From: Candidatus Binataceae bacterium
Lineage (GTDB): Bacteria; Desulfobacterota; Binatia; Binatales; Binataceae
Assembly: GCA_030041155.1 (NCBI GenBank)
Contig: JASHOJ010000142.1
Coordinates: forward strand, 437-64,436
Direction: 5' to 3'
DNA: 64,000 nucleotides
Shown: piece by piece, positions 1-64,000 of the stretch
How positions within the stretch are numbered: the first letter of the stretch is position 1
How the letters are laid out: every line of letters starts with the position of its first letter
Notes under the pieces: generated by a model
Database searches by the model: none
What the model was told of the DNA's origin: nothing
Seen by the model: the letters and a program-made list of their open reading frames with translations, nothing else
Position numbers and translations under genes: made by a program

Positions 1-1
1 G

Positions 2-1393
2 CGCCAGAACCGGGGCGCTGACAAGTCCGTCCTGAAGAACGCGCTCAAGCAGGAGCGCATCAAACAGCGGATCGTTATGCGCGAGGCGGCTGAGGCCAGG
101 CTACTGCGAGCGATTGAGGGACCGCGCCAGCTACAGGAAGTGATGACCGCGTTTTGGTTCAATCACTTCAACATCTTTGCGGGCAAAGGTCTCGATAACA
201 TCTGGACCGGATCATTTGAGGAGACCGCGATCCGGCCGCATACAATGGGCAGCTTTCGCGCGCTACTAGGCGCAACGGCAAAGCATCCGGCTATGCTGTT
301 TTACCTCGATAACTGGCAGAACACCGCGCCGGGCAGCGAAGGCGCCAAAGGCAGGTTCGAGGGGATCAACGAAAACTACGCGCGCGAGCTGATGGAGCTG
401 CACACGCTCGGAGTCGGCGGCGGATACACGCAGGCCGACGTCATCACGCTCGCGCATATCCTCACCGGATGGGGATTCACGCGTGAAAATCCAAATCGGC
501 GAATGGAAGCCGGCGGCTTCGGTCGATTCCGATACGGATTCAGGCGGCGAAACATGTTCGCGCCCCCGCCGCCCACACCTGACCTGTTCTACTTCGACGC
601 TTCGCGCCACGATTTCTCATCGAAGATCTTTCTCGGGCGCACAATCGAAGGCGGCGGACTCGCCGAGGGCGAACATGCCCTCGACATCCTCGCGAGCCAT
701 CCTTCCACCGCGCGGCATCTGAGTTTTCAACTGGCGCAGTTTTTTGTCGCCGATAATCCGCCGCCCGCACTGGTTGATCGCATGAGCTCGCAATATCTGG
801 CGACGGGCGGCGACATCCGCGAGGTTCTGGCGACGATGTTCTCTTCGCCCGAGTTCTGGGACCCGGGTTGCTACCGCGCCAAGTTCAAGTCCCCGTATCA
901 GTACGTCATCTCGTGCGTGCGCGCGACCGGAATCCAGGTGCGCAACTATCGTCCGCTGTATGGGACGATGCAGCTTCTTGGACATCGGCTCTATGGATGT
1001 CAGACGCCGAACGGATACTCCAATACGCGCGACGCCTGGCTGAATCCCGACGGCATGATGATGCGGCTCAGCTTCGCGACCGCGCTGGCGAGCGGTTCGC
1101 TGCCGCTCGAGCGGCCGCCGTTCGAAGAAGACGGTGCGGAGCCCGCGGTTGTCAGCCGCAGCGGAGGCGGAGCTGCTCGCGTGAATTTCGATTCGCCAGA
1201 TCGCGTCGATGCTCTTTCGCACGGCGGCCCAGCTATGGATGAGGCCGCAAAGTCTGCGCCGGCTGACGCCGATGCGCTTGCTCATACGCTCGGCCATTCG
1301 TTCGGTGACAACACCGCGCGGGCGATTGCTGCGGCGCCTGAGCGGCTGCGCGCAGCGATGATCCTGGGAAGCCCCGAGTTCATGACCCGCTAG
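2..1393 (+). CDS. DUF1800 family protein (5' partial; reading frame is open to window edge)
   Basis: Translation contains the characteristic DUF1800 block ...MELHTLGVGGGYTQADVITLAHILTGWGF.... The frame has no stop back to nt 2, so the true start lies upstream of the window. Followed 17 nt later by a DUF1501 gene, the conserved partner. Confidence 0.8.
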   Translation, partial: RQNRGADKSVLKNALKQERIKQRIVMREAAEARLLRAIEGPRQLQEVMTAFWFNHFNIFAGKGLDNIWTGSFEETAIRPHTMGSFRALLGATAKHPAMLFYLDNWQNTAPGSEGAKGRFEGINENYARELMELHTLGVGGGYTQADVITLAHILTGWGFTRENPNRRMEAGGFGRFRYGFRRRNMFAPPPPTPDLFYFDASRHDFSSKIFLGRTIEGGGLAEGEHALDILASHPSTARHLSFQLAQFFVADNPPPALVDRMSSQYLATGGDIREVLATMFSSPEFWDPGCYRAKFKSPYQYVISCVRATGIQVRNYRPLYGTMQLLGHRLYGCQTPNGYSNTRDAWLNPDGMMMRLSFATALASGSLPLERPPFEEDGAEPAVVSRSGGGAARVNFDSPDRVDALSHGGPAMDEAAKSAPADADALAHTLGHSFGDNTARAIAAAPERLRAAMILGSPEFMTR

Positions 1394-1410
1394 ATATTCA
1401 GGAGCAACTA

Positions 1411-2727
1411 ATGGAACCGCTCGATGAGAAAGCACTCGCGCCAGAATCGCGATGCGAACTCTGTTCGCAAACCGAGCCGACCTTGTCGCGGCGCGCGTTT
1501 CTCCGGCGCGCCGCCCTGCTCTCCGCCACTGGAATCGTCCTTTTGAGTCCGCATGCATGGGCGGGGCGCGCGCTGGCGTCATCGGGGGGCAATCGCAATC
1601 GCCTCGTGGTCGTCTTCCTGCGCGGCGCGGTTGATGGTTTGAACGTCGTGGTTCCTCATGGAGACTCGGTCTATTACGAGTCGCGGCCCACGATCGCGGT
1701 CGGACGGACCGGCGCCGATGGAGGCGTGCTCGATCTCGACGGCTACTTCGGGCTTCATCCCGCGCTCGCATCGTTGATGCCGATGTGGCGCGAAGGCACG
1801 CTCGCTTTCATTCACGCGTGCGGCTCCCCGGATCCAACCCGCTCTCATTTTGACGCGCAGGATTACATGGAAAGCGGAACTCCGGGAATCAAAACTACTC
1901 AGGACGGATGGCTGAATCGCACGCTCGCCCAGCTTCCGGGAGCCCACGCGCCGACTGAGGCTCTCAGCATGGGGCCAACTATGCCGCGAATTCTTTCAGG
2001 CAAAATGCCGGTTGCGAATATGCCGCTTGGGCGTGCCGCCGCGCGTCCGATGCCGCTCGACCATCCGATCATCGAAGCGGCTTTTGATCGAATGTATGCC
2101 GGCGACGATGAAATGAGCACCGCGTATCGCGACGGACGCGCCGCGCGGAAAAAGCTTATCTCCGAACTGCAGCAGGATATGGCCGCCGCCGATGCCGGCG
2201 CGCCCTCACCGCAAGGCTTCTCACAGGATACCGACCGGCTGGCGCATCTCATCTCGCGCGATTCGTCGATTCGAGTCGCGTTCCTTGCGCTCGGCGGATG
2301 GGACACGCATGTGAGTGAAGGCGCGTCACAGGGACAGCTCGCAGCTCATCTGCGGCCGCTTGCCGAAGGGCTCGCAAGCTTCAAACAGGCGCTCGGCCCC
2401 GCCTATCAGGATACGACGATCCTGGTCATCTCGGAGTTCGGACGTACGATGCGCGAAAACGGAAACGCCGGCACCGATCACGGTCACGGAAACGTGATGT
2501 GGGTGATGGGCGGAAACGTAAGCGGCGCGAAAGTATATGGCAGATGGCCGGGACTTGGCTCCGGCGATCTGTACCAGGATCGCGATCTCGCCGTGACGAC
2601 TGATTTTCGCGATCCCGCCGCCGCCGTACTCAGCTCGCAGATGGGTCTCACCGACGCGCAGATTGACCGCGTGTTTCCCGGCCGGCCGCGCGCCGGCAAC
2701 ACTATCGTGGGATTACTGAAGACTTAG
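1411..2727 (+). CDS. DUF1501 family protein, Tat-exported
   Basis: N-terminus SRRAFLRRAALLSATG is a twin-arginine (S-R-R-x-F-L) signal. The sulfatase-like DUF1501 body is present, and the gene forms the conserved DUF1800-DUF1501 pair. Confidence 0.85.
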   Translation: MEPLDEKALAPESRCELCSQTEPTLSRRAFLRRAALLSATGIVLLSPHAWAGRALASSGGNRNRLVVVFLRGAVDGLNVVVPHGDSVYYESRPTIAVGRTGADGGVLDLDGYFGLHPALASLMPMWREGTLAFIHACGSPDPTRSHFDAQDYMESGTPGIKTTQDGWLNRTLAQLPGAHAPTEALSMGPTMPRILSGKMPVANMPLGRAAARPMPLDHPIIEAAFDRMYAGDDEMSTAYRDGRAARKKLISELQQDMAAADAGAPSPQGFSQDTDRLAHLISRDSSIRVAFLALGGWDTHVSEGASQGQLAAHLRPLAEGLASFKQALGPAYQDTTILVISEFGRTMRENGNAGTDHGHGNVMWVMGGNVSGAKVYGRWPGLGSGDLYQDRDLAVTTDFRDPAAAVLSSQMGLTDAQIDRVFPGRPRAGNTIVGLLKT

Positions 2728-2760
2728 CCGCACGTCCATGCTACTGCCAGATAGCGTAGC

Positions 2761-3513
2761 ATGGCGGCAAATAATCGAATCTACGATCAGCACGGCTTCG
2801 ACGCGCGTTTTGATTGGGGCCCTGACGGTGCGGTCGAACTCGGCAGCGAAGCCAAGGTTGTGATCGTTGTCGATGTCTTGTCGTTTTCGACCGCGGTCGA
2901 TGTCGCGGTATCGCATGGTGCGCAGCTCTATCCGAGCCTGGCGGATGGTGGAGCGGCCGCTGCACTTGCGAACCGGATCGCTGGTATTGCAACGGTGCCC
3001 CGGCGCCTGGTTAATAGCGCAAATCCCTTTTCATTGTCGCCTCAAACGATGAACGGGGCGAGTGCGGGCATGAAGATCGTGGTCGCGTCGCCCAACGGCG
3101 CGCGAGTCGCATTGGCCGCGGGCAAAACGCCGGCCACCGTTCTTGCCGGATGCATCCGCAACGCGATCGCCGTCGCTGAAGCCGCGCTTCGGATCGGCGG
3201 CCCGATTGCCATTATCGCCGCCGGCGAGCGATGGCGCGCGACCGGCGCAATCCGTCCCGCTTTTGAGGATCTCGTCGGCGCGGGTGCAATAATCGACGCA
3301 CTCGGTTCAATCACCATGTCGCCCGAAGCGCGCGCGGCGCTTGGTGCATTTCACGCGGTTGAAAACAATTTGCCGGACGCCATTGCCACATGCGCATCGG
3401 GACGCGAACTGATCGCCAGTGGCTTCCCGCAGGATGTCGAGTACGCCGCCGCACGTGACGTGAGTCGATCGGTCCCGGTACTGCGCGCCGGTGCCTTCTT
3501 CGCGCAGCCGTAG
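2761..3513 (+). CDS. 2-phosphosulfolactate phosphatase (ComB)-like family protein
   Basis: N-terminal motif KVVIVVDVLSFSTAV matches the ComB-family (V)IDVLRA(T/S)T block. Length is 250 aa. Confidence 0.55.
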   Translation: MAANNRIYDQHGFDARFDWGPDGAVELGSEAKVVIVVDVLSFSTAVDVAVSHGAQLYPSLADGGAAAALANRIAGIATVPRRLVNSANPFSLSPQTMNGASAGMKIVVASPNGARVALAAGKTPATVLAGCIRNAIAVAEAALRIGGPIAIIAAGERWRATGAIRPAFEDLVGAGAIIDALGSITMSPEARAALGAFHAVENNLPDAIATCASGRELIASGFPQDVEYAAARDVSRSVPVLRAGAFFAQP

Positions 3514-3524
3514 ACGCGGATAGA

Positions 3525-3884
3525 TCAATCTTGCGGCAGCGAGAAACTCCTGCCGTCAGTATGCCCCAGCGAGACTTTCGCCAGATCGATGCGATCAACG
3601 CAGCGCGCGTTGACGGAGATCTTGTCCGGCTGCGATCGCGGTTTGCGCAGCACCGCGACTCCGCACACGGGACAGAAGTAATGCCGCGCCGCTCGCGTGC
3701 CCCAGACATATGTCGAGAGCGATTCCCACGGCGTCAGCATCTTGAGCTGCGATGGCTCGATCATCCAATGCAGGTAGCCGGCTTTGGAGCAGATCGAGCA
3801 ATTGCAGTCGGAGATCCGATCGAGCACGCCAGTCACTTCGAATCTGACCCGGCCACAGTGGCATCCGCCGCTATAGGTTTGCAT
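3525..3884 (-). CDS. GFA (glutathione-dependent formaldehyde-activating) / CENP-V family protein
   Basis: Zinc-binding Cys pattern GGCHCGRVRF ... CNCSICSK, typical of the GFA family. Size 119 aa. Confidence 0.8.
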   Translation of the reverse strand: MQTYSGGCHCGRVRFEVTGVLDRISDCNCSICSKAGYLHWMIEPSQLKMLTPWESLSTYVWGTRAARHYFCPVCGVAVLRKPRSQPDKISVNARCVDRIDLAKVSLGHTDGRSFSLPQD

Positions 3885-3968
3885 TGCCGGTACGCTCCTT
3901 GGCCGTGATACGCGCGCGGGCCCTCCGTCGTAAACGGAAGGCCCGCGAAGCTCACATCCAGTAATTGA

Positions 3969-4766
3969 TCAGCGCTGTTCCTGCTGCAGCTTCGCGTCTT
4001 CCGCCCGCAGTTTTGCGAGTTTCTGGTCAGTGGGAATCAGATCGCGGTCTATCTTCTTCGAGGCAAGCTGAGAGCTGTGCTGGCTTGGCAATTCGCCATC
4101 AATTTTTTCCAGTGCTTCCTTGGCAAGCCGCCGCACCATCGGGCTCTTATCTTCATCAGCGGTCTTGATCAGAATCGGCGTCGCTTTGTCACTGCCAATC
4201 TCGCCGAGCGCGAACACTGCCGTGCCGCGCGCCTGGTCGTCAGTCTGCTCCTCCAGATACTGCATCACCGGCAGCACACCCTTGAAGTCGCCAATGCGGC
4301 CGAGAGCGGCCACCGCGTGCAGCTTGACCGCGGGTTCCGTCTGGCGCAGGAACAAAAGCTGCCCCATCGGATCAACCGCCTCGTTAGCTTCGCGCGATCC
4401 CAGGATATCGATCGCTTTCATCTTCACACGGATGTCGGGGTCGCTCATGCTTTGAATCAGGATGCGATTGACTTCGGGATCGTCGAGATTGCGCAACTTG
4501 TTCAATTCGCCTACCCGCACATTGGGATCGGCGTCCTTGAGCCCGAGCTTCACGTCCTTGATAATCTTGAAAGCCGACTCCTTCTGCGCGCGGGTAGCAA
4601 CATCGTCAACACCGGCTTTCATCATTCCTTGGTGCATCATTGGACTGTTGGTAATGGCGCTTCCCAAGCCTTCACCACCGACCTCGTCCTGAGCGCGGGC
4701 AGCGAAAGGAACGAGCAGAAAAGCACAAATCGCAACAACCCAGAATACAATTCGGCCTTTCGACAT
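3969..4766 (-). CDS. HEAT-repeat protein with N-terminal signal/TM segment
   Basis: Track ORF is trimmed to the internal ATG at 4766 (MSKGRIVFWVVAICAFLLVPFAARA), which has GGAGG upstream. Repeated DPxVR/AxxALG HEAT-like units follow (DPNVRVGELNKL, DPDIRVKMKAIDILG, SPMVRRLAKEALEKI). Confidence 0.7.
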   Translation of the reverse strand: MSKGRIVFWVVAICAFLLVPFAARAQDEVGGEGLGSAITNSPMMHQGMMKAGVDDVATRAQKESAFKIIKDVKLGLKDADPNVRVGELNKLRNLDDPEVNRILIQSMSDPDIRVKMKAIDILGSREANEAVDPMGQLLFLRQTEPAVKLHAVAALGRIGDFKGVLPVMQYLEEQTDDQARGTAVFALGEIGSDKATPILIKTADEDKSPMVRRLAKEALEKIDGELPSQHSSQLASKKIDRDLIPTDQKLAKLRAEDAKLQQEQR

Positions 4767-4806
4767 TTCAGGAGTCCTCCGCGATCGGCCAGAATTATCG
4801 GTCACC

Positions 4807-5721
4807 ATGGATCGTAATGCAAGCAATGACGGCGCAGAATGGCGCGTCGCACCAGCGGGCGCACACAAGCGTGGTTTGGCATTAATAGCACTCGTGTGCG
4901 CCGCCGCGCTGCTCGCAACCGCCGCGTCCGCGGCGCGCCCGGCACGCAGGCATCCCACTCCCGTGCCGACTCCTCAGGCGCTGCCGGCAGATATCAAAGT
5001 GCCGCAGTACGAAGCTGGGGCGATGCCCTTTCATGACGGCGAAAAGCTGGTCTATCAGGCTTCGTGGATCGGAATTCTCGCGGCGCGCGCGCGATTCACA
5101 CTCCATCGCGACAAGCATGACCCCTCGATGTGGACCGCGGAGGCGTGGGTCGAAACCACGGCAGTGGTCGACGTGCTGTTTCGGATGCGCGATTACATGC
5201 GCGAGAGCTTTGCGGCTGATTCGCTTGAGACCAACGAAATCTATCAGCGCCAATCCGAGAATCGCCGCTTTGACGAATACACGATAAGCTTCGACCGGGA
5301 AAAGGATCTGGTTGTGTCGAAGAAAAAAAATCACAAAGGCGTGCTGACCCGCGAATTTATCGCGAGCAATCCGTGGGGCCCGATTTCTGGTGCGATGATG
5401 GCGCTGACCCAGGCGCTGACTCCCGGCTCCGATTATCGGTACGACGTGTTCAGCGGCACCAATCGCTACGTGTTCAGCTTCAAGGTCGATGACCGCGAGC
5501 GGATTCGCACCCCGATGGGGGTGTTCGACGCGCTCAAGATCACGCCCGGCGTAGTCTATCTGTCGAATGGAAAGCTCCGCAGCGAAGCAAGCGAAACCAC
5601 GATTTGGGTAAGCGCCGACAAACGTCGTCTTCCGCTTCGGATGGAAGCGTCGGCGTTTATCGGCACCGTAACCGCGGATCTGGTGGAGGTTGATGGTAGC
5701 GACTCGATCGCAAGCCGTTAA
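4807..5721 (+). CDS. secreted hypothetical protein (possibly DUF3108-like)
   Basis: Hydrophobic signal-like N-terminus (LALIALVCAAALLATAASAA). No recognisable catalytic motif. Family assignment is from memory only. Confidence 0.45.
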   Translation: MDRNASNDGAEWRVAPAGAHKRGLALIALVCAAALLATAASAARPARRHPTPVPTPQALPADIKVPQYEAGAMPFHDGEKLVYQASWIGILAARARFTLHRDKHDPSMWTAEAWVETTAVVDVLFRMRDYMRESFAADSLETNEIYQRQSENRRFDEYTISFDREKDLVVSKKKNHKGVLTREFIASNPWGPISGAMMALTQALTPGSDYRYDVFSGTNRYVFSFKVDDRERIRTPMGVFDALKITPGVVYLSNGKLRSEASETTIWVSADKRRLPLRMEASAFIGTVTADLVEVDGSDSIASR

Positions 5722-6275
5722 CGGCCTCGCAATCGATCGAGGATTATCGCGCCGGCCGCTCGAACCGACAGATGATTGTAGTCATCGGCGCCGGAAATTG
5801 CGTCGAGCAGGATATCGGCGCGCTCGGCGACCTCGGGCGCAAGCCCGAAGCCGGTGCCCAGCAGGACCATTGCCGGCGGCGCATCGCCTCGCGCAAGGCG
5901 CGCACGCAAATCCGCGAACTTGACTGCGCCGCAGTTGCGGGCCGAGGTATGCACCAGAATCGGTACGGCGCCCGAGATCTTTTCCGCCTCGTTGCGCGCA
6001 TCGTCGAGCGTCGCCACGACCCTGATCAGCTCCAGTGCCTCGCGGCGGCGCGAATCGAACGATCGTCCGAAATCAAAACGCCAATGCTCGATCACGTCGG
6101 CAGCGAACTCGCGCTGCGAGGGGACCGGATGCACGACAAAAAATGCGCGAACGCCATAGGTGCGCGATGAGCGCGCGAGATCGTGAAGGTCGAGACTGGT
6201 TATCGCAGAGGTGACAATCCCGCCGTTGCGGTTGACGACCGGATGATGCAGCAGCGCCAGAAAAAGATCGGACAC
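5718..6275 (-). CDS. putative SPOUT-class RNA methyltransferase (small, trmD-linked)
   Basis: 185-aa ORF immediately downstream of trmD on the same strand. Resembles the ~180-aa predicted RNA methyltransferase family frequently found next to trmD. Not verified. Confidence 0.45.
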   Translation of the reverse strand: MSDLFLALLHHPVVNRNGGIVTSAITSLDLHDLARSSRTYGVRAFFVVHPVPSQREFAADVIEHWRFDFGRSFDSRRREALELIRVVATLDDARNEAEKISGAVPILVHTSARNCGAVKFADLRARLARGDAPPAMVLLGTGFGLAPEVAERADILLDAISGADDYNHLSVRAAGAIILDRLRGR

Positions 6276-6276
6276 G

Positions 6277-6960
6277 TCAGGACTTGCGTTCCGCCAGATC
6301 TGGCCGGCGATGCGCGGTCCGCTCTCTGGCCTGCGCTTCCCGCCACTTCTGAATTCGCGCGTGATTGCCCGATAGAAGCACTTCAGGCACCCGCATCCCG
6401 CGAAATTCCTCGGGCCGCGTGTACTGCGGATATTCCAGGCTGCCGGAGCCGAATGACTCTTCGTTTAATGAGTCGGGATTTCCGAGCACGCCCGGAATCA
6501 GCCGTCCGACCGTCTCGATTATCACCATCGCGGCGATTTCTCCTCCACTCAAAACATAATCTCCAATCGATAACTCCTGGTCGACCAGCGATCGCACCCT
6601 CTCGTCAATTCCCTCGTAGCGACCCGCGATGAGCATCAGCGGAGCGCCGCGATTTGCGAATTCGCGCGCCATCGATTGGTTCATGACCTCGCCTTGCGGA
6701 GTCAGCAGAATTTTCCTGATGCCGGGATTTGCCGATGCGACAGTTTCGATCGCGGCCGCCAGTGGTTCCACCCGCATCACCATCCCGCTGCCCCCGCCGT
6801 AAGGCGTATCGTCTACCTGCTTGTAATTCCCGAGGCCAAACGGGCGCAAAGGATGTGTCCGGATAGTGATTTTTGCTTGTTCGAGCGCCCGCCCGATAAT
6901 GCCGCCGCGAAACGTGGATTCGAACATTTCGGGAAATAGCGTTATGACGTGAAACTCCAT
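6277..6960 (-). CDS. trmD: tRNA (guanine37-N1)-methyltransferase
   Basis: [15 protein letters not shown]...YGGGSGMVM... is canonical TrmD. The upstream extension in the track ORF was trimmed to ATG at 6960. Confidence 0.9.
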
Positions 6961-7160
6961 AAGTCCTGCGCCAAATCTATTCCCGGCGTCATCCTTCCAC
7001 CAGACTCGTTTTAGCAACAAGGCCTGACGTGCTTCGCCTGATAGATGGGTATAAGCCGCGCCGCGCGCACGCCCGGGCTCGACCACACTCGACCGCGTTC
7101 AACCACACTCTTGCAGGCACAGTTTTTCGGATGCTACTTAGCTCAAAACCGGAGGAACGG

Positions 7161-7727
7161 ATGAAGCCAACCAGCATGCCCTTCGCGGTCTCGGCCGCTC
7201 TCGCTCTGGCGATCGCGCTCGCGATCGCGCCCGTGACCGCACGCGCTCAGAAGAGCTCCGCGAACGATGCCGCCATCACCGCCGCCGCGCAGAAAATCTA
7301 CAAGGCAATCGCCGATGACGACGCCGATGCCGCCCGCGCGCTAGTGGTCAAAAAGTACGCTAAAAAAGTTACCAAAGAGAGCATGCGTCCCACCCAGACC
7401 GGGCCGAAGCTTGGCGTCGCATTCGATGGCAATGTCAAAATTCTTCGTTCAACCGACAAAGATGCCGTCGTGCAGGCCACGATGTTCACGCCGCCGAGCG
7501 ATGTCCCCAAAGGCGAGGCCGACAAACTCGACGTCTACCTGGTCAATCAAAACGGCACCTGGCTAGCCGATGCTCCGGACCACAAGCAGGCAGGAACCGA
7601 CGCGACGATGGATGGCGGATGGTACCACTCGGGCGCGTTCACCTGGTGCCCGAACCGGGGACTTGAGTACGTGGGCAGCCACTTCAGCAACAAGCTGAAT
7701 TGCCGCGCAACCGCCGTCTGCCGATAG
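7161..7727 (+). CDS. secreted hypothetical protein
   Basis: Internal ATG at 7161 preceded by GGAGG. Signal peptide MKPTSMPFAVSAALALAIALAIAPVTARA. Confidence 0.5.
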   Translation: MKPTSMPFAVSAALALAIALAIAPVTARAQKSSANDAAITAAAQKIYKAIADDDADAARALVVKKYAKKVTKESMRPTQTGPKLGVAFDGNVKILRSTDKDAVVQATMFTPPSDVPKGEADKLDVYLVNQNGTWLADAPDHKQAGTDATMDGGWYHSGAFTWCPNRGLEYVGSHFSNKLNCRATAVCR

Positions 7728-7738
7728 GACCGCGGCCT

Positions 7739-9481
7739 CTAGCGCCTGGCCGGAACGATCGGCAGCGTCAGATACGACGCGAACGCGCGATCATGCATCA
7801 CGGTTTGCATCGCGCTGGCAAGTTCAGCGTCCGTGAACAGATCGTGACCCGTGTTCGGATTGCGATCGAACCGTGGAAAGTTCGAGCTTGAGATTTCGAG
7901 TCGAATCCGATGGCCGGCCTTGAATACGTTCGACGTGTTCCACATGTCGATCTTGAATTCTGCGACTTTGCCCGGCGTAAGCATCCGCGCGCTAGATTGT
8001 GACTCGCGAAAGCGAGCGCGCAAGATGCCGTCGGTCAGATTTCGCGCAAATCCGCATGGGCCCACATCGACCAGTTTGGCCGTGAAATCAGTGTCCGGCG
8101 CTGACGATGAGGCGTAAAGCGTAAGCTCAATCCGGCCGGTCACTTCCGTGTCTTGCGCAAGCGGCTCGGTCGAATAGACCAGCACATCCGAGCGCGACTC
8201 TATACCGGCCTGATCGAACGCGCCGCCGGACAGTGCGGCCGGATAGCAGCAAAGCCCGCCGCCATTGGTTGGCACTGGATCGAGCGGATTGAAGAGATAG
8301 GCGTCCGACGGCTCATCGGCCGGCGGTTCGAGAGAGAGCGCGCCATCGCCGCCCGCGGAATTCGCCCGCCCGCGGCTGTGCAGGTAGTAGCGGCGCACCT
8401 CGGTGCCGGGAATCGGCCATTCTCTTTCCTCACGCCACTGATTGATCCCCATCACAAACAAGCGCACGGCGGGATCGTTGGGAAACTCCCTGCCCTTCAA
8501 GTGATGGTCGAAAAATCTGAGTTGCTGGCCGTCGATATCCGCGGAAACCGCTCCGGTCTGGTAGCCGAAATCGACCGACCCGACCAGGTTTGCGAATGGG
8601 ACCGCGTGATTCCAGGGACCAACTACCAGCCGCTGCCCCGCCCGCGCGGCATTGCTCGCGCCATGCGATCGCATCCCAAGATAGTTTCGAATCGCGCCGC
8701 CCTGAAAGATGTCGTACCAGCCGGAGATATTGAACGCGGGCACGCCGATTTTCGCGTGACTTTCCTCAATGCACAGCGAACGCCAGTAGCTATCGTAGCT
8801 TGGATGCCGCAGCCAATCGAAAAAGTACGGCGCGCCGTGCTGGAACATCGGAAATTCCAACAGCGGCAGATGCGTCATCGTCGAGAGCATCCTGTCGATC
8901 GATCCGATGGTGGCGGCAAGCTCCGCCGACACTGCGGGATTTTTCTCACGCTCGCGCAACAGGCGCGCCGGCGCCAGCGCTCCCATCGTCCACGAAACGT
9001 TGAAGAACAGCGCAAAGGCGCCGCCCTGGTACGTCCATCCGTCGTGATAATCGCTTGCAGTTATCGACGGCGCCATCGCCTTGAGCGAAGGCGGCGCGGC
9101 GGTCGCGGCCAGCCACTGAGTCACTCCCATATAGGAGGCGCCATAAGTGCCGACTTTGCCGTCCGACCACGGCTGCCGCGCGGCCCACTCGATAGTGTCG
9201 TAACCGTCGCGAGCCTCATCGGTAAAGCAGTTGAAAACGCCCTCGGAGGCAAACCGGCCGCGGCAATCCTGCACCATCACGTTGTAGCCGGCTTCGGCGG
9301 CGCGAATCGCGTCCAGGGTCATCGCGAACACCATCGGCAGCGCCTTGTTGTAGGGCGTTCGACTGAGCAGAACCGGCAGCTTTTCTGATCCTTCGGGGCG
9401 ATAGAGATCTGCGCGCAGCACCACGCCGTCACGCATCGGGACCGGGATATTCCTTTCAACAATAACGCGCGCCATCGGCAA
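7739..9481 (-). CDS. CocE/NonD family hydrolase (S15 peptidase/X-Pro dipeptidyl-peptidase family)
   Basis: N-terminus VERNIPVPMRDGVVLRADLYRPEGSEKLPVLLSRTPYNK is the CocE/NonD signature, followed by an alpha/beta hydrolase body. 580 aa. Confidence 0.85.
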   Translation of the reverse strand: MPMARVIVERNIPVPMRDGVVLRADLYRPEGSEKLPVLLSRTPYNKALPMVFAMTLDAIRAAEAGYNVMVQDCRGRFASEGVFNCFTDEARDGYDTIEWAARQPWSDGKVGTYGASYMGVTQWLAATAAPPSLKAMAPSITASDYHDGWTYQGGAFALFFNVSWTMGALAPARLLREREKNPAVSAELAATIGSIDRMLSTMTHLPLLEFPMFQHGAPYFFDWLRHPSYDSYWRSLCIEESHAKIGVPAFNISGWYDIFQGGAIRNYLGMRSHGASNAARAGQRLVVGPWNHAVPFANLVGSVDFGYQTGAVSADIDGQQLRFFDHHLKGREFPNDPAVRLFVMGINQWREEREWPIPGTEVRRYYLHSRGRANSAGGDGALSLEPPADEPSDAYLFNPLDPVPTNGGGLCCYPAALSGGAFDQAGIESRSDVLVYSTEPLAQDTEVTGRIELTLYASSSAPDTDFTAKLVDVGPCGFARNLTDGILRARFRESQSSARMLTPGKVAEFKIDMWNTSNVFKAGHRIRLEISSSNFPRFDRNPNTGHDLFTDAELASAMQTVMHDRAFASYLTLPIVPARR

Positions 9482-9632
9482 CTCACCTCACGATCGCGCT
9501 TCTAACGCGCGCGGCGCGCGATGCGCAAGCGCGCGAGTCTGACTCGCGCGAGCATCACAGGAAGATTCATCGACTATCGATATACGAGGGCAACCGGCTC
9601 AGACACCCGATGTGGTAACATCCGCGCCGATT

Positions 9633-10436
9633 ATGATCAAAAAATTGCGCGCGGCGCTTTTTGCCGCGGTCATATTCGTTCTGCTCATCGGTGTGGCCTA
9701 CGCCGCCCAGACTGGACTGCTCAAGCTCGACATTCTGGGCGACATCGGCGCGGGCGCGGAGAACGCGGCACAGGTTATCGCGCCCGACGGCAAAGTCGCG
9801 GGAGAAGTGCGGCCCGGCGCCACCATCGCGCTTGCGCCTGGCGTCTACAAGCTTGTCATCCATGCGGTTGGCGCAACGATCACGAAAAACAACGTCATAG
9901 TCGAAGCGGGACGGACGCATACGGTGCTGATCACGAATCTCGCGGTGCTGCAGGTCGCCGTAACCGACCGGGACGGCAAAGATCCTGGCTTCGGCGTGAC
10001 CGTCACTTCAACCGATCCGCCGCACTCCCAGGTCGCGAGCTTTCTTTCCGGCGAGAAATATCTTTTCGCGCCGCAGATGGTTGACGTTCATGTGGACGCG
10101 CCGCCGCAGGGCTATGACTGGCATGCGGTTGTGCTCAAGCCAGGCGAGCGCGCACGGCTGACACTAGGCGAAATCGTGCCGGCGGACTTGACGGTCCAGA
10201 CCACGCTTCAGAAGCTGCCGATCGACAACTCGACTCGGGTGATTATCATGCGGGCAGGCACTCAAAGCCGCGTCGCCGAGAGTGCGCCCGGCCCATCGCA
10301 TCACTTCACCCTCAATCCGGGCGACTATGACGCCTATATCGAGAACGATTCGGGAAAGGGCAAGCCGACCGCGATGGCAACTGGAATCCATCTCGGGTCC
10401 GGGGCCAAGGTGGAGAAAACCGTTCCACTCGACTAA
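9633..10436 (+). CDS. hypothetical secreted/membrane-anchored protein
   Basis: ATG at 9633 (MIKKLRAALFAAVIFVLLIGVAYA). Beta-rich, no motifs recognised. Confidence 0.5.
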   Translation: MIKKLRAALFAAVIFVLLIGVAYAAQTGLLKLDILGDIGAGAENAAQVIAPDGKVAGEVRPGATIALAPGVYKLVIHAVGATITKNNVIVEAGRTHTVLITNLAVLQVAVTDRDGKDPGFGVTVTSTDPPHSQVASFLSGEKYLFAPQMVDVHVDAPPQGYDWHAVVLKPGERARLTLGEIVPADLTVQTTLQKLPIDNSTRVIIMRAGTQSRVAESAPGPSHHFTLNPGDYDAYIENDSGKGKPTAMATGIHLGSGAKVEKTVPLD

Positions 10437-10502
10437 AGATGAAATTTCATCGCTCCCACGCGCCAAACCCAGAAGGCGGAGGCGAGAAAAGAGAGAATAG
10501 AT

Positions 10503-10610
10503 GGCAACTGAACGACAGCGCGAAATCAGACGGCGGCGCAAACGCAAGGAAACCCGGCTCAAGGAGAGAATTCGCGAAGCTCGCAAGCAGGCGAAGAAGA
10601 AACGCTAAGC
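10503..10610 (+). CDS. candidate small ORF, 36-aa highly basic peptide (MATERQREIRRRRKRKETRLKERIREARKQAKKKR)
   Basis: ATG preceded by a purine-rich stretch (gaaaagagagaatagATG). Not in the >=60 aa track. Extreme K/R content resembles ribosome/nucleic-acid-associated small proteins. Unverified. Confidence 0.3.
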
Positions 10611-10665
10611 GCGGGCAGCCGGCTCCTGCTTGCGCGAATCTGGATTGACCAAAGGAGCATTTGCG

Positions 10666-11472
10666 ATGGCTTACGAAACTCTTCTCTACGAGGTCGCCGA
10701 CGAAATCGCGACCGTGACCCTCAACCGTCCCGCCAAAATGAACGCGTACACCGACCAGATGGGAATCGAAATCGCCGACGTGATGCTGCGCGCCGATGCC
10801 GACGATTCCGCCCGCGTGGTGATCATGACTGGAGCCGGCGATCGCGCGTTTTGCGCCGGCGCCGACATGTCGATGTTTGCGTCGAATATCAAGGCGCGCG
10901 ATCAGGGCTCACAACAGGGTGAGGCCCGCCGCCGCGGCGGAATCTCGCTGCCGATGATCATGCGCGGACTCTCCAAGCCGACTATCGCGGCGATCAATGG
11001 CTACGCGCTCGGCGTCGGATGCACCATTCCGCTCCTGTTCGACGTCCGAATCGCCTCTGATAACGCGAAGATGGGAGTGATTTTTCCGCGCGTCGGCCTG
11101 ATGAGCGAGCTCGGATCGAGCTATCTGATGCCGCGCCTGATCGGACTGTCGCGCACCACAGAGATGATGCTGACGGGGCGGCAATACGGCGCTGAAGAGT
11201 GCCTCAAGATGGGGCTCGTAAGCCAGGTCGTGCCGCAGGCCGAGCTCACCAAAAAATCACGCGAGTTGGCCGGCGAGATGCTCTCCTGCTCGCCGTTCTC
11301 GCTTGCGATGACGCGGCGCGCGCTCTATCAGGGGCTCGACGGCACTCTGGAAACCGCGATGCAGTTCGAAGGCTTCGCTCTGGAGAAGTGCTACGTCTCC
11401 GCCGAGCACAAGGAATACGTCAGCGCGTTCATGGAGAAACGCAAACCGGATTTTCGCAAGTTGAAAAAATGA
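10666..11472 (+). CDS. enoyl-CoA hydratase/isomerase (crotonase) family protein
   Basis: MAYETLLYEVADEIATVTLNRPAKMNAY...GAGDRAFCAGADM is the crotonase-fold signature. Trimmed to ATG 10666. Confidence 0.85.
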   Translation: MAYETLLYEVADEIATVTLNRPAKMNAYTDQMGIEIADVMLRADADDSARVVIMTGAGDRAFCAGADMSMFASNIKARDQGSQQGEARRRGGISLPMIMRGLSKPTIAAINGYALGVGCTIPLLFDVRIASDNAKMGVIFPRVGLMSELGSSYLMPRLIGLSRTTEMMLTGRQYGAEECLKMGLVSQVVPQAELTKKSRELAGEMLSCSPFSLAMTRRALYQGLDGTLETAMQFEGFALEKCYVSAEHKEYVSAFMEKRKPDFRKLKK

Positions 11473-11544
11473 CGGCGCGCGGACGAATTTGCCCTATCTC
11501 CGCAGGCTTGACGATGGCGCGGCAGGCCAGTAGATTGCGATTTG

Positions 11545-11574
11545 TTACTTAGTTAGTCTGATTAATCATAAATA
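11545..11574 (+). promoter_or_regulatory. putative sigma70-type promoter of the peroxiredoxin gene with 10-bp perfect palindrome TGATTAATCA in the spacer
   Basis: TTACTT, then an 18-nt spacer containing TGATTAATCA (11559-11568), then TAAATA, about 85 nt upstream of the prx ATG. The surrounding region is AT-rich. Confidence 0.35.
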
Positions 11575-11655
11575 TACCGGCAATGCGGGGTCCTCGGCTT
11601 CTGGTATGTATAATCGCGCAGCGGCCGGCGAAATTTGAAAGGCAGGTAAAGGACA

Positions 11656-12294
11656 ATGGCACTTCACATCGGCAGCGTCGCACCCGATTTCACGCAGGAG
11701 TCGACCGAAGGAACCATAAAGTTCCACGACTGGGTCGGCAACCACTGGGCGGTTTTGTTTTCCCATCCCAAGGACTTCACCCCGGTTTGCACTACTGAAC
11801 TTGGCCGAGTGGCGGCGCTCAAGCGCGAATTCGAGAAGCGCGATTGCAAGGTGCTGGCGGTCAGCGTGGACGATGTCAACTCGCACAAAGGATGGATCGG
11901 CGACATCGAGGATACCCAGAAGGTCAAGATGAACTTTCCGATCCTGGGCGACCCGGACAAGAAAGTCGCGAAGCTCTACGACATGATTCATCCCGAGTGG
12001 AACGACACGCTCACGGTGCGTTCGGTCTTCGTGATTGACAATAACAAGAAGGTCCGCCTCATCATCACCTATCCGGCGAGCACGGGACGCAACTTCGATG
12101 AGATTCTGCGCGCAATCGATTCGCTGCAGCTTACCGACAAGTTTTCAGTTTCCACGCCGGTCGACTGGAAGCATGGTGAAGACGTGATTGTCGCGCCGTC
12201 GATCAAGGATCCAGCGGTTCTGAAAGAGAAATTCCCAAAGGGAATAAGAGAGCAGCGGCCCTACCTCCGCTACACCGCCGATCCCTCGAAGTAA
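11656..12294 (+). CDS. 1-Cys peroxiredoxin (Prx6-type)
   Basis: HPKDFTPVCTTELG peroxidatic Cys motif. 212 aa. Confidence 0.9.
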   Translation: MALHIGSVAPDFTQESTEGTIKFHDWVGNHWAVLFSHPKDFTPVCTTELGRVAALKREFEKRDCKVLAVSVDDVNSHKGWIGDIEDTQKVKMNFPILGDPDKKVAKLYDMIHPEWNDTLTVRSVFVIDNNKKVRLIITYPASTGRNFDEILRAIDSLQLTDKFSVSTPVDWKHGEDVIVAPSIKDPAVLKEKFPKGIREQRPYLRYTADPSK

Positions 12295-12337
12295 CGGACG
12301 CTGACGCTCAATAACGAGGCGATGAAGCCCGGCCTGT

Positions 12338-12372
12338 GCAGTCAGGCCGGGCTTTTGATTGACTAATCTCCG
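12338..12372 (+). terminator. intrinsic terminator after peroxiredoxin gene
   Basis: AGCCCGGCCTG-tgcagt-CAGGCCGGGCT stem of about 11 bp followed by TTTTGATT. Confidence 0.6.
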
Positions 12373-12426
12373 CCGGGGCAGCTAGAGAAGCAGCAATGCG
12401 TCGGATCGGTCGCTGTTTTGCGACCG

Positions 12427-14166
12427 TTAGGGTGCAAACTGATCCAGCAGCAGATTGATGTCCGGAGTCCCCAGCCCTGAGGCCCGATCGTAACCGGGGA
12501 CCGCCTTAAATCCCGCCACGCCATGGAAGTTGTTCTTGCCGACCGTGATGTCATGCAGGCCGGTTCCGCCCGCAGTCTCGATTGAATAGAGCGTCGTGTT
12601 TGGACTGCCGATTCTCGCGACGCCCTCCTTCTGTGCTGCGAGCGTAATTATTCCTGCCCAGTACGGGGCACCCATGCTGGTCCCACCGATGCAGCAATAA
12701 ATGCCCGGAATGCCGTCGGTGTCGTAGCCAAAGAAAAACCCCGGCGCAACGGGTGATGCCGCAAACGACACGTCGGGAACCGTTCGCTTATGGACGCGGC
12801 GCAGAAATCCAGCCTGGAATGACGGCTTGGCGAAGACTTTGCTGTTACCACCGCCGCCCGCGCCAACTTTTTTCTCGTTCCAAACTGCTTCGGTCGTGTA
12901 GCTATCCACCACTGGGAATTGCGTACCGCCAACGCCGGTTGCGAAAGGATCCGCCGCGAGTTCATTCACCCCTGCGCTTGATCCAACGACGCAGGCTCTC
13001 TTCTTCTTGTTCAGAACTAATGCCGCCGCACCCTCGTCGCCTGCGGCCACTGTCACCGCCTGCCCCTGGGAGGCTGCCTGCGCCATGAGATCATTTATCG
13101 CACCGCGGTAAAAACTCTTCGCTACGCCGCAGAACGAAAAGCTGATGCTGATTACTCCGCACGTGTTTTTGTCTACCGCCAAAATCGCGGCGTCGAGCAG
13201 CCCGCTGCCGCTGCTCGTATCGTTCTCGTTACCGATATACGCGTATATCGGCGCGCCCGGCGCGGCGGCATGAGAATACTCTACGTCCAGCAGTGCCTCG
13301 ATCTCGTCCTCGCCGGTGTAGCCGGGATCGGTGGTGGCGTACAACTCGGTCGGAACGATCGGCTCGACTTGGAATTGGCCATCGAAAGCGTCGACGTCTG
13401 GCAAGGGGAAGTCTGAGTCCTCAATCACCGCGATACAATCCGCGCCGCTGCCGTCATTGCTGGAATCGGTCGGCGGCGCCTGGTCATAAAAGCTGTATAT
13501 GTCGCTGGGTCCAAAAGCCGTGGAAGTACCTATGGTCGTGTCCGGGACCGGATGAAGCTGCTCACTTTTCAGGTTCGGATGCGGCGTGATTGTATTCGAC
13601 AACCCGCCGATCGCCTGGATTTTCGAGGCAAGCGACTGCGGTATCACCGGATCGTTCACGTTGGTGTAAAGCGTTCCCGTGTCATCGGTTCGAATCTTCA
13701 CCCCAAAGGCGGTTTCCGCGCTTGCCGCAGAGCCGCTGAAATTCAGCATCCTGCGGTTCGCTCCGGTGGAACCAACGCTGAAGCCCTTGCTAGCAAGCCA
13801 CGACGAGACCGCCGCGATGTCCGAATCAGTCGGACCAAACTGCGAGTTGAATTCGGCAGGCGTCAGCCACTGATGATACTGCGGTGACGATTTGTCCTGC
13901 TGGGCCGCGATGAGCTGCTCCAACTGCGCCTCATTACGCAGCTTAAACAGCACCCGCATCTCGAGCGTCCGCGTTTGGGAGATTTCAGGTCCACTCAAAA
14001 AATCCGTGGATTCGTTAGGATGATTGCCAACCAGGACAGAGGAGCTCTCGGCGTAGACGACCAATGAGCTGCCCATGATTGCGAGCACCCCAACGCCGAC
14101 GATCACCGATTTGAGGAGAGGACCAATCTTCCAAGTCAGTCGCTGTCCGGCCCTTTGCAATTGCAT
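12427..14166 (-). CDS. S53 family serine peptidase (sedolisin / pro-kumamolisin-like) with activation pro-domain
   Basis: N-terminal pro-kumamolisin activation-domain-like region (PQYHQWLTPAEF...). The C-terminal GGTSMGAP serine motif is typical of S8/S53. Has a signal peptide. Confidence 0.8.
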   Translation of the reverse strand: MQLQRAGQRLTWKIGPLLKSVIVGVGVLAIMGSSLVVYAESSSVLVGNHPNESTDFLSGPEISQTRTLEMRVLFKLRNEAQLEQLIAAQQDKSSPQYHQWLTPAEFNSQFGPTDSDIAAVSSWLASKGFSVGSTGANRRMLNFSGSAASAETAFGVKIRTDDTGTLYTNVNDPVIPQSLASKIQAIGGLSNTITPHPNLKSEQLHPVPDTTIGTSTAFGPSDIYSFYDQAPPTDSSNDGSGADCIAVIEDSDFPLPDVDAFDGQFQVEPIVPTELYATTDPGYTGEDEIEALLDVEYSHAAAPGAPIYAYIGNENDTSSGSGLLDAAILAVDKNTCGVISISFSFCGVAKSFYRGAINDLMAQAASQGQAVTVAAGDEGAAALVLNKKKRACVVGSSAGVNELAADPFATGVGGTQFPVVDSYTTEAVWNEKKVGAGGGGNSKVFAKPSFQAGFLRRVHKRTVPDVSFAASPVAPGFFFGYDTDGIPGIYCCIGGTSMGAPYWAGIITLAAQKEGVARIGSPNTTLYSIETAGGTGLHDITVGKNNFHGVAGFKAVPGYDRASGLGTPDINLLLDQFAP

Positions 14167-14383
14167 ATAATCGCCTTGTTAGTTGTATTTAGAAGAGATT
14201 AGACTCTACTTTATCACCTGTCACTGATTCATTGTTTCACAAATTAGTAAGACGATGCTTTGAAACATTGCCAGCTCTGGATTGCCGCTAAGGCAACCAT
14301 CAGTCACTATTCTGCTCTCCATCGGCCTGCAAGACAACCGGTCAAATTTTGCAAGACTTTCCGTTGCGCGGGGCGTTGCGTAC

Positions 14384-16468
14384 TCAGCGCATGAGCCCGG
14401 TCGGAGCTGATTCGACGGGCTTTTGCAGCTCCGCCATAAGCGCGCGCGCCTGCTGATTGTCGGGCTGAATCATCAGCGCCGTCCTACACTGCTGTATCGC
14501 GTCACGATCCTGGCCGAGCGCGCGCAAGTTTAGCGCCAGAGACAGCCGTAGCTCGGCGTCCCTCGGCCGCAGCATGATCGCATGGCGGTACGCGGCAACC
14601 GCGTCCTGATTGTCGTTGCGCCGCGCCAGAACATCACCATAAAGCGTCCACACCTGCGGATAATTCGGGGTGCGCAGGCTGAGCGTGCGCAGCAGATTTT
14701 CCGCATCCGCAAGTTCGCCATGGCGAACCGCGATCACCGCTCGAATGTACTCGCTTGCGGCCGCAGTTCGCGGATCGGCGGCGGCTTGCGCGAGCGCTGC
14801 CTCGGCGGCATCGCGATGCCCAGCCCGGTCCGCCACGTCCGCCAGTTCGAGATAGAACGTGGGCGGCAGCACGGATTTGAGCAACTTGAACGCGCGCGTC
14901 ATCTCATCCCACGACTCGCCATACCGCCCTTCGATCGCATGCAATCGGCTGAGATTGTAAAGCGCGGCGCCATCGCCGGAATCGAGCCTCATAACGGTGC
15001 GGAATTCATCCTCCGCGCCGGTCAGATCGTGCTGGTTCTCCAGCACCATGCCGAGTCTCCCGTGGCACAGAGTTGAAGCCGGGTCTTCCTGGATGCACTT
15101 GGTGAATAGCCTGTATTCGTCGTGATAATAACCCTGGACTTCCCAGGCGCAGACTCCATATAGCGCGATAATCGTGATCGAAATCGCGATCGCGAGTTGG
15201 CGCGTTTCGCCGCCACGCGCGACAAATCCCGCGGCAATATCCGCCAAAATCAGTGTGAAGCCGGCCGATGCCATGTAGAGGTAGCGGTCCTGCACCAGCA
15301 TCACCTTCATCAGCCCTCCAAGATTCATCACCGGCGCGATTTCGAGCAGAATCCACACGATCAGGAAGCAATAAAGCCGGCGGTGCGGATGGCGATGAAC
15401 CAGCAGATAGACGGCACCGGCAAGCGCGGCAAATCCAATTAGCGGCAGGTAAAAAATCGGCGAGTCGGGCGTATTCGCGAACGTGAACGCATGCGCCGGC
15501 CCCGCCGTCCACGGCATTATCAGCAGGGTCGCATAATGGGCCAGCGCCGACGGGATCGATATCGCGACCTGGCCAAATGTTGCGTGATTGTTCCTCGAAT
15601 TGCGGCTTATAAATCCCAGCACCGCAACCCGCACGCAAAGGTACACGGCTGCCAGAACGAAGTATGGCGCGGTCTTGCCGAGCGCGCGGATCGCGCGGCC
15701 GCTAAGCCCGCGAAACAACGGTTGATAATCCGGACCCGGCACATCCTCGATAATGAACACATACGCCAGCATTATCGCCGGCAGCATCACGGCTTCCTCG
15801 TGGCTCAGAAGCGCGGCCACGAACAGCACTATCGAGATCAAAAGCCGACGCTGCGGCGCCTGCGCCCGTGACGCAAACATCCAGACCGATCCGATGCCGA
15901 ATGCCGCGAGCAGCGGAAAGGGGATCGCGCATGGCCACGCCGCCGCTTGCACGCCTGTCGGCATCACGCCAAACAGAGTCGCGCCGACAGTGGCGGTCCA
16001 TCGGCTCCGAGTCAGGAATAACGCGAGCTGATAGAGGAAAAAAACCGCAGCCAGATGGACCAGCACAATTGACACGTGCCATCCGACCGGATTCAGGCCG
16101 AACAGGTGGTACTGAGTGCCGAGCCATACGTCCTGCAGCGGACGATAATAACTACTCTTGGGAAAGGCGCCGGCCGGTCTGAACCACCACACGTCGTGCC
16201 AAAACGATCTCCATATGAACGACCAGTCTCCAATCAGAGGATTGAGAATGATCATTTCATGGTCGTCGTACACGAACGCGTTGCCGAAGCATCGCAGATA
16301 GACGACGAGAGTAACTCCGAGCGCGATGGCGGGACCGATAATCGGCGAGTCGAAAATGGAAGCCTGCGCCGCCCTGCGCGCTGGATGCGCCGCAGCGGCG
16401 GTTTTCAGGCGTCGACCAGCGGCGCCGGGGACGTTAGTAGGCGCTTCGCGTTTTTTCGACTTCGCCAA
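14384..16468 (-). CDS. TMTC-like GT-C fold glycosyltransferase (DUF1736-type multi-TM N-domain) with C-terminal TPR repeats
   Basis: N-terminal motif FVYDDHEMIILNP sits in the first loop of a ~10-TM domain, like the TMTC/PMT FxxDD motif. The C-terminal half holds multiple TPR units. Confidence 0.7.
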   Translation of the reverse strand: MAKSKKREAPTNVPGAAGRRLKTAAAAHPARRAAQASIFDSPIIGPAIALGVTLVVYLRCFGNAFVYDDHEMIILNPLIGDWSFIWRSFWHDVWWFRPAGAFPKSSYYRPLQDVWLGTQYHLFGLNPVGWHVSIVLVHLAAVFFLYQLALFLTRSRWTATVGATLFGVMPTGVQAAAWPCAIPFPLLAAFGIGSVWMFASRAQAPQRRLLISIVLFVAALLSHEEAVMLPAIMLAYVFIIEDVPGPDYQPLFRGLSGRAIRALGKTAPYFVLAAVYLCVRVAVLGFISRNSRNNHATFGQVAISIPSALAHYATLLIMPWTAGPAHAFTFANTPDSPIFYLPLIGFAALAGAVYLLVHRHPHRRLYCFLIVWILLEIAPVMNLGGLMKVMLVQDRYLYMASAGFTLILADIAAGFVARGGETRQLAIAISITIIALYGVCAWEVQGYYHDEYRLFTKCIQEDPASTLCHGRLGMVLENQHDLTGAEDEFRTVMRLDSGDGAALYNLSRLHAIEGRYGESWDEMTRAFKLLKSVLPPTFYLELADVADRAGHRDAAEAALAQAAADPRTAAASEYIRAVIAVRHGELADAENLLRTLSLRTPNYPQVWTLYGDVLARRNDNQDAVAAYRHAIMLRPRDAELRLSLALNLRALGQDRDAIQQCRTALMIQPDNQQARALMAELQKPVESAPTGLMR

Positions 16469-16684
16469 AGCGGCAATAATCTTATGGATTTGATCGCGCT
16501 TGCGCGATTGGCGGCTTTGCTCGCACTCGGTCGGAGTCTGGCGGCAGCCTGTGGTGAAATAAGCACGGAATCACAATAGGCCGCCGGGTCTAAAGGCCGA
16601 AAAATCAACCACGACGCACATCGACAAAGATGGAATGATATTTCAGGCAGGAGCGCGATTGCTCGCCCTTGCGCCGAGCGGCAG

Positions 16685-18079
16685 ATGTTCCAGAGCTGGT
16701 TTAGAAACCGACTTTTGCTGGTGCTGCTAAGCCTCGCCTGCGCAACCGGGTGCGGCACGATTCCGGATGTCTCCGCGCTGGTTCATTCAGCGCACGAATA
16801 CAGGCGGCCGGAGTTCGCGGGCGCGCAAGGACCGCTGACCACTGAGCAGGGCCGCCTCATAATTGCCCACCTCAAAGCCAACAGCAAAGCGACCGACGTA
16901 CTCGGACGGCATCTCGCTTTCGAACAGGCGGTAAGCGGCGCTCCGCTTATCACCGGCAACCGGGTGACTCTTCTGAAGAACGGCTATCGAACCTACGTCG
17001 CGATGCTCGAGGCGATCGATAACGCTCGCGACAGTATCAATCTGGAAACCTACATTATTACCGATGATGAAATCGGGCGGCAGTTCGCCGACGCGCTAAT
17101 CAGGAAGCATCAGGAAGGCGTTCAGGTGAACCTTATCTATGACAGCTTTGGATCAATATCGATATCAGGTGCCTTCTTCGACCAGTTGCGTAAGGCGGGG
17201 ATTCAGATTGTCCAGTTCAATCCGATAAACCCGTTCGTCGGGAATCTCAGGTGGTCCCCCGACCATCGCGACCATCGCAAGATTCTGGTGGTTGATGGAA
17301 AGATTGCATTTTGCGGCGGGATCAATATCTCCGGTGTTTACTCCAGTGGAATTATCCGCAAAAACGCGCCGCCGCCGCATACTGGCAGCCTTAATTACTG
17401 GCGCGACACTGACGTTGAGGTGGAAGGACCAGCGGTATCGCAGTTCCAGGAACTGTTTTTCGAGACTTGGTACAGCCAGGATGGGCCGCCGCTCGGAAAG
17501 CATGAATATTTTCCTCCGCTGCAGCGCAAAGGAAACGACATCGTTCGCGTTCTCGGCAGTGTTCCGGAGCAATTCAGCGTTATCTATGTGACCCTGATCT
17601 CGGCAATCAATAACGCCGAAACCAACGTTTACATAACCGACGCCTATTTCGCGCCCGACCAGCAGATGATTACGGCGCTTGAACATGCCGCCGAGCGCGG
17701 CGTCGACGTTCGGCTGCTGCTGCCGGAAAAAAGCGATGAACCGCTAATCGGCGCGGCAGCCCGATCGCACTACGCCGAGCTGCTGGCCGCCGGGGTCAAG
17801 ATCTATGAATGGAGGGGCAAGGTGCTGCACGCCAAGACCGCTACGATCGACGGCGTCTGGTCGACGGTGGGATCCTCCAATCTCGATTGGTGGAGCATCG
17901 CGCGCGACAACGAGGTCAACGCGGTAATCCTGAGCACGCACTTCGGCGCGCAGATGAATTTGATGTTCTTCAACGATCTTGAAGAGTCGCTGCAAATTTT
18001 CGAGCCGCAATGGGACCATCGCCCGTGGCTTCATCGCGTTGAGGAATCGATCGCTGGAAGCATGCAGGAAGCTCTCTAG
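16685..18079 (+). CDS. cls: cardiolipin synthase / phospholipase D family (two HKD motifs)
   Basis: HRKILVVDGKIAFCGGINI and HAKTATIDGVWSTVGSSNLD are the HxKx4Dx6G motifs. Has an N-terminal signal/TM. Confidence 0.85.
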   Translation: MFQSWFRNRLLLVLLSLACATGCGTIPDVSALVHSAHEYRRPEFAGAQGPLTTEQGRLIIAHLKANSKATDVLGRHLAFEQAVSGAPLITGNRVTLLKNGYRTYVAMLEAIDNARDSINLETYIITDDEIGRQFADALIRKHQEGVQVNLIYDSFGSISISGAFFDQLRKAGIQIVQFNPINPFVGNLRWSPDHRDHRKILVVDGKIAFCGGINISGVYSSGIIRKNAPPPHTGSLNYWRDTDVEVEGPAVSQFQELFFETWYSQDGPPLGKHEYFPPLQRKGNDIVRVLGSVPEQFSVIYVTLISAINNAETNVYITDAYFAPDQQMITALEHAAERGVDVRLLLPEKSDEPLIGAAARSHYAELLAAGVKIYEWRGKVLHAKTATIDGVWSTVGSSNLDWWSIARDNEVNAVILSTHFGAQMNLMFFNDLEESLQIFEPQWDHRPWLHRVEESIAGSMQEAL

Positions 18080-18088
18080 CAACGCGGC

Positions 18089-18775
18089 TTATGCTTTTCG
18101 CGGGACGAAGTACTGCACGCCTGGCCCGGCGCTATCGATCTCCCGCATCAGGTCCGCCAAATCGCCGGAATTTGCGATGAAGTCGATGTCCGAGCAATCC
18201 ACCACCAAAAGGGGCGCCTCGTCATAGTAGAAAAAGAAGTCCCGATACGCCGATGACACCCGCTCCAGGTACGAATAGCTGATGTAGCGCTCAAAATCGC
18301 GATTTCGCTTGCGCAGCCGCTCGGCCAGCACCTCAATCCGGGCGCGCATATAGACCACCAGGTCCGGCTTGGCCATCTGCGCATCCAGCAGCTTGTAGAC
18401 ACCCTCGTAGAGCTTGAGCTCGTCAGCGGAAAGATTAAGGCTTGCGAAAATCCGGTCCTTCGCAAACACGTAGTCGGCGATGGTCGCCTGCGCGAAAAGG
18501 TCGCGCTGCAGAAGCTCGCGCTGCTGATTGTAGCGGGTGAGCAGAAAGTAGAGCTGAGCGGGAAAAGCGTACTTTTCGGGTTCTTCGTAGAAACGGGGCA
18601 GAAAAGGATTGCTGTCCGCGTCCTCAAGCAACAGCCGCGCGCCGCGCTGTTTCGCGAGCGCCTGCGCGAGACTGGTCTTGCCAACGCCGATTGGTCCTTC
18701 GATCGCGATATAGCTCCGCTGCGCCCTCGCCGCCGCTATCTGTGCGCCGGGTTCCCGGCCTAATCGCGAAGCCAG
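18089..18775 (-). CDS. deoxynucleoside kinase (dNK family); start codon non-canonical/uncertain
   Basis: P-loop YIAIEGPIGVGKTSL lies in frame upstream of the track ORF. There is no ATG/GTG/TTG between the upstream in-frame TAA (18779-18781) and the P-loop. The nearest candidate is CTG at 18773-18775 with GAGG about 8 nt upstream. Confidence 0.7.
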   Translation of the reverse strand: MASRLGREPGAQIAAARAQRSYIAIEGPIGVGKTSLAQALAKQRGARLLLEDADSNPFLPRFYEEPEKYAFPAQLYFLLTRYNQQRELLQRDLFAQATIADYVFAKDRIFASLNLSADELKLYEGVYKLLDAQMAKPDLVVYMRARIEVLAERLRKRNRDFERYISYSYLERVSSAYRDFFFYYDEAPLLVVDCSDIDFIANSGDLADLMREIDSAGPGVQYFVPRKA

Positions 18776-18778
18776 GGC

Positions 18779-19678
18779 TTAGCCTCGATGATGCCGCTTT
18801 TGCTTTTTCGCTTCGTCGCGAAGCTTCTTCACCTCGGCATCGGGAGCGCCGCCGCGCTCCTCAAGATCCGCGGCGGTATCATAGTCGGGCGGACTGCGCC
18901 GCAGATAGACCTGCGCGAGCTCCAGGTTGGCGGTCTTGTTATCCGGATCGAAGGTCAGAACGTCGTTCAGGAGTCGGAAGGTCGCGTCCGGAGTTCCCGC
19001 TGAATTGGCAGCCTCGTTCGCCGAGTGCAACACCGCATCCGAAGCCGGATCGAGGCTGTGCTTGTTCTGCGCCTCAGCCAAAAGGATATAACCGCGAACC
19101 GCCTGGTCGTAGGTTTTCACCGCGTCGGCATACTGCTTGTTCTTTACCTGATCATCTCCTTGCGCGGCGACCAGCGGCAGCGCCTGCGCAAGCACCACCG
19201 TCACTTTGTCACGAAGGGCGGTGCTGTGGGTCGCAAGCAGAGCGTCCTTGAGCGACGCCATCCCGCCTGCGGTATCGCCCGACTTGATCTGGCCAAGCGC
19301 ATTGTTGGCGTTATCGACTATCTGTTGAATCGCGCGATACATCCGCGCCTTCTGCATCAGCTTCTGGTCGGTCGGGTCGAGCGCCGACGCCTGCATGTAA
19401 TCGTGTCCGGCGTCATCCATATGACCGGTCACTTCGTCGAGCTGTGCGAGAAGCTTCCACGCGTCAAGATTTTTGGGATCGAGCTGAACCGCCTGATGAA
19501 GTTCGCCGCGCGCCTCGTCGAACATTTTCACCCGGTCCTCGGGCGACGATTTGAGCGCCTTTTTGGCGGTGTCGTTGGCCTGGAAGACCAGCTTTTCCGA
19601 TTTGGACTGGCATCCGCTAACCGCCAGCATCAGCAGCAAACCCGGGATTACGAACGCGCCTGCGATGGCTCTTCGCAT
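18779..19678 (-). CDS. TPR-repeat lipoprotein
   Basis: Trimmed to ATG 19678 (MRRAIAGAFVIPGLLLMLAVSGC, lipobox LAVSGC). TPR-like helical repeats follow. Confidence 0.7.
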   Translation of the reverse strand: MRRAIAGAFVIPGLLLMLAVSGCQSKSEKLVFQANDTAKKALKSSPEDRVKMFDEARGELHQAVQLDPKNLDAWKLLAQLDEVTGHMDDAGHDYMQASALDPTDQKLMQKARMYRAIQQIVDNANNALGQIKSGDTAGGMASLKDALLATHSTALRDKVTVVLAQALPLVAAQGDDQVKNKQYADAVKTYDQAVRGYILLAEAQNKHSLDPASDAVLHSANEAANSAGTPDATFRLLNDVLTFDPDNKTANLELAQVYLRRSPPDYDTAADLEERGGAPDAEVKKLRDEAKKQKRHHRG

Positions 19679-19822
19679 CGACGTACTTCCTTTTTCTGTG
19701 GGACCCGACGTTGGGTACGGATAGGTTTTCAGGCAACCAGACCGAATTGTCAAGGAAAAAGCTGCAAAATCACGGCGGGGAATCGCGAACTGACGGGAAC
19801 CGAATGCGCGCGCACCGCCGCT

Positions 19823-20764
19823 TCAGTCCGCGGGCATCGGCAGCGGAAACTTTACCCGCTCGGTCGCCACGCTCAAAAGCTCTACCGCTGCACCGCGGCT
19901 TGCGAAGGCCTCTATAATCCGTTCGACCAGCCACTCGGGTGACGAGGCGCTGGCGGTCAGGCCGAGAGCGCGCACTCCGCCGAGCATCTCGGATTCCACG
20001 TCGGCCAGAGAATCGACCAGGAATGCGCGCGCGCCACGCTGGCGGGCGACCTCGACCAGACGGTTCGCATTCGAGCTCTGCTTGGAGCCGACCACCAGCA
20101 CCGCATCGCTGACCGCGACCAGCTCCTTGACCGCGTTCTGGCGATTTTGCGTCGCATAGCAGATATCGTCGGTCTTCGGCGTCAGCATCGCGGGGAACCG
20201 TTCTTTGAGCGTGTCCATTATCTCTCTGGTATCGTCGACGCTTAAAGTGGTCTGCGTCACGGCAGCACATCGCGTGGGATCGCTGATTTCAATCGCGCGC
20301 GCCTCCTCCACCGATCCAACCAGCACCACCTTGCCGGGCGCCACTCCGAGCGTGCCCTTCACTTCCTCGTGCCCCTGATGGCCCACCAGCACGACCGTAC
20401 GACCCTCGTGCGCGTATTTCTCCACTTCGGAATGGACCTTGGTAACCAACGGGCAGGTTGCATCGATAACCCGCAGGCCGCGGACGTGCGCCCGCTCCCA
20501 TTCGCTAGGCGCCACCCCATGCGCGCTGAAGATCACGCGCTGACCCTCGGGCACTTCGTCCAAGTTTTCGACGAAAACCGCGCCTTCGCTTTCGAGCGCC
20601 TCAAGTACAAAGCGGTTGTGAACAATCTGATGGCGGACGTATAGCGGACGGCCATACGCGCGCAGCGCATTGCGCACGCCCTCAACCGCGCGATCGACGC
20701 CCGCGCAGAAGCCGCGCGGCTCGGCGAGAATAATCTTTTCGACGGAGGTTTCGCCTAGCGACAT
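19823..20764 (-). CDS. ispH: 4-hydroxy-3-methylbut-2-enyl diphosphate reductase
   Basis: KIILAEPRGFCAGVDRAVE ... conserved IspH/LytB blocks. ATG at 20764 gives about 314 aa. Confidence 0.9.
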   Translation of the reverse strand: MSLGETSVEKIILAEPRGFCAGVDRAVEGVRNALRAYGRPLYVRHQIVHNRFVLEALESEGAVFVENLDEVPEGQRVIFSAHGVAPSEWERAHVRGLRVIDATCPLVTKVHSEVEKYAHEGRTVVLVGHQGHEEVKGTLGVAPGKVVLVGSVEEARAIEISDPTRCAAVTQTTLSVDDTREIMDTLKERFPAMLTPKTDDICYATQNRQNAVKELVAVSDAVLVVGSKQSSNANRLVEVARQRGARAFLVDSLADVESEMLGGVRALGLTASASSPEWLVERIIEAFASRGAAVELLSVATERVKFPLPMPAD

Positions 20765-20813
20765 TGATCGAGAGTTATCCAATCCTGTCCGCCCGGTCAA
20801 TCAGCGTTGATGC

Positions 20814-21515
20814 TCAGCCCAGCGGATGCGAAGTTTGGCAACCGATCCAGACCTCGCCGCCTTCAAAATGTTCCTTCTTCCAAATCGGCACCACTTCCTT
20901 AATCCGATCGATAGCGAAGCGGCATGCCTCGAACGCCTCCGCGCGATGCACCGCCGAGACCGCGATCGCGACCGAAGTCTCGCCGATCTCGACCACGCCG
21001 ATACGATGCGCAATCGCGATTTTCACGATGCGCGAGCGTTCACCCGCCTCGCGCGCGAGCCTTCGCATCTCCAACACGGCCATCGGCTCGTACGCCTCAT
21101 ATTCCAGCCGGATAACCCGGCGTCCCGCGTTCTCGCTCCGCGTGGTGCCGACGAACGTCACGACCGCGCCGGCCGCCGGATCGGCGACCGCGCGCTCCAG
21201 CGTCGCAGCATCGATCGGCTCGCGCCCGATCGTGACGGCGCCGATCCATCGCGCATCGATCTGCGGGGCGCCGCCGCTTACCGGCGGAATGAACGCGATT
21301 TCATCTCCCGCGCGAGGGCGAAAATTGGCGTCCACGTATTCCTGATTGACGGCGAAGCCAACCGAATCGTGATGACCCGCAAGCGCCGGAAACTCGCGCA
21401 CCAGCGCACGCCAGACTTCCGAGACCGTGGCGCCATCAGGGAAGTCGCGCGTTACCTCCGCAACCCGAGCGCGCTCGCGCAGAGTCGCGAACAGCTTGAT
21501 ATTCAGCCGGTTCAT
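20814..21515 (-). CDS. moaDE: fused molybdopterin synthase MoaD-MoaE (MoaX-like)
   Basis: Residues ~1-81 form a MoaD fold ending in IPPVSGG (Gly-Gly). A MoaE catalytic subunit follows (...VVTFVGTTR...KKEHFEGGEVW). The ATG overlaps the moaB stop (ATGA). Confidence 0.8.
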   Translation of the reverse strand: MNRLNIKLFATLRERARVAEVTRDFPDGATVSEVWRALVREFPALAGHHDSVGFAVNQEYVDANFRPRAGDEIAFIPPVSGGAPQIDARWIGAVTIGREPIDAATLERAVADPAAGAVVTFVGTTRSENAGRRVIRLEYEAYEPMAVLEMRRLAREAGERSRIVKIAIAHRIGVVEIGETSVAIAVSAVHRAEAFEACRFAIDRIKEVVPIWKKEHFEGGEVWIGCQTSHPLG

Positions 21516-22048
21516 CGCGCGAGCAGTCCCGCGATATGCCCGATCTCGGGCAGAATTAGTTTTTCCATCGCAAGCCTGCACGCCGCCGTCGAACCGGGCA
21601 GCGCAGCGATAAACCTGCCGTCTGAGACGCCCGCGATCGCGCGCGAGAGCATTGCCGCCGCGCCAATCTCATTGAACGACAGCATCCGGAAAATCTCGCC
21701 GAAGCCGTCGAACTTCTTTTCGAGCAGCGGCTCAACTGCCTCAATTGTTACGTCGCGCCGGGCAATCCCCGTTCCTCCGGTTATCACGACCGCGTCCAGA
21801 TTCGGCAAATTTTCGGTCACCGCGGCCGCTATCCGCTCGGCCGTATCAGGAACAATCTCGTGCCGCACCACCTGATGGCCCGCGCGCTCGAACAGTTCGC
21901 GAATCAACGCGCCGCTTGAGTCGGTCTCGGCGGTGCGCGTATCGCTCGCGGTGATTATACCGACGCGCAGACCTTTGCGGTCATTCTCATGATGGTGATC
22001 CTTCTCGTGTTTGCGCTCATGGTCATGATGATGGTCATGCGGAGGCAT
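21512..22048 (-). CDS. moaB: molybdenum cofactor biosynthesis protein MoaB/MogA family with His-rich N-terminal extension
   Basis: GIITASDTR...VVITGGTG...GSTAACRLAMEKL is the MoaB/MogA fold. The first 25 aa are MPPHDHHHDHERKHEKDHHHENDRKG. This is the only ATG in frame; TATAAT lies 6 nt upstream. Confidence 0.8.
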   Translation of the reverse strand: MPPHDHHHDHERKHEKDHHHENDRKGLRVGIITASDTRTAETDSSGALIRELFERAGHQVVRHEIVPDTAERIAAAVTENLPNLDAVVITGGTGIARRDVTIEAVEPLLEKKFDGFGEIFRMLSFNEIGAAAMLSRAIAGVSDGRFIAALPGSTAACRLAMEKLILPEIGHIAGLLAR

Positions 22049-22091
22049 CAGGGCTGATTATAGTCGGCGCGAAAGCGCGTCTGAAGCGCCG

Positions 22092-25000
22092 TCATTCGAG
22101 GGAAAGATCGACTCGCGCCGTGTTCGTAGGCGAGCCGCCGGCGTGCTCGCTTGCGCTATCCGCGTCGACCTTGGATGCGGTCAAAAACAGCCTGGCCGGA
22201 TCGACCTTGCCGCTTAAGTATTTGCGCACCGCGGCCGCGCGCGCATCCGCCAGCGCGTGCATCGCGCCCGCGCCGGTGTCGACGCTCGCGAGCATCAGGC
22301 TTTTCATCTGGGCAGGCGGCAGCGACTTATCGAGACCGAGAAAATCGCTGGGCTTCTTGATTTTCGCGGCGCTGTAGGCGCGCTTCAGATACTTGTCGTA
22401 CTCGGCGGGCGTGAGTTGCACAGATTCGAGTCCGTTTGGCGAACCGCCGGTGCTCTTGAGCTTTTGAATCCTGATCTGGCGCATCAGAGTCGCCTCGCGC
22501 AAACCGTCGCGATCCACCGCCGGATCGGCACGCCCAGTGATGTTCAGCTTGAGCGAAGGCCGCGCCGCGAGCGCCGCGGCGACTGCGTCCAGGCGCGATT
22601 TCGACTCCGGCGTCAATTCCGATTCGCCTGGCGCAAACGCGACGAAGGAGAGATCCTGCTTGCCACCGCCAAGCGTGCTACCGATAAATCTGAGCGGCGA
22701 GGTTGCCGCCTTAACGATCACGTTCATGAACGCATGCAGAATAACCGCGCCCATCGAAAACTTCGGATCGTTCAGCGAGCCCGAGATCGGCACATCAAGG
22801 TCGATCTCGCCGCGCGGATTCTTTAGCACCGCGACCGCGAGCCTGATCGGCAGGTTGGTCGCGGTTGAGTTCTCGACCTTGTCGCCGAACGTCAATTGAT
22901 CGATGAAAATATGGTTGTCGGCGGTCAGATTACCCTGGTCAAGCAGATAACTGACGTTGACCGTCAGTGTACCGCGTTCAATCGGGTAGCCGGTATAGCG
23001 CGTCGAATACGCCGACAGCCCGCTCAACTCGATTCCGTCGGCCTTCGCCTTCAAGTTCACGTATGCCATCGGCGCGAGCGGATTTACCGAACCGCTTATG
23101 GCAACTGGCGCGCTGCCATTTACCTGCGCGGCAAGCTCGACCGGCGCCGGCGACGACGCTTGGGTGCCGAAAGCGCCAACTTTGCCTTTGATATCGGTCA
23201 GATTAGCCGTGTAGTTCGGCTGGATGAAGTTGTCAGTATAATTCACCCTGCCGCCCGCGAGCGTGACTCGCCCAATGGATATATCGGCATTGAGCTTGTG
23301 GCCCGGAGCCGAAGGTTGCGGCGCATTCGGCTGCGGCGCGGCATTAGGATGCGCCTCGACCAGCGAGGTTGGCGCGGCGTTTGCGCTCCTCATCACATCC
23401 TTCAAGTTGAGCTTGCCGTCGCGATTGAGGATGATCCGCGAATAAAAATTAGTAAGCGATATTGCGCCGATTCGTACTCGCGGCGCGCCGCCGCCCGCGT
23501 CGGCATCGATTCGACTTACGGTGAATGCGCGCCACCTCAGGAAATCCTGCCCGGTCAGCTTGTCGAGAATCGACAGATCGCCGACCGACGCGTCGCCACG
23601 GTAGTTTACCCGCATCTCGCCGCGGCGCTGAGCGAGCGTCACCGCGCCATTCATCGTCAGCCTCGCACTCTTGATCACCGCGTTCATGTAATTTGCGGCC
23701 AATGCGCCGGCGGGCGAGAGGTCGAGACGATCGGTGCTGACGCGCAGACGCGCGTTAAGCGGCGCGGCGGCAATATCGCCGGAAATTTTGAACGATCCCC
23801 TGCGATTAACTGTTCCGCTGATATTCGCGCCGAAAGGTTTCGCCAGATCGCTGCTCAGACCGCTCAAATTGATGTTGAGCGGCGCGACCTCGAGCACCGC
23901 GGAGGACGGCGCGGCAGCATCCTCGATTCGCGCCGCGCTGTTGTCGAGCGCTATTCGTGCGATTGTGAATTGCCATGGCTTTTGCGCCGCGGGCGCAGAC
24001 GCATGCGGCGCTTCGCCGCCGCTTTTGCGTGCAATCCGGCGCGGCGGAGCTCGGCCGTGATGTCGCCGTGCCTGTTCGCTTGAGCGCGACGCGCTTGTCG
24101 GCGCCGGTTGCGCAAGCATCGAAACCAGATTCAATTTTCCGTCGCGTTCGCGACGCACGAGCACGCGGATCGCGTTGGAACGTACTTCGCTGATAGTCGC
24201 GCTATGCGAAGAGAGATCAGCCTTCGCAATCGAGACGGCAAGCTTGGTCCATCCGAGCGGCTTCTGCCCGTCCGGGGTTGCGAGCACGAAATCATCGATA
24301 GCTATCCCCGCCTGATTGGCATGCACGTCGAATTTGCCGGGTGCAAAATCGGTCTCAACCGCGCCGTCGACCGAGAGCTTGCCGCCGGCAATTTTGGCCC
24401 GCATCGCGGCAGCCGCAAAGTCATCCAGCGCCGCCAGATCGATCCGATCGGCCGAAACTCGCGTCGTGATCTTCCGACCCGCGTAATCAAGCGCGCCTTT
24501 GATCTCGATCGAGCCGCCTCCCGACAGGGTTGCTCCGAAATCAATCGGCGACGGCGGACCACCCGCGAGATCGAAGTTCTGGAGTTCCGCGTGGATGGGC
24601 GTTATCGCGAGCACGGCCGGCCGCCGGCCGCTCAGATCGGTAACTTTGATACTGCTGCCGCTAAGTGTGAACGAATCGATCGATATCTCGCGTTGTCCGC
24701 CCTGTGCAGGCTGCGATCCCGCGCTCAGCGGCGCATTCACGGCGACCGCGGGCCGTGCAGCTTGGGCGCCTGAGCCCGAGGGCTCCGGACCGAGGATCGG
24801 CGTCAGATTCGTCGCACCGTCATGGGTTCGCACCAGATTGGCGGCAAGTCCGTCAACCCTGATTCGACCGAGCTTGAAAACTCCGCGCAGCGGCTCGACG
24901 TCATTTAGCGTGGCCATCGCATGCGCGAGCGAAACGATGGGCGCGTTGTCCGGTCCGCGCACCTCCAGCCCGTCCAGCGCCGCTTCCCCCACGATCGCGA

Positions 25001-25862
25001 TTGCGGGACCGCTGTCGTTGGCGATGAAATGAACCTGCAGCGCACACGAGAACGATCCCTGCGGAATGTTGACCGGCAGTTTCACCGGCGCATAGGCAAG
25101 ATAGCGATGAAGATCGAGCCGATGCAGATCCAGGTCGATCACCGACTCGCGAGTCGCGCCGAACGGCTTGCTCTGCCCGCTGATTCGCACCGCGCTGCCG
25201 TCGATCACCATCGCGAGCAGGGGCTGCACGAAAATGTCCACGTCGCGCGGAAGATTGGCGATAAACGGCACCCCAAGCTGTATATGATCAATCGTGTGCT
25301 GCTGTCCCAGCACGCGATCATCGAAATGGATAGTGCCGTCGCGCAGCATGATGTTCGAGACCGAGAACTTAAACGGCTTCTCGGGCCGCGCGTTCGGCTT
25401 TTGCGGCGCTTTCGATTCGAGAAGATCGGAAAAATTGAAGCTCTGCGGCCCGATACGAATCACGTTGAGATCGGGCCGATCGATTGTCACCTCGCGGACC
25501 ACGGGAGCCAGCCGAAACAGCGACGTCCACGAAAGCTTGACCATAAGCCGCGCGACGTCGAGGAGCGGGGTTGGGCCCGCGCGATCACCGATACGTAGCT
25601 GGTCCAGCTCAAGCCTGAGCGTGTAGGGATTGAAGCGAACCGTGCCGACCGCCGCGGGCCGTGCGATACTCGCCGCGACCTGGTGGGTGATGATGTGCCT
25701 GAAAAGCGGCGGTCCTCCGAAAAAACCGGCCGCGCCATAAACCGCGACGACAATCAGGATTACGATCATAATCCGGCGCGCGGCACGGCTACGCGCAACC
25801 TCGGCGGCGCGCGCCGCAGCGACACGTGCATGATCGGCGACCTGTTCAGCGCTTATGCGCAT
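22092..25862 (-). CDS. large AsmA/TamB-like (DUF748-type) membrane-anchored protein
   Basis: 1256 aa with an N-terminal TM anchor (IMIVILIVVAVYGAAGFF) and a long beta-rich body with DUF748/AsmA-like character. Exact start uncertain. Confidence 0.6.
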   Translation of the reverse strand: MRISAEQVADHARVAAARAAEVARSRAARRIMIVILIVVAVYGAAGFFGGPPLFRHIITHQVAASIARPAAVGTVRFNPYTLRLELDQLRIGDRAGPTPLLDVARLMVKLSWTSLFRLAPVVREVTIDRPDLNVIRIGPQSFNFSDLLESKAPQKPNARPEKPFKFSVSNIMLRDGTIHFDDRVLGQQHTIDHIQLGVPFIANLPRDVDIFVQPLLAMVIDGSAVRISGQSKPFGATRESVIDLDLHRLDLHRYLAYAPVKLPVNIPQGSFSCALQVHFIANDSGPAIAIVGEAALDGLEVRGPDNAPIVSLAHAMATLNDVEPLRGVFKLGRIRVDGLAANLVRTHDGATNLTPILGPEPSGSGAQAARPAVAVNAPLSAGSQPAQGGQREISIDSFTLSGSSIKVTDLSGRRPAVLAITPIHAELQNFDLAGGPPSPIDFGATLSGGGSIEIKGALDYAGRKITTRVSADRIDLAALDDFAAAAMRAKIAGGKLSVDGAVETDFAPGKFDVHANQAGIAIDDFVLATPDGQKPLGWTKLAVSIAKADLSSHSATISEVRSNAIRVLVRRERDGKLNLVSMLAQPAPTSASRSSEQARRHHGRAPPRRIARKSGGEAPHASAPAAQKPWQFTIARIALDNSAARIEDAAAPSSAVLEVAPLNINLSGLSSDLAKPFGANISGTVNRRGSFKISGDIAAAPLNARLRVSTDRLDLSPAGALAANYMNAVIKSARLTMNGAVTLAQRRGEMRVNYRGDASVGDLSILDKLTGQDFLRWRAFTVSRIDADAGGGAPRVRIGAISLTNFYSRIILNRDGKLNLKDVMRSANAAPTSLVEAHPNAAPQPNAPQPSAPGHKLNADISIGRVTLAGGRVNYTDNFIQPNYTANLTDIKGKVGAFGTQASSPAPVELAAQVNGSAPVAISGSVNPLAPMAYVNLKAKADGIELSGLSAYSTRYTGYPIERGTLTVNVSYLLDQGNLTADNHIFIDQLTFGDKVENSTATNLPIRLAVAVLKNPRGEIDLDVPISGSLNDPKFSMGAVILHAFMNVIVKAATSPLRFIGSTLGGGKQDLSFVAFAPGESELTPESKSRLDAVAAALAARPSLKLNITGRADPAVDRDGLREATLMRQIRIQKLKSTGGSPNGLESVQLTPAEYDKYLKRAYSAAKIKKPSDFLGLDKSLPPAQMKSLMLASVDTGAGAMHALADARAAAVRKYLSGKVDPARLFLTASKVDADSASEHAGGSPTNTARVDLSLE

Positions 25863-25907
25863 CCGTCACCGCCTCCGTTCGAGCGCCTGTCCTGAACCTC
25901 GAAAACC

Positions 25908-26678
25908 TTACTCGTCTGTCAGTCGAAACCGCATCCCGCAGATATTGATCACGTTATTGGACGCACGTTTGCCCGATCGCAAGGCCGCTTCCAGAGCGCG
26001 TTCACGATCCGCAGCGACCAGATCCAGCCCGCCGAGCCCTTCGCCGCGCCCATCTGTATCCTTCACGAAGCGAATCACCGCATTTTGTAGCCGGAGGCTC
26101 GCGTTGCCCATCGAATCGGCAGCAATTGGAATTTCCGTGATCTCGCTCCACCTTTTCGCGAGCGCGTCGGGATTGGGAGACTGCACTTCCGCCGCCGCGA
26201 TAGCGCGCACCACATCGGTCCTGATCGCAGCGCGGAAATTTTTGCCCGCCGGCTCCCACGGCCCGTCGATCGCTTCGCCGCCCTTCTGGAAATCGATTTC
26301 GAGAAAGCTTCCGCCGGTGTCGCGCGGATGAAGCTGCATCACGCTGTACTCGGGACCGTCGTGCTCCATCACCTTGCGAATTTTTAGATCCGCCACCCGC
26401 TTCTTGCGCGGCGCGTGATTATCGCACTGGCAGATGACCATGTAGCCGCCGTCTCCGCCGCGCCGATCGAGATAGCGGCCGCCCGCGGTGCCTTCCTGGA
26501 TTGGCGATACAACCTCGATAAACTGGTTGCCGACCGGAAAAATCGCATTCTGGAGCCCGAACGTCTTCACTCCCGGATCGCGGAAGCCAACTTCCAGCCC
26601 GAACACGCTGCGCAAATCTTCGGTCACCGCGCCAAGATCGCGGGCGACCAGCGCAATTTGACGAAGCCTTAGCCACAT
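25908..26678 (-). CDS. VOC (glyoxalase/bleomycin-resistance fold) family protein
   Basis: Trimmed to ATG 26678 with GGAGG 8 nt upstream. Has a glyoxalase-like duplicated beta-alpha-beta-beta-beta pattern. Weak call. Confidence 0.45.
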   Translation of the reverse strand: MWLRLRQIALVARDLGAVTEDLRSVFGLEVGFRDPGVKTFGLQNAIFPVGNQFIEVVSPIQEGTAGGRYLDRRGGDGGYMVICQCDNHAPRKKRVADLKIRKVMEHDGPEYSVMQLHPRDTGGSFLEIDFQKGGEAIDGPWEPAGKNFRAAIRTDVVRAIAAAEVQSPNPDALAKRWSEITEIPIAADSMGNASLRLQNAVIRFVKDTDGRGEGLGGLDLVAADRERALEAALRSGKRASNNVINICGMRFRLTDE

Positions 26679-26693
26679 CGAAGTCACCTCCGG

Positions 26694-27476
26694 TTAGCGC
26701 CCGATAAAACGGGGCTTGCGTTTTTCCACCTTGGCAGCGAACGCCTCGCGCGTATCTTGGGTCAGGAACATTCGCGCATGCCGCTCGCTTTCGAGTGCGA
26801 CATAACCCGCGAAATCCATCCGCTCCGCGTCTACGAAGTTCGCTTTCAGAGTCCTAAGCGCTATCGGCGCCGACTCGGCCAGCCGAGCCGCGACGCTGTC
26901 GACTTCCGGGCGCAGTCGCTCATCGGGAAACACCTGCGAAACCATCCCGATTCTTAGCGCCTCGGCCGCATCGAATTTGCCGGGCAGAAAGTAAAGCTCG
27001 CGCGCCTTTGCGGGTCCGACAATTCTTGAGAGCGACCATGGCCCGCCCATGTCGCCCGCCACCCCAACGTCAAGAAATGCGACGTTGAACTTGGCGGATT
27101 CAGCCGCGAATCTGAAATCGCATCCGAGCGCCCAACCTAGCCCGGCGCCAGCACACGCGCCATTGATTGCCGCGATGGTCACTGCCGGCATCGTGTGCAG
27201 CAGGACCGGGACGCGAAAATCCTCCGGCGTAGTTGGAGGTTCCGGCGCCCCGGAAGCGACCCGGTTGAGGTCGGCGCCCGGGCAGAATCCCTTGCCCGCG
27301 CCGGTGAGAATCAAGACCCGAAGTTCCTTGTCTTCCGCCGCCGCGGCAACCGCTTGCCCGGTCTCCAGCAGCATCTGATTGGTCATCGCATTCAAACGGT
27401 CGGGCCGATTCATCGTAAGCCGGGCGACAGCGCCAGACTTCTCGAAAGTGATTGTCTCGAATTTGGTGCTGCTCAC
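26694..27476 (-). CDS. enoyl-CoA hydratase/isomerase family protein
   Basis: ...ITFEKSGAVARLTMNRPDRLNAM...GAGKGFCPGADL crotonase signature. GTG start at 27476 with GGAGG 7 nt upstream. The long track extension was rejected. Confidence 0.8.
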   Translation of the reverse strand: MSSTKFETITFEKSGAVARLTMNRPDRLNAMTNQMLLETGQAVAAAAEDKELRVLILTGAGKGFCPGADLNRVASGAPEPPTTPEDFRVPVLLHTMPAVTIAAINGACAGAGLGWALGCDFRFAAESAKFNVAFLDVGVAGDMGGPWSLSRIVGPAKARELYFLPGKFDAAEALRIGMVSQVFPDERLRPEVDSVAARLAESAPIALRTLKANFVDAERMDFAGYVALESERHARMFLTQDTREAFAAKVEKRKPRFIGR

Positions 27477-27868
27477 CCTAAGACCTCCGAGAGAACTCCG
27501 ATAGTTCTCCGAAACGCGGAAAAATGAACCGTGCGACCCTGTTCTCGGCCGCCTCGAATGCGGCGTACACATGCTAGGACAAACCGGCGCGAAATCGCTA
27601 TCACGGCAGCCATTTTGCGGCCCGTTTGAGGGTTCTGACGGTGCCGGAAACGCCAACCACGCCAAATCGTCCGATCGATGACTGCAAGGATGCCCTTCTT
27701 TGAGCCGGAAACGGCCATTCCCGGCGTTGCCAACCCCGAGGACTAGTTAGGATGCCAGCCGGGCGGACTTTCAAAGCCGTACGCGCTCGTGCTTACACTA
27801 GGAATCAGCCACAAATCGCCGCCGGACGATAATCGCCGACAGGATGCGAGAGGAAAACAGCAGCGCCC

Positions 27869-30800
27869 ATGCTTCCACAGAGTCTTCTGGTCGCCAACCG
27901 AGGCGAAATTGCAATCCGAATAATTCGTGCGGCCGCTGAACTGGGAATCCGCACCGTCGCGATCTTTTCCGAAGATGATGCTGCCGCGCTTCATATCCGG
28001 AAGGCCGATGAGGCCCGCGCACTGAGCGGCGCCGGAGTCCGACCCTATCTGGACAGCGCCCAGATTGTCGCAATTGCGAAAGAATCGGGATGCGACGCGA
28101 TTCATCCCGGCTACGGCTTCTTATCCGAGAACGCGGACTTCGCGCAGATGTGCGCGGACGCGGGAATTATTTTTGCCGGGCCGCGGCCCGACATTCTCGA
28201 TCTGTTTGGCGACAAGATTCGGGCGCGCGCTTTAGCCTCGCGCCTGGGCGTGCCGGTTCAGCGCGGCAGCTCGCAGATTTCAAGCGCGGATGAGGCGCGA
28301 CAGTTCTTTGCATCACTCGGTCAAGGCGCCGCGATGATGCTGAAAGCGGTCGCGGGCGGCGGCGGGCGCGGGATGCGTGCGGTTTATCGTGAGGACGAGA
28401 TCGCGCCCGCCTTCGAGCGATGCCAATCGGAGGCGCGAAATGCGTTCGGAAATCCGGGCGTGTACGCGGAAGCGCTGATGCCGCGGGCGCGCCATATCGA
28501 GGTGCAGATTGCCGGCGACGGCGATGGCGCGGTTGTTCACCTCTATGAGCGCGAATGCAGCGTTCAGCGCCGTAATCAGAAGATCGTCGAAATCGCGCCC
28601 AGCCCGAACCTCACGACCGCGATCCGCAACCGACTTGCCTCGGCCGCCGTGCGGCTTGCGAAGGAAGTCCGCTACAACAGCCTTGGCACCTTTGAATTTC
28701 TGGTCAGTGCCGAGAGCGGCGCAAAAGAGGCCGATTTCGCCTTTATCGAGGCGAATCCGCGATTGCAGGTCGAACACACGGTCACTGAAGAAGTCACCGG
28801 AATCGACCTGGTGCGTCTGCAGCTCGAGATCGCCGGCGGTGCGCGGTTCCGGGATATCGGAATCTCGCAAGAAACGATTCCGGCGCCTCGGGGATTCGCA
28901 ATCCAGATGCGAATCAACGCGGAGATCATGGGTGAGGACGCGAGCGCACGGCCATCCGGCGGCACGCTGAACGTTTTCGATTCGCCATCCGGCGCGGGAA
29001 TTCGCGTGGATACCTGCGCGTACTCGGGCTACACGACTAATCCGCGCTTCGACCCGCTAATCGCCAAGCTGGTGGTGCATTCTGGATCTCGCGAATTTGC
29101 CGATGCGGTCGCGAAAGCATATCGCGCACTGTGCGAATTCAGGGTTGAGGGTGTCTCCACCAATATCGGATTCATGCAGAATCTGCTGCACCATCCGGAT
29201 TTCGCCGCGGGCCGAGTTCATACCCGCTTCGTCGATGAGCACGCGGGTGCGCTTATCACGGCGCCGCCAGTCGCTCATCGCCGGCTGTTCTTCGAGCGCG
29301 GCCCCGTTTCGCCTTCCAACGCAAGGCGCGCGGGCGCAAAGATCGACACGAGCGATCCATTGGCCGTGCTGCATCATGGCAAAAGCAGCGCGGAAGCCAG
29401 CGATACGAGCGCGCTGGATGCCGGCGCCGCCGAGTTGCAGACGCAATCGCATGCGGAAGCGATATCCGGGCCCGAAGGCACGCTTGCGGTTCCAGCGCCG
29501 ATGCAGGGGACGATTGTCTCGATCGACGTGCACGAAGGTGATCAGGTTCGTCGCGGCCAGCAATTACTGGTGATGGAAGCGATGAAGATGGAGCACGTGA
29601 TCGGCGCGCCCGTGGGCGGAACTGTAAGGCAAATCGCTATCGCGGTGGGAGACGCGGTCTTCGAGGGCCATCCGCTGGCTTTTATCGAGGCGTCGGGCGA
29701 CAACGACACCGAGAGCGAGGCCGAAAGCAAACTTGATCTGGATCGAATCCGTTCCGACCTTGCCGAGGCGCTTGAGCGGCACGCGTTTGGCTACGACCCC
29801 GCGCGTCCCGACGCAGTGGCGCGCCGCCGCAAGACCCATCAGCGCACCGCGCGGGAAAATATCGAGGACCTTTGCGATCCCGGCACCTACGTTGAATACG
29901 GCCCGATCGTAATCGCCGCACAGCGCCGCCGCCGTGCTCTGGACGACCTGATCAAACGCACGCCGGCGGACGGCATGATCGCCGGCATCGGACGTGTGAA
30001 CGGCGACCTGTTCGAGGAATCGCGCGCCCGATGCGTTCTGATGTCCTATGACTACACAGTTCTGGCAGGAACCCAAGGCCAGCAGAATCATCGCAAGAAA
30101 GATCGGATGTTCGAGATCGCGGAGAGGATGCGGCTGCCGGTGGTGTTTTTCACCGAAGGCGGCGGCGGACGCCCGGGCGATACCGACGGCGGGGGCGTCG
30201 CAGGACTGGATTGCATGGCATTCCAGTACTGGGGTCAGTTGAGCGGGCTGGTTCCGCTGGTCGGGATCAATTCGGGACGATGTTTCGCCGGAAACGCGGC
30301 GCTGCTTGGATGCTGCGACGTGGTTATCGCGTCGGAAAACTCGAATATCGGGATGGGCGGACCCGCGATGATCGAAGGCGGCGGCCTCGGCATCTTCCGG
30401 CCAGAGGAAGTCGGCCCGATATCAGTGCAGGTGCCAAACGGCGTAGTCGATATACCGGTCCGCGACGAAGCCGAAGCGGTAAGCGCCGCAAAGAAGTATC
30501 TGTCTTACTTCCAAGGGCCGACTGCCAAATGGGAATGCGCCGATCAGCGCATCCTGCGCGGCATAATCCCGGAGAATCGGTTGCGTATCTACGACGTCCG
30601 CAAAGTTATAGAAACTCTGGCGGACACCGGGTCGGTCCTGGAAATCCGGCGCAGATTCGGTCTGGGGATGGTGACGGCGCTGGTGCGAATCGAGGGCCGG
30701 CCACTTGGAATTATCGCAAACAATCCATCGCATCTGGCCGGAGCTATCGATTCTCCGGGCGCCGACAAGGCCGCGCGCTTCATGCAGCTATGCGACGCCT

Positions 30801-31303
30801 TTGACATTCCGATTTTGTTCCTATGCGACACGCCGGGAATCATGGTCGGCCCCGAGGTCGAGAAGACGGGGCTGGTCCGGCACGCGGCGCGGATGTTCGT
30901 GACTGGCGCGAGTATCACAGTGCCGTTTTTCACGATCATCCTGCGCAAAGGCTATGGACTCGGCGCGCAGGCGATGGCTGGCGGCAGTTTTAAGGCTCCG
31001 ATCTTCACCATTTCGTGGCCGACGGGTGAATTCGGAGGAATGGGACTGGAAGGCGCGGTGAAGCTCGGGTATCGCAACGAACTTGCGGCCGAACAGGATC
31101 CCGCGCAGCGAAAAAAGCTGTTCGACGAGATGGTGGCGCGAATGTACGCGCATGGAAAGGCGGTTAACACAGCGTCGCATTTCGAGATCGATGACGTGAT
31201 CGATCCGTTAGATTCGCGCCGCTGGATTATGGCGGGATTGAAAAGCGCTCCCGAGCCATTGCCGCGCGCCGGCAAGAAGCGCCCCTGTATCGACACCTGG
31301 TAG
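27869..31303 (+). CDS. single-chain multidomain biotin-dependent acyl-CoA carboxylase (biotin carboxylase - BCCP - carboxyltransferase)
   Basis: N-terminal LLVANRGEIAIRIIRAA ... ATP-grasp biotin carboxylase. Central biotinyl domain EAMKMEHVIGAP (about residues 560-620). C-terminal ~520-aa AccD5/PccB-type carboxyltransferase (two crotonase-like subdomains). 1144 aa in one ORF. Confidence 0.85.
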   Translation: MLPQSLLVANRGEIAIRIIRAAAELGIRTVAIFSEDDAAALHIRKADEARALSGAGVRPYLDSAQIVAIAKESGCDAIHPGYGFLSENADFAQMCADAGIIFAGPRPDILDLFGDKIRARALASRLGVPVQRGSSQISSADEARQFFASLGQGAAMMLKAVAGGGGRGMRAVYREDEIAPAFERCQSEARNAFGNPGVYAEALMPRARHIEVQIAGDGDGAVVHLYERECSVQRRNQKIVEIAPSPNLTTAIRNRLASAAVRLAKEVRYNSLGTFEFLVSAESGAKEADFAFIEANPRLQVEHTVTEEVTGIDLVRLQLEIAGGARFRDIGISQETIPAPRGFAIQMRINAEIMGEDASARPSGGTLNVFDSPSGAGIRVDTCAYSGYTTNPRFDPLIAKLVVHSGSREFADAVAKAYRALCEFRVEGVSTNIGFMQNLLHHPDFAAGRVHTRFVDEHAGALITAPPVAHRRLFFERGPVSPSNARRAGAKIDTSDPLAVLHHGKSSAEASDTSALDAGAAELQTQSHAEAISGPEGTLAVPAPMQGTIVSIDVHEGDQVRRGQQLLVMEAMKMEHVIGAPVGGTVRQIAIAVGDAVFEGHPLAFIEASGDNDTESEAESKLDLDRIRSDLAEALERHAFGYDPARPDAVARRRKTHQRTARENIEDLCDPGTYVEYGPIVIAAQRRRRALDDLIKRTPADGMIAGIGRVNGDLFEESRARCVLMSYDYTVLAGTQGQQNHRKKDRMFEIAERMRLPVVFFTEGGGGRPGDTDGGGVAGLDCMAFQYWGQLSGLVPLVGINSGRCFAGNAALLGCCDVVIASENSNIGMGGPAMIEGGGLGIFRPEEVGPISVQVPNGVVDIPVRDEAEAVSAAKKYLSYFQGPTAKWECADQRILRGIIPENRLRIYDVRKVIETLADTGSVLEIRRRFGLGMVTALVRIEGRPLGIIANNPSHLAGAIDSPGADKAARFMQLCDAFDIPILFLCDTPGIMVGPEVEKTGLVRHAARMFVTGASITVPFFTIILRKGYGLGAQAMAGGSFKAPIFTISWPTGEFGGMGLEGAVKLGYRNELAAEQDPAQRKKLFDEMVARMYAHGKAVNTASHFEIDDVIDPLDSRRWIMAGLKSAPEPLPRAGKKRPCIDTW

Positions 31304-31334
31304 CGCGGCCTTGGAATAAGTCTAGTCATTTGCA

Positions 31335-31375
31335 GTATTCGCACGCGCTATAATCGCGGCATCGCGAGCGGGAAC
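31335..31375 (+). promoter_or_regulatory. possible promoter for type III PKS gene (TATAAT at ~31363)
   Basis: GTCATTtgcagtattcgcacgcgcTATAAT about 140 nt upstream of the PKS ATG. Strong RBS aagaggagg before the ATG. Confidence 0.3.
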
Positions 31376-31506
31376 TCGTTTGTGCAGACGGCGGTTTAGT
31401 TGTCGAACGCCGCCGCGACGCTATCCACCCGGTTCCGCTCGCCGCCAGGCAGCCGGACTAAATCAAGCGGCGAAGCCGGTAAACTCAAGAGGAGGCGAGG
31501 CCAGTA

Positions 31507-32556
31507 ATGAAAATCGCCGGAGTTGCGAGCAGGCTTCCCGAAAACGTTTATCCGCAGCACGTGCTGACCGACGCTTTCGCGCGGTACTGGGGAGAGCGTC
31601 TGGTAAATCCTTCGGTTCTCAAGCGAATTCACTCCCGAACCGGCGTCAGAAGCCGCCATCTCGCGTATCCGCTCGAACGTTATGCGCAGTTTCAGCGTTG
31701 GGGAGAAACAAATGCCGCGTGGCTCGCGGCGGCCGAGAAGCTGGGCGCCGACGCGATAGACATGGCGCTCGAGCGCGCCGGAGTTGCGCGGCGCGAAGTT
31801 GACGCGTTGTTTATCGTCTCGATCACCGGAGTCGCGTGCCCGTCTATCGATGCCAAGCTGGTCAATCGGATGGGCCTGCGATCGGACGTGAAGCGCACTC
31901 CTATCTTTGGACTCGGATGCGCTGCCGGAGCGATCGGCCTAACCCGCGCGGCCGATTACGTGCGCGCCTATCCTGACCAGACCGCGATTCTGCTGGCGGT
32001 CGAGCTGTGCTCGCTTACGATGCAGCGAGACGATCTCTCGACCCTGAACCTTATCTCGACCGGATTGTTTGCCGACGGAGCTGCGGCTGCGGTTGTGACT
32101 GGCAAAAATCGCACCGCCCGTGGCCCCGAGATAATCGCCACCCGGTCGGTCTTCTATCCCGACACGGAAAGGATCATGGGATGGGACATCACTGAGCGCG
32201 GATTTAGTCTGGTGCTCTCGCCCGACATACCCGATATCGCCCGCTGCCGGCTAAAGGCGGACGTTGACGCATTTCTTGCCGATCAGTCGCTTAGCCTCGG
32301 CGATATAGGCTGCTGGATTGCGCATCCGGGCGGTCCGAAGGTGCTTGAGGCGATCGAGGCGGCGCTGAAACTGAACAAGGCCGAGCTTGCGGCCTCGTGG
32401 GAGTCGCTCGCGAAGGTGGGAAATATGTCGTCCGCATCGGTGCTTTGCGTGCTAGAAGACACTATCCTCGATCGCCATCCCGAGCCGGGCACGATAGGCA
32501 TCATAGTCGCGCTCGGACCGGGATTTTGCGCCGAGATGCTGCTGGTGCGCTGGTAG
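31507..32556 (+). CDS. type III polyketide synthase (chalcone/stilbene synthase superfamily)
   Basis: 349 aa. N-terminal MKIAGVASRLPENVYPQ. Candidate active-site Cys in GLGCAAGAIGL, plus C-terminal GFGPG-like HPGGPKVL block. Confidence 0.85.
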   Translation: MKIAGVASRLPENVYPQHVLTDAFARYWGERLVNPSVLKRIHSRTGVRSRHLAYPLERYAQFQRWGETNAAWLAAAEKLGADAIDMALERAGVARREVDALFIVSITGVACPSIDAKLVNRMGLRSDVKRTPIFGLGCAAGAIGLTRAADYVRAYPDQTAILLAVELCSLTMQRDDLSTLNLISTGLFADGAAAAVVTGKNRTARGPEIIATRSVFYPDTERIMGWDITERGFSLVLSPDIPDIARCRLKADVDAFLADQSLSLGDIGCWIAHPGGPKVLEAIEAALKLNKAELAASWESLAKVGNMSSASVLCVLEDTILDRHPEPGTIGIIVALGPGFCAEMLLVRW

Positions 32557-32627
32557 CGCTCTTTTGGCTCCGCGATTTGGCGTATAAAGTATCCGCTACT
32601 TGGCGCGAAACGCGGAGCGGGAAGCAG

Positions 32628-33347
32628 GTGGAGAGGCTTTTTCGGGGGCGGTTCACAGTTCTGCTTGCGATGCTGGTGCTGCTGGTGGGTGTGCTCCCGT
32701 TTTTTCAGCAGGAAATAGAGGCTCGTGAGCTGCTCAGAATGGTGCTGTCGCTGGTGTTTATGGCGGCTCTGTACGCCAGCACGCGGCGGCGGCGCGACGT
32801 GGTTTATGCCGGCCTTCTGGTCGCACCTGCCCTGATTGGACGATGGCTGCCGCAACATGAGGTCAGCGAAACCATTCAATTGGTTGTGGCGCTCTTTACC
32901 GCCGCGTTTCTTGCCTATGTGACAGCCGCGGTTCTGAGCCAAGTGCTGCGTCCGGGCCGCGTGACTTACGACACGATAAGCGGCGCGATTTGCGCCTACT
33001 TTCTGATTGGGCTTACGTGGTCGTTCCTATATCTGGCGATCGACCTTGGATGGAACAATGCGTTTGTGGTCGCGGGAGCGCCAGCCAGCCTTGGCAGCGT
33101 GGAACTCATCCGGCTCGAATTGCAGCGGCTCATCTACTATAGCTTCGTCACCCTGACGACACTCGGCTATGGAGACATCATTCCATCGATTCCGCCGGCG
33201 CGCGCGTTATCGATGCTGGAAGCGATAGCGGGCCAGATGTATGTCGCGATCCTGATCGCGCGCCTGGTCGGCCTGCACATCATTCATTCCGAGCGGGAAC
33301 ATGCGCCCGAAACGAAACATGATTCGCCGACAAAGCGCCCCGCCTGA
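32628..33347 (+). CDS. two-TM potassium channel family protein (selectivity filter TTLGYGD)
   Basis: TLTTLGYGDIIPS selectivity-filter signature between TM helices. GTG start at 32628 chosen to avoid overlap with the PKS gene. No RCK domain. Confidence 0.7.
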   Translation: MERLFRGRFTVLLAMLVLLVGVLPFFQQEIEARELLRMVLSLVFMAALYASTRRRRDVVYAGLLVAPALIGRWLPQHEVSETIQLVVALFTAAFLAYVTAAVLSQVLRPGRVTYDTISGAICAYFLIGLTWSFLYLAIDLGWNNAFVVAGAPASLGSVELIRLELQRLIYYSFVTLTTLGYGDIIPSIPPARALSMLEAIAGQMYVAILIARLVGLHIIHSEREHAPETKHDSPTKRPA

Positions 33348-33868
33348 CCCTCAGTCAGCCTGTTTGCGCACGGCGCTGAGCGAATCCCAAAGCGGCGGAC
33401 ATAAGCTCGACAGATAGGCTCTTAACAATTTCTAAATTGCGGATACTCGGGCACCGGCGCTAAGATTGGCGAAGGCTGCCGTCATGAGTTTCGCACGTTG
33501 GCCATATCCGCGTGACCGGCGGATTATAACCGGGTCATTTCCGGAGGCTTCTCCTGTAACCTCCGCTGCGCGAGTCGCAAAAGGCGCGCATCTCCGGTCC
33601 GCGGCATCATCTCCGCAATTCTTTTTATTGTTGCGTTCGTCCCCCCCTACATCCTCGCGAGGTATCGATGCTTCTTCATCGCAGTCGTCGCAACGATAAC
33701 CAGCACGCAAAACTTAAGCGTCGCAGACTTCATTTGCCGCGCCTCCGGCTGCGGCGTAGTGGCAGGCATGCTGCCCGGTCGAGCCGGGTTCTACATCCGT
33801 TTCGCCGCTCCCGATCGGATCGGCGAAGAATCGGAGCGCCGCGCGCCTCGGCGCTGATCTGGAAAGTG

Positions 33869-34648
33869 ATGGCTTACGGCAGCCGCCCCGGTCATCCGCA
33901 CGGTCTCTTGTCGGTCTGGCCGCGCTGGGAGCGACTGGTTCATCAGGTCCGTCCGGTGCAGCCGATTCCTGGCGCAAAGCACGGACTGTTCAGGCTGCGC
34001 TACCGCACTTATCGCGGTGAGATATTCGCGCTTCCCGACGGAACTATCGTGTGCCACGGATGCACCGTCGCGGATTTGCACCTTGACGGGATGGCGATGC
34101 TGAACCTGGTCAAGGCCGGCGGCAACCCGTTCCGCGGATGCCGAGAGGAGCTGCGCCTTCTGGCCGCCTCGCTTATCGAGAGCGATCCCGACGGGCGGCT
34201 GGTCGCGTTCAAAGGCGTCACCCTGCTCGGCAACGCCGCCGAACGTATCGGATTTTTTGTCCGCCAGCGCCCCGTCGGAAGGATCAAGGCTCGGATTGAA
34301 CGATGGTTCATGTCGGGTTTTCTGATTCTGTACACAGTCGACGGGATGGAGCGGCTCGGGCGCGGCGCCACAATGCGGGAAAACCCGCGCGAGGTATGGC
34401 TCACGCGTCAAACCCTGATACGGAAATACGGGCCGAAAAACCACTCCAGTGATGTTGCTCAGAACAGCGGAAGCGCGATGCCGGAGGTCACCAGCGCGCC
34501 GGTCGCCACGCCCATCAGCGCCTCGCCCGCTATCATCCCGGCGGCGAACAGCACTCCGACTGCGCCGGACTCGCCGTCGCCTTGGCCCAGGCGGGCGCGC
34601 AGCAGCGCGCCAAGCAATATCGTGACGCTTAGTCCGAACGGCAGATAG
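33869..34648 (+). CDS. hypothetical protein (3' end overlaps convergent OPT transporter gene by ~190 nt; may be truncated/shadow)
   Basis: The central portion has protein-like composition (…IFALPDGTIVCHGCTVADLHLDGMAMLNLVKAGGNPFRGC…). The N- and C-terminal tails are Arg/Pro-rich and likely spurious. Confidence 0.35.
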   Translation: MAYGSRPGHPHGLLSVWPRWERLVHQVRPVQPIPGAKHGLFRLRYRTYRGEIFALPDGTIVCHGCTVADLHLDGMAMLNLVKAGGNPFRGCREELRLLAASLIESDPDGRLVAFKGVTLLGNAAERIGFFVRQRPVGRIKARIERWFMSGFLILYTVDGMERLGRGATMRENPREVWLTRQTLIRKYGPKNHSSDVAQNSGSAMPEVTSAPVATPISASPAIIPAANSTPTAPDSPSPWPRRARSSAPSNIVTLSPNGR

Positions 34649-36270
34649 AGACCGATCGCAACCGGCATGATCGGCGCTCGCCACGACGAGCCGGCGCGTT
34701 CCAGCGCCACGTCCACGATTCCTATCGCTGCCGCAAGCACCGCCCCCGCGATTATCATCGTCCACGGCAGACCGCCGCGGAAAACCCCCTGCGCGACCTT
34801 GGCCATCAGGAACGCCTGCGGCGCCGCAAGCGCATTGGCCTTTGCGGTTGCCGTTCCCGCGATTCCATAGCCGCTAACCAGCAGGTTGAGGATCGGTGCG
34901 ATCACCAGCGATGCGGCTATCGCACCAATCACAACCCCGATTTCAAGCGACCGCGGAGTCGCGCCGACGTGATATCCGGTCGCGAGATCGTGCAGCGAGT
35001 CACCCGCCATGGCGGCCGCGGTGCACACAACCGCTCCGGCAAGAATCGCAAGCCGCGGTCCGAGGTTAACATCGCCAATCCCGGCCCACCTTAGATAAAC
35101 CGCGATCGCCAGCAGCACTATCACGGTGACGCCCGAGACCGGATTATTCGACGAGCCAACGATTCCGGTCAGATAGCCCGCGACCGCCGCGGCAAAAAAA
35201 CCGATTATGGCCAGGATTATCGCAAGCGAGACGCTGAGCCATATCCGCCCCGAAAGCATCAGGCAGAGCGCGAAGATGATCGGCACCGCAAGACCCTGCG
35301 CCGAAAGAAGAGCGCCGGCGGAGAGATCGGTGTCCTCGCGCGAGCGGGCAACTGCCTCGCGGCGGGTCCGTATCGCCCGGATGCTATCGATTAGCGCGGT
35401 GCCGATTCGGCTTCGAAGCCGCCACAGAGTCGCAATGCCGCCGGTGAGCATCGCGCCGACGCCCAAGTAGCGAACCTGAGTGCTCCACAGGTGAGATGCT
35501 GCCGCCGCCGCGGATCCGGTCGCCGACGCATGATACGAGAGCATCAGCGCCGGAATCGCGATGAACCACGCAATGGCGCCGCCGGCGAATACCAGCGCCG
35601 CGATTCGCGGCCCAATAATGTAGCCGACGCCGACGAGCGCCGCCGATATGTCAACCGAGCTCGCAATCGCCGCTCCGCCAACCCATCGCGCGCCCGAGAG
35701 CGCACCCGGCACGACACCGAATACGTCCTGAACCGCCTTCAGAGCCGCCGCAACCAGCCCGCCCCACGCAAGCGGCGCGACGCTGGCGCTCGCCTCTCCG
35801 GCGCGCAGCACCTCGGCGCAGGCGAACCCTTCGGGAAACGGCAGCCGCTCATCGACGACATAGGCGCGGCGCAGGAACACGACCAGCAGCGCGCCCATCG
35901 TGCCGCCGGCGGCTGACAGCAGCGTCACCTGCACATAAGGCAGCCGGCCATGCCCGCTGAGAATCACAATCGCGGGGAAAGTGAAGATTGCGCCCGCCGC
36001 CACCGCCTCTCCCGCCGAGGCGATGGTCTGAACGACGTTGTTCTCCAGGATGGTTGCGCCGCCAAGAACCCGTAGCAGCGCCATCGATATTACCGCTGCC
36101 GGGATGCTCGCTGAGACGGTCATGCCCGCATACAGGCCCAGGTACGCGTTGGCGGCGCCGAGTATCAGCGCGAGCACGATTCCGAGCACGATCGCGCGCG
36201 CGGTCAGCTCGCGTATCGCGGCCACCGATCGCGCTGCTACACCAGGCTCGGGCGTCGGATCGTTGCGCAT
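34459..36270 (-). CDS. OPT family oligopeptide transporter
   Basis: 603 aa with >12 TM helices. N-terminal TARAIVLGIVLALILGAANAYLGLYAGMTVSASIPAAVISMALLR is typical of OPT. Confidence 0.85.
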   Translation of the reverse strand: MRNDPTPEPGVAARSVAAIRELTARAIVLGIVLALILGAANAYLGLYAGMTVSASIPAAVISMALLRVLGGATILENNVVQTIASAGEAVAAGAIFTFPAIVILSGHGRLPYVQVTLLSAAGGTMGALLVVFLRRAYVVDERLPFPEGFACAEVLRAGEASASVAPLAWGGLVAAALKAVQDVFGVVPGALSGARWVGGAAIASSVDISAALVGVGYIIGPRIAALVFAGGAIAWFIAIPALMLSYHASATGSAAAAASHLWSTQVRYLGVGAMLTGGIATLWRLRSRIGTALIDSIRAIRTRREAVARSREDTDLSAGALLSAQGLAVPIIFALCLMLSGRIWLSVSLAIILAIIGFFAAAVAGYLTGIVGSSNNPVSGVTVIVLLAIAVYLRWAGIGDVNLGPRLAILAGAVVCTAAAMAGDSLHDLATGYHVGATPRSLEIGVVIGAIAASLVIAPILNLLVSGYGIAGTATAKANALAAPQAFLMAKVAQGVFRGGLPWTMIIAGAVLAAAIGIVDVALERAGSSWRAPIMPVAIGLYLPFGLSVTILLGALLRARLGQGDGESGAVGVLFAAGMIAGEALMGVATGALVTSGIALPLF

Positions 36271-36408
36271 CGCGCAACTATATTCGATTCCGCGATCGCA
36301 CGCGCCAATCCCAATGCTTTCGAGATCAGATTCGGAGCCTGTCCTTAGCGAGGTCGAAAGACGCGGCAGCCACGTGCGAGAATGACAGAACGGAGCAGCG
36401 CAGCGGGC

Positions 36409-36927
36409 TTATGAGCCGAAACCGCCGCCGGACGCCTGTGGCATTTCGACCGGCTTGCCAGCCTGACGCCAGCCGGTGATACCGTCCTTCATCTCGCTTA
36501 CGTCTGTGTACCCTGCCGCAACCGCCCGCCGGGCGGCTTGATCGGAGGCCATTCAATGCAGGTTATGGCAATAGAAAACCAGCTTCGCGTTGTGGTCGGA
36601 AGGCAGCTCTTCGGCAACGTTGTAATGATCTGCTGAGGTCAGCGGACGCGCGCCTGGAATCATGCCTTCTTCGGCGCGGACGCTTGGCACATTCGCATCG
36701 TAAATACGCACGTGCGAATCGGGATTCGCCATCAAGCGGGCGAGATCATCCACATGGATAATGTGGATATTTACGGCCGGTTCGGGCTTATTGTTGATCA
36801 GCGCGCCAATATCGACTGCCCACGCGCGCGACGCGCCAAACGCTACGGCCACAACGAGCATCGCGGTCGCGGCCAGCGTTATAGCGCCCTTCCTCAAAAG
36901 ATGTCGCGATGATTGCATCCGCCGCAT
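36409..36927 (-). CDS. periplasmic single-domain rhodanese-like sulfurtransferase interrupted by in-frame TGA (candidate Sec codon or pseudogene)
   Basis: Signal peptide. HVRIYDANVPSVRAEEGMIPGARPL...KLVFYCHNLH-TGA-MASDQAARRAVAAGYTDVSEMKDGITGWRQAGKPVE aligns end-to-end with the rhodanese fold. The TGA (36553-36555) falls in the active-site loop 5 residues after the Cys. The frame is otherwise uninterrupted. Confidence 0.55.
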
Positions 36928-37007
36928 TGGACACTTGTCAGGCTATCAAAATTCAAATCGCAAGGAACGCCGATCCCATTTCCTGGTATCATAGCTACAG
37001 CGTCACC

Positions 37008-39143
37008 CTATTTCGCTTGCCTGATAGCGACGTACGAGCGTTCGAAAATGTCCAAACGCTTGCTCAGGGTCGCCTCTGCATAGTCGTGCTTTCTAACTGT
37101 CCGAAGCTTCGAAATCGAGCGGCGGATCATCGACGCCGGAAGTGTAAACACCATGCGTTTATGTTCGTGCCATATCTCTCGAAGCCACGTCCGCTCCTTC
37201 TCGGTCATTCCTTCGCTTTCCGTTCGATAGACGATCAAACCGAAACGACCATAACTTTGGCCTAAATAGCTCAGCATCTGTCGAAAATCGTCGCGCCCGA
37301 TCTCGACAAAGTTCTTAACTTCCACAGTTAACTGTCGGGTGGCATAGTCCTCAAACACTCGGCGCCAAAAACCGCCTTGTGCCAAGTTCGTAGCAACTAT
37401 GTCGCGCTGCTGCACGTTTCCAGCGTTTGGCTTAAATTGGATGTTCGAAAGTTTGCCCGCGAAAAGGATCCTAAATGCCCGCAAAACCCAATCTTCGAAA
37501 CCTGAATATCCATCATGCCCTAAAGCTATCCGAGGCAGCTCCTCCAGTACTTGTCCGAGGCGCCTAGTCCGAATATCATGGAAGTGGGCTACCCGTTCCC
37601 GAGATTCGGGGTTAAGCCCAGGTTGTTCGAGCTCATCATCCGCGTCGATCACAATGCTATCTTGACCGATTTCCGCAGTCGCATTTAATGCGCGCCAGTA
37701 GCATGGATGAATCGCAATTATTGCGTCGCGTTCCATGTCCAGTAGGTTTGCAGACGCGCCGTCATGGCAGAAGTGGTAATGATCGCTACTAGCATCTTTA
37801 AGCCCGACGAAACCTACGCTGTACAAAGCAACAAAGGCCTCTTGGGCTGAGCCAAACAGTGCAAAATCTGCTGCTGGCTGAGATCCATATCGTTCGCTTT
37901 TGATCGCATTATCAAGCAGCTCCAAAACGAGATGGTATTGATTTAAAGCAGGTTGATTTTCAAAGACTCGGACGAACAATCCAAGACCAGGAAAGACCGT
38001 GTCGTATTCTTTGAGGAGATCGTCGAGCCGGTCGGAAGAGATGCGGTGGCTGGTCGAGACGATATCATCATCGATGATCTCGTGGCGCCCTTGACGCACG
38101 GCCAGCACGTAAGAACTGTTCAACAGCACCAGTAAATCGCGCGGTCGATACAAGGTGTGTTTCAGGCAAAGTTCGAAACCTGTTCGGTCCTGCAAACCGC
38201 GGTCCGCAAAGCGATTCCATACTTTAACATCGCTCTCGACATCGCGCAGATCGTCGAACGCGGCGCGTAGCCTATTGGCTATCAAGTGTAGTAGGGACAG
38301 CTCATCCCAATTTAGTCGAAGAGTCGTACCTTCTATGTGCCTTGAAAAGTCCCGGTCGAAATGTGCCAGCGCTCTGAACATGTTGTCGCGAATGAAAAGC
38401 ACGCCATGGATTCCAACCTTAGAATCTGCGAAATCGGCGACAGCCGCAGCCAATCCGCCCAAGATTGCGGTAGCGGCTTCATCGGGAACCCAACCTTCGT
38501 CTAAACCATCCCACAAGATGATGCCCGAGTGACCAGTTGCCGTGAGCATCGCACGTACATTGTCCTCCAACCAATTAACGCGTAGCTCGGAAGCTATCTT
38601 ACCAGGTATATCATGGGGCGATTGCTTGCTCTGGGCTTTTAGTATAGCGGTGCAACGCTGCGCGCCCGCGGAGGTGGCTAGCAGTGAGTGAGCCTCCTTA
38701 TACATCTGAATGTAGGAATGTTCAGACACTCGCGGAAGCTTATAATGACGAGTCGCCTCAAAGATACTTAGAAGTATATCTATCTTCCAAGCGAGACGGA
38801 GAATGGCGCGGCCGGATCGATAATCCGCATGAACCTCTTGCAGAGCTGTTTGTAAGGCAAGCGTCTCGTGCTCTTTAGGTGTAGAAGCGACTAGAAAGTT
38901 ACCTTGATTATGCTGACCGAAATACTCTGCTGTCTTCTGAAAGAGAGCGCTCTTTCCTGTTCCTCTACGTCCGACGACGCAATTGAAATCCCGAGTATAC
39001 ATCAGCGCTCTGTAATCAGCGGTTTCCACGAACGCCTTCGCTAGCATTACCGAATCCGCTTCTGCACGCCCTGCTCCTAGAACGTTACCAACTAGGTCCT
39101 TAGAGCTCCGCGTCATCACGTGTTGAGCCGTAACTTTAGCCAT
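37008..39143 (-). CDS. P-loop NTPase fused to C-terminal PD-(D/E)xK nuclease-like domain; candidate stand-alone defence protein
   Basis: 711-aa ORF. Walker A GRRGTGKS (aa 58-65) and Walker B GIILWDGLDE (aa 207-216). C-terminal region has GHDGYSGFEDWV ... QQRDIVATN ... LTVEVKNF ... FRQML, consistent with an E...D...ExK restriction-endonuclease-like core. Lower GC than flanks. Confidence 0.6.
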   Translation of the reverse strand: MAKVTAQHVMTRSSKDLVGNVLGAGRAEADSVMLAKAFVETADYRALMYTRDFNCVVGRRGTGKSALFQKTAEYFGQHNQGNFLVASTPKEHETLALQTALQEVHADYRSGRAILRLAWKIDILLSIFEATRHYKLPRVSEHSYIQMYKEAHSLLATSAGAQRCTAILKAQSKQSPHDIPGKIASELRVNWLEDNVRAMLTATGHSGIILWDGLDEGWVPDEAATAILGGLAAAVADFADSKVGIHGVLFIRDNMFRALAHFDRDFSRHIEGTTLRLNWDELSLLHLIANRLRAAFDDLRDVESDVKVWNRFADRGLQDRTGFELCLKHTLYRPRDLLVLLNSSYVLAVRQGRHEIIDDDIVSTSHRISSDRLDDLLKEYDTVFPGLGLFVRVFENQPALNQYHLVLELLDNAIKSERYGSQPAADFALFGSAQEAFVALYSVGFVGLKDASSDHYHFCHDGASANLLDMERDAIIAIHPCYWRALNATAEIGQDSIVIDADDELEQPGLNPESRERVAHFHDIRTRRLGQVLEELPRIALGHDGYSGFEDWVLRAFRILFAGKLSNIQFKPNAGNVQQRDIVATNLAQGGFWRRVFEDYATRQLTVEVKNFVEIGRDDFRQMLSYLGQSYGRFGLIVYRTESEGMTEKERTWLREIWHEHKRMVFTLPASMIRRSISKLRTVRKHDYAEATLSKRLDIFERSYVAIRQAK

Positions 39144-39923
39144 GGTCTTCTCGATGAATCAGCTGGCGAGTGAAAGTCGGTAGGACGCGCGAAGCACAAG
39201 GTCGCCAAATCGATCGCGCTCGGTCGCGGGTGCGTCTAAGATCGCCTCGGGGTATCGACAGGACTGGGTTACGTGCTGCTGCCACAATGACGCGATTTAC
39301 TCGCACCCGCGCGGAGAGTTGCGGAAAAGGCATCTTTGCTTTTCGATAAGCCCGAGTTCCCAATCGTAAGATTTGACTGCGTGGAAGATTACCACGGGCG
39401 TCGGCTCGCTGAAGAGCGAGTTGATGATCACTTCGCACTGTTCTATCCGATTTCGCCCCCTCCATGTTCCACCACGCAAATGAACTATCGGATTTGCGCC
39501 CGCGATCGCATTCTGGTCACGCGACGCTTCGCAACCTAATCCTCGCGCCGCGCGCCGGTTGTGAACTACCAACGATCCGCGAGTTGACCAAAATTCTGAC
39601 CCTTGGTCTTCGTCGCGAGGCTTTGCAATGGGTCTTCTTGCCGTTCAGCATCACCAGCCTAACCGCTGTCCAAATGATTAAGCATCGGTATAACGCGATG
39701 CAGCCAGAACGAAAGAATTGACGCCCGTTGATAGAAACAACAACGCCCCGCGATGTCACTCGCGCATCTTCGACCAAGGCTGCGCGCTTCGAATCGGCCC
39801 GCTTACCTTTGGTCGGTAGCTTTCGAATGTTCCACTAGCTCATCAACTGCGTGTGCCGCTCCGCATCAGGTCCTTGCATCCCCGTGCCTCCGTCTTGGTT
39901 AGGAGCGCTGCATCATTTTCCGT

Positions 39924-40784
39924 TTACGCGGGTTCTTGAATGACTCGGTTCTCGAGCCGCCCGATCTTTTCGATCTCGATTCGGACCGTATCGCCCGCGA
40001 CCAGCCATTTTGGCGGCTTCATGGCCGCCGCAACTCCGCCTGGGGTGCCGGTTGAGACTATTGTGCCCGGCAGCAGAGTAAAGACGGTCGAAAGCGTTTC
40101 GATCTGTTCATAGCAGTTGAACACCAGGTTGCGCGTATTCGAATGCTGCCGCATCTCGCCGTTTACGAAGGTCTTGAGCTCCAGCGCGTGCGGATCACCG
40201 ATCTCATCGGCGGTGACAATCCATGGTCCGGTCGGACCGTGGGTATCGAACGATTTGCCGAGCGTCATCGTCGGCGCGCGGCGCTGCCAATCGCGAACGC
40301 TCACGTCATTGACGATCAGGTAGCCCGCAATCACCTCACGCGCTCGATCGCGCGGCACATGGCGGCACTTTCGCCCGATTACGAAGCCCAGCTCACCCTC
40401 ATAATCCAGCGCAGAGGAGACGCGGGGCAGATGAATTGGCGAATCGGGTCCGGTTACGCAGCTTGACTGCTTGTTGAAGAACATCGGAAACGCCGGCTTG
40501 GTCATGCCGGTCTCCGCGATATGGTCGGCGTAGTTGAGTCCGATTGCTAGAAACTCGGGCGGGCGCAGGATCGGAGCCTCGAGCTTTACCTCGACAAGCG
40601 GTATTCGCGCACCCGCTTGCCCGAGCGCCTTGCGCACCCGGTCCATCGCGCCTGCTCCGGCTGCTAAAAGCGCGGTCATTTCACGCGGAAGCTCGGGCGC
40701 CGCCGCCGCGAGATCCACCACCGCGTCATCAGCAACAACGCCGATTCCCGTCCTGCCCTGATAGGTGAATGTGACCAGTTTCAT
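39924..40784 (-). CDS. fumarylacetoacetate hydrolase (FAH) family protein
   Basis: MKLVTFTYQGRTGIGVV... plus the C-terminal FAH fold (GTPGGV...). ATG 40784 with GGAGG upstream. Track extension rejected. Confidence 0.85.
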   Translation of the reverse strand: MKLVTFTYQGRTGIGVVADDAVVDLAAAAPELPREMTALLAAGAGAMDRVRKALGQAGARIPLVEVKLEAPILRPPEFLAIGLNYADHIAETGMTKPAFPMFFNKQSSCVTGPDSPIHLPRVSSALDYEGELGFVIGRKCRHVPRDRAREVIAGYLIVNDVSVRDWQRRAPTMTLGKSFDTHGPTGPWIVTADEIGDPHALELKTFVNGEMRQHSNTRNLVFNCYEQIETLSTVFTLLPGTIVSTGTPGGVAAAMKPPKWLVAGDTVRIEIEKIGRLENRVIQEPA

Positions 40785-40812
40785 CGCGGCTTCCTCCGGC
40801 ACCGCGCGCCGC

Positions 40813-41670
40813 TTATGGCGCGAACTTGAACGAGCTGCCGTGTTTGGTGATCTTGCCCGCCGATGGAGTGCCGAAATGGGTGCCGAACACCAGCACTCCG
40901 GTATCGGCGTAGCGCTCGCAGAAGGCGCGGCGGGTTTTCTTTGCCTGCGCGCCGTCGGAATCGAACTGATCATCCCATTCGGGGAACATGCATTGAATCG
41001 GATGATGCATCAGGTCGCCGGTGATGACAGCCTCCTGCCCCTTGGATGAAATCCGGACGCTATGATGCCCCGGAGTATGGCCGGGCGTCGGTTCAAGCCA
41101 AATTTCGTCGGTGATCTTGTGCGTCGAATCAATCAGTTGTGCATGCCCGGAGTCGACAATCGGGCGCACCGAATCCTCCACCGGATCGCGCATATCGGCG
41201 CCATCGAAGTGCGACCAGTAATCCCATTCGGTCCCGCCGATCAGGTATTTCGCGTTGCTGAAAGTCGGAACCCACTTATTGTTTTCAAGCGTGGTGTTCC
41301 ACCCGACGTGATCGACATGCAGATGAGTGCAGACCACGTTGTCGATTTTGTCGCGCGTGTAGCCCGCCTTCTTCAGATCGTCCAGGAATGGGAGCTTGAG
41401 CTTGCTCCACGCGGGATTCGAGCGAACCTTATCGTTGCCGATACAGGTATCCACCACGATCCGCTTGCCGCGCGACTCCAACACCAGCGCATGGATGCTC
41501 ATGACGAGCTTGCCCTTGGCGTCCATGAAATGCGGCTGAAGCCAATCCGCGTACTTGAGCATATTCTCAGGCGTCGCGTTGGGCAGAATAAAGGTGCCGG
41601 GCCATGGCGCCTCGCTCTCGATGATGCGGGTGATCTTGACGTCTCCGATCTGCCATGAGTTCATCGTCAT
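40813..41670 (-). CDS. MBL-fold metallo-hydrolase (AHL-lactonase-like)
   Basis: CTHLHVDHVGWN (HxHxDH) and a later TPGHTPGHH metal-ligand block. Confidence 0.8.
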   Translation of the reverse strand: MTMNSWQIGDVKITRIIESEAPWPGTFILPNATPENMLKYADWLQPHFMDAKGKLVMSIHALVLESRGKRIVVDTCIGNDKVRSNPAWSKLKLPFLDDLKKAGYTRDKIDNVVCTHLHVDHVGWNTTLENNKWVPTFSNAKYLIGGTEWDYWSHFDGADMRDPVEDSVRPIVDSGHAQLIDSTHKITDEIWLEPTPGHTPGHHSVRISSKGQEAVITGDLMHHPIQCMFPEWDDQFDSDGAQAKKTRRAFCERYADTGVLVFGTHFGTPSAGKITKHGSSFKFAP

Positions 41671-41892
41671 GAGCCTCCGTTCTTGCGCCGAACTCTAACT
41701 CCATTTGCTCCGAAAGCGCAAAGAACCCGCGCGCCGCTGACAAACACGAAATTTATTCGCGTACGCGCGCGCGATCACGGGGTCGATCACTTTCATTCCA
41801 GCCCTGCTATTGACACTGTGTCGGTAATGATTTACTTGAGGGTCAAGCTGCCAAGCGGCACGATTTCGTTGTGGAGTGAAATCTTCTGAAAC

Positions 41893-42317
41893 CTCCCCGC
41901 TTTGAATACGCGCGGCCCGACTCAGTGGAAGATGCGCTCAGGCTGATAGCGGATGGCGCCGGGCGGGCGAAAATTCTTGCCGGCGGCCAGAGCCTGATTC
42001 CGATGCTGAATCTGCGCCTTTTCGCTCCCGCCGCGGTGGTCGATATCAACCGCCTCAAGGAACTTTCATACATCCGAATCGAGGGTGCGGAGGTAAAAAT
42101 CGGCGCGATGACGCGACATCGCGCGATCGAAGATTCGGCCGAGCTGCGCGGCGCGCTGCCGATTCTGCCGGCGCGATCGCAAACGCAGTCGCGGACGCGC
42201 TTGCGCCCTTTGGCGCAGCCGTTAATGAGATACCGCTAACGCCCGAGCGAGTAATCGCGCTAATTGAACGATCGCGACTGCAATCCGGCGCTTCACCCAG
42301 TCGGTCGCTGCGTTAGC
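41893..42317 (+). pseudogene. remnant of CO-dehydrogenase/xanthine-dehydrogenase family operon: N-terminus of FAD-binding medium subunit joined out-of-frame to C-terminal tail of molybdopterin large subunit
   Basis: (L)KPPRFEYARPDSVEDALRLIADGAGRAKILAGGQSLIPMLNLRLFAPAAVVDINRLKELSYIRIEGAEVKIGAMTRHRAIEDS matches the CoxM/XdhA N-terminus but begins with CTG and runs into nonsense. Another frame gives AIANAVADALAPFGAAVNEIPLTPERVIALIE, the conserved extreme C-terminus of CoxL/XdhB-type large subunits. Confidence 0.6.
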
Positions 42318-42330
42318 TGGAGGTCTCAGC

Positions 42331-42819
42331 ATGGCAATTACGGGCCTGGAAGGTACCGAGGCGGACCGCAAGGAAATACTCCGTCTCCACAATCAATGGA
42401 TGCGGGCAAATGTGCATTTGGATATCGCGGCGGCGACTGGAGTGTTCGTCGGCGGAAGCGGATTTCACGGCTTCAATCTGAACGGCCACACCTACGGAAA
42501 ACACGACGAATGGATGAAGCTATGGGACTTTCTCCACGGCGTCATGGATATCGTCGACTTGCGCGAGGAGACAGATCTGCGGCTGAGCATCGATCGCGAC
42601 ATGGCATTTCTGACCTTCGAAGCGACGATTGCGCTGGAGAATGCGTCCGCCGCCGCATCTGGGATGTCGCTGCCGGCTACTGCGGTGCCGATGAGGTTTC
42701 GCGGCACTGAAATTTTCATCCGGCGCGACGAGAACGGCGCCAGAAACTGGAAGATGTGGCATTGTCATTACTCGCCCCACGCACCCGCCGGCGAGCCGCG
42801 TCCCGGCTTCGGAGATTGA
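42331..42819 (+). CDS. NTF2-like (SnoaL/ketosteroid-isomerase-like) family protein
   Basis: 162 aa with an alpha+beta cone-like pattern and a conserved ...ILRLHNQWMRAN... start. Weak family call. Confidence 0.55.
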   Translation: MAITGLEGTEADRKEILRLHNQWMRANVHLDIAAATGVFVGGSGFHGFNLNGHTYGKHDEWMKLWDFLHGVMDIVDLREETDLRLSIDRDMAFLTFEATIALENASAAASGMSLPATAVPMRFRGTEIFIRRDENGARNWKMWHCHYSPHAPAGEPRPGFGD

Positions 42820-42826
42820 CGCGAAA

Positions 42827-43840
42827 ATGCGCAAGGTAAGGCAATTCGGCGTCGGATTTGAAAATCTGCACGCGCGCGAATCGGTTCGGCTCGCCACGCT
42901 CGCGGAGGAAATGGGCTTCGGCACTTGGTGGGTGCCGGAGGACTATTTCTATCGCGGAGCATTCAGCCTTGCGGCCGCGGCGGCAGGCGCAACTTCGCGG
43001 ATCCGGATTGGGATTGGCGTCGTTAACCCCTTCACCCGCCATCCGGCGGCTACCGCGATGGAATTTGGCGCGCTCGACGAGCTTGCCGGCGGCCGCGCGA
43101 TTCTCGGGATGGGCGCGGGGCTGAAAGATTGGATGGAGGGGCGGCTTAAGATTCCATACACGCGACCGGGCACTGCGATGCGCGAGGCGGTCGCGATAAT
43201 TCGCGCGATGCTGCGCCGGGAAACCGTGTCTCATCAGGGACGCGTATTCGCAACCGATGCGGTGCGGCTCAGCTTCACGCCAGAGCGCATCGAGATTCCG
43301 ATTCATCTGGGAGTGCTCGGACCCAGAAACCTGAAGCTCGCGGGTGAAATTGCGGATGGTCTGCTGCTTAGCGTCGCGACTTCCGCGCCATACCTCGAAA
43401 TGGCTACGCGGCAGGTGAGCGAAGGACTCAAGGCGGCGGGGCGCGGTGGTGAAGCATTCGAAATCGGCGGGTATCAGATTCTCTCGATCTCAGAAAACGA
43501 ACGCGAAGCCAGAGATCGCGTGAAGCCGCTCCTGGCCGCTCTTATCGGCGTGATGGCACCTGAGCCAGAGACCCCGATCTTCGCGACCGCGGGCCTGCCG
43601 CCGGATACGATTCGCGCCTTTGGCGCTCGTCTTGCCCGCGGCGAGACCGCTTCCGACATGGTGAGCGACTGGATGATCGACACGTTCGCGATCGCGGGCA
43701 GTCCGGCGCGATGCCGCGAGAATCTTGCGCGGCTGGTGGAGGCGGGACTCGACTGCCCGGTGTTCTTCGAGCTGCCCGGCTATCCGCCCGAGCAGCTAAT
43801 CAGAGATATCCACGTGCATTTGATGCCCCATTTTCTGTAA
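42827..43840 (+). CDS. LLM class (luciferase-like) flavin/F420-dependent oxidoreductase
   Basis: FGVGFENLHARESVRLATLAEEMGFGTWWVPEDYF ... GAGLKDWMEG is typical of the LLM family. Confidence 0.85.
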   Translation: MRKVRQFGVGFENLHARESVRLATLAEEMGFGTWWVPEDYFYRGAFSLAAAAAGATSRIRIGIGVVNPFTRHPAATAMEFGALDELAGGRAILGMGAGLKDWMEGRLKIPYTRPGTAMREAVAIIRAMLRRETVSHQGRVFATDAVRLSFTPERIEIPIHLGVLGPRNLKLAGEIADGLLLSVATSAPYLEMATRQVSEGLKAAGRGGEAFEIGGYQILSISENEREARDRVKPLLAALIGVMAPEPETPIFATAGLPPDTIRAFGARLARGETASDMVSDWMIDTFAIAGSPARCRENLARLVEAGLDCPVFFELPGYPPEQLIRDIHVHLMPHFL

Positions 43841-43866
43841 TTAAGGAATCGCGAGGTGTTGCGATC

Positions 43867-45366
43867 ATGCCGATACAGCCGCCCAGCGAAAATGAACTGC
43901 GCGAAATCGCGCGCGCCCATCAAATGGAGCTGACCGCCGATGAGGTAAAGTCGCTCGGCACCTCGGTCAGCGCGCAACTCCGCGTATTCGAAAAAATCGA
44001 AGCAGGGCGCCCTGAGGCGCGGGGCTCGGTGATGCGCTATCCGACGCGGCAAGACCTCGGGCGTCCCGACCGCAAGGACGATCCTCTCAACGCAATAGTC
44101 CGCCGATGCCTGGTTACCGGCGCGCCATCCGGCAAGCTCAAGGGTAAGCGTATAGGACTGAAGGATAGCGTGTGTGTCGCCGGTATCCAGGTAAGCGGCG
44201 GGTCGCATGTGCTGCAGGGATACACGGCGGACCAGGATGCCACCATCGTTGAGCGGATGCTCGACGCGGGTGCGCAGATTGTCGCGATGCTGAACATGGA
44301 CGACTTCGCGCTGTCGGGCGATGGCCGCACCAGCGCGTATGGCCCCGTGCTGAATCCGCACCGGCAGGAATACTGCACCGGGGGCTCATCATGCGGTTCC
44401 GGAGCCTCCCTCTATTACGACTCGATAGACATCACGATCGGAACCGACCAGGGCGGCTCGATTCGCATCCCCTCATCGTGGTGCGGCGTGGTCGGACTCA
44501 AGCCGAGCTATGGGCTGGTGCCATACACCGGCGTGATGAGTATCGACCCGTCGCTCGATCACGTGGGACCGATGGCGCGGAGCGTAAGCGACGTGGCGCT
44601 TGCGATGGACGTAATTGCCGGAAGAGATCCGCTCGATCAGCGCCAGCTTCACGACCTGCCGAAGATTGAATACACGCGGAATCTCGCGGCGGGAACCAAG
44701 GGCAAGCGGCTTGCGATCGTGCGCGAGGGATTTTCCCAGCCCGGCGGCGAAGACGACGTAAACGACGCGGTCAAAAGTGCGGTCGCGACGCTGGAGAAGG
44801 TTGGCGCGCGCGCCGAAGAAGTCTCGATCCCCGAGCATACCGGCGCATCTGACCTGCTGTTCGCGATCATTCCCGAGGGGATGATGCGGCTGATGCAGAC
44901 CGGCCTCGTCAGCACCCATCATGGCGGCCTTTATAATCCGTCGCTGGCGGAGTTTTACGGCAATCATTATCCCGCGCGCGCCAACCAGGAGGCATCGACC
45001 GTCAAGTTCATGGCGGTGCTTGGCGAGTTCGCCGCGCGCCGCTTCCATGGCCAGCTTTACGCGAAGGCGCAAAATGCGCGCGCCGCGTTGCGCGCCAAAT
45101 ACGACGACGTGCTCAAGCGATTTGACGCGCTGGTGATGCCGACCACACCGATGAAGCCGTTTCGCATCGATGCGCAGGCGCCATACTCGATGATCACCAA
45201 TACCGCGCCTTTCAACATGACCGGCCATCCGGGCCTGAGCGTTCCCTGCGCGCTGTCCGGTGGATTGCCAGTTGGCATGATGCTCATCGGCCGCCATCTC
45301 GACGATGCGACGCTGCTGCAAGTCGGCTACGCGTTTGAGCAGAGCGGCGATTGGCGCAAGCGCTGA
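43867..45366 (+). CDS. amidase (amidase-signature family)
   Basis: GGSSCGSGASL (GGSS[GS]G) motif with a Ser-cisSer-Lys triad context. Trimmed to ATG 43867. Confidence 0.85.
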   Translation: MPIQPPSENELREIARAHQMELTADEVKSLGTSVSAQLRVFEKIEAGRPEARGSVMRYPTRQDLGRPDRKDDPLNAIVRRCLVTGAPSGKLKGKRIGLKDSVCVAGIQVSGGSHVLQGYTADQDATIVERMLDAGAQIVAMLNMDDFALSGDGRTSAYGPVLNPHRQEYCTGGSSCGSGASLYYDSIDITIGTDQGGSIRIPSSWCGVVGLKPSYGLVPYTGVMSIDPSLDHVGPMARSVSDVALAMDVIAGRDPLDQRQLHDLPKIEYTRNLAAGTKGKRLAIVREGFSQPGGEDDVNDAVKSAVATLEKVGARAEEVSIPEHTGASDLLFAIIPEGMMRLMQTGLVSTHHGGLYNPSLAEFYGNHYPARANQEASTVKFMAVLGEFAARRFHGQLYAKAQNARAALRAKYDDVLKRFDALVMPTTPMKPFRIDAQAPYSMITNTAPFNMTGHPGLSVPCALSGGLPVGMMLIGRHLDDATLLQVGYAFEQSGDWRKR

Positions 45367-45370
45367 GGCG

Positions 45371-46552
45371 CTAGCAGCACATCCGATCGACGACTTTCAG
45401 AATCAGCGCGATTCCGCGTTCGAAGTTGTCGCGGCGGATACATTCGTTCGGCTGATGCGCCTGGTCCATGTCGCCGGGACCGCAGATGATCGAGGTGACA
45501 CCCGACTGCGAGAACCATCCGCCATCCGTGCCGAACAGTACGCCTCCCGAGTCGCGCTCCCCGGTCGCTTCGAGCAGCGCGGCTTCAAGCGGTGTCGCGC
45601 GCGGCGAATTGAGCGGCGGCACCACCATCGGCTCGCTCAGCTCAATCGAGGCGGCGGTGCTGTGCGATGCGTAATCGTGGCGATCCAGAGCGCGGATGCG
45701 CAGCTTTGCCTCGCGATACAGTTCCAGCGGATCCACGTTCGGCATCGAGCGGTAGCTGATTCGCAACACGCACTCTTCCGCGATCATGTTTAGCGCGATT
45801 CCACCCGTGACGGCGCCGAAGTTGAGCACGTCGTATGGCGCTTCGGGAAAGATGCGCCCGAACTCCGCGCTGGCTGAGTTGCGTCTCTCCTCCTGCAACC
45901 GCCCCAGAGCCTCGATTACGCGGCCCATCACCGCGATCGCGTTCACTCCCGCGGCGGGCGCGCCGCTGTGGCCGCCGCGCCCGCGCACTGTCACATCGAA
46001 CAGCACGATGCTCTTGTGGGCATGACTTAGTCGCCAGGAAGTCGGCTCGCCAATCCATGCGAATTCCGGCACCGGAACATCGCCAAGAAGTTCGCGCAGC
46101 GCCGGCGCCAGCGCCTTTGCGCCCAAGCATCCGACCTCTTCGTTGGCGGTGAACAGGAACACCAGCGGACGCTTCAGGCGCTCGTAATCAAGCTGCCCGG
46201 CCGCATCGAGACACTCGGCGATAAAGCCCTTCATGTCGGTCGTGCCGCGGCCGAAGATACGATCGCCGTCGCGGGTGAGCGCAAGCGGATCGCGGGTCCA
46301 TCCCGGCTGGCCCTCGAACGGTACGGTATCAACGTGGCCCGACATTATGAGCCCGCCGGAAGTTGGCGGCCCGATCCACGCCGCCAGATTTGCCTGCCGG
46401 ATCCCGTCAATCTCGATTTCTTGCAGAGAGGTTTTGAAGTGATGAGCGCGAAGCTCGGCGGAAAGGTACTCGATTGCCGGAAGATTGCTGTGCGAGCTTA
46501 CCGTATCGAATGAAACGAGCCGCTGGACTACGGAATACAGATAATCGGTCAT
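45371..46552 (-). CDS. M20 family metallopeptidase (ArgE/DapE-like acetylornithine deacetylase / succinyl-DAP desuccinylase)
   Basis: SGHVDTVP...GRGTTDMKG metal-binding blocks. Confidence 0.8.
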   Translation of the reverse strand: MTDYLYSVVQRLVSFDTVSSHSNLPAIEYLSAELRAHHFKTSLQEIEIDGIRQANLAAWIGPPTSGGLIMSGHVDTVPFEGQPGWTRDPLALTRDGDRIFGRGTTDMKGFIAECLDAAGQLDYERLKRPLVFLFTANEEVGCLGAKALAPALRELLGDVPVPEFAWIGEPTSWRLSHAHKSIVLFDVTVRGRGGHSGAPAAGVNAIAVMGRVIEALGRLQEERRNSASAEFGRIFPEAPYDVLNFGAVTGGIALNMIAEECVLRISYRSMPNVDPLELYREAKLRIRALDRHDYASHSTAASIELSEPMVVPPLNSPRATPLEAALLEATGERDSGGVLFGTDGGWFSQSGVTSIICGPGDMDQAHQPNECIRRDNFERGIALILKVVDRMCC

Positions 46553-46607
46553 TGCAGGTCCGATTCGCGCGGCCCTGGTAGTTACGAGCGGCCGCCGACC
46601 GAGCCTA

Positions 46608-47270
46608 TCACGCTCGCGGCTCCGGTGTCCCGTACAACACGCGCATCCAGATCGCGACCAGCGTCTCCAGCAGCACTTTCGAGTCGATGCGCGAATCGTG
46701 CTCCAGGCGATCGTTAAGATATCGTTCGTTCATCAGGATGAGAGCGCGCGCGGTCTCGTAAGCGTCGATGGGACGTGTCCGGCCGCTCGAGATTTCGCTT
46801 TTGATTCGCGCCGCGGTTGAGGTGGTCATCCGATCGATCAGCATCGCGAAGGCCCTGCCGACTTTTTTGTCCTGAACCGCCGCGTCCGAGAGCGCACGCA
46901 TCAGGTGGCGATGCTCGCGATAGACCGCGATAACGCCTGCCAGTCCGCGTTCCAAATCAGTGCGCGGATCATTCTCACTCGAAAACCAGACGTCACTGAT
47001 CGGATACATCAGCGCCGTCATCCTCTCGACCAGCTTCATCGCGAGCTCGTACCGATCGCGAAAATATTCATAAAACGAAGGGCGCGACAGACCCGTCCGC
47101 GCCATCAAGTCGTCCACCGTCATCTCGTGAAAAGTATGCCGGCGCAGGAATTTCTCGGCGGCGTCCAGGATCTCGGCGCTTGCGGCTTCCGGGCGTCGCC
47201 GCCGACGCGGCGCGTGCCGCACGGAACCTGACGCCGGCTTCAGCAGCGATTTATCGACGGAGTTAGCCAA
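46608..47270 (-). CDS. TetR/AcrR family transcriptional regulator
   Basis: HTH region ILDAAEKFLRRHTFHEMTVDDLMARTGLSRPSFYEYFRDRYEL. Confidence 0.8.
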   Translation of the reverse strand: MANSVDKSLLKPASGSVRHAPRRRRRPEAASAEILDAAEKFLRRHTFHEMTVDDLMARTGLSRPSFYEYFRDRYELAMKLVERMTALMYPISDVWFSSENDPRTDLERGLAGVIAVYREHRHLMRALSDAAVQDKKVGRAFAMLIDRMTTSTAARIKSEISSGRTRPIDAYETARALILMNERYLNDRLEHDSRIDSKVLLETLVAIWMRVLYGTPEPRA

Positions 47271-47483
47271 TGCTGGGCCATTGAGCTTACGTTATTCCCG
47301 ACGGGGTCGCGAACATGATGGCGGATAGCAGTGCTTGTCATCTATTAGCTTGTTAAAGAATGTTTGTCTGAGGAGCAGTTCGCCTATGCTCGTAGCATCA
47401 GCGGTTACGACAATCTCAGTTTACAGATATTCGCGTCAACTCCCCGTCCAAAGCTAAAATGAAGCGCGGTTTGGGGGCTTACG

Positions 47484-49817
<2,334 letters not shown>

Positions 49818-50318
49818 CGACCCTTCAAATCGTAGGCATCTGCGGAGCTGTCGCCGACTCGGGCGGCAACACCGAAAATTTCGGCCCGCGATTTATTTTC
49901 GCCGCCTGATACTCCCAGTGAGGCATGCTCGCAGCGATCCATAGGAGTTCTACTTCACAACGATCCAAGATCGGCGAGTCCGCATTAGCGAGCAAAATAA
50001 ACTCGCCCGAAATGTACTGCTGCGTCAATCGTTTCACCGGTCGGGAATTTCTTGCAGGAGTCGGTGATCTCACAGCGTGAAAATGCATCGCTCAGCGTAG
50101 ATTTGCAAGTTCGCAGGGGCTGTTCCTCTCTGAGTGCGTCCAATCGAGACTAAAGGCCAAGTCAGAAAAGAAAATCAGAGGCAGGCCACGACAAGTCACC
50201 AGAAATGAGGACCCCTCAACTGCGAGCGACATGAACGCTTCTCAAGCTTCCTATTCTTCAAGAGATATTCCCGCTGGCATCCCCTATGCGTGTGTAACTG
50301 GTGAACGAGGTGAATGAG

Positions 50319-50450
50319 ATGAAAAAGAAGATAATGGTAGCAATCCAGGCATTGGTGATGCTGGCCGCTATGGGTGCCGCTACCGGTTGTTACTATGGCG
50401 GTCCAGGATGGTGGGGCGGTCCACACTGGCACCATCACTATCATCACTAA
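50319..50450 (+). CDS. candidate small ORF: 43-aa His/Trp/Gly-rich putative lipopeptide (MKKKIMVAIQALVMLAAMGAATGCYYGGPGWWGGPHWHHHYHH)
   Basis: ATG preceded by GAGGTGAATGAG (SD-like). Signal peptide with lipobox-like AATGC. Followed 14 nt later by a 14-bp perfect-stem hairpin. Sits in a 500-bp lower-GC non-coding gap. Confidence 0.35.
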   Translation: MKKKIMVAIQALVMLAAMGAATGCYYGGPGWWGGPHWHHHYHH

Positions 50451-50464
50451 CTTCTTCACTGACG

Positions 50465-50501
50465 AGTGGCTATTTGCGATGCGATTTGCAAATAGCCACT
50501 C
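50465..50501 (+). terminator. strong hairpin (14-bp perfect stem GAGTGGCTATTTGC / GCAAATAGCCACTC, 9-nt loop) downstream of small ORF; no U-tract
   Basis: Read directly from sequence. May act as a terminator or stabiliser. Confidence 0.4.
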
Positions 50502-50756
50502 TTAGTCTCCAGCCGTTCGTTCTTTTACGGCCCGCGTTCCTCTAGAGACTTAGCCAACGACGCTGAACAAAATTTCAGCTTGAAAACTGACTACACGATC
50601 TGGGGTTCTCGCCGCGGCTCCCGGTAATTGCCATCGCTAAACGTGGATACGCGTTCACAGTCGCGCGCGGAATGGTAATCCTTTTTGTGTCATCGAGTGC
50701 TGCGCGAAGCCTATCCGCGTGATGCCGCGTACCCCAGAGGAACACCGCGTGCGGCA

Positions 50757-51389
50757 TCAATGCTGGTATTGGATGCTCTTGATAAAGGCGTCGGCTTCGC
50801 TTGCGCCGGCGGCCGTCCCGCCACTAGGCCCGTGCTGCGCATAGATAAACCTGACGACGTATTTCGGATCGCGCGGATCGACGCACTCCAGCGTGTCTTC
50901 GTCGGTAATCACGACATAGGCAGCCGGAGCGGCCGCGTCGGCATAGTGGACCGCGAAGGTGGATCGCCCGTGGTAGCGCAGGCATAGCGCGCCATGATCC
51001 GGCGCGGCGCTGATTACCTTGTCGCCGTCCGGAAGATCCTCGCACCACTCGTCGAGGTCGTCGATACTGCCAATTCGCGACGGCGCGGCGACTCCGAGAA
51101 CCAGGATTTGTGTCTCGTTGCGTCCGTCATGGCGCGTCATCTCGAACAGCGTCGGAGGATCCACGGTGTCCTGCATGTACCATCCGATGCGATCCGGGCG
51201 CTCGAACGAAAAGCCGCCGCGTTCGACCCGGCCGGGCAGGTCGCCCGCGTCGGTTTGCATCAGATGGGTGCACGCCGAAATTGCGGCCGAGCAAAAGGCG
51301 CCGATAGTCAACAAAACAACCGCCCGGCAGAGCCGGCGAAATTTCGAGCTGTGGCTGGTCCGAATCGCGCACGCGCTCATCGAAATCAT
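50757..51389 (-). CDS. hypothetical lipoprotein/secreted protein
   Basis: Internal ATG with hydrophobic leader LLTIGAFCSAAISAC. No motifs recognised. Confidence 0.4.
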   Translation of the reverse strand: MISMSACAIRTSHSSKFRRLCRAVVLLTIGAFCSAAISACTHLMQTDAGDLPGRVERGGFSFERPDRIGWYMQDTVDPPTLFEMTRHDGRNETQILVLGVAAPSRIGSIDDLDEWCEDLPDGDKVISAAPDHGALCLRYHGRSTFAVHYADAAAPAAYVVITDEDTLECVDPRDPKYVVRFIYAQHGPSGGTAAGASEADAFIKSIQYQH

Positions 51390-51480
51390 CGAAGCACAAA
51401 AGCGGGATTTCTCAGAAGCCGAATTTATAACCGCCGCGATGCCGCGCGGCAATCGGATGCCATCGAAGCAATCGTCGCGC

Positions 51481-52470
51481 TTATCCGATTCCGAGCGTCA
51501 ACTGCGGGTGAAGCTGATGCGGCTGCGGCTCAGGGGAGGCGTCATCTTCGCGGGAGGTCGCGAATCCGTAGCGGCGGCGCAATCGGTCAAAAAGGATCCG
51601 CATCCGGTCATCATAAGCGCGCGGCGCGTAGGCCGCGTGCGAGTAGAACTTGTCGATACTCTCCGCCAGGCCGGGAAAGTTCTCGCGCACGAATGGCAGA
51701 AACTTTCTTGCGGCCGCCGGACGTAAAAACAGCGACCGCCACCATACCGCTTCGGCGCCCGCCCGCCGCGCCATCCGAATCACGCTTTCTATCGCGCCCG
51801 GATCGTCCGTCAGGCCCGGTATCATCGGCATCATCAGAACGTTGCAGCGGATTCCCGCGCGCGAGAGTTCGCTGAGCGCGCGCAGCCTGAGTCCGGGCCG
51901 CGGTGCGCGCGGTTCGAGCACACGCTGCAAGCGCCGGTTGAGGGTGATTATCGAGAAGTTCACCCGCACGCGCGAGCGCCGATTTATCCGCGCCAGCAGG
52001 TCGAGGTCGCGTGCGATGAGCGCCGACTTGGTGGTGATCGAAAGGTCAAGGCCTGAGAGTTGCGCGAATACCTCAAGCATCGATCGCGTGAGCCTGAATT
52101 TTCGCTCCGCTGGCTGGTATGGATCGGTCGCGGTGCCAATCGCGATCTGGTCGGTGCCGATCGGAGTGCGAGCCAGGGTATGCGCCAGCACCTCGGCAGC
52201 CATCCGCTTGACGAAAATTCGGCGCTCGAAATCCATCGGATCGCGCAACTCAAGAAACTCATGGGTGTAGCGCGCGTAGCAGTAGACGCATCCGAATTCG
52301 CATCCGCGGTACGGATTGATAGTCCATCGAAACGGCATCCGGGGGCTGTCGCATCGGTTGAGAATCCGATGCACTGGCATCTCGATAAACTCAACGCCTC
52401 TGGCAAATTCGTCAGGTACAGCGGAGTCGGCGGCGAGAGGAAGTGCGAAATCGCGCTTGGTGGCGGGCAT
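51481..52470 (-). CDS. radical SAM protein (SplB-like DNA photolyase family)
   Basis: CEFGCVYC CxxxCxxC cluster motif near the N-terminus (MPFRWTINPYRGCEFGCVYCYAR). 329 aa. Confidence 0.7.
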   Translation of the reverse strand: MPATKRDFALPLAADSAVPDEFARGVEFIEMPVHRILNRCDSPRMPFRWTINPYRGCEFGCVYCYARYTHEFLELRDPMDFERRIFVKRMAAEVLAHTLARTPIGTDQIAIGTATDPYQPAERKFRLTRSMLEVFAQLSGLDLSITTKSALIARDLDLLARINRRSRVRVNFSIITLNRRLQRVLEPRAPRPGLRLRALSELSRAGIRCNVLMMPMIPGLTDDPGAIESVIRMARRAGAEAVWWRSLFLRPAAARKFLPFVRENFPGLAESIDKFYSHAAYAPRAYDDRMRILFDRLRRRYGFATSREDDASPEPQPHQLHPQLTLGIG

Positions 52471-52645
52471 GCATAATTTTCGCTTTTCTTTCGCTCTCAG
52501 TCAAGCAAAACCCTTACTTTCCAAGCCTAATTCATTGCGCCAAACGCCGTTTGATGACGTTTCACGTGAAACGTGGCGCTGCAAAGAGCGTTAAATGCTC
52601 AGGCACGCGCCACTTTAATAGCTCATCCGCGATGTCGGACGTACC

Positions 52646-53641
52646 CTACTGCAAGGTCACAAAGTCGTATGCAGGCGGAAGCTTCTCGCAGACCGTGGCG
52701 ACGCCGCTATCTATCGCGCGGATAAGACATCCGTCGCTGGTGACGCCGAAGAACCCGGCGCCCTCCGGATCGTCCTTAAGCCGCATCAGCATCCCGCGTC
52801 CCCACGCGTACTCCGCCAGCACCGGAGAGAAGGTAAAGCCGCAGTCGTCGCTCCGAAACAGCATCGCATCGGCGCCGAGGCCGCCTGTAGACCAGGTAGG
52901 TGGCGGTCCGGCGGCGGCAGCGGTGTAGATGGTCTCGACGCCATCCTCATGCACCAGCAGCGGGACCGTGTAGCTGCGGTTGATACCGTCGCCCATCTGG
53001 CGCCATGAAGCACCCGCGTTCTCGGACAGATAGAAACCGCGCCCCGTGGTGGCATAAAGGCGTCGCGAATCAAGCGGATCGACTGCGACGGTGTGCACGT
53101 CGCGATAAAGGCCGTCGTTCAGCGATTCGAAAATTCTGCCGCCGTCGCGAGTGCGAAAGACCCCGCCCTCTTCCACCCCGACGTACATCGAGTTCGGATT
53201 ATGCGGATCGAACGCGATCGATCGGACATGCGGAATATGCGGCGGAGGCGGGAAGCTCCAGTTCTCGCGCCCGGGAATTTTCAGAAACCCGGCGCACTCC
53301 TGGAACGAACGGCCGCGATCGTCGCTGCGCAGCAGCCTTGCGTGAGAAGTCCCGACGAAAACCTGATCGGCAACCATCGGCGACGCCGCCAGCGCCCACA
53401 CCTGCTCTTCTCGCGCGCAGGCGGGACTGATATCAGCCCACGACCGCCCGCCGTCGAGCGATCGCGCGAGCGTTCCCCGTCCGTGCAGATGATCGGTCGC
53501 ACCGGCGTAAATTACCGACGGATCCGCCGCATCCTGAGTCATGCACCAGATCGCTGTCGGATCCGCAAGCACCATCAGGGGGATGCTCCGGGCAGGATCG
53601 AGAATGACGATACCCTTGGAAGTACCCACACATACCCGCAT
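52646..53641 (-). CDS. BNR/Asp-box repeat beta-propeller protein (Ycf48-like)
   Basis: Repeated SxDxGxTW-like boxes: SLDGGRSW, SDDRGRSF, TRDGGRIF, SENAGASW, RSDDCGFTF. ATG 53641 with GGAGG upstream. Confidence 0.7.
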   Translation of the reverse strand: MRVCVGTSKGIVILDPARSIPLMVLADPTAIWCMTQDAADPSVIYAGATDHLHGRGTLARSLDGGRSWADISPACAREEQVWALAASPMVADQVFVGTSHARLLRSDDRGRSFQECAGFLKIPGRENWSFPPPPHIPHVRSIAFDPHNPNSMYVGVEEGGVFRTRDGGRIFESLNDGLYRDVHTVAVDPLDSRRLYATTGRGFYLSENAGASWRQMGDGINRSYTVPLLVHEDGVETIYTAAAAGPPPTWSTGGLGADAMLFRSDDCGFTFSPVLAEYAWGRGMLMRLKDDPEGAGFFGVTSDGCLIRAIDSGVATVCEKLPPAYDFVTLQ

Positions 53642-53889
53642 CGCGATGTTCCCCTCCCCACCTGCGTGAGGCCTAAAGAATACCGTAAATTCCAGTAGCG
53701 CAATATCGGGGCTGTCCACAGGCTGCGATTCTGAGCAGAGCGGGTTGCACATCGCGATAGCCCGCCACCGGTGCCTGTGTTATGCGAGAGAACTGCGGAA
53801 AGACGCGAAGGAATTATGGCGCAAGCCTCGAGAGCCGATGCAAACCATCCTCACGCAACCCCGGGGCAAAGCAATTCAGGGATAGTCCG

Positions 53890-54390
53890 ATGAACGAAGT
53901 CACTCTGCGCGATGCGGCCGAGGCGGACCTCCCAGCGATCGTCGAAATCTATAACGCCGCGATTCCGGGGCGTATGGCGACCGCCGATCTGGAGCCGGCG
54001 ATGGTGGAGCTCCGGCGCGATTGGTTCGCGGAGCATCAGCCGTCATCGCGGCCGCTATGGGTGCTTGACCGAGCGGGCGAAATCGTCGCGTGGTTGAGCT
54101 TTCAATCCTTCTATGGACGGCCGGCATATCTAGCGACCGCGGAAATCAGCGTCTATGTAGCGCCGGCGCATCAGCGCCGCGGCTACGCGAATCGGCTGGT
54201 CGCGGCGGCGGTAGAGCGTGCGCCGTCGCTCGGGCTCAAGACCCTGCTCGCGTTTATTTTCGAGCACAACGAACCGAGCCTTAAGTTGTTCCGCCGCTTT
54301 GGTTTCGAGACCTGGGCGAACCTGCCCGCGGTTGCCTCGCTTGACGGGATTGAGCGCGGCCTAATGATTCTGGGCAAACGAGTGGCCTAG
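53890..54390 (+). CDS. GNAT family N-acetyltransferase
   Basis: Acetyl-CoA binding block HQRRGYANRLVAAAVERA (Q/RxxGxG/A). Trimmed to ATG 53890. Confidence 0.8.
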   Translation: MNEVTLRDAAEADLPAIVEIYNAAIPGRMATADLEPAMVELRRDWFAEHQPSSRPLWVLDRAGEIVAWLSFQSFYGRPAYLATAEISVYVAPAHQRRGYANRLVAAAVERAPSLGLKTLLAFIFEHNEPSLKLFRRFGFETWANLPAVASLDGIERGLMILGKRVA

Positions 54391-54502
54391 ACACCGCACG
54401 GTTTTCTGAACGGTCGATCATGTTTGCGCATGATCGATCAACTGGCCTTGATATACCCGAAACCCGTATAATGCACTCGATATTGGTTGTTATGGCGGTT
54501 GT

Positions 54503-55213
54503 ATGCTCCATCAGGTAGCTGCGGGGCAGTTGGGTGTGGTGCAACTGATACTGGGCACGGGTCCGGTTGTTGCCGCCGTGCTGTGGCTGCTGATCGCTTT
54601 TTCGGTCGGATGCTGGGGAATAAGTCTTTATAAGCTGGTGCAGATTTCGCGCGCGCGCCGCGAGTCCGAGCGCTTCATCAACATCTTCTGGGAATCAAAG
54701 AATCTCGCGACTATCCACACCGCGAGCGTCGGCTTCACCCGGAGCCCGGTCGCGCAAGTATTTCGCGCCGGATATCAGGAGCTCCTGCAGCTCACTCGCG
54801 CCAAGCGCCAGGCGGTGGGCGCGCAAGCGGAATTTTCAACCGATCTGGGCGGAATCGAAAACGTCACCCGCGCGATGAAGCGGCAGGCCAACGTTGAGCT
54901 GACCAAGCTTGAGTATGGAACGACGTTTCTGGCAACCACCAGCTCGGCGTGCCCGTTTATCGGCCTGTTTGGCACTGTATGCGGCATAATCGTCGCGTTT
55001 GTAGGATTATCGACCGCGCATTCGTCCAGCATCCAAGCCGTAGCGCCTGGAATCGCGGAAGCGCTCATCGCAACCGCGGTCGGATTGGTAGCGGCGATTC
55101 CGGCCGTGATGTTTTTCAACTTCTTCACCGCGCGAATTCGCGTGCTCGCCACCGAAATGGAGAACTTCACTTCCGAATTTTTGAATATCGCCGAGCGTCA
55201 CTTCCTCTCATAG
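54503..55213 (+). CDS. tolQ: Tol-Pal system protein TolQ (MotA/TolQ/ExbB proton channel)
   Basis: Three-TM MotA/TolQ/ExbB topology with conserved C-terminal TM block. First gene of the tol-pal cluster. Confidence 0.85.
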   Translation: MLHQVAAGQLGVVQLILGTGPVVAAVLWLLIAFSVGCWGISLYKLVQISRARRESERFINIFWESKNLATIHTASVGFTRSPVAQVFRAGYQELLQLTRAKRQAVGAQAEFSTDLGGIENVTRAMKRQANVELTKLEYGTTFLATTSSACPFIGLFGTVCGIIVAFVGLSTAHSSSIQAVAPGIAEALIATAVGLVAAIPAVMFFNFFTARIRVLATEMENFTSEFLNIAERHFLS

Positions 55214-55234
55214 CGTGGCGGCGGAGGCGCGGCG

Positions 55235-55696
55235 ATGGCATTCGATTCCGGACAGCGCGGCAGTTTCGTATCACAGATAAACGTCACCCCGCTGGTGGAC
55301 GTGATGCTGGTGCTGCTGGTGATCTTCATGGTCACCGCACCGATTATCCAGCAGGGCGTGCAGGTTTCCCTGCCCAAGGTGAAAGCGGAAGCGCTGCCCG
55401 GCAAGGAGCAGCAGTTCGTCGTCTCGATCACGCGCAACAACGAGATCTATCTTAATGATACGAAGCTCGACCCGCAGGCCCTGACTGACAAGCTCGCCGC
55501 GATCTCGAAAGAACGTCCGGACCGCGAGGTTTTTATCCGCGCCGACGAGCAGGTGTCGTACGGCGAGGTTATACGCACGATGGCGGCGATAAAGGCGGCC
55601 GGAATCGAGAACGTCGGGATGGTTACCGAAACGCCCGCCGGGTCAGACTCCGATTCGGAGGCCCATAAGCATCCAAGTGGCCAACCCGCGCCATAA
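55235..55696 (+). CDS. tolR: Tol-Pal system protein TolR (ExbD/TolR family)
   Basis: Single N-terminal TM (VTPLVDVMLVLLVIFMV) plus the ExbD periplasmic domain. Confidence 0.85.
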   Translation: MAFDSGQRGSFVSQINVTPLVDVMLVLLVIFMVTAPIIQQGVQVSLPKVKAEALPGKEQQFVVSITRNNEIYLNDTKLDPQALTDKLAAISKERPDREVFIRADEQVSYGEVIRTMAAIKAAGIENVGMVTETPAGSDSDSEAHKHPSGQPAP

Positions 55697-56753
55697 CGGC
55701 AACGAGAGGCCGCCGCGCGCGGGCTACATAGCCGCGATAGTCGTTGCCGCGCTGGCGCATGCCGCTCTGTTTGCATTCGTGATCTTCGTCCTGCCGCAGT
55801 GGTACCGATCGGCGCCCGAGCAGGTTCCCGCTTACACGGTCAAGATCGTGGACAATATTCCAGCCGGAGATTTGGGAACTCATCTGCCAAGATTGGCTCC
55901 CAAAGCGATCGAGCGAACCAAGGCAGAGGAAACGAAGCCTGAGGTGAAGCCGCCGCCGCCAAAGATCGTAACCCCGCCAGAGGACGACAAAAACGCAATC
56001 GCGCTGAACACCAAGCGGATCGAGGCGACCCCGACTCCGACTCCCACTCCCGAGCCAACGATAGCACCGACTCCGGAGCAAACCGCTACCCCTGAGCCAA
56101 CCCGAACTCCGCGACCGCGGCGGCATCCGACGCCCAAGCCCACGCCGCGTCCGAAACCGACCCCAGAGCCGAAAGCCAAATCGCGGCACGAGCCCCCGAG
56201 CGTGATGGTGGCGCGCAATGATTCCGCGGAAAGCATCAAACAGCGGATGCAGAAAATCCGCGAACAACTTCTAAAGCAGCATCTGGCGGAGCTCGCAAAA
56301 CACAACGAAGATGAAGAAGAGACGGGCGACGACGAAGCGACGCCGCCCGAGAACGCGCCGAGCGGAGGCGGACCGGTCATCGCCAGCGCGCCGCGTGCCG
56401 GCACCGGCTATGGGGTCGGGCCTGGAAACGGGAGCATGGGGATTCAACAGGACCCGGAATTTCTGCTCTACTATTCGACGGTGCAGGAGAAGATCAAGAA
56501 AGCGTGGAACTTCACGTCCGGATCATCCGATCTTACCGCAACGGTCGACTATGCTATCGGGCCGGATGGCGCGCTGACCGAGGCAAAAGTCGCGAACAGT
56601 TCGAAGGATGCTGCGTTTGATGATTCTGTTATCCGCGCGATTCGCAGCGCCGCTCCATTCCCGCCTCCGCCCGAGAAATATCGAGCGCTCTGGGGACAAG
56701 GAGTTGAAGCGATCTTCAAGCTTGGGGATCTCAAGGCCGGAAAATCCGGATAA
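55677..56753 (+). CDS. tolA: TolA-like protein (TonB C-terminal domain) with Pro/Thr-rich spacer
   Basis: TM anchor, (TP)n/PEPT low-complexity spacer, charged helical region and a TonB_C-like C-terminus. GTG start overlaps tolR. Confidence 0.7.
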   Translation: MANPRHNGNERPPRAGYIAAIVVAALAHAALFAFVIFVLPQWYRSAPEQVPAYTVKIVDNIPAGDLGTHLPRLAPKAIERTKAEETKPEVKPPPPKIVTPPEDDKNAIALNTKRIEATPTPTPTPEPTIAPTPEQTATPEPTRTPRPRRHPTPKPTPRPKPTPEPKAKSRHEPPSVMVARNDSAESIKQRMQKIREQLLKQHLAELAKHNEDEEETGDDEATPPENAPSGGGPVIASAPRAGTGYGVGPGNGSMGIQQDPEFLLYYSTVQEKIKKAWNFTSGSSDLTATVDYAIGPDGALTEAKVANSSKDAAFDDSVIRAIRSAAPFPPPPEKYRALWGQGVEAIFKLGDLKAGKSG

Positions 56754-56855
56754 TTTTGGACCGGATGCTCGAATTCCGGTTATCGATGAAGTTTTACTCC
56801 ATACACAGGATGCGCGCGGTTCCAAAAACGATTACCTGAGGCGCGGATAAAGCGG

Positions 56856-58226
56856 ATGAGCAAGGCCGGCACAATCATCTATCGTACAATTTCCCGGAAA
56901 ATTTCCGCCAAACGGCTCCTGTCGCTGGCCGCAATCGTCGCCGCGGTTCAAATGGCTTTGTGTGTGGGCGCCAGCGCTCAAATCAAGATGAACATCGTGG
57001 GGCCAGGATCGCAGCTTTCCTCGATCGCGGTTTCGGGGCTGAAAAGTCTCTCCGGTGACGATAATCATGATGTGTCGGGGAACTTCGTCGCGATTTTGGA
57101 TCGCGACCTGGAGCTTTCCGGCTATTTTCGGCTTATCTCGCCGCACGCGTATATCGAGGACCCGCAGCAATCAGGCTACGAGCTGGGGCAGTTCAATTTC
57201 GCCGACTGGCATTCGATTAATGCCGATTTCCTGGTCAAGGGCGCAGTTACGGTGAGCGGTCAAAACGTACAGCTTACAGCGTTGCTATACGACGTGGCGC
57301 AGCAGCGTCGGATGATGGGCAAAAATTTCAACGGCTCCATGGCCGACGTGCCGCGGATGGCGCGGCGGTTTGCCGACGCTCTTTTGCTGGCGACCACCGG
57401 ACAGCAGGGCCCGTTCGATACCATGCTCGCGTTCGTTTCAACCGGCGGCGGACGCTTCAAGGAAATCTACACTCAAACTATCGACGGACAGAATTTGTAC
57501 CGGCTGACTGATAACCCGACCATCAATCTATTCCCGTCGTTGGACAAAAACGTCAATTCGCTTCTATATCTTTCGTACAAAAGCGGCCAGCCGGAGCTTT
57601 ATCTCGCCGATCTGAAGCGCAAACTCGAGACCAGGATTGAAACCCGCCGCGGAGTTATAATTGGCGGCGCGCTTTCGCCCGACGGCCAGAGAATCGTCGC
57701 GGCGGTGGAAAACGGCGGCGCAACCAATCTGTACCTGCTCGACAAGGACGGCAACGAGCTTCGCGAGCTGACCCATACCAGCGGAATAAACGTAAGTCCC
57801 GCGTTTTCGTGGGATGGTTCGATGATCGCGTTTACCTCAGACCGGTCGGGCACGCCACAAATTTACGTGATGCCACTTTCCGGGGGCACCGCGCGGCGGG
57901 TAACCTACAAGGGCGATTACAATACCACGCCGGCTTTTTCGCCGAAGGGAGATCGAATCGCCTACCAGAGCCGCTCGGGCGGGCGTTTCGAAATCTTCGT
58001 GATTCCGGTCGGCGGCGGCGAACCGGCGCAGGTCACCGACGGAATCGGCTCGAACGAATCCCCATCCTGGTCGCCGGACGGACGTTACCTGGCGTTCAGT
58101 TCGACCCGGGGCGGAAATTCGCGGATTTACCTGGTGATGGTACAGAGCGGCAAAATTATTTCTGCTTTGACGGAGGGAAAGGGTAATGACACTTCTCCAG
58201 CGTGGTCGTGGTGGTTGGGTGACTAG
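56856..58226 (+). CDS. tolB: Tol-Pal system beta-propeller protein TolB
   Basis: Signal peptide, TolB N-domain and C-terminal WD40-like/PD40 repeats (SPDGQRIV, SWDGSMIAF, SPKGDRIAY, SPDGRYLAF). Confidence 0.9.
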   Translation: MSKAGTIIYRTISRKISAKRLLSLAAIVAAVQMALCVGASAQIKMNIVGPGSQLSSIAVSGLKSLSGDDNHDVSGNFVAILDRDLELSGYFRLISPHAYIEDPQQSGYELGQFNFADWHSINADFLVKGAVTVSGQNVQLTALLYDVAQQRRMMGKNFNGSMADVPRMARRFADALLLATTGQQGPFDTMLAFVSTGGGRFKEIYTQTIDGQNLYRLTDNPTINLFPSLDKNVNSLLYLSYKSGQPELYLADLKRKLETRIETRRGVIIGGALSPDGQRIVAAVENGGATNLYLLDKDGNELRELTHTSGINVSPAFSWDGSMIAFTSDRSGTPQIYVMPLSGGTARRVTYKGDYNTTPAFSPKGDRIAYQSRSGGRFEIFVIPVGGGEPAQVTDGIGSNESPSWSPDGRYLAFSSTRGGNSRIYLVMVQSGKIISALTEGKGNDTSPAWSWWLGD

Positions 58227-58743
58227 AGGAGCACGCCTCGCGCGAATCGGCGCGATGGTGGTGCTGGTCGGGGCACTCGCCGCCGGCTGTTCATCCAAGA
58301 GCAAGCCGGTGCAGGGCCCGACTGCTTCGCAGATGGGCGAGAACGGTATCGGCGGAAACACCAGTTCGCTTAAGGATCTGCAGAACGGGACGCTCGGCGC
58401 AAACTCGGGCGGACCGCTCAGCGATATCCATTTCGGCTACAACACCTACAACATCGAGCCGCAGGACGGCGCCGTGCTGAAGGCGAACGCGTCGTGGCTG
58501 CAGGCTCATCCGCAGACCCGGGTTCAAGTCGAAGGACATTGCGACGAGCGCGGATCCGAGGACTACAATCTGGCGCTGGGCGCCAAACGCGCGCAATCCG
58601 CAAAGGATTACCTGGTCACTCTCGGCGTGCCGGAAAGCCGCATCTCGACCATCAGTTATGGAAAAGAGCTGCCGCTATGCACCGAACATGACGAAGACTG
58701 TTGGGCGCAGAACCGGCGCGACCATTTTGTCGTGCAGCAATAG
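58186..58743 (+). CDS. pal: peptidoglycan-associated lipoprotein Pal (OmpA family)
   Basis: Lipobox LAAGCSS. OmpA-like C-domain (NxxLSxxRAxxVxxYL: NLALGAKRAQSAKDYLV). ATG 58186 with GGAGGGAAAGGG RBS overlaps the tolB end. Confidence 0.85.
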   Translation: MTLLQRGRGGWVTRGARLARIGAMVVLVGALAAGCSSKSKPVQGPTASQMGENGIGGNTSSLKDLQNGTLGANSGGPLSDIHFGYNTYNIEPQDGAVLKANASWLQAHPQTRVQVEGHCDERGSEDYNLALGAKRAQSAKDYLVTLGVPESRISTISYGKELPLCTEHDEDCWAQNRRDHFVVQQ

Positions 58744-58760
58744 GACAGGAGCGCAATTCC

Positions 58761-59627
58761 GTGCACATACGGCGGCTTATCACCCCTCGGTTCGGCTATC
58801 CCTTGGTGATCGCGATGGCGACGGCTGGCCTCTTGGCGGCCGGATGCTCCAGCCAATCCGACATCCAGCAACTCAATCAAAATGAGTTCACGCTGCGCGG
58901 AATGATCGCGAGCGATCGCCAGCAAATTGATTCGCTGCAGCAACAGGTCCGCCAGTTGCACGATCAAATTACCGAGATGCAGCATGGCGGCAACGCGACC
59001 GGCACGAGTGATCAGCTAGCCGCGGCCAACGACAAGATCTCGAAGCTGCAAACCGAGGTGAGCGCGCTGCAGGCGGGACTCGCCGCGCAGCCTGGAGCGG
59101 TGGCGATGGGGACTACACCGGGCGCGCCCACGATGGCGGGAGGTCCGCCGCCGGAGACTGGCGCTCCGGCGGTTGCCGCCCCGACCGAGCCGCCGGCGAC
59201 CTGGCCTCAGGAACTGGACCAGGAGATCTCGAACGCCGAAAGCTCACGCGATCCTGGCGTGAAGCTCTATCGTTCAGGTCTGAAAGCGATGAAGGACGGC
59301 AAATATCCGCTCGCAGTCGCGGAGTTTACCCGCCTACAGCATCAATATCCGAAGTCGCCCCTGGTCGAGCCGGCCGACTATTTCGCGGCCAACGCGCTCT
59401 ACGAAACGGGCAAGTATGACCAGGCGATCCTCGAATTCAACGATCTCGTGATGCGTTATCCGCGGGGACGATTTGCAGCGCAGGCGCTTCTGCGCCAGGC
59501 CGAGGCGTTTCTCAAAATGAACGACCGTATAGACGCGCGGCTGACGCTGCAGAAGCTCAAGTCCGATCATGGCGGCACACCGCAGGCGGCGGCGGCCGAT
59601 ACCATGATGGCCAGCCTGAGCGAATGA
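58761..59627 (+). CDS. cpoB: Tol-Pal system protein CpoB/YbgF (coiled-coil + TPR)
   Basis: GTG start with AGGAG upstream. Lipobox/signal LLAAGCSS, a Q-rich coiled coil, and a C-terminal TPR-like domain (YPKSPLVEPADYFAANALYETGKYDQAILEF). Confidence 0.8.
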   Translation: MHIRRLITPRFGYPLVIAMATAGLLAAGCSSQSDIQQLNQNEFTLRGMIASDRQQIDSLQQQVRQLHDQITEMQHGGNATGTSDQLAAANDKISKLQTEVSALQAGLAAQPGAVAMGTTPGAPTMAGGPPPETGAPAVAAPTEPPATWPQELDQEISNAESSRDPGVKLYRSGLKAMKDGKYPLAVAEFTRLQHQYPKSPLVEPADYFAANALYETGKYDQAILEFNDLVMRYPRGRFAAQALLRQAEAFLKMNDRIDARLTLQKLKSDHGGTPQAAAADTMMASLSE

Positions 59628-59673
59628 CGCGGCGGGAGACGACGTTTGGAGATACGCTGAAGCCGCATAAGCG

Positions 59674-60597
59674 ATGGAGATAATCCGTGACCTCGACGCA
59701 CTCGCGCGTCATTCCTATCCGGTGGTCACGCCGGGAAATTTTGACGGCGTGCATTTGGGCCATCGCGCGATCCTGAAAGCCACTATCGATCGCGCACGCG
59801 CGGCCGGCGGCACCGCGTTCGCGCTCACCTACGAGCCGCTTCCGGCAAAGCTGCTGGTGCCCGACCGCGCGCCTCCGCTGATCCTGGTGCCGGACGACAA
59901 GCTCGAATTACTCAGGCTCTCCGGCTTGGACGGCGTGATCGTTGTGCGCTTCACTCACGCGCTGAGCCAGCTTGAACCTCGGGAGTTCGTGCGCGATTTC
60001 TTTCTCGCCCGTATCGGCGCGCGCGAAGTCGTCATCGGACACAGTGTGAACTTCGGTCACAATCGCGCGGGCAATGCGCAGGTAATGGTGGAGCTCGGAG
60101 GCGAGTTCGGCTTCGACACCACCGTGGTCGGGCCGGTCAAAATCGGCGGGATGGAAGTCAGCTCGACCAAGATCCGCGGTCTGATTGGCGTCGGAGACCT
60201 GCGCGCCGCCGCCAAACTGCTCGGGCGATATCATTTTCTGCACGGATGCGTGGTGCGTGGACGCGAGCGCGGCCGCACGATCGGTTTTCCGACCGCGAAT
60301 ATCGCCAACGAGACCGAGTGTATTCCGCCCGACGGAGTTTATGCGACGCGGCTGGTGCTGGAGGATGAAGTATTCGGCTCGATCACGAATATCGGGATGC
60401 GCCCAACGTTTGCGGAGACTATGCGCACCTTCGAGGCGCACATTTTCGATTTCGATCGCGACATTTACGGCATGCGGGTGAAGCTCGAGCTGGTCGAACG
60501 AATTCGCGGCGAGAAGAAATTCGATTCCGCGGCGGCGCTGAAGAACCAGATCTCGCAGGATCTCGCGCGCGCTCGAGAAATCCTTGCCAGCGCATAG
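59674..60597 (+). CDS. ribF: bifunctional riboflavin kinase / FAD synthetase
   Basis: N-terminal FMN adenylyltransferase (VVTPGNFDGVHLGH) and C-terminal riboflavin kinase (GFPTANI...) domains. Confidence 0.9.
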   Translation: MEIIRDLDALARHSYPVVTPGNFDGVHLGHRAILKATIDRARAAGGTAFALTYEPLPAKLLVPDRAPPLILVPDDKLELLRLSGLDGVIVVRFTHALSQLEPREFVRDFFLARIGAREVVIGHSVNFGHNRAGNAQVMVELGGEFGFDTTVVGPVKIGGMEVSSTKIRGLIGVGDLRAAAKLLGRYHFLHGCVVRGRERGRTIGFPTANIANETECIPPDGVYATRLVLEDEVFGSITNIGMRPTFAETMRTFEAHIFDFDRDIYGMRVKLELVERIRGEKKFDSAAALKNQISQDLARAREILASA

Positions 60598-60600
60598 ACT

Positions 60601-62235
60601 ATGACTGTGCGTGTTCGGCTGCGAACAACGATTGCGTTTGTCCGGCGACATCGTTCGCTAGCCGCGATCGCAGGCGTGATTAGCGCCGGGGTGATTCTTT
60701 TCCTCCTCTATCTTCGCGTCGAAAAGACATTTCCGCTGAACTCCGATGATGCGGCGGTGCTGCTCGAGGCGCGCGATTTCGTCGCCGGAAACTACCTACT
60801 GAGTGGATGGGCGACAGGATCTTTTTGCGGGTATTTCTCCAAGCTTCCTTATTTCGAGGTTGGAATTTGGCTGTTCGGGTTCAGACCAGGGTTGCTTCAC
60901 GTCATTCCACCGATAATCTTCACGATTTTAGTGCTGCTTTCGCTATGGCTGGTTTACGAGAAATCACGGCCTGGCGAGTCGATCATCGCGATCGGCATAG
61001 CGTTCGCTATTCTCGGGCTGCCGTTGTGGAATCCGGCATGGCTGCTGATGCCGGCCGCGCAACACGCCGGCACTTTTTTGCTGGCGGTCGCGGCGATCCT
61101 TTGTGTCGCGCATATTGAAAAGCACCCGCAGGAGCAATGGCGGCTTTACGCCCTGTTCACGATCCTTCTGTCCGCGGCTGTGTTCGACGACAACTTCGCG
61201 TTCTACGCCGCACTGATTCCGGTTCTCATTGTTCTGGTCGTGCGAACGATACTCGCGTACCCGAGGATTCGATTCCGTGAAGCAGCGCTCGCCGTTCTGA
61301 CCGCGCTGTCAGCGCTGATTGGGTATGCCGGGTCACGAATAGTTGCGCATGAAGGAGGATTCCGGGAGTTTGCGCCGCATGCGGGATTTGCCCAAGGCGC
61401 GGCTGCTCTTCTAAACAATCTGTCGCTGACGATTCGCGGCCTGCTGGTGCTCTTCGGGGTGGACGGTGCCCTTGATGGGCGGTGGTGGTTGACTGGTGAA
61501 AAGTGGTGGTTGAACGATCCGGCTGCGATAGTTCATCTGTTTGGTCTGGCCGTGGTCGCGATCGCGATCTGGCGAATTGCGGCGCGGTTTTTTAAGCGCC
61601 AGGACCATGGCGATTTAATCGTACAGATTCTTGCACTGGGAATTGCGGTTGATATTGGCGCCTACCTGATTAGCGATGTGTCGCGAGACATAGGGACCAC
61701 CAGGTATCTGGCACCGACGCTAATCTACGGTGGAATAATCGGCGGTATCGAAGCATCCTCGCTACTCGCAACGCGATCGGCCAAGTTGCTCGCGGCCGGC
61801 GTGGCAGCGGTTTATGTCGCCTCCTCGGTCTCCAGCATATTCTTGAGGCCGCTCGTGAACCTTAACCGGGACGACGTGGCCGCAGCGCACTGGTTACGTG
61901 AGCATCGCCTGGCCAACGGTGTCGGCGAATACTGGGGATCGGCAATCCTGACTGTTGAGAGCCGCGGTTCGGTCAAGGTCCGCCCGGTAATGGTTGTCCC
62001 GCAAGGCATCGCTCCGTACTCGTTGGTTGGAAAACCGCAATGGTACCGCGTCATGGACGGCGCCGGATTCAACTTCGTGGTGATTGACAAAACCAGGCAG
62101 GACACGGGAGACGTCAGCGTGGCGAACATTGAGCGGCTCTTCGGACCAGCAGCTCAGCGAGTTGATATCGGTCATTACACGATCCTTGTTTGGAATCGAG
62201 AGCTTCCCCTGCTCCCGTACGTCCCACCATTTTAA
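60601..62235 (+). CDS. integral membrane protein, GT-C-like (paralog A)
   Basis: About 11 predicted TM helices. First-loop motif NSDDAAVLLEARDF. C-terminal ~150-aa soluble domain. 544 aa. Confidence 0.5.
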   Translation: MTVRVRLRTTIAFVRRHRSLAAIAGVISAGVILFLLYLRVEKTFPLNSDDAAVLLEARDFVAGNYLLSGWATGSFCGYFSKLPYFEVGIWLFGFRPGLLHVIPPIIFTILVLLSLWLVYEKSRPGESIIAIGIAFAILGLPLWNPAWLLMPAAQHAGTFLLAVAAILCVAHIEKHPQEQWRLYALFTILLSAAVFDDNFAFYAALIPVLIVLVVRTILAYPRIRFREAALAVLTALSALIGYAGSRIVAHEGGFREFAPHAGFAQGAAALLNNLSLTIRGLLVLFGVDGALDGRWWLTGEKWWLNDPAAIVHLFGLAVVAIAIWRIAARFFKRQDHGDLIVQILALGIAVDIGAYLISDVSRDIGTTRYLAPTLIYGGIIGGIEASSLLATRSAKLLAAGVAAVYVASSVSSIFLRPLVNLNRDDVAAAHWLREHRLANGVGEYWGSAILTVESRGSVKVRPVMVVPQGIAPYSLVGKPQWYRVMDGAGFNFVVIDKTRQDTGDVSVANIERLFGPAAQRVDIGHYTILVWNRELPLLPYVPPF

Positions 62236-62372
62236 TTTCTTTGCGTTCAACATCCGGCCGCGACCTTCGGAAACCGCGGCAAAAAGGGATGTAACATCGT
62301 TGCTGCATAATTTGGGTTCACGATTGATCACCGTCAAGGTCTATTCCTGTTTTGTAGGAGCGAGTTAATTCC

Positions 62373-63935
62373 TTGCGCTTCCCACCAGTCAAAAGCCGGT
62401 TAATCAAAGTCGCCGCAGTGATCGGTGCAGCCGTGGTTCTGTCCGTGCTTTATGCGCGCTTTTCACGGACGATTCGGCTCGACTCCGACGATGCCGCTGT
62501 GCTGCTCGAGACGCGAGATTTCCTTGCCGGTAACTATCTGCTGCGGGGATGGATAACGGGGTATTTTTCCGGCTACGTCACCAAACTCCCGTACTATGCA
62601 ATCGGGATTGAGTCGGCAGGCTTTAGACCGTCGCTTCTTCACACTGTTCCGGGGATCGTCTACGCGCTCCTGGTGCTGATATCGCTGTGTCTGGTTTATC
62701 TGAAATCGCGGCCGGGAGAGGCCTTGGTTGCGATCGGCATCGCGTTCGCGATTCTTGGGCTGCCGTGGCACTGGGCGTCGGTGCTGCTGCCTGCACGTCA
62801 GCATACCGGGACTTTCGTCTTGATGATTGCCGCGCTGGTCTGCATCGCCGTGATCGACAAGCGCCCGCAAACCAGATGGCGTTACGCGATTTTTTTTATT
62901 CTTCTGACTGCGGCGGTTTTCGATGACAAGCTGGCGTTTTATGTGGGGGTAATTCCCATCCTCGTTGTTCTGGCGGCGCGTATGATCCTCGCTTTTCCGC
63001 GAATCCGCCCTCATGAAGCAGTGCTGGCGGGTTTGGCGTTATTGTCGTTGCCGATCGAATTCGCCGCGACAACTTGGATCGCGAATCAAGGAGGGTTCAG
63101 AGCGACGCCACCACATGCGGCGCTCGCCGCAAGCGGTGCGGCTCTCTTGCACAACCTGACACTTGAGATTCAAGGGCTGCTCCTTCTATTCGGCGCAAAT
63201 TGGAGCGTGGCTGGATCGCGATGGTTGATCGATCCGATCGCGACGGTTCATCTGCTGGGGGTTGCCGTTGTCGCGAGCGCCCTATGGCGAATTGCGACGC
63301 GGTTTTTCAGACGTCAGGACTCAGGCGATCTGGTGTTACAAATCCTGGCTCTGGGAATTATTTTCGATCTGGCTAGTTATGTATTCAGCGATCTTGCGGT
63401 TAACCTGGCGACTACCCGTTACTTGAGTCCGACACTGATCTACGGCGCGATCATAGGCGGAATTGAAACGTCTTGGCTGTTCAGCGCGCGAGCGCCTCGG
63501 CTACTCGCCGCCAGCGCGGCTGCGGTCTATGTCGCCGCCTTCGCGTCGATTCTTTTCGCGCCGATCAGGGGATTGAACCATGACGATTTGGCCACGGTGA
63601 AGTGGCTGCGAGAGCATCGTCTTGTGAACGGCGTCGGCGACTATTGGGGAGCGGGAATTCTCACAGTCGAGAGCCGCGACACCGTCAGGGTCAGACAAGT
63701 ACTCACCAACAGCCAGGGGCTCTTTCCATACTACTGGGCGGCGAAGTCGCAATGGTACGATCGCAGGCACGGGTTCAATTTTGTGGTGATTGACGAAAAC
63801 CAACATGATTCGGTCAGCGTATCAAACGTAGAGCGAATCTTCGGCTCGCCCGCCCGCCGCATTGATATCGGTCACTACACGATTCTGGTATGGAATCGAG
63901 ATCTCCCTGTGCCTCCGATTAGTGCTTCACCTTAG
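62373..63935 (+). CDS. integral membrane protein, GT-C-like (paralog B, tandem duplicate of 60601-62235)
   Basis: Collinear similarity to the upstream gene along its full length (LDSDDAAVLLETRDF ... IDIGHYTILVWNRDLP). 520 aa. Confidence 0.5.
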   Translation: MRFPPVKSRLIKVAAVIGAAVVLSVLYARFSRTIRLDSDDAAVLLETRDFLAGNYLLRGWITGYFSGYVTKLPYYAIGIESAGFRPSLLHTVPGIVYALLVLISLCLVYLKSRPGEALVAIGIAFAILGLPWHWASVLLPARQHTGTFVLMIAALVCIAVIDKRPQTRWRYAIFFILLTAAVFDDKLAFYVGVIPILVVLAARMILAFPRIRPHEAVLAGLALLSLPIEFAATTWIANQGGFRATPPHAALAASGAALLHNLTLEIQGLLLLFGANWSVAGSRWLIDPIATVHLLGVAVVASALWRIATRFFRRQDSGDLVLQILALGIIFDLASYVFSDLAVNLATTRYLSPTLIYGAIIGGIETSWLFSARAPRLLAASAAAVYVAAFASILFAPIRGLNHDDLATVKWLREHRLVNGVGDYWGAGILTVESRDTVRVRQVLTNSQGLFPYYWAAKSQWYDRRHGFNFVVIDENQHDSVSVSNVERIFGSPARRIDIGHYTILVWNRDLPVPPISASP

Positions 63936-64000
63936 TCCTCCGCTGCAAATCGATCGCCAAGAGGGACTCGCGCCGCTTACATCAACCCGCTCGGTGGGCG

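Follow-up and report, generated by a model that had tools for sequence, protein, structure and literature searches.

The DNA analysed here (hereafter 'the window') is a stretch of 64,000 nucleotides from Candidatus Binataceae bacterium (GCA_030041155.1, JASHOJ010000142.1:437-64436). Within it, a gene for a single-chain acyl-CoA carboxylase (27869-31303, plus strand) is followed on the same strand by a 203-nt spacer (31304-31506) and a gene for a type III polyketide synthase (PKS; 31507-32556). Divergently transcribed upstream of the carboxylase are an enoyl-CoA hydratase (ECH) gene (26694-27476, minus strand) and a gene for a VOC-fold protein (25908-26678 or 25908-26687, minus strand); a preliminary description of the locus had noted this divergent pair, and the positions and Pfam matches bear it out. 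Two further genes, both recognized with Pfam, act as anchors for comparison with related genomes: on the left the AsmA/DUF748 envelope protein (22092-25862, minus strand), which is syntenic in five related loci (L001, L002, L167, L168 and L169), and on the right a two-pore-type K+ channel (Ion_trans_2; 32397-33347, plus strand), whose true start probably lies at about 32.6 kb, to judge from orthologues of about 240 residues. The remainder of the window holds housekeeping genes.

An intact single-chain carboxylase

The carboxylase open reading frame is intact and encodes 1144 residues (122.9 kDa). Its Pfam domains fall into three parts: the biotin carboxylase (BC) domain at residues 4-456 (27878-29236; PF00289, PF02786 and PF02785), made up of Biotin_carb_N (4-109), CPSase_L_D2 (115-327) and Biotin_carb_C (346-456); the biotinyl (BCCP) domain, Biotin_lipoyl, at 541-605 (29489-29683; PF00364, 7.7e-17); and the carboxyltransferase (CT) domain, Carboxyl_trans, at 657-1122 (29837-31234; PF01039, 1.4e-74). 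The catalytic motifs of the BC domain, a GGGGRGM glycine-rich loop at residue 163 and EANPRLQVEH at residue 294, are intact, as is the biotinylation motif EAMKMEH, in which the biotinyl lysine is Lys573 (codon 29585-29587). None of the eight matches in the Pfam scan is to an ACC central-domain family, and the gap between BCCP and CT is only about 50 residues. The proposal that one 1144-residue frame carries BC, a biotinyl (AMKM) carrier and CT in that order, with no central domain, is thus upheld by Pfam. That this frame might be an artefact, two genes joined by a frameshift, can be set aside: an independent assembly (Logan SRR21679867, L161) matches the window at 99.93% identity over 7211 nt with zero gaps and has the identical carboxylase frame in the same gene order, and thousands of homologues are of equal length.

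The carboxylase as a member of the LCC family

The closest structural counterpart is the LCC of Mycobacterium avium (PDB 4rcn), which matches the carboxylase from end to end (E=0, 1147 bits). The alignment is colinear, with BC residues 4-465 aligned to 3-469 and the BCCP and CT regions (533-1121) to 483-1070, and the suspicion that the mycobacterial enzyme might differ in domain order is therefore unfounded. When the CT region alone is compared, its scores are 695 bits with 4rcn and 606 bits with 5fif, one of the structures of a related single-chain carboxylase from Deinococcus radiodurans (PDB 5fif/5h80), against 232 bits with the next best match, the propionyl-CoA carboxylase (PCC) beta subunit 1vrg; by bit score it groups near the LCC and Deinococcus CTs and far from PccB, AccD5, MCC and GCC. 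Like the M. avium protein, the carboxylase is a single polypeptide of about 120 kDa that begins with BC, continues with BCCP and ends in CT, and it has neither a BT domain nor the eukaryotic central domain. The two differ in the BC-BCCP linker, which is about 68 residues long in the window carboxylase (466-532) and about 13 in 4rcn, and in their source, since the present protein comes from a Binataceae metagenome-assembled genome. On these alignments, the carboxylase is a member of the LCC family. A eukaryote-type multidomain ACC, of which SACE_4237 of Saccharopolyspora erythraea is the example, also has BC, BCCP and CT on one polypeptide, but it is a homodimer of about 200 kDa with a central region and a eukaryote-like CT (PMC6491548), whereas the window protein is of 123 kDa with an LCC-type CT; this assignment was rejected on the length of 1144 residues, the lack of any central-domain match and the short BCCP-CT gap.

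Single-chain carboxylases of this kind had been thought unusual for bacteria, and LCCs have been termed 'rare' (Livieri et al., PMC6491548). Both views are contradicted by the counts. The carboxylase has at least 8000 homologues, the best matches listed being 71-80% identical, and a scan of GTDB species genomes found at least 595 relatives in Binatia, Myxococcota, Chloroflexota, Actinomycetes, Bradyrhizobium, Pseudomonas and others. The LCC-type one-piece carboxylase is a known bacterial family, very common and distributed across many phyla. Members have been reported to carboxylate C2-C16 acyl-CoAs, to prefer long chains (their Km is far lower with palmitoyl-CoA than with acetyl-CoA) and to form a domain-swapped homohexamer (PMC6491548).

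The type III PKS and the spacer before it

The PKS gene encodes 349 residues with the Pfam domains Chal_sti_synt_N and Chal_sti_synt_C, and the protein is of the Pks10/Pks11/SrsA/ArsB kind. Among solved structures its best match is Pks11 of M. tuberculosis (4jao; E 1.1e-93), with an alignment that covers residues 3-349. Alignment to 4jao and to its C138S mutant (4jat) shows the catalytic triad, the check proposed at the outset for this gene, to be intact as Cys138 (31918-31920), His273 (32323-32325) and Asn306 (32422-32424). Trp226 (32182-32184), in the motif IMGWDI, corresponds to W230 in IMGWDV of Pks11 and to the position of W281 in ArsB, where tryptophan has been associated with aldol (resorcinol) cyclisation (PMC5916927); the window PKS is alike in triad and in this tryptophan to mycobacterial Pks10 and Pks11, SrsA, ArsB, FtpA and PkqA. 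As it retains this resorcinol-determining residue, it is likely to be an alkylresorcinol or alkylpyrone synthase. Use of both malonyl-CoA and methylmalonyl-CoA has been reported for Pks11-type enzymes (PMC5916927). Identity as DpgA (3,5-dihydroxyphenylacetyl-CoA synthase), which would be accompanied by DpgB/D crotonases, was rejected, as the score with the NCBIfam model NF042429 (179.7 bits) is below the cut-off of 425; the ECH was likewise rejected as a DpgB/D-like partner since it is part of an independent ECH-VOC operon.

The PKS was described as lying 200 nt after the carboxylase with a ribosome-binding site and putative promoter of its own. The spacing (203 nt) and a Shine-Dalgarno sequence ahead of the PKS ATG (GAGGAGG...GAGG) were confirmed, but the promoter was not: a consensus scan of the spacer found neither a sigma-70-like nor a terminator-like site. 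By eye, a TATAAT can be seen at about 31349, without a good -35 element. The spacer is predicted to fold no more stably than shuffled sequence (z = 0.42), and it has no match in Rfam. Beyond the PKS stop codon there is a terminator-like hairpin. The shared strand, the spacing of 203 nt, the lack of a predicted terminator in the spacer and the hairpin after the second gene make co-transcription possible in the window genome.

The divergent ECH-VOC pair

The ECH is the first gene of the pair. Its mechanically predicted frame is longer (26694-27665, minus strand, 323 residues), but the real gene is most likely that of 260 residues starting at GTG behind a GGAGG ribosome-binding site, in agreement with the 260-residue gene call in the independent assembly. 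It belongs to the crotonase family (PF00378, 6.5e-55; best PDB match 2ej5, 6e-48). The VOC protein, of 256-259 residues, matches Glyoxalase_3 (PF13468, 5.7e-6), and its N-terminal half is weakly similar to methylmalonyl-CoA epimerase (TIGR03081, 2.2e-8, at 34.7 bits below the cut-off of 114.95; PDB 3rmu, 5e-4). It has more than 6000 homologues; the best 120 listed are 64-78% identical, and among them several carry a Binatia or Binataceae annotation and one that of Methylomirabilota. Other Binatia genomes have orthologues of the ECH (76-80% identity) and VOC (71-77%) at other loci, arranged as an ECH-ECH-VOC operon, and within 8 kb of it there is neither a carboxylase nor a PKS; the earlier view that the pair belongs to a module with the carboxylase and PKS therefore does not hold.

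Gene neighbourhoods in related genomes

Among related carboxylase loci, a type III PKS lies within 10 kb at only 1 of 80. The commonest recurrent neighbour of the family is an ECH (11 of 81 loci, directly adjacent at 5), followed by acyl-CoA dehydrogenase (10 loci), SDR, CoA-transferase III and acyl-CoA synthetase (7 each) and P450 (6). Conversely, the carboxylase was detected at none of 80 PKS-family loci; 57 of these are informative, with upstream sequence of 1 kb or more, and 34 reach 4 kb or more. The conserved partner of the PKS is instead an FAD-dependent oxidoreductase, found immediately 3' of it at 65 of the 80 loci and overlapping its stop codon in L167 and L168, often with YceI next (29/80). 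This arrangement differs from that of SrsABC, PkqABC and 58 of 96 Planctomycetota clusters, where the PKS is paired with a methyltransferase and/or FAD hydroxylase. The window has none of these, and a tblastn search found no homologue of the FAD oxidoreductase or YceI anywhere in its 64 kb. The tailoring-enzyme operon of alkylresorcinol/alkylpyrone PKSs is thus absent here, a feature of context that has no bearing on the enzyme class of the PKS.

In the closest relatives, whose carboxylases are 78-80% identical to that of the window, the order is AsmA, LCC, [Haem_bd], [an ABC-2 transporter pair on the opposite strand], PKS, FAD oxidoreductase, [YceI], hydrolase, K+ channel, PPK, TetR, M20 peptidase and amidase. 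AsmA directly adjoins the carboxylase in these genomes, whereas the ECH-VOC pair stands between them in the window. The K+ channel orthologues (58-62% identity) lie 3' of the PKS-FAD oxidoreductase-(YceI)-hydrolase group in L002, L167 and L168. At least five lineages have the ABC pair 3' of the carboxylase; wherever such a lineage also shows the PKS (L002, L167 and L081) the pair separates the two genes, and in L001 and L169 the contig ends before a PKS could come into view. These intervening transporter genes are missing from the window. Every member of the clade that shows both carboxylase and PKS (the window, L002, L167, L168 and L081) has them within about 3.5 kb. As the block also keeps AsmA, the K+ channel, PPK, TetR, the peptidase and the amidase, it looks like a synteny of functionally unrelated genes that was inherited rather than selected for function.

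Dedicated module or independent units

We favour the reading, with a probability of about 0.7, that the segment consists of three independent units juxtaposed by local rearrangement and is not a dedicated polyketide cluster. Comparison with the related genomes suggests that local gene loss brought the carboxylase beside the PKS. The earlier idea of a dedicated carboxylase in a self-contained module fails on the wider comparison: co-occurrence is not conserved (1/80 carboxylase loci, 0/57 informative PKS loci), and the vicinity in the clade extends to unrelated genes. The two refuting conditions named at the outset, a frameshift artefact and a missing triad, were both cleared, but neither is decisive for this interpretation. 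By homology to 4rcn, the reaction would begin in the BC domain, where biotin on Lys573 is carboxylated with ATP and bicarbonate; the BCCP domain would then bring the carboxybiotin to the LCC-type CT, which would carboxylate the alpha-carbon of an acyl-CoA. By analogy with characterised LCCs, the enzyme probably accepts a broad range of acyl-CoAs (C2-C16) and serves general acyl-CoA or lipid metabolism, a role proposed from homology and gene neighbourhoods. The PKS would most likely load a long-chain acyl starter on Cys138, extend it with malonyl and possibly methylmalonyl units, and cyclise it to an alkylresorcinol and/or alkylpyrone; its usual oxidoreductase, YceI and hydrolase partners appear to have been lost in the window lineage. 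Its malonyl-CoA may well be drawn from whatever pool the cell has, and nothing points to the carboxylase as its dedicated supplier. The ECH-VOC operon, with some acyl-CoA function, would have been inserted between AsmA and the carboxylase.

It is unlikely that the carboxylase and the divergent pair instead form an acyl-CoA catabolic or anaplerotic module, with the PKS a bystander, in which a hydratase/isomerase step would be followed by alpha-carboxylation, after which the epimerase-like VOC protein would epimerise the 2-carboxyacyl-CoA. The frequency of ECH beside LCC would fit such a module, as would its divergent, adjacent position in L065 and L075, as in the window, the VOC homologues beside LCC in two distant phyla (53% identical in L021, Tepidiformaceae; 43% in L053, Phenylobacterium) and the resemblance of the VOC N-terminal half to methylmalonyl-CoA epimerase. 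However, that resemblance is below the family cut-off, the ECHs beside other LCCs are only 26-40% identical and so generic crotonases, the true ECH-VOC orthologues in other Binatia have no carboxylase nearby, and the nearest carboxylase relatives have AsmA directly upstream.

Quite unlikely, too, is a functional two-gene module of carboxylase and PKS, co-transcribed in the window lineage, in which the carboxylase would supply malonyl-, methylmalonyl- or 2-alkylmalonyl-CoA extenders. The strand, spacing, terminator-free spacer and final hairpin agree with it, as do the vicinity kept across the Binataceae clade, the loss of intervening genes that would permit read-through in the window, and the reported substrates of the two enzyme types (PMC5916927; PMC6491548). 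Yet the pairing is absent outside this one clade (1/80 and 0/57 loci), the opposite-strand ABC pair rules out co-transcription in L002, L167 and L081 and also stands 3' of the carboxylase in L001 and L169, unrelated genes are kept in the same block, pointing to inherited synteny, and the real conserved partners of the PKS are the FAD oxidoreductase and YceI.

The genes are real, and the carboxylase and PKS are further members of already known families. Since their vicinity is kept in all clade members showing both, a functional link limited to these Binataceae is conceivable; it is very unlikely that LCC and alkylresorcinol-type PKS are coupled in this clade, with the window as a streamlined bicistron and an LCC-made extender, which might be a long 2-alkylmalonyl-CoA and lead to branched or dialkyl phenolic lipids. 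If such coupling were true, it would give LCC enzymes a first physiological role.

The single-chain carboxylase

The carboxylase is encoded in the window by one ORF of 1144 aa (27869-31303, + strand), in which the Pfam scan placed a biotin carboxylase (BC) domain at aa 4-456, a biotinyl (BCCP) domain at aa 541-605 and a carboxyltransferase (CT) domain at aa 657-1122. K573 is the biotinyl lysine, lying within EAMKMEH. In BC, the motifs GGGGRGM and EANPRLQVEH are both intact. A spacer of 203 nt separates it from a type III polyketide synthase (PKS) of 349 aa (31507-32556, +), whilst upstream and divergent lie a crotonase-family enoyl-CoA hydratase (ECH; 26694-27476, -) and a 256-aa VOC/Glyoxalase_3 protein, the two jointly spanning 25908-27476(-). 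The ECH has a GTG start with a GGAGG ribosome-binding site and is ~260 aa long, a length overstated by the mechanical ORF (323 aa). The preliminary description of these genes was borne out by the ORF list and the Pfam scan. It had also allowed for two carboxylase genes being fused by a frameshift artefact, and this has been ruled out: an independent assembly (L161, run SRR21679867) matches at 99.93% identity in a gap-free alignment of 7211 nt, has the four genes in unchanged order and contains the identical ORF, and homologues of this length number in the thousands. Exact-sequence look-ups of the window carboxylase and PKS found neither on record, and P0001, which is 99.9% identical, was substituted for the window sequence.

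Amongst solved structures, LCC, the long-chain acyl-CoA carboxylase of Mycobacterium avium subsp. paratuberculosis (4rcn), was matched over the full length (E=0, 1147 bits), followed by the CT and BC fragments of a Deinococcus single-chain carboxylase (5fif and 5h80). BC (4-465 to 3-469) and then BCCP with CT (533-1121 to 483-1070) align colinearly to 4rcn, and the domain order is therefore identical to that of LCC, where a different order had been guessed. The BC-BCCP linker (aa 466-532; window 29264-29464) is an Ala/Ser/Pro-rich stretch of low complexity, ~68 residues long as opposed to ~13 in 4rcn. When the CT region was searched alone, it scored 695 bits against 4rcn and 606 bits against 5fif, but at most 232 bits against any PCC, ACC, MCC or GCC beta subunit; by its bit scores the CT is of the LCC type and not simply of the kind given by the earlier label 'PccB/AccD5-type'. 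LCCs are reported to carboxylate C2-C16 acyl-CoAs with a far lower Km for palmitoyl-CoA, to form homohexamers and to be tied to carbon and nitrogen source utilization (PMC6491548). A eukaryote-like ACC is ruled out by this CT type and by the Pfam scan: the multidomain ACC of actinobacteria (~200 kDa) possesses a central region (PMC6491548), whereas no central-domain family was reported by Pfam here.

The carboxylase is therefore a new member of a known and abundant family. At least 8000 homologues match at E <= 1e-50, the best of those listed being full length and 71-80% identical, with many annotated as Candidatus Binataceae, which assigns the window to a Binataceae (Binatota) MAG. When GTDB species were scanned with one genome each, at least 595 relatives came up, and those listed include Binatia, Myxococcota, Chloroflexota, Actinomycetes, Bradyrhizobium, Afipia, Pseudomonas, Herbaspirillum and others; contrary to what had been supposed, the single-chain carboxylase is not unusual in bacteria. 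At least two LCC-type paralogues occur within single Binataceae MAGs (L004 and L020 in DATDGX; L007 and L042 in DATJWT), at ~73% and ~63-67% identity to the window carboxylase. At 81 loci, every ORF lying no more than 5 kb from the carboxylase was clustered, and the recurrent neighbours were ECH (11 loci), acyl-CoA dehydrogenase (10), SDR, CoA-transferase III and AMP-dependent synthetase (7 each), P450 (6), luciferase-like monooxygenase (5) and aldehyde dehydrogenase (4), a context of acyl-CoA metabolism and not a biosynthetic one.

The type III PKS and its lost partners

The solved structure closest to the PKS is M. tuberculosis Pks11 (4jao; E 1.1e-93, aligned over 3-349), followed by CylI and the S. 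coelicolor THN synthase. The catalytic triad, on which the earlier proposal of a PKS depended, is intact on alignment, with Cys138 (confirmed through 4jat, the entry for a C138S mutant), His273 and Asn306. Trp226 (IMGWDI) aligns with Pks11 Trp230, the position of ArsB Trp281, which has been reported as essential to resorcinol formation and is conserved in FtpA, SrsA, PKS10 and PKS11 (PMC5916927). On these alignments the PKS joins the alkylresorcinol/alkylpyrone clade of Pks10/11 type as a new member, and it would most likely extend a long-chain acyl starter with malonyl (possibly methylmalonyl) units to alkylresorcinols and/or alkylpyrones.

A metagenome scan provided 80 loci with PKS relatives (53-67% identity). 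In 65 of these a FAD-dependent oxidoreductase (FADox) lies directly downstream of the PKS, and in 29 a gene for a YceI-family lipid-binding protein follows in turn; at most of these loci no methyltransferase is seen. The operon can be seen in L082-L160 (metagenome) and at L002 16907-19746, L167 16443-18634 and L168 14386-17261; in L167 and L168 FADox overlaps the stop codon of the PKS. The PKS-FADox pairing fits the published pattern of a PKS with a hydroxylase/oxidoreductase, with or without a methyltransferase, as in SrsABC, PkqABC and, among Planctomycetota, 58 of 96 clusters (PMC9927152, PMC10896814). No homologue of FADox, YceI, the ABC transporter pair or the alpha/beta hydrolase found in related loci exists anywhere within the 64-kb window, and the window PKS has lost both its FADox and YceI partners; without an oxidoreductase, its product would be expected to halt at the resorcinol or pyrone stage.

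ECH and VOC as an independent unit

In other Binatia genomes (L162-L164; L162 6362-8765, L164 6263-8771), orthologues of ECH (76-80% identity) and VOC (71-77%) make up a conserved operon, ECH-ECH-VOC, whose genes are co-directional, with no carboxylase or PKS within 8 kb. Since this operon stands apart, ECH-VOC is read as an independent unit, and the two genes fall out of the module in which they had been included. As for the ECH, its best match among structures is 2ej5, and it is a generic crotonase. The VOC protein is strongly conserved (>6000 homologues; the best 120 at 64-78% identity, several annotated Binatia/Binataceae and one Methylomirabilota), and its N-terminal half weakly resembles methylmalonyl-CoA epimerase (TIGR03081, 2.2e-8, below cut-off; PDB 3rmu, 5e-4). 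A metabolic link between the carboxylase and ECH-VOC is a minor rival to independence: no other gene neighbours LCC as often as ECH does, and homologues of VOC adjoin LCC genes in two phyla far apart (L021, Tepidiformaceae; L053, Phenylobacterium). A second crotonase-family ECH (10630-11472, +), ~30% identical to the first and 16 kb upstream of it, has an unannotated ORF on one side and a peroxiredoxin gene on the other.

Carboxylase-PKS adjacency and probable inherited synteny

The preliminary description proposed a carboxylase dedicated to the PKS in a self-contained module. The main point in its favour is that read-through from carboxylase into PKS is possible in the window genome, because consensus scans of the 203-nt spacer found neither a sigma-70-like promoter nor a terminator-like site, and a terminator-like hairpin overlaps the stop codon of the PKS. 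The spacer contains a clear Shine-Dalgarno sequence and is not structured beyond the level of shuffled sequence; the idea of a terminator or regulatory RNA there was rejected (no site, Rfam match or unusual fold), and Rfam and tRNA searches of the window gave no matches. The comparative evidence does not support dedication. In a tblastn search of the window neighbours against 80 carboxylase loci (up to 10 kb of flank each), a type III PKS was found at one, L002, 3.5 kb off, and the carboxylase was found at none of the 80 PKS loci, where the upstream sequence covers 1 kb or more in 57 and 4 kb or more in 34.

In the clade that has carboxylase and PKS close together (L001, L002, L167, L168 and L169, with carboxylases 78-80% identical, plus L081, where the contig end leaves just the final 52 nt of the carboxylase) the order is AsmA(-), LCC(+), a small Haem_bd gene in some and an ABC-2 permease and ATPase on the opposite strand in some, then PKS-FADox (stop and start overlapping), YceI in some, the hydrolase and a K+ channel, all (+), followed by PPK(-), TetR, M20 peptidase and amidase. 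The ABC pair follows the carboxylase on the opposite strand in at least five lineages and lies between carboxylase and PKS wherever the PKS is visible (L002, L167 and L081), which makes co-transcription impossible in these three. As the conserved block consists of functionally unrelated genes, its conservation looks like inherited synteny and not selection for an LCC-PKS unit; a coupling specific to this clade is decidedly unlikely. In L167, AsmA is called in two pieces (6047-9791; 853 and 403 aa) and the ABC ATPase in two fragments (15171-16122; 178 and 69 aa), probably through assembly frameshift errors, or as pseudogenes.

Relative to this clade, the window has ECH-VOC between AsmA and LCC and lacks the Haem_bd and ABC genes; FADox, YceI and hydrolase are also absent, so that the PKS abuts the K+ channel. 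The PPK-TetR-M20-amidase block, which in relatives directly follows the K+ channel (e.g. L168 18967-23441), is inverted in the window (43711-49817) and displaced by ~10-14 kb, with YkoP, an OPT transporter, a 711-aa ORF and a FAA-hydrolase intervening. The window thus looks like a rearranged derivative of the clade order, and the 'compact cluster' most likely arose via deletions and an insertion, a polarity set by parsimony (several lineages versus one) without an outgroup. Five window ORFs gave no Pfam match at E <= 1e-5 (37008-39143(-), 9612-10436(+), 41062-41658(+), 42716-43306(-) and 50757-51452(-)), one of them of 711 aa. A larger hidden cluster was rejected, the other large ORFs scanned with Pfam (~7.7-52.5 kb) being miscellaneous housekeeping genes and one more ECH, as was a DpgABCD-like arrangement with ECH assisting the PKS, the DpgA score being far under cut-off and the ECH-VOC operon occurring away from any PKS.

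As found, the region is of little significance: what an uncultured Binataceae genome adds here is one more LCC-family carboxylase and one more Pks11-like type III PKS; were the improbable coupled reading true, LCC enzymes would gain a physiological role. In soil metagenomes the PKS family is organised with great regularity as a PKS-FAD oxidoreductase(-YceI) operon, the tailoring part of which is gone from the window genome. Single-chain LCC-type carboxylases have been called rare (PMC6491548); contrary to that label, they are abundant over many bacterial phyla, mostly beside genes of acyl-CoA metabolism.

Follow-up and report, generated by a model that had tools for sequence, protein, structure and literature searches.

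The question raised by this locus is whether a TGA codon lying in frame within a rhodanese gene is decoded as selenocysteine or marks a gene that is broken, split or misread. The locus is on the minus strand of a 64,000-nucleotide stretch of DNA from a Candidatus Binataceae bacterium (contig JASHOJ010000142.1), referred to below as the window. A preliminary description, made from the letters alone, had offered two readings, a selenoprotein or a fresh pseudogene, with a sequencing error as a further option. From comparative sequence evidence, the TGA at 36555..36553 very probably encodes selenocysteine (Sec) within an intact gene, the first of the readings offered; the two observations that favour it most directly are an alignment column occupied by cysteine or TGA only, and a hairpin of the bacterial SECIS type that is specific to the TGA forms.

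The complete rhodanese selenoprotein gene is predicted to span 36409..36927 (minus strand), as delimited by the open reading frames, by the Pfam Rhodanese match across the TGA and by the same structure in ten lineages. The minus-strand open reading frame 36927..36556 encodes 124 amino acids from an ATG at 36927 and ends in ...KLVFYCHNLH, followed by the TGA at 36555..36553. Past the TGA, the frame continues through 36552..36412 for 47 codons (MASDQAARRAVAAGYTDVSEMKDGITGWRQAGKPVEMPQASGGGFGS) up to a TAA stop at 36411..36409, giving a pre-protein of 172 residues, with one Sec, if the TGA is decoded. The match to Pfam Rhodanese (PF00581) spans the TGA, covering profile positions 3-101 of 102 with a score of 41.3 bits against a cut-off of 22.2, whereas the truncated 124-residue product scores 20.6 bits and falls below that cut-off. 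The full-length product thus passes the threshold of the rhodanese domain and has a cysteine in the catalytic position after the central strand. This residue, Cys120, is encoded by a TGC codon at 36568..36570 (minus strand) and ends the LVFYC strand, a position taken from the AF2 model of the orthologue P0002; the TGA at 36553..36555 (minus strand), read as Sec, is residue 125. The open reading frames and the Pfam match across the stop agree, and both the collinear frame and the C-x4-U spacing that had been proposed for this locus are borne out.

Residues 1-37 (36817..36927, minus strand; MRRMQSSRHLLRKGAITLAATAMLVVAVAFGASRAWA before VDIG) constitute a predicted Sec-type signal peptide. A basic n-region, a hydrophobic h-region and an A-W-A motif were recognised by reading the sequence together with a hydropathy calculation, in agreement with the signal peptide that had been claimed at the outset, and homologues have the same n/h/AxA architecture. 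These predicted features, common to the homologues, suggest that the product is probably exported.

The structure was modelled for the closest natural Cys orthologue, P0002 (AlphaFold/AF2), with pLDDT values of 94-98 in the domain. In the model, the catalytic cysteine ends the LVFYC strand and the second cysteine, which corresponds to the TGA, is located two residues before the next helix. The rhodanese fold is completed by the 47 codons 3' of the Sec codon (36412..36552, minus strand), which specify its final two helices and final strands; judging from the model, termination at the TGA would cost the product two helices and two or three strands. Foldseek returned rhodanese folds only, with a probability of 1.0 and an rmsd of about 2 Å, and a PDB profile search aligned the family, with a gap of two residues, to single-domain rhodaneses (6mxv, 2hhg, YgaP). 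In place of the canonical loop C-x4-R-S the family has C-x4-C/U-x-A-S, in which the second Cys, or the Sec, lies inside a two-residue insertion. More than 2,400 relatives are detectable, and both Cys positions are invariant: Cys120 in alignments A1, A3, A4 and A6, and C125 in alignment A1.

Relatives were obtained from a search of a collection of 5.8 billion proteins, and the 120 closest were sorted by the residue at the TGA column. Cysteine occupies the column in 82 of these, within the motif ...VFYCxxxxC[MTGS]AS..., and the other 38, which are distinct and divergent, stop exactly one residue before it. Among 178 motif-bearing proteins, no residue other than Cys was found at this position, so that the column holds Cys or TGA only in all relatives. 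This is the column at which the preliminary description had proposed to compare homologues for Cys or Sec, and no third occupant appeared. An in-frame UGA aligned with a cysteine of homologues is one of the criteria by which selenoproteins are recognised, and it is the situation found here. The short relatives have thirteen different loop sequences (for example CHNLH, CHNPQ, CANTH, CADLH and CANWL), and in the Cys forms the position after the Cys column is M, T, G, S, L or I. Public entries for the short relatives are named "hypothetical protein", and gene callers often add a separate open reading frame of 38-54 amino acids after them.

The DNA of a diverse selection of short forms was retrieved, giving ten non-redundant TGA loci: the window and L001, L008, L009, L011, L092, L095, L098, L100 and L101. 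The protein identity of the nine other loci to the window is 47-74%. The TGA is found at the same codon in 10/10 loci and is followed in each by an intact frame of 39-53 codons, which encodes a conserved ...ASHEAARRAVAAGYTDVSVM.DGI.GW..AGKP... segment. One further locus, L007, has the TGA with a frameshift after it; its OPT transporter gene is also split, and it was set aside as an indel-rich assembly.

In a neighbour-joining tree of 80 sequences, all TGA forms belong to one subfamily, in which they are interspersed with Cys forms. The Cys form L013 is nested within the main TGA clade, the TGA form L098 is 84% identical to the Cys form L021, and the TGA form L011 lies apart from the main TGA clade. 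This interspersion implies at least three switches between Sec and Cys, a pattern that has been described for selenoprotein families generally (PMC1794560). A further Cys form, L052, has TGT in place of TGA and retains the complete hairpin described below; from its sequence it looks like a recent Sec-to-Cys conversion.

The hairpin, 5'-AGCCGCCC-GGC-GGGCGGUU-3', is located at 36520..36538 (minus strand), inside the coding sequence. Its stem is 8 bp long, and its loop of 3 nt (36530..36528) starts 22 nt past the UGA. The published consensus of bacterial SECIS elements specifies a loop of 3-9 nt and a stem of 4-16 bp (PMC13188914 Fig. 2 legend), G followed by G or U at the start of the loop, a minimum free energy (MFE) of -7.5 kcal/mol or lower, and a distance of 16-37 nt between the UGA and the loop (PMC13188914). 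The window hairpin falls within all of these limits, with its 3-nt GGC loop, 8-bp stem, 22-nt spacing and MFE of -13.6 kcal/mol. The extended stem begins 14 nt past the UGA. The GC-rich hairpin that had been noted here is thus real and in the same register, but its CCGCC arm begins 16 nt past the UGA and not at the ~13 nt first given.

The consensus 5'-RGCCGCCC-GKM-GGGCGGYY-3' is present in 10/10 TGA forms, 14 nt past the UGA, with GGC, GUC or GGA as the loop and energies of -13 to -18.7 kcal/mol. RNAalifold predicts the same helix, with 97.5% of cells paired. Covariation is confined to one base pair, the basal one (G-C/A-U/C-G), since the core of the hairpin does not vary; structural support for the hairpin comes mostly from conservation at synonymous sites.

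The hairpin segment encodes the peptide AARRA, as do many Cys forms, and a matched control was drawn from 72 distinct Cys forms, 20 of which encode AARRA in the same columns. These were taken from a metagenome scan whose pattern demanded a Cys codon, and hence they are Cys forms only. The motif GC[CT]GCCCG[GT][CA]GGGCGG is found in 10/10 TGA forms compared with 1/20 of the AARRA-matched Cys forms (Fisher p = 3.7e-7), where the Sec forms are mutually related and so are not fully independent samples. The mean hairpin energy is -15.2 kcal/mol in the TGA forms and -7.7 kcal/mol in the matched Cys forms (Mann-Whitney p = 4.8e-5). Within the hairpin codons, third-position identity is 0.89 for the TGA forms against 0.45 for the matched Cys forms, while at other identical-residue codons the corresponding values are 0.54 and 0.50; this comparison of positions inside and outside the hairpin controls for kinship among the TGA forms. 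The significance of the hairpin rests on these comparative data; the single-sequence fold of the 71 nt past the TGA is no more stable than its shuffles (z = 0.05). At gathering thresholds, Rfam gave no match in the window; a permissive scan gave a chance sRNA match only, and no Rfam family matching the bacterial SECIS was found. The hairpin is therefore one that fits the published bacterial SECIS model and is kept specifically in TGA forms, as the SECIS-like placement noted in the preliminary description had suggested. In geometry it corresponds to a bacterial SECIS element bound by SelB-Sec-tRNA, and the UGA at 36555..36553 is very probably decoded as Sec in translation, with the hairpin at 36538..36520 as the signal.

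Stop-codon read-through can, in general, be favoured by stable structures downstream. It is conceivable that the hairpin promotes near-cognate decoding of the UGA as Trp, Cys or Arg without any Sec pathway, and the Sec machinery was indeed not observed: tblastn searches with E. coli SelD, SelB and part of SelA found none of them in the window and ~631 kb of related contigs, which is too little sequence for missing machinery to count as a negative result. A scan of the window and 16 related loci with ARAGORN gave no tRNA. Such selenium-independent read-through is nevertheless improbable, since a column that is otherwise invariably Cys, as here, is the hallmark of a Sec site, both the loop sequence and the spacing of the hairpin agree with the SelB-type consensus, and repeated switching between Sec and Cys is a known pattern of selenoprotein families (PMC1794560). 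A genome-wide reassignment of TGA was also considered and is excluded, as TGA ends 14/36 confident genes of the window, the adjacent OPT gene included. The window yielded no second selenoprotein gene, as five in-frame-TGA candidates with coding-like GC3 proved to be antisense shadow frames.

The frame beyond the TGA bears on the reading as a fresh pseudogene, according to which a recent nonsense mutation from TGC or TGT to TGA struck a Cys-form rhodanese and left a decaying downstream remnant. One base change is enough to make a Cys codon into TGA, and the relatives appear as truncated hypothetical proteins both in the NCBI annotation and in the output of gene callers. However, the downstream frame is unbroken, and over the 36 codons that follow the TGA dN/dS is 0.23, or 0.18 without the hairpin codons (Nei-Gojobori, all pairs, ten lineages), at a dS of ~0.9-1.2 that is near saturation; for the 60 codons before the TGA, the same method gives 0.29. 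A dN/dS of ~0.2 denotes purifying selection, and the downstream segment is therefore translated in that frame. A second criterion for selenoproteins, that orthologues from other organisms keep the UGA as well as the coding sequence flanking it, describes these loci. The TGA is present in ten divergent lineages and is implied in 38 distinct database clusters; identities of 47-74% exclude these TGA loci as copies of one recent event, and the synonymous-site constraint on the hairpin is seen in TGA forms only. The pseudogene that had been proposed alongside the selenoprotein is thus effectively excluded, by the ten lineages and the downstream dN/dS together, and retains a very small probability.

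The gene could also be split, with a stop at the TGA and a restart at the adjacent ATG, so that polypeptides of 124 and 47 residues form one rhodanese fold. An ATG directly follows the TGA in the window and in six other lineages, and gene callers predict the separate 38-54 amino acid frame there. Three loci, L092, L095 and L098, have instead ACG or ACC (Thr) after the TGA and no start codon before the conserved helix, and in the Cys forms the residue here varies (M, T, G, S, L or I), Met being simply common. A restart would also leave the strict equivalence of Cys and TGA, and the constraint specific to the SECIS, without explanation, and it is hardly to be entertained. An error of sequencing or assembly at 36553-36555, hiding a true TGC, TGT or TGG, is the least credible of all: single-base errors do occur in metagenome assemblies, and the related contig L007 is clearly indel-rich, but this option of the preliminary description is excluded by a separate Logan re-assembly of the public run SRR21679867, which is identical over the whole gene with the TGA included, and the TGA recurs in nine other lineages from different projects.

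The gene that follows the rhodanese encodes an OPT-family oligopeptide transporter (34459..36270, minus strand; Pfam OPT 298 bits, TIGR00733 520 bits) and lies 138 nt downstream. No terminator or promoter pattern was found in this 138-nt gap in the window. In 9/10 non-redundant TGA loci (all but L011), and also in the noisy L007, the rhodanese is followed by a co-oriented OPT gene. The linkage is present in 17/45 testable Cys-form loci, which are the 17 closest with enough flanking sequence and not the more distant ones. Judged by gene order, the OPT gene is a conserved partner of the C-x4-U/C rhodanese subfamily.

The rhodanese gene had been assigned to a lower-GC island, an assignment that does not hold: its GC content is 0.59, and the window mean is 0.60. 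The low-GC stretch (~0.51) is the adjacent gene at 37008-39143, which encodes a 711-aa P-loop ATPase of the Sll1717 family with a weakly defence-like C-terminus and occupies the place of a GST or DLH gene in related genomes. As the GC content of the rhodanese is at the window mean and the ATPase stands in the GST/DLH place, the rhodanese is native and the ATPase the likely insertion. Acquisition of the rhodanese together with the low-GC island is ruled out by its GC content and by conserved synteny. The named relatives are from Candidatus Binataceae MAGs, and the gene order common to the window and its Binataceae relatives is M20 peptidase, amidase, FAD_binding_5, Lactamase_B, rhodanese, OPT. 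A persulfide-dioxygenase/GST/rhodanese operon was considered and rejected, since the MBL-fold neighbour is lactonase-like, the GST is generic and both are upstream on varying strands; these conserved upstream neighbours, the lactonase-like MBL hydrolase and the GST, give no pointer to a sulfur pathway.

If the TGA is decoded as proposed, the product would be a pre-protein of ~172 residues with a signal peptide, which would be exported as a single rhodanese domain. Its active-site loop would read C120-H-N-L-H-U125-M-A-S; of a C-x4-C pair, the first cysteine, in the catalytic position, is retained, and Sec stands in for the second, otherwise invariant one. The invariance of both Cys positions in a family of more than 2,400 members suggests that the two residues work as a pair, of which Sec would be the more nucleophilic. 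Cys120 and Sec125 may thus form a redox-active thiol/selenol pair, in which Cys120 would take up sulfane sulfur or attack a disulfide-type substrate and the selenolate would resolve the intermediate as a selenenylsulfide, after which the enzyme would be re-reduced. This redox mechanism in the periplasm is proposed tentatively and is given somewhat less than an even chance.

The conserved OPT partner suggests extracytoplasmic processing of a substrate that is then imported by the transporter. A peptide-like substrate that bears a thiol or sulfur might be processed by the enzyme outside the cytoplasm and then imported by the OPT protein; a functional link between the two is more doubtful than the redox mechanism itself. 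It is a speculative and rather unlikely extension that the uncatalogued exported C-x4-U subfamily and the co-oriented OPT gene form a two-gene module by which a peptide carrying sulfur or selenium, such as a glutathione persulfide or selenotrisulfide, is processed outside the cytoplasm and taken up. If true, the C-x4-U/OPT module would be the first indication of selenocysteine use in uncultured Binataceae; no literature linking the Binataceae lineage to selenium was found.

The selenocysteine reading has consequences for annotation and for further work. The gene would imply a Sec pathway in Binataceae-like soil bacteria, and dozens of public entries, each a truncated "hypothetical protein" with a tiny open reading frame, should be merged into one selenoprotein. 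A periplasmic rhodanese that keeps its Cys and has Sec at the end of an enlarged loop, beside a transporter, would offer a tractable system for the widespread C-x4-C rhodaneses. The selenoprotein field counts well over a hundred families, and what is described here, a correctable annotation error and an uncatalogued subfamily, is an incremental addition to it.

Rhodaneses of known structure share part of the architecture. YgaP, RPA3614 (2hhg), the Francisella protein 6mxv and BH2092 (3nhv) have the same fold and the same position of the catalytic Cys; however, their loop is the six-residue C-x4-R-S without a second Cys, and the insertion carrying Cys or Sec belongs to the family studied here.

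Rhodanese selenoproteins have been known since 2005 (PMC1088965). A 2026 review distinguishes five rhodanese forms: UxxS, UxxG (twice), CxU (NF041203) and UxxxxU (TsoB, NF045694) (PMC13188914). The C-x4-U Sec site is absent from the five forms in that review.

The best curated match of the protein is the rhodanese part of TsoB, with residues 103-165 aligned on profile positions 99-161 at 47 bits. TsoB is 'rhodanese form 5', with the motif UxxxxU (Haft and Tolstoy 2025, as cited in PMC13188914), and NCBI names it a rhodanese/DsbD fusion-like selenoprotein (NCBIfam NF045694). The x4 spacing of the loop chalcogen residues is shared, and Sec is at the second position in both. However, TsoB is a fusion of 572 positions that includes a DsbD-like membrane part and two Sec residues, whereas the present protein is a stand-alone exported domain of 172 residues with Cys first; TsoB belongs to a three-selenoprotein Tso operon, and the genomic partner here is an OPT transporter. 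With 47 bits against a cut-off of 805, no membrane domain and one Sec, the protein was rejected as a member of NF045694. By analogy with the name of TsoB and its spacing, a DsbD-type partner might be expected for a redox-cycling pair in the periplasm.

The LYCAU type (NF041203, 'form 3') resembles the present protein in being a single domain that keeps the catalytic-position Cys and has Sec further along the loop. Its spacing is C-x-U, in contrast with C-x4-U here, where the loop is two residues longer than the canonical one. The match to Rhodanese_LYCAU is full-length and weak, at about 33-37 bits against a cut-off of 115, and the motif is FYCHNLHU; membership was rejected.

The UxxG forms 2 and 4 were found in Sargasso Sea, GOS and Olavius symbiont data sets (PMC1088965, PMC2398784, PMC1976440). 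They share with the present protein the PF00581 fold, bacterial Sec decoding, a SECIS just downstream and Cys homologues, but have Sec at the catalytic Cys itself. Here an invariant Cys (TGC at 36570..36568) occupies the catalytic position and Sec follows five residues later, at +5, and membership of forms 2 and 4 was therefore rejected.

Form 1 (WP_010941598.1; UxxS according to PMC13188914) also has a PF00581 domain, and the U-M-A-S of the present loop likewise reads UxxS. WP_010941598.1 was absent among the named matches of two homology searches, and the present protein, which was compared with form 1 by motif description only, may be identical with it. On score or motif position, the protein is a member of none of the TsoB, LYCAU and UxxG forms. 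By the convention of the field, a different Sec site in the same domain counts as a separate subfamily.

Among the relatives of the window rhodanese, the one at locus L052 (Ga0187781_10054054) has the Cys codon TGT at the Sec column and is the only one of the 72 Cys forms in which the SECIS hairpin motif is complete. It lies about 283 nt upstream of an OPT-family transporter gene, and its codon was apparently converted from Sec to Cys very recently. The Cys form at L013 and L014 (Ga0307373_10022139 and Ga0307374_10027064), with the loop CKNLQC, falls inside the main clade of TGA forms and has a decayed hairpin. The encoded protein is of the type of P0002, a natural Cys orthologue of the window rhodanese, and receives a normal annotation from NCBI in Binataceae.

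The quality of one contig affects how its genes are read. At L007 (ENA contig_10987, 558 kb), the rhodanese and OPT region spans 4149-4660 and 4712-6552; the rhodanese is frameshifted directly past the TGA, with the OPT gene broken into two pieces. The contig appears to carry indel errors, and these gene calls should therefore not be taken as pseudogenes.

In most Binataceae loci the OPT gene is followed by a conserved gene or a pair of such genes (window 32283-32942, minus strand; L092 12483-13897). Their products, of about 212-254 aa, have no match in Pfam or NCBIfam, and the genes may be part of the rhodanese-OPT module. L092, L095, L008 and L009 share a conserved polyphosphate-related cluster, located downstream of OPT at a distance of a few kb from the rhodanese-OPT pair. 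It consists of a CHAD-domain protein, two thymidylate-kinase-like proteins and Ppx-GppA with an HD domain, and PP_kinase is nearby.

Beside the window rhodanese, the minus-strand gene at 37008-39143 encodes a 711-aa P-loop ATPase of the Sll1717 family (NF047389, 217 bits) with no Pfam match; its C-terminal portion weakly resembles the PADLOC candidate PDC-M36A. The GC content is 0.51 in this gene and averages 0.60 over the window. Since related Binataceae contigs have a GST or DLH gene in this slot, the gene is probably a horizontally acquired insertion, possibly defence-related.

The wider C-x4-C rhodanese family includes a tandem architecture: in five relatives of about 250 aa (P0058, P0063, P0066, P0074 and P0121) a second rhodanese domain, canonical in type and reading …FHCAAGFRAKR…, comes after the C-x4-C rhodanese.

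Follow-up and report, generated by a model that had tools for sequence, protein, structure and literature searches.

Single proteins that couple an NTPase to a nuclease are known from Gabija GajA, OLD and HEC-04, in which an ABC-type ATPase is combined with a Toprim domain; HEC-04 is also found embedded in Hma loci. In Avs/AVAST and other STAND-nuclease proteins (e.g. Avs4), the nuclease is N-terminal and a TPR-like sensor array is present. BrxC of BREX and HmaC (DUF499) are proteins of 900-1300 aa that belong to multi-gene systems and contain no nuclease domain, and the type IIS and type ISP enzymes FokI, BspD6I and LlaBIII carry a recognition or a helicase/methylase module.

The protein analyzed here, encoded in a 64-kb stretch of DNA (the window, meaning the whole stretch analyzed), follows the same single-protein logic as GajA, OLD and HEC-04, but joins an AAA+ ATPase to a PD-(D/E)xK nuclease domain. 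Unlike the Avs proteins, it has its nuclease at the C-terminus, is only ~700 aa long without a TPR-like array, and has an ATPase closer to the ORC/Cdc6/BrxC kind than to STAND ATPases. No PADLOC Avs or NACHT model matched it at E <= 1, Pfam NACHT was not matched, and in the predicted structure we saw no C-terminal repeat (TPR-like) sensor, the chain ending with the nuclease domain. BrxC and HmaC gave no sequence-level PADLOC match. Whereas FokI, BspD6I and LlaBIII rely on the modules named above, this nuclease is steered by an AAA+ ATPase, and the gene has no cognate methyltransferase.

None of the PADLOC v2 models or antiphage-named NCBIfam models matched the protein over its full length, and by sequence comparison it corresponds to no named defence system. 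An earlier sequence-only reading, which had seen no obvious match to any such system and suggested a PADLOC run, holds for full-length models; it is qualified by local similarity of the nuclease domain to PDC-M36A (4.5e-13) and of the ATPase core to PDC-M28C (5.7e-6). Both hits are partial, confined to one domain each, and fall on components of multi-gene candidates that have a different architecture.

The same reading had put the gene forward as a candidate novel system, and this had to be corrected. NCBIfam NF047389 ("P-loop ATPase, Sll1717 family") covers the ATPase module (aa 23-486, model positions 2-454 of 454; E 3.7e-64, with 217.5 bits where the cutoff is 75). The protein is also a full-length homologue of TnpX of Tn1000 (gamma-delta), which was sequenced decades ago (E. 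coli F plasmid; WP_000422420.1, 698 aa; BLASTP 35% identity over 708 aa, E 2e-151) and bears the same NCBIfam Sll1717 name in RefSeq. The two share Walker A and B, the RDN and RPRD motifs and the E...D...(D/E)xK...Q nuclease residues, with catalytic columns reading EWRDEKNQ in our protein and EWRDDKNQ in TnpX. Given the NF047389 match and the tnpX homology, the protein had therefore been seen before and was just functionally uncharacterized. NF047389 spans the ATPase module alone and is silent on the nuclease domain and on function, and we found no experimental report on any family member in the literature under Sll1717, PDC-M36, WP_023332860, WP_000422420 or Tn1000/gamma-delta tnpX.

Domain architecture of the protein

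The ORF starts with ATG, and the Walker A, Walker B and nuclease motifs lie at exactly the residues claimed for them from the sequence alone (Table 1). The N-terminal module has an AAA+ base-plus-lid fold together with both Walker motifs. In the predicted structure, FIRDN lies at the end of a strand (aa 245-252) and YRPRD at the start of a lid helix (aa 334-350). Further on, three helices (aa 403-416, 422-430 and 433-442) are followed by two strands (aa 446-449 and 455-458), a modeled topology that probably represents the C-terminal winged helix of an ORC/Cdc6-type ATPase. What had been described as a helical middle of unknown type is thus the AAA+ lid plus the probable winged helix. The module is structurally similar to Cdc6/ORC, DnaA and RFC, and it resembles ORC/Cdc6/BrxC rather than McrB. 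Pfam AAA_30, AAA_16 and AAA_22 remained below their gathering thresholds (12.6-14.2 bits against cutoffs of 27-33).

The C-terminal domain adopts a restriction-endonuclease-like alpha/beta fold. Its key residues are carried by GFEDWV (E550), QQRDIVATN (D581), LTVEVKNF (E608, K610) and RDDFRQML (Q622), which the predicted structure places on helix 542-561, strand 580-586, strand 604-610 and helix 617-626, respectively. All five are invariant in the 40-sequence alignment, in agreement with the E...D...ExK core proposed earlier. As modeled, the domain has both the fold and the catalytic residues that characterize the PD-(D/E)xK superfamily, and it is predicted to cleave DNA in a metal-dependent manner. 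Structurally, it comes closest to three groups: cleavage domains (LlaBIII, BspD6I, FokI), modification-dependent enzymes (AspBHI, MspJI) and defence effectors (Cap4, Shedu, Avs4). Repair nucleases of the NucS and Hjc type match as well, at lower Z.

Table 1. Features of the gene and its surroundings, in window positions. Invariant residues refer to an alignment of 40 sequences with 45-79% identity.
Feature	Position	Strand	Protein residues	Remarks
Genome-specific segment ("islet") between conserved flanks	36773..39926	.		blastn against relatives L081/L082
Sll1717/TnpX-family ATPase-nuclease CDS, intact	37008..39143	-	711 aa	ORF list; NCBIfam NF047389
ATPase module: AAA+ base, helical lid, probable winged helix	37686..39077	-	23-486	
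Walker A, GRRGTGKS	38949..38972	-	58-65	Invariant G58, R59, R60, G61, G63, K64
Walker B, GIILWDGLDE	38496..38525	-	207-216	Invariant D212, L214, D215; E216 in >=90%
FIRDN, core-strand end: probable sensor-1 region	38382..38396	-	250-254	Invariant F250, R252, D253, N254
YRPRD, lid-helix start: probable sensor-2 arginine	38136..38150	-	332-336	Invariant R333, R335, D336
Probable winged-helix domain, three helices then beta hairpin	37770..37937	-	403-458	From model topology alone
Flexible linker	37578..37640	-	502-522	pLDDT <50
PD-(D/E)xK nuclease domain, C-terminal (predicted)	37011..37577	-	523-711	
Catalytic constellation	37278..37496	-	E550, D581, E608-V-K610, Q622	37494-37496, 37401-37403, 37314-37322 and 37278-37280, respectively
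Spacer without intact gene, 780 bp, GC 0.56	39144..39923	.		Contains hmaA remnant
hmaA (SNF2 helicase) N-terminus remnant, 58 codons	39261..39434	-		In-frame stop 39297-39299

Genomic setting and the Hma locus

Compared with the 38 remaining long ORFs in the window, the gene has a GC content of 0.510 (mean 0.607+-0.022, z = -4.4) and a GC3 of 0.524 (mean 0.708+-0.033, z = -5.6), and it is the lowest-GC 2.1-kb stretch of the window. The compositional drop noted from the letters is borne out by these values; the figure of 65-70% GC given for the surrounding DNA was overstated, the background being ~60% and the local flanks 0.60-0.69. The neighbors named earlier were recovered by Pfam as an OPT transporter and an FAA hydrolase, with a rhodanese-like gene between the OPT gene and ours. 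As also claimed, no companion methyltransferase is present: window ORFs searched with Pfam contain no cognate enzyme of restriction-modification types I-III within 3 kb of the gene. A scan for promoters and terminators gave counts no better than shuffled sequence and no convincing promoter; the gene in the window may be a relic that is no longer expressed. Rfam returned nothing credible around the gene. Comparison with close homologues indicates purifying selection (pN 0.13-0.16, pS 0.78 and saturated, pN/pS ~0.17-0.20).

By blastn, the flanks at 34456-36218, 36440-36772 and 39927-41666 match the relatives L081 and L082; the intervening segment does not. These syntenic relatives lack the gene; the low-GC segment is missing between their conserved flanks, in line with the presence/absence comparison proposed earlier for this junction. 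Within the islet, only 37009-39114 matches homologue loci. We looked for att-like repeats, a tRNA gene or an integrase at the islet; the repeats were short and at chance level, and the window contains no tRNAs.

The closest homologues (75-78% identity) lie between hmaA and hmaB in three independent Hma loci (L105, L107 and L110). Neighbors in L105 and L107 match HmaA (1e-170), HmaB (3e-87) and HmaC (1e-88), and the HmaB adjoining these homologues is part of the Hma system, not a cognate methyltransferase. The protein itself matches none of the HmaA, HmaB and HmaC models and is not an Hma component. Non-Hma contexts account for most of the 80 genomic loci, for the plasmids and for Tn1000, so that the gene is found between hma genes in some genomes and elsewhere too, the pattern sought by guilt-by-embedding (Payne et al.). 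Seven of nine candidates put to that test were validated (bioRxiv 10.1101/2024.01.29.577857).

The decayed DNA noted earlier in the island is borne out by the upstream spacer, which holds the stop-interrupted N-terminus of an hmaA helicase. With aa 12-69 of the HmaA proteins from L107 and L105 as queries, tblastn detected this remnant (45-48% identity; E-values of 6e-7 and 8e-6 in a 64-kb search space), and its strand and its position upstream of our gene are those of hmaA in L105, L107 and L110. The four small ORFs of the spacer have no Pfam match above threshold, and the spacer has no Rfam match and no DNA-level homology to relatives or homologue loci. The window copy probably came embedded in an Hma system (hmaA-X-hmaB) of which, after later decay, only a stub of hmaA and the embedded gene itself, still intact, are left. 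The segment is better described as a relic of a larger Hma locus than as the mobile defence islet first proposed, and the window would be an example of defence-locus erosion in which the Hma system is gone and the embedded passenger is kept.

Family distribution and variants

The family has at least 970 full-length homologues and forms 1,445 clusters at 50% identity. Its phyletic distribution is patchy, and members are carried on mobile elements (375 plasmid records, 15 IMG/VR contigs and 2 Klebsiella phage records). A conserved partner gene was sought by all-against-all clustering of ORFs within 5 kb at 80 loci; no neighbor family recurred in more than seven, in keeping with the stand-alone gene described earlier. 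The largest cluster (7/80 loci) consists of loose ABC ATPases at varying distance and on either strand.

Some members carry an extra domain, identified by Pfam as a cyclase, CHAT, PNP_UDP_1, metallophosphoesterase or sigma54-AAA domain; in 2 of 10 such representatives (P0304 and P0246) the extra region contains no identified domain. The catalytic nuclease residues are intact in none of these 10 but in 51 of 69 plain ~700-aa forms (p = 9e-6). An exchange of the nuclease for other effectors was considered and rejected, as the nuclease-like domain is present in each of the 79 representatives that reach 640 aa. Domain gain is accompanied by loss of the catalytic residues, not of the domain, which makes the family a clean natural test case for effector replacement. 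Because the remaining 18 of the 69 plain forms also lack the triad, nuclease activity is not family-wide.

The tnpX gene starts 16 bp past the small serine recombinase gene tnpR and lies inside the Tn1000 inverted repeats. As cargo in this position, it falls under the RADS criterion (PMC13552941). When scored for tnpA, tnpR and 38-bp inverted repeats, TnpX is Tn1000 cargo; the window copy, in contrast, lacks a Tn3 module and probably goes back to an Hma locus. A Tn3- or Tn7-type transposon in the window was rejected, since we detected no similarity to tnpA or tnpR at E <= 1e-3 and no conserved transposase neighbors.

A probable defence role and its alternatives

We consider it probable that the gene product is an ATP-gated nuclease that works autonomously as a single polypeptide and defends against invading DNA (phage, possibly plasmids). 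Genomic context provides good evidence for such a role, the phenotype itself being predicted. Besides the Hma loci, a family gene on a Vibrio plasmid adjoins a Gabija-like pair and an ABC-3C system, and other neighbors of family genes match PARIS AriA, MADS, PD-T4/T7 and type I RM models, all as individual instances. Carriage on plasmids, a transposon and phage-like contigs points the same way.

For trigger, oligomerization and substrate we infer the following. The ORC/Cdc6/BrxC-like AAA+ module with its winged helix would act as a nucleotide-dependent switch, which would bind DNA, or else respond to a cue from the invader, and form oligomers. Oligomerization would bring together the C-terminal FokI/Mrr-like PD-(D/E)xK domains, non-specific cleavage modules that require pairing, and the paired domains would cut DNA, either that of the invader or, in an abortive mode, that of the cell. 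If so, this would be a compact single-gene immune system with a combination of ORC/Cdc6-like AAA+ ATPase, winged helix and PD-(D/E)xK nuclease unmatched by named systems. It is about an even question whether the Sll1717/TnpX family as a whole is a distinct and widespread class of autonomous immune proteins. Their ORC/Cdc6-type AAA+ switch would directly control a nuclease of the FokI kind; in derived members the part under control would be a cyclase, protease, nucleosidase or phosphoesterase attached to a dead nuclease scaffold.

A narrower form of this defence reading, not its opposite, would make the protein a type IV-like, modification-dependent and NTP-dependent restriction enzyme whose winged helix/ATPase recognizes modified or non-self DNA for the nuclease to cut. 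Such an enzyme requires no methyltransferase. We regard this form as unlikely: Pfam detected no SRA, EVE, YTH or other known modified-base reader, the ATPase is not of the McrB kind, and the cyclase, CHAT and PNP variants are better suited to signaling or abortive-infection logic.

Another alternative is a selfish function that serves a mobile element instead of host immunity, either as an accessory for transposition or target choice (TnsC/MuB-like ATPase plus TnsA-like nuclease) or as a weapon of competition or addiction benefiting Tn1000-like elements and plasmids. Tn3-family transposition needs just TnpA, TnpR, res and inverted repeats. Of the 80 genomic loci, a single one has a Tn3-type transposase or resolvase nearby, and the window has none; no transposase is a conserved neighbor, and the homologues closest to our protein lie within Hma defence loci, all of which makes such a function improbable; an anti-plasmid role would be defence all the same. 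It is very improbable that the protein has a housekeeping task in DNA replication or repair, with an ORC/Cdc6/DnaA-like ATPase joined to a repair nuclease, or that this genome merely retains a non-functional remnant: the structural likeness to Cdc6/ORC, DnaA and RFC, the lower-Z matches to NucS and Hjc-type nucleases and the decay of the surrounding Hma locus are set against the patchy distribution, the carriage on plasmids, a transposon and phage-like contigs, the absence from syntenic relatives, the atypical composition and an intact ORF with all invariant residues kept.

If the family is indeed such an immune class, tnpX, third among the Tn1000/gamma-delta genes and carried for decades by the F plasmid and laboratory E. 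coli, would serve cryptically in defence or against plasmids. This would give a function to an orphan gene of biology's best-studied plasmid and would make Tn3-family transposons vehicles for immunity genes. No phage-resistance phenotype of tnpX has been reported despite decades on the F plasmid and in DH5alpha and JM83, both of which carry the gene, so its activity may be narrow, aimed beyond the classic coliphages, or absent. K-12 derivatives carry the E. coli member natively, which makes the proposal open to direct test. Among 5,426 complete E. coli genomes, 126 have tnpX, and the gene is also found on clinical plasmids of Klebsiella, Escherichia and Enterobacter, in the hundreds.

Domain architecture and composition

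The 711-aa ATPase-nuclease had been read from the sequence alone as a P-loop NTPase fused to a PD-(D/E)xK nuclease, and translation of the ORF placed every motif quoted for it at the expected residues. Pfam returned only sub-threshold matches to AAA families. Residues 23-486 match NCBIfam NF047389 ("P-loop ATPase, Sll1717 family") with 217.5 bits against a cutoff of 75, and PHROG 13260 (unknown function) spans the same residues. An AlphaFold model based on a 40-sequence alignment was confident (pLDDT 84.9, pTM 0.75) and consists of two bodies separated by a disordered linker (aa 502-522); the structural matches listed include archaeal SSO1545 and PAB2304, MuB and DnaA, and Foldseek was in agreement. 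Family match and model together confirm the domain call. In the model, FIRDN (aa 250-254) and YRPRD (aa 332-336), both invariant, would occupy the positions expected for sensor-1 and sensor-2, and aa 403-458 form three helices and a hairpin in what appears to be a winged-helix topology. What had been called a helical middle of unknown type is thus modelled as an AAA+ lid and, probably, a winged helix.

The gene has a GC content of 0.510 and a GC3 of 0.524, compared to means of 0.607±0.022 and 0.708±0.033 for the 38 other long ORFs of the window (z = -4.4 and -5.6), and it is the lowest-GC 2.1-kb stretch within the window. The low-GC anomaly is therefore real, although the background is ~60% GC rather than the 65-70% first supposed. 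Pfam upheld the OPT transporter and FAH hydrolase as neighbours.

Features of the ATPase-nuclease gene, its product and its surroundings
Feature	Position	Strand	Basis
ATPase-nuclease gene, 711 aa	37008-39143	-	ORF list
Walker A GRRGTGKS	aa 58-65	-	coordinates checked
Walker B GIILWDGLDE	aa 207-216	-	coordinates checked
Nuclease motifs	GFEDWV (E550), QQRDIVATN (D581), LTVEVKNF (E608, K610), RDDFRQML (Q622)	-	coordinates checked
OPT transporter	34459-36270		Pfam
Rhodanese-like gene	36409-36927	-	Pfam
FAA hydrolase	39924-40973		Pfam
Metallo-beta-lactamase-fold protein	neighbour of the ATPase-nuclease gene		Pfam
HmaA remnant (matches aa 12-69 of L107 and L105 HmaA helicases)	39434 down to 39261	-	45-48% identity

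Family distribution, Hma loci and Tn1000

The ATPase-nuclease architecture is conserved and widespread. The family comprises at least 970 proteins (90% clustering), nearly all of ~700 aa and with 95-99% coverage, and the ATPase module is matched by 1,445 clusters at 50% identity. We collected 80 loci from one-genome-per-species contigs, covering Pseudomonadota, Myxococcota, Acidobacteriota, Nitrospirota, Planctomycetota, Verrucomicrobiota, Bacillota and others. At most 7 of these loci have any neighbour gene family in common, the cluster in question being heterogeneous ABC ATPases, and on this ground the gene is autonomous. Mobility is evident as well: 375 plasmid records carry the gene, mostly conjugative plasmids of Klebsiella, Escherichia and Enterobacter, as do two Klebsiella phage records of 110 kb each and 15 IMG/VR viral contigs. 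Many enterobacterial plasmid copies (H19-H22, H45-H51) are interrupted by IS1, IS3 or IS5, and others retain just a ~470-bp 3' fragment (aa ~545-698); on clinical plasmids, the gene is often inactivated.

In three independent loci, the nearest homologues (75-78% identity) are situated between hmaA and hmaB of the helicase-methylase-ATPase (Hma) phage-defence system, in the orders HmaA-HicA-HicB-X-HmaB (L105, identical to L001 and L106), HmaA-X-HmaB-HmaC (L107) and HmaA-X-HmaB (L110), where X is the homologue and PADLOC identified the flanking hma genes with E-values of 1e-170 to 1e-87. Other close homologues (L108, L112/L113) are solitary, amid housekeeping genes. Hma-embedded genes are frequently defence systems, with seven of nine tested candidates active, and it has been argued that independent systems should occur outside Hma too (Payne et al., bioRxiv 10.1101/2024.01.29.577857). 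None of those candidates, HEC-01 to HEC-09, has the architecture of the window protein, and their ATPases are ABC-type. The Hma loci of L105 (1-3325, 14857-18040) and L107 (208-875) resemble parts of integrative or conjugative elements, with a Toprim/LPD7 protein, an AAA ATPase, HicAB and Phd/PIN toxin-antitoxin pairs, a ThiF-like protein and an HTH/Peptidase_M78 pair.

A Vibrio plasmid has a Fic protein on one side of the gene and a Gabija-like AAA-ATPase/UvrD pair on the other, with an ABC-three-component system next in line; integrases flank the gene on Pantoea and Enterobacteriaceae plasmids. Among the immediate neighbours across the 80 loci are matches to MADS, PARIS AriA, PD-T4 and PD-T7 systems, to MzaA and to a specificity subunit of type I, which is a listing and not an enrichment over a control set.

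On an Enterobacter IncF plasmid, the family gene lies after genes for a Tn3-family transposase and resolvase. Of 5,426 complete E. coli genomes, 126 have a 90%-identical copy, annotated "P-loop ATPase, Sll1717 family", at 73 places on chromosomes and 58 on plasmids; DH5alpha, JM83 and MG1655 derivatives are among them. In DH5alpha, transposase (1002 aa), recombinase (183 aa) and a 698-aa family protein form a unit of ~5.98 kb flanked by inverted repeats GGGGTTTGAGGGCCAATGGAACGAAAACGTACGTTAAG. We identify this unit as the F-plasmid transposon Tn1000/gamma-delta and the gene for the 698-aa protein as its tnpX (PMC6340991, PMC7880599). TnpX aligns end to end with the window protein (E 2e-151, 35% identical residues), and every motif is retained; no description of what it does was found in the literature searched. 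The Tn3 association is clade-specific, with a Tn3 module at only one of the 80 loci and none in the window. Defence genes have been found by their position after a small serine recombinase gene (PMC13552941), and tnpX begins 16 bp past such a gene on the same strand.

In DH5alpha (L087, NZ_CP025520.1, 153943-168038), the complete Tn1000 sits exactly at the junction of two truncated genes, one for an ion channel (next to yciI and tonB) and the other mhpD (next to the mhp operon and lacI), and therefore marks the endpoint of a large rearrangement or deletion.

Loss of nuclease catalytic residues, and function

Extra domains occur in several long representatives: an adenylate/guanylate cyclase, a CHAT protease, PNP_UDP_1 at either terminus, a calcineurin-like phosphoesterase or a sigma54-type AAA+ domain with HTH. 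This repertoire is typical of immunity and conflict systems. The nuclease-like domain is found in all 79 representatives with a length of 640 aa or more, extra-domain forms included; D...(D/E)xK is intact in 0/10 extra-domain forms compared to 51/69 forms of 640-760 aa (Fisher p = 9e-6). Eight extra-domain members (P0241, P0244, P0274, P0298, P0305, P0307, P0352, P0359) thus keep a nuclease-like domain that is predicted to be catalytically dead. The pattern fits a model in which the nuclease would provide the output in standard-form proteins and a gained toxic or signalling domain would replace its function but not the domain itself. The model is qualified by the 18 of 69 standard-length representatives that likewise lack the triad; these may rely on an effector encoded elsewhere.

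ATPases of the ORC/Cdc6/BrxC/TnsC type are nucleotide-dependent, DNA-bound oligomerising switches, and FokI-type domains cleave non-specifically and have to pair up before both strands are cut. Fusion of the two predicts that the protein would first assemble upon a cue or DNA and then cleave, either invader DNA or, in an abortive mode, self DNA. An autonomous ATP-gated nuclease against invading DNA is the best-supported model, and we consider it reasonably probable. A type IV-like modification-dependent enzyme, a sub-case of defence, seems doubtful. A selfish transposon or plasmid function we regard as quite unlikely. Strong claims for defence by an ATP-gated nuclease are weakened by tnpX itself, which has long resided in heavily used laboratory strains where, to our knowledge, a phage phenotype was never noted.

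The sequence-only reading had seen no obvious match to a named system. This holds for PADLOC v2, in which no model covers the protein (partial domain matches to PDC-M36A and PDC-M28C only), and among antiphage-named NCBIfam models none covers it; judged by its sequence, however, the protein is already known, as a member of a catalogued family and a homologue of a gene sequenced with Tn1000. Its function is undescribed in the literature searched, and 2026 Nat Microbiol work on nuclease-NTPase defence may overlap. We regard it as a candidate variant of NTPase-nuclease single-protein defence. The main interest lies in the Tn1000/F-plasmid link and in nuclease decay with domain gain, which make the hypothesis directly testable in E. 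coli.

The locus in the window genome and its proposed history

Two relatives (L081 and L082; OPT 76-78% identical) share the order Lactamase_B/FAA hydrolase ... rhodanese/OPT and have different cargo, or none, where the window gene would be, so that the proposed comparison of the OPT-FAH junction finds it absent from both. DNA homology to them covers 34456-36218, 36440-36772 and 39927-41666, and ~36.8-39.93 kb is genome-specific in this comparison; homology to the homologue loci is limited to the CDS (37009-39114, 72%). Against close homologues, pN is 0.13-0.16 and pS is saturated at ~0.78. A housekeeping role, or a dead leftover, is highly improbable.

The interval from the FAA-hydrolase/Lactamase_B genes to the rhodanese/OPT genes has a GST in L081, a polysaccharide deacetylase and a luciferase-like oxidoreductase in L082, and an Hma relic with the ATPase-nuclease in the window. 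Cargo differs in each of the three related genomes, and gene turnover has a local hotspot here. No intact ORF in the 780-bp spacer upstream of the gene matched a family; the spacer does include, on the strand of the gene, the HmaA remnant (E 6e-7 and 8e-6, 64-kb search space), which contains an in-frame stop. HmaB, HmaC or HicAB remnants were not detectable at the locus, nor were att-like flanking repeats, tRNA genes or an integrase found there. In the simplest history, an hmaA-X-hmaB locus would have been acquired at a variable spot and later mostly deleted, the embedded gene staying intact.

The rhodanese-like gene between OPT and the ATPase-nuclease has an in-frame TGA at 36553-36555 (...LVFYCHNLH*MASDQAARRAVAAGYTDV...), beyond which the same frame continues to a full-length 172-aa rhodanese (PF00581, 2e-10 with the stop read as Cys). 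No tRNA-Sec gene is present within the window, and a GC-rich hairpin 3' of the UGA in both TGA-bearing genomes folds no better than shuffled sequence (z = -0.19 and -0.75). The L082 orthologue has the same TGA and the L081 orthologue a Cys at the corresponding position (NLQCGAS), and this Cys/UGA pairing across three genomes points more to a periplasmic rhodanese with selenocysteine than to a pseudogene.
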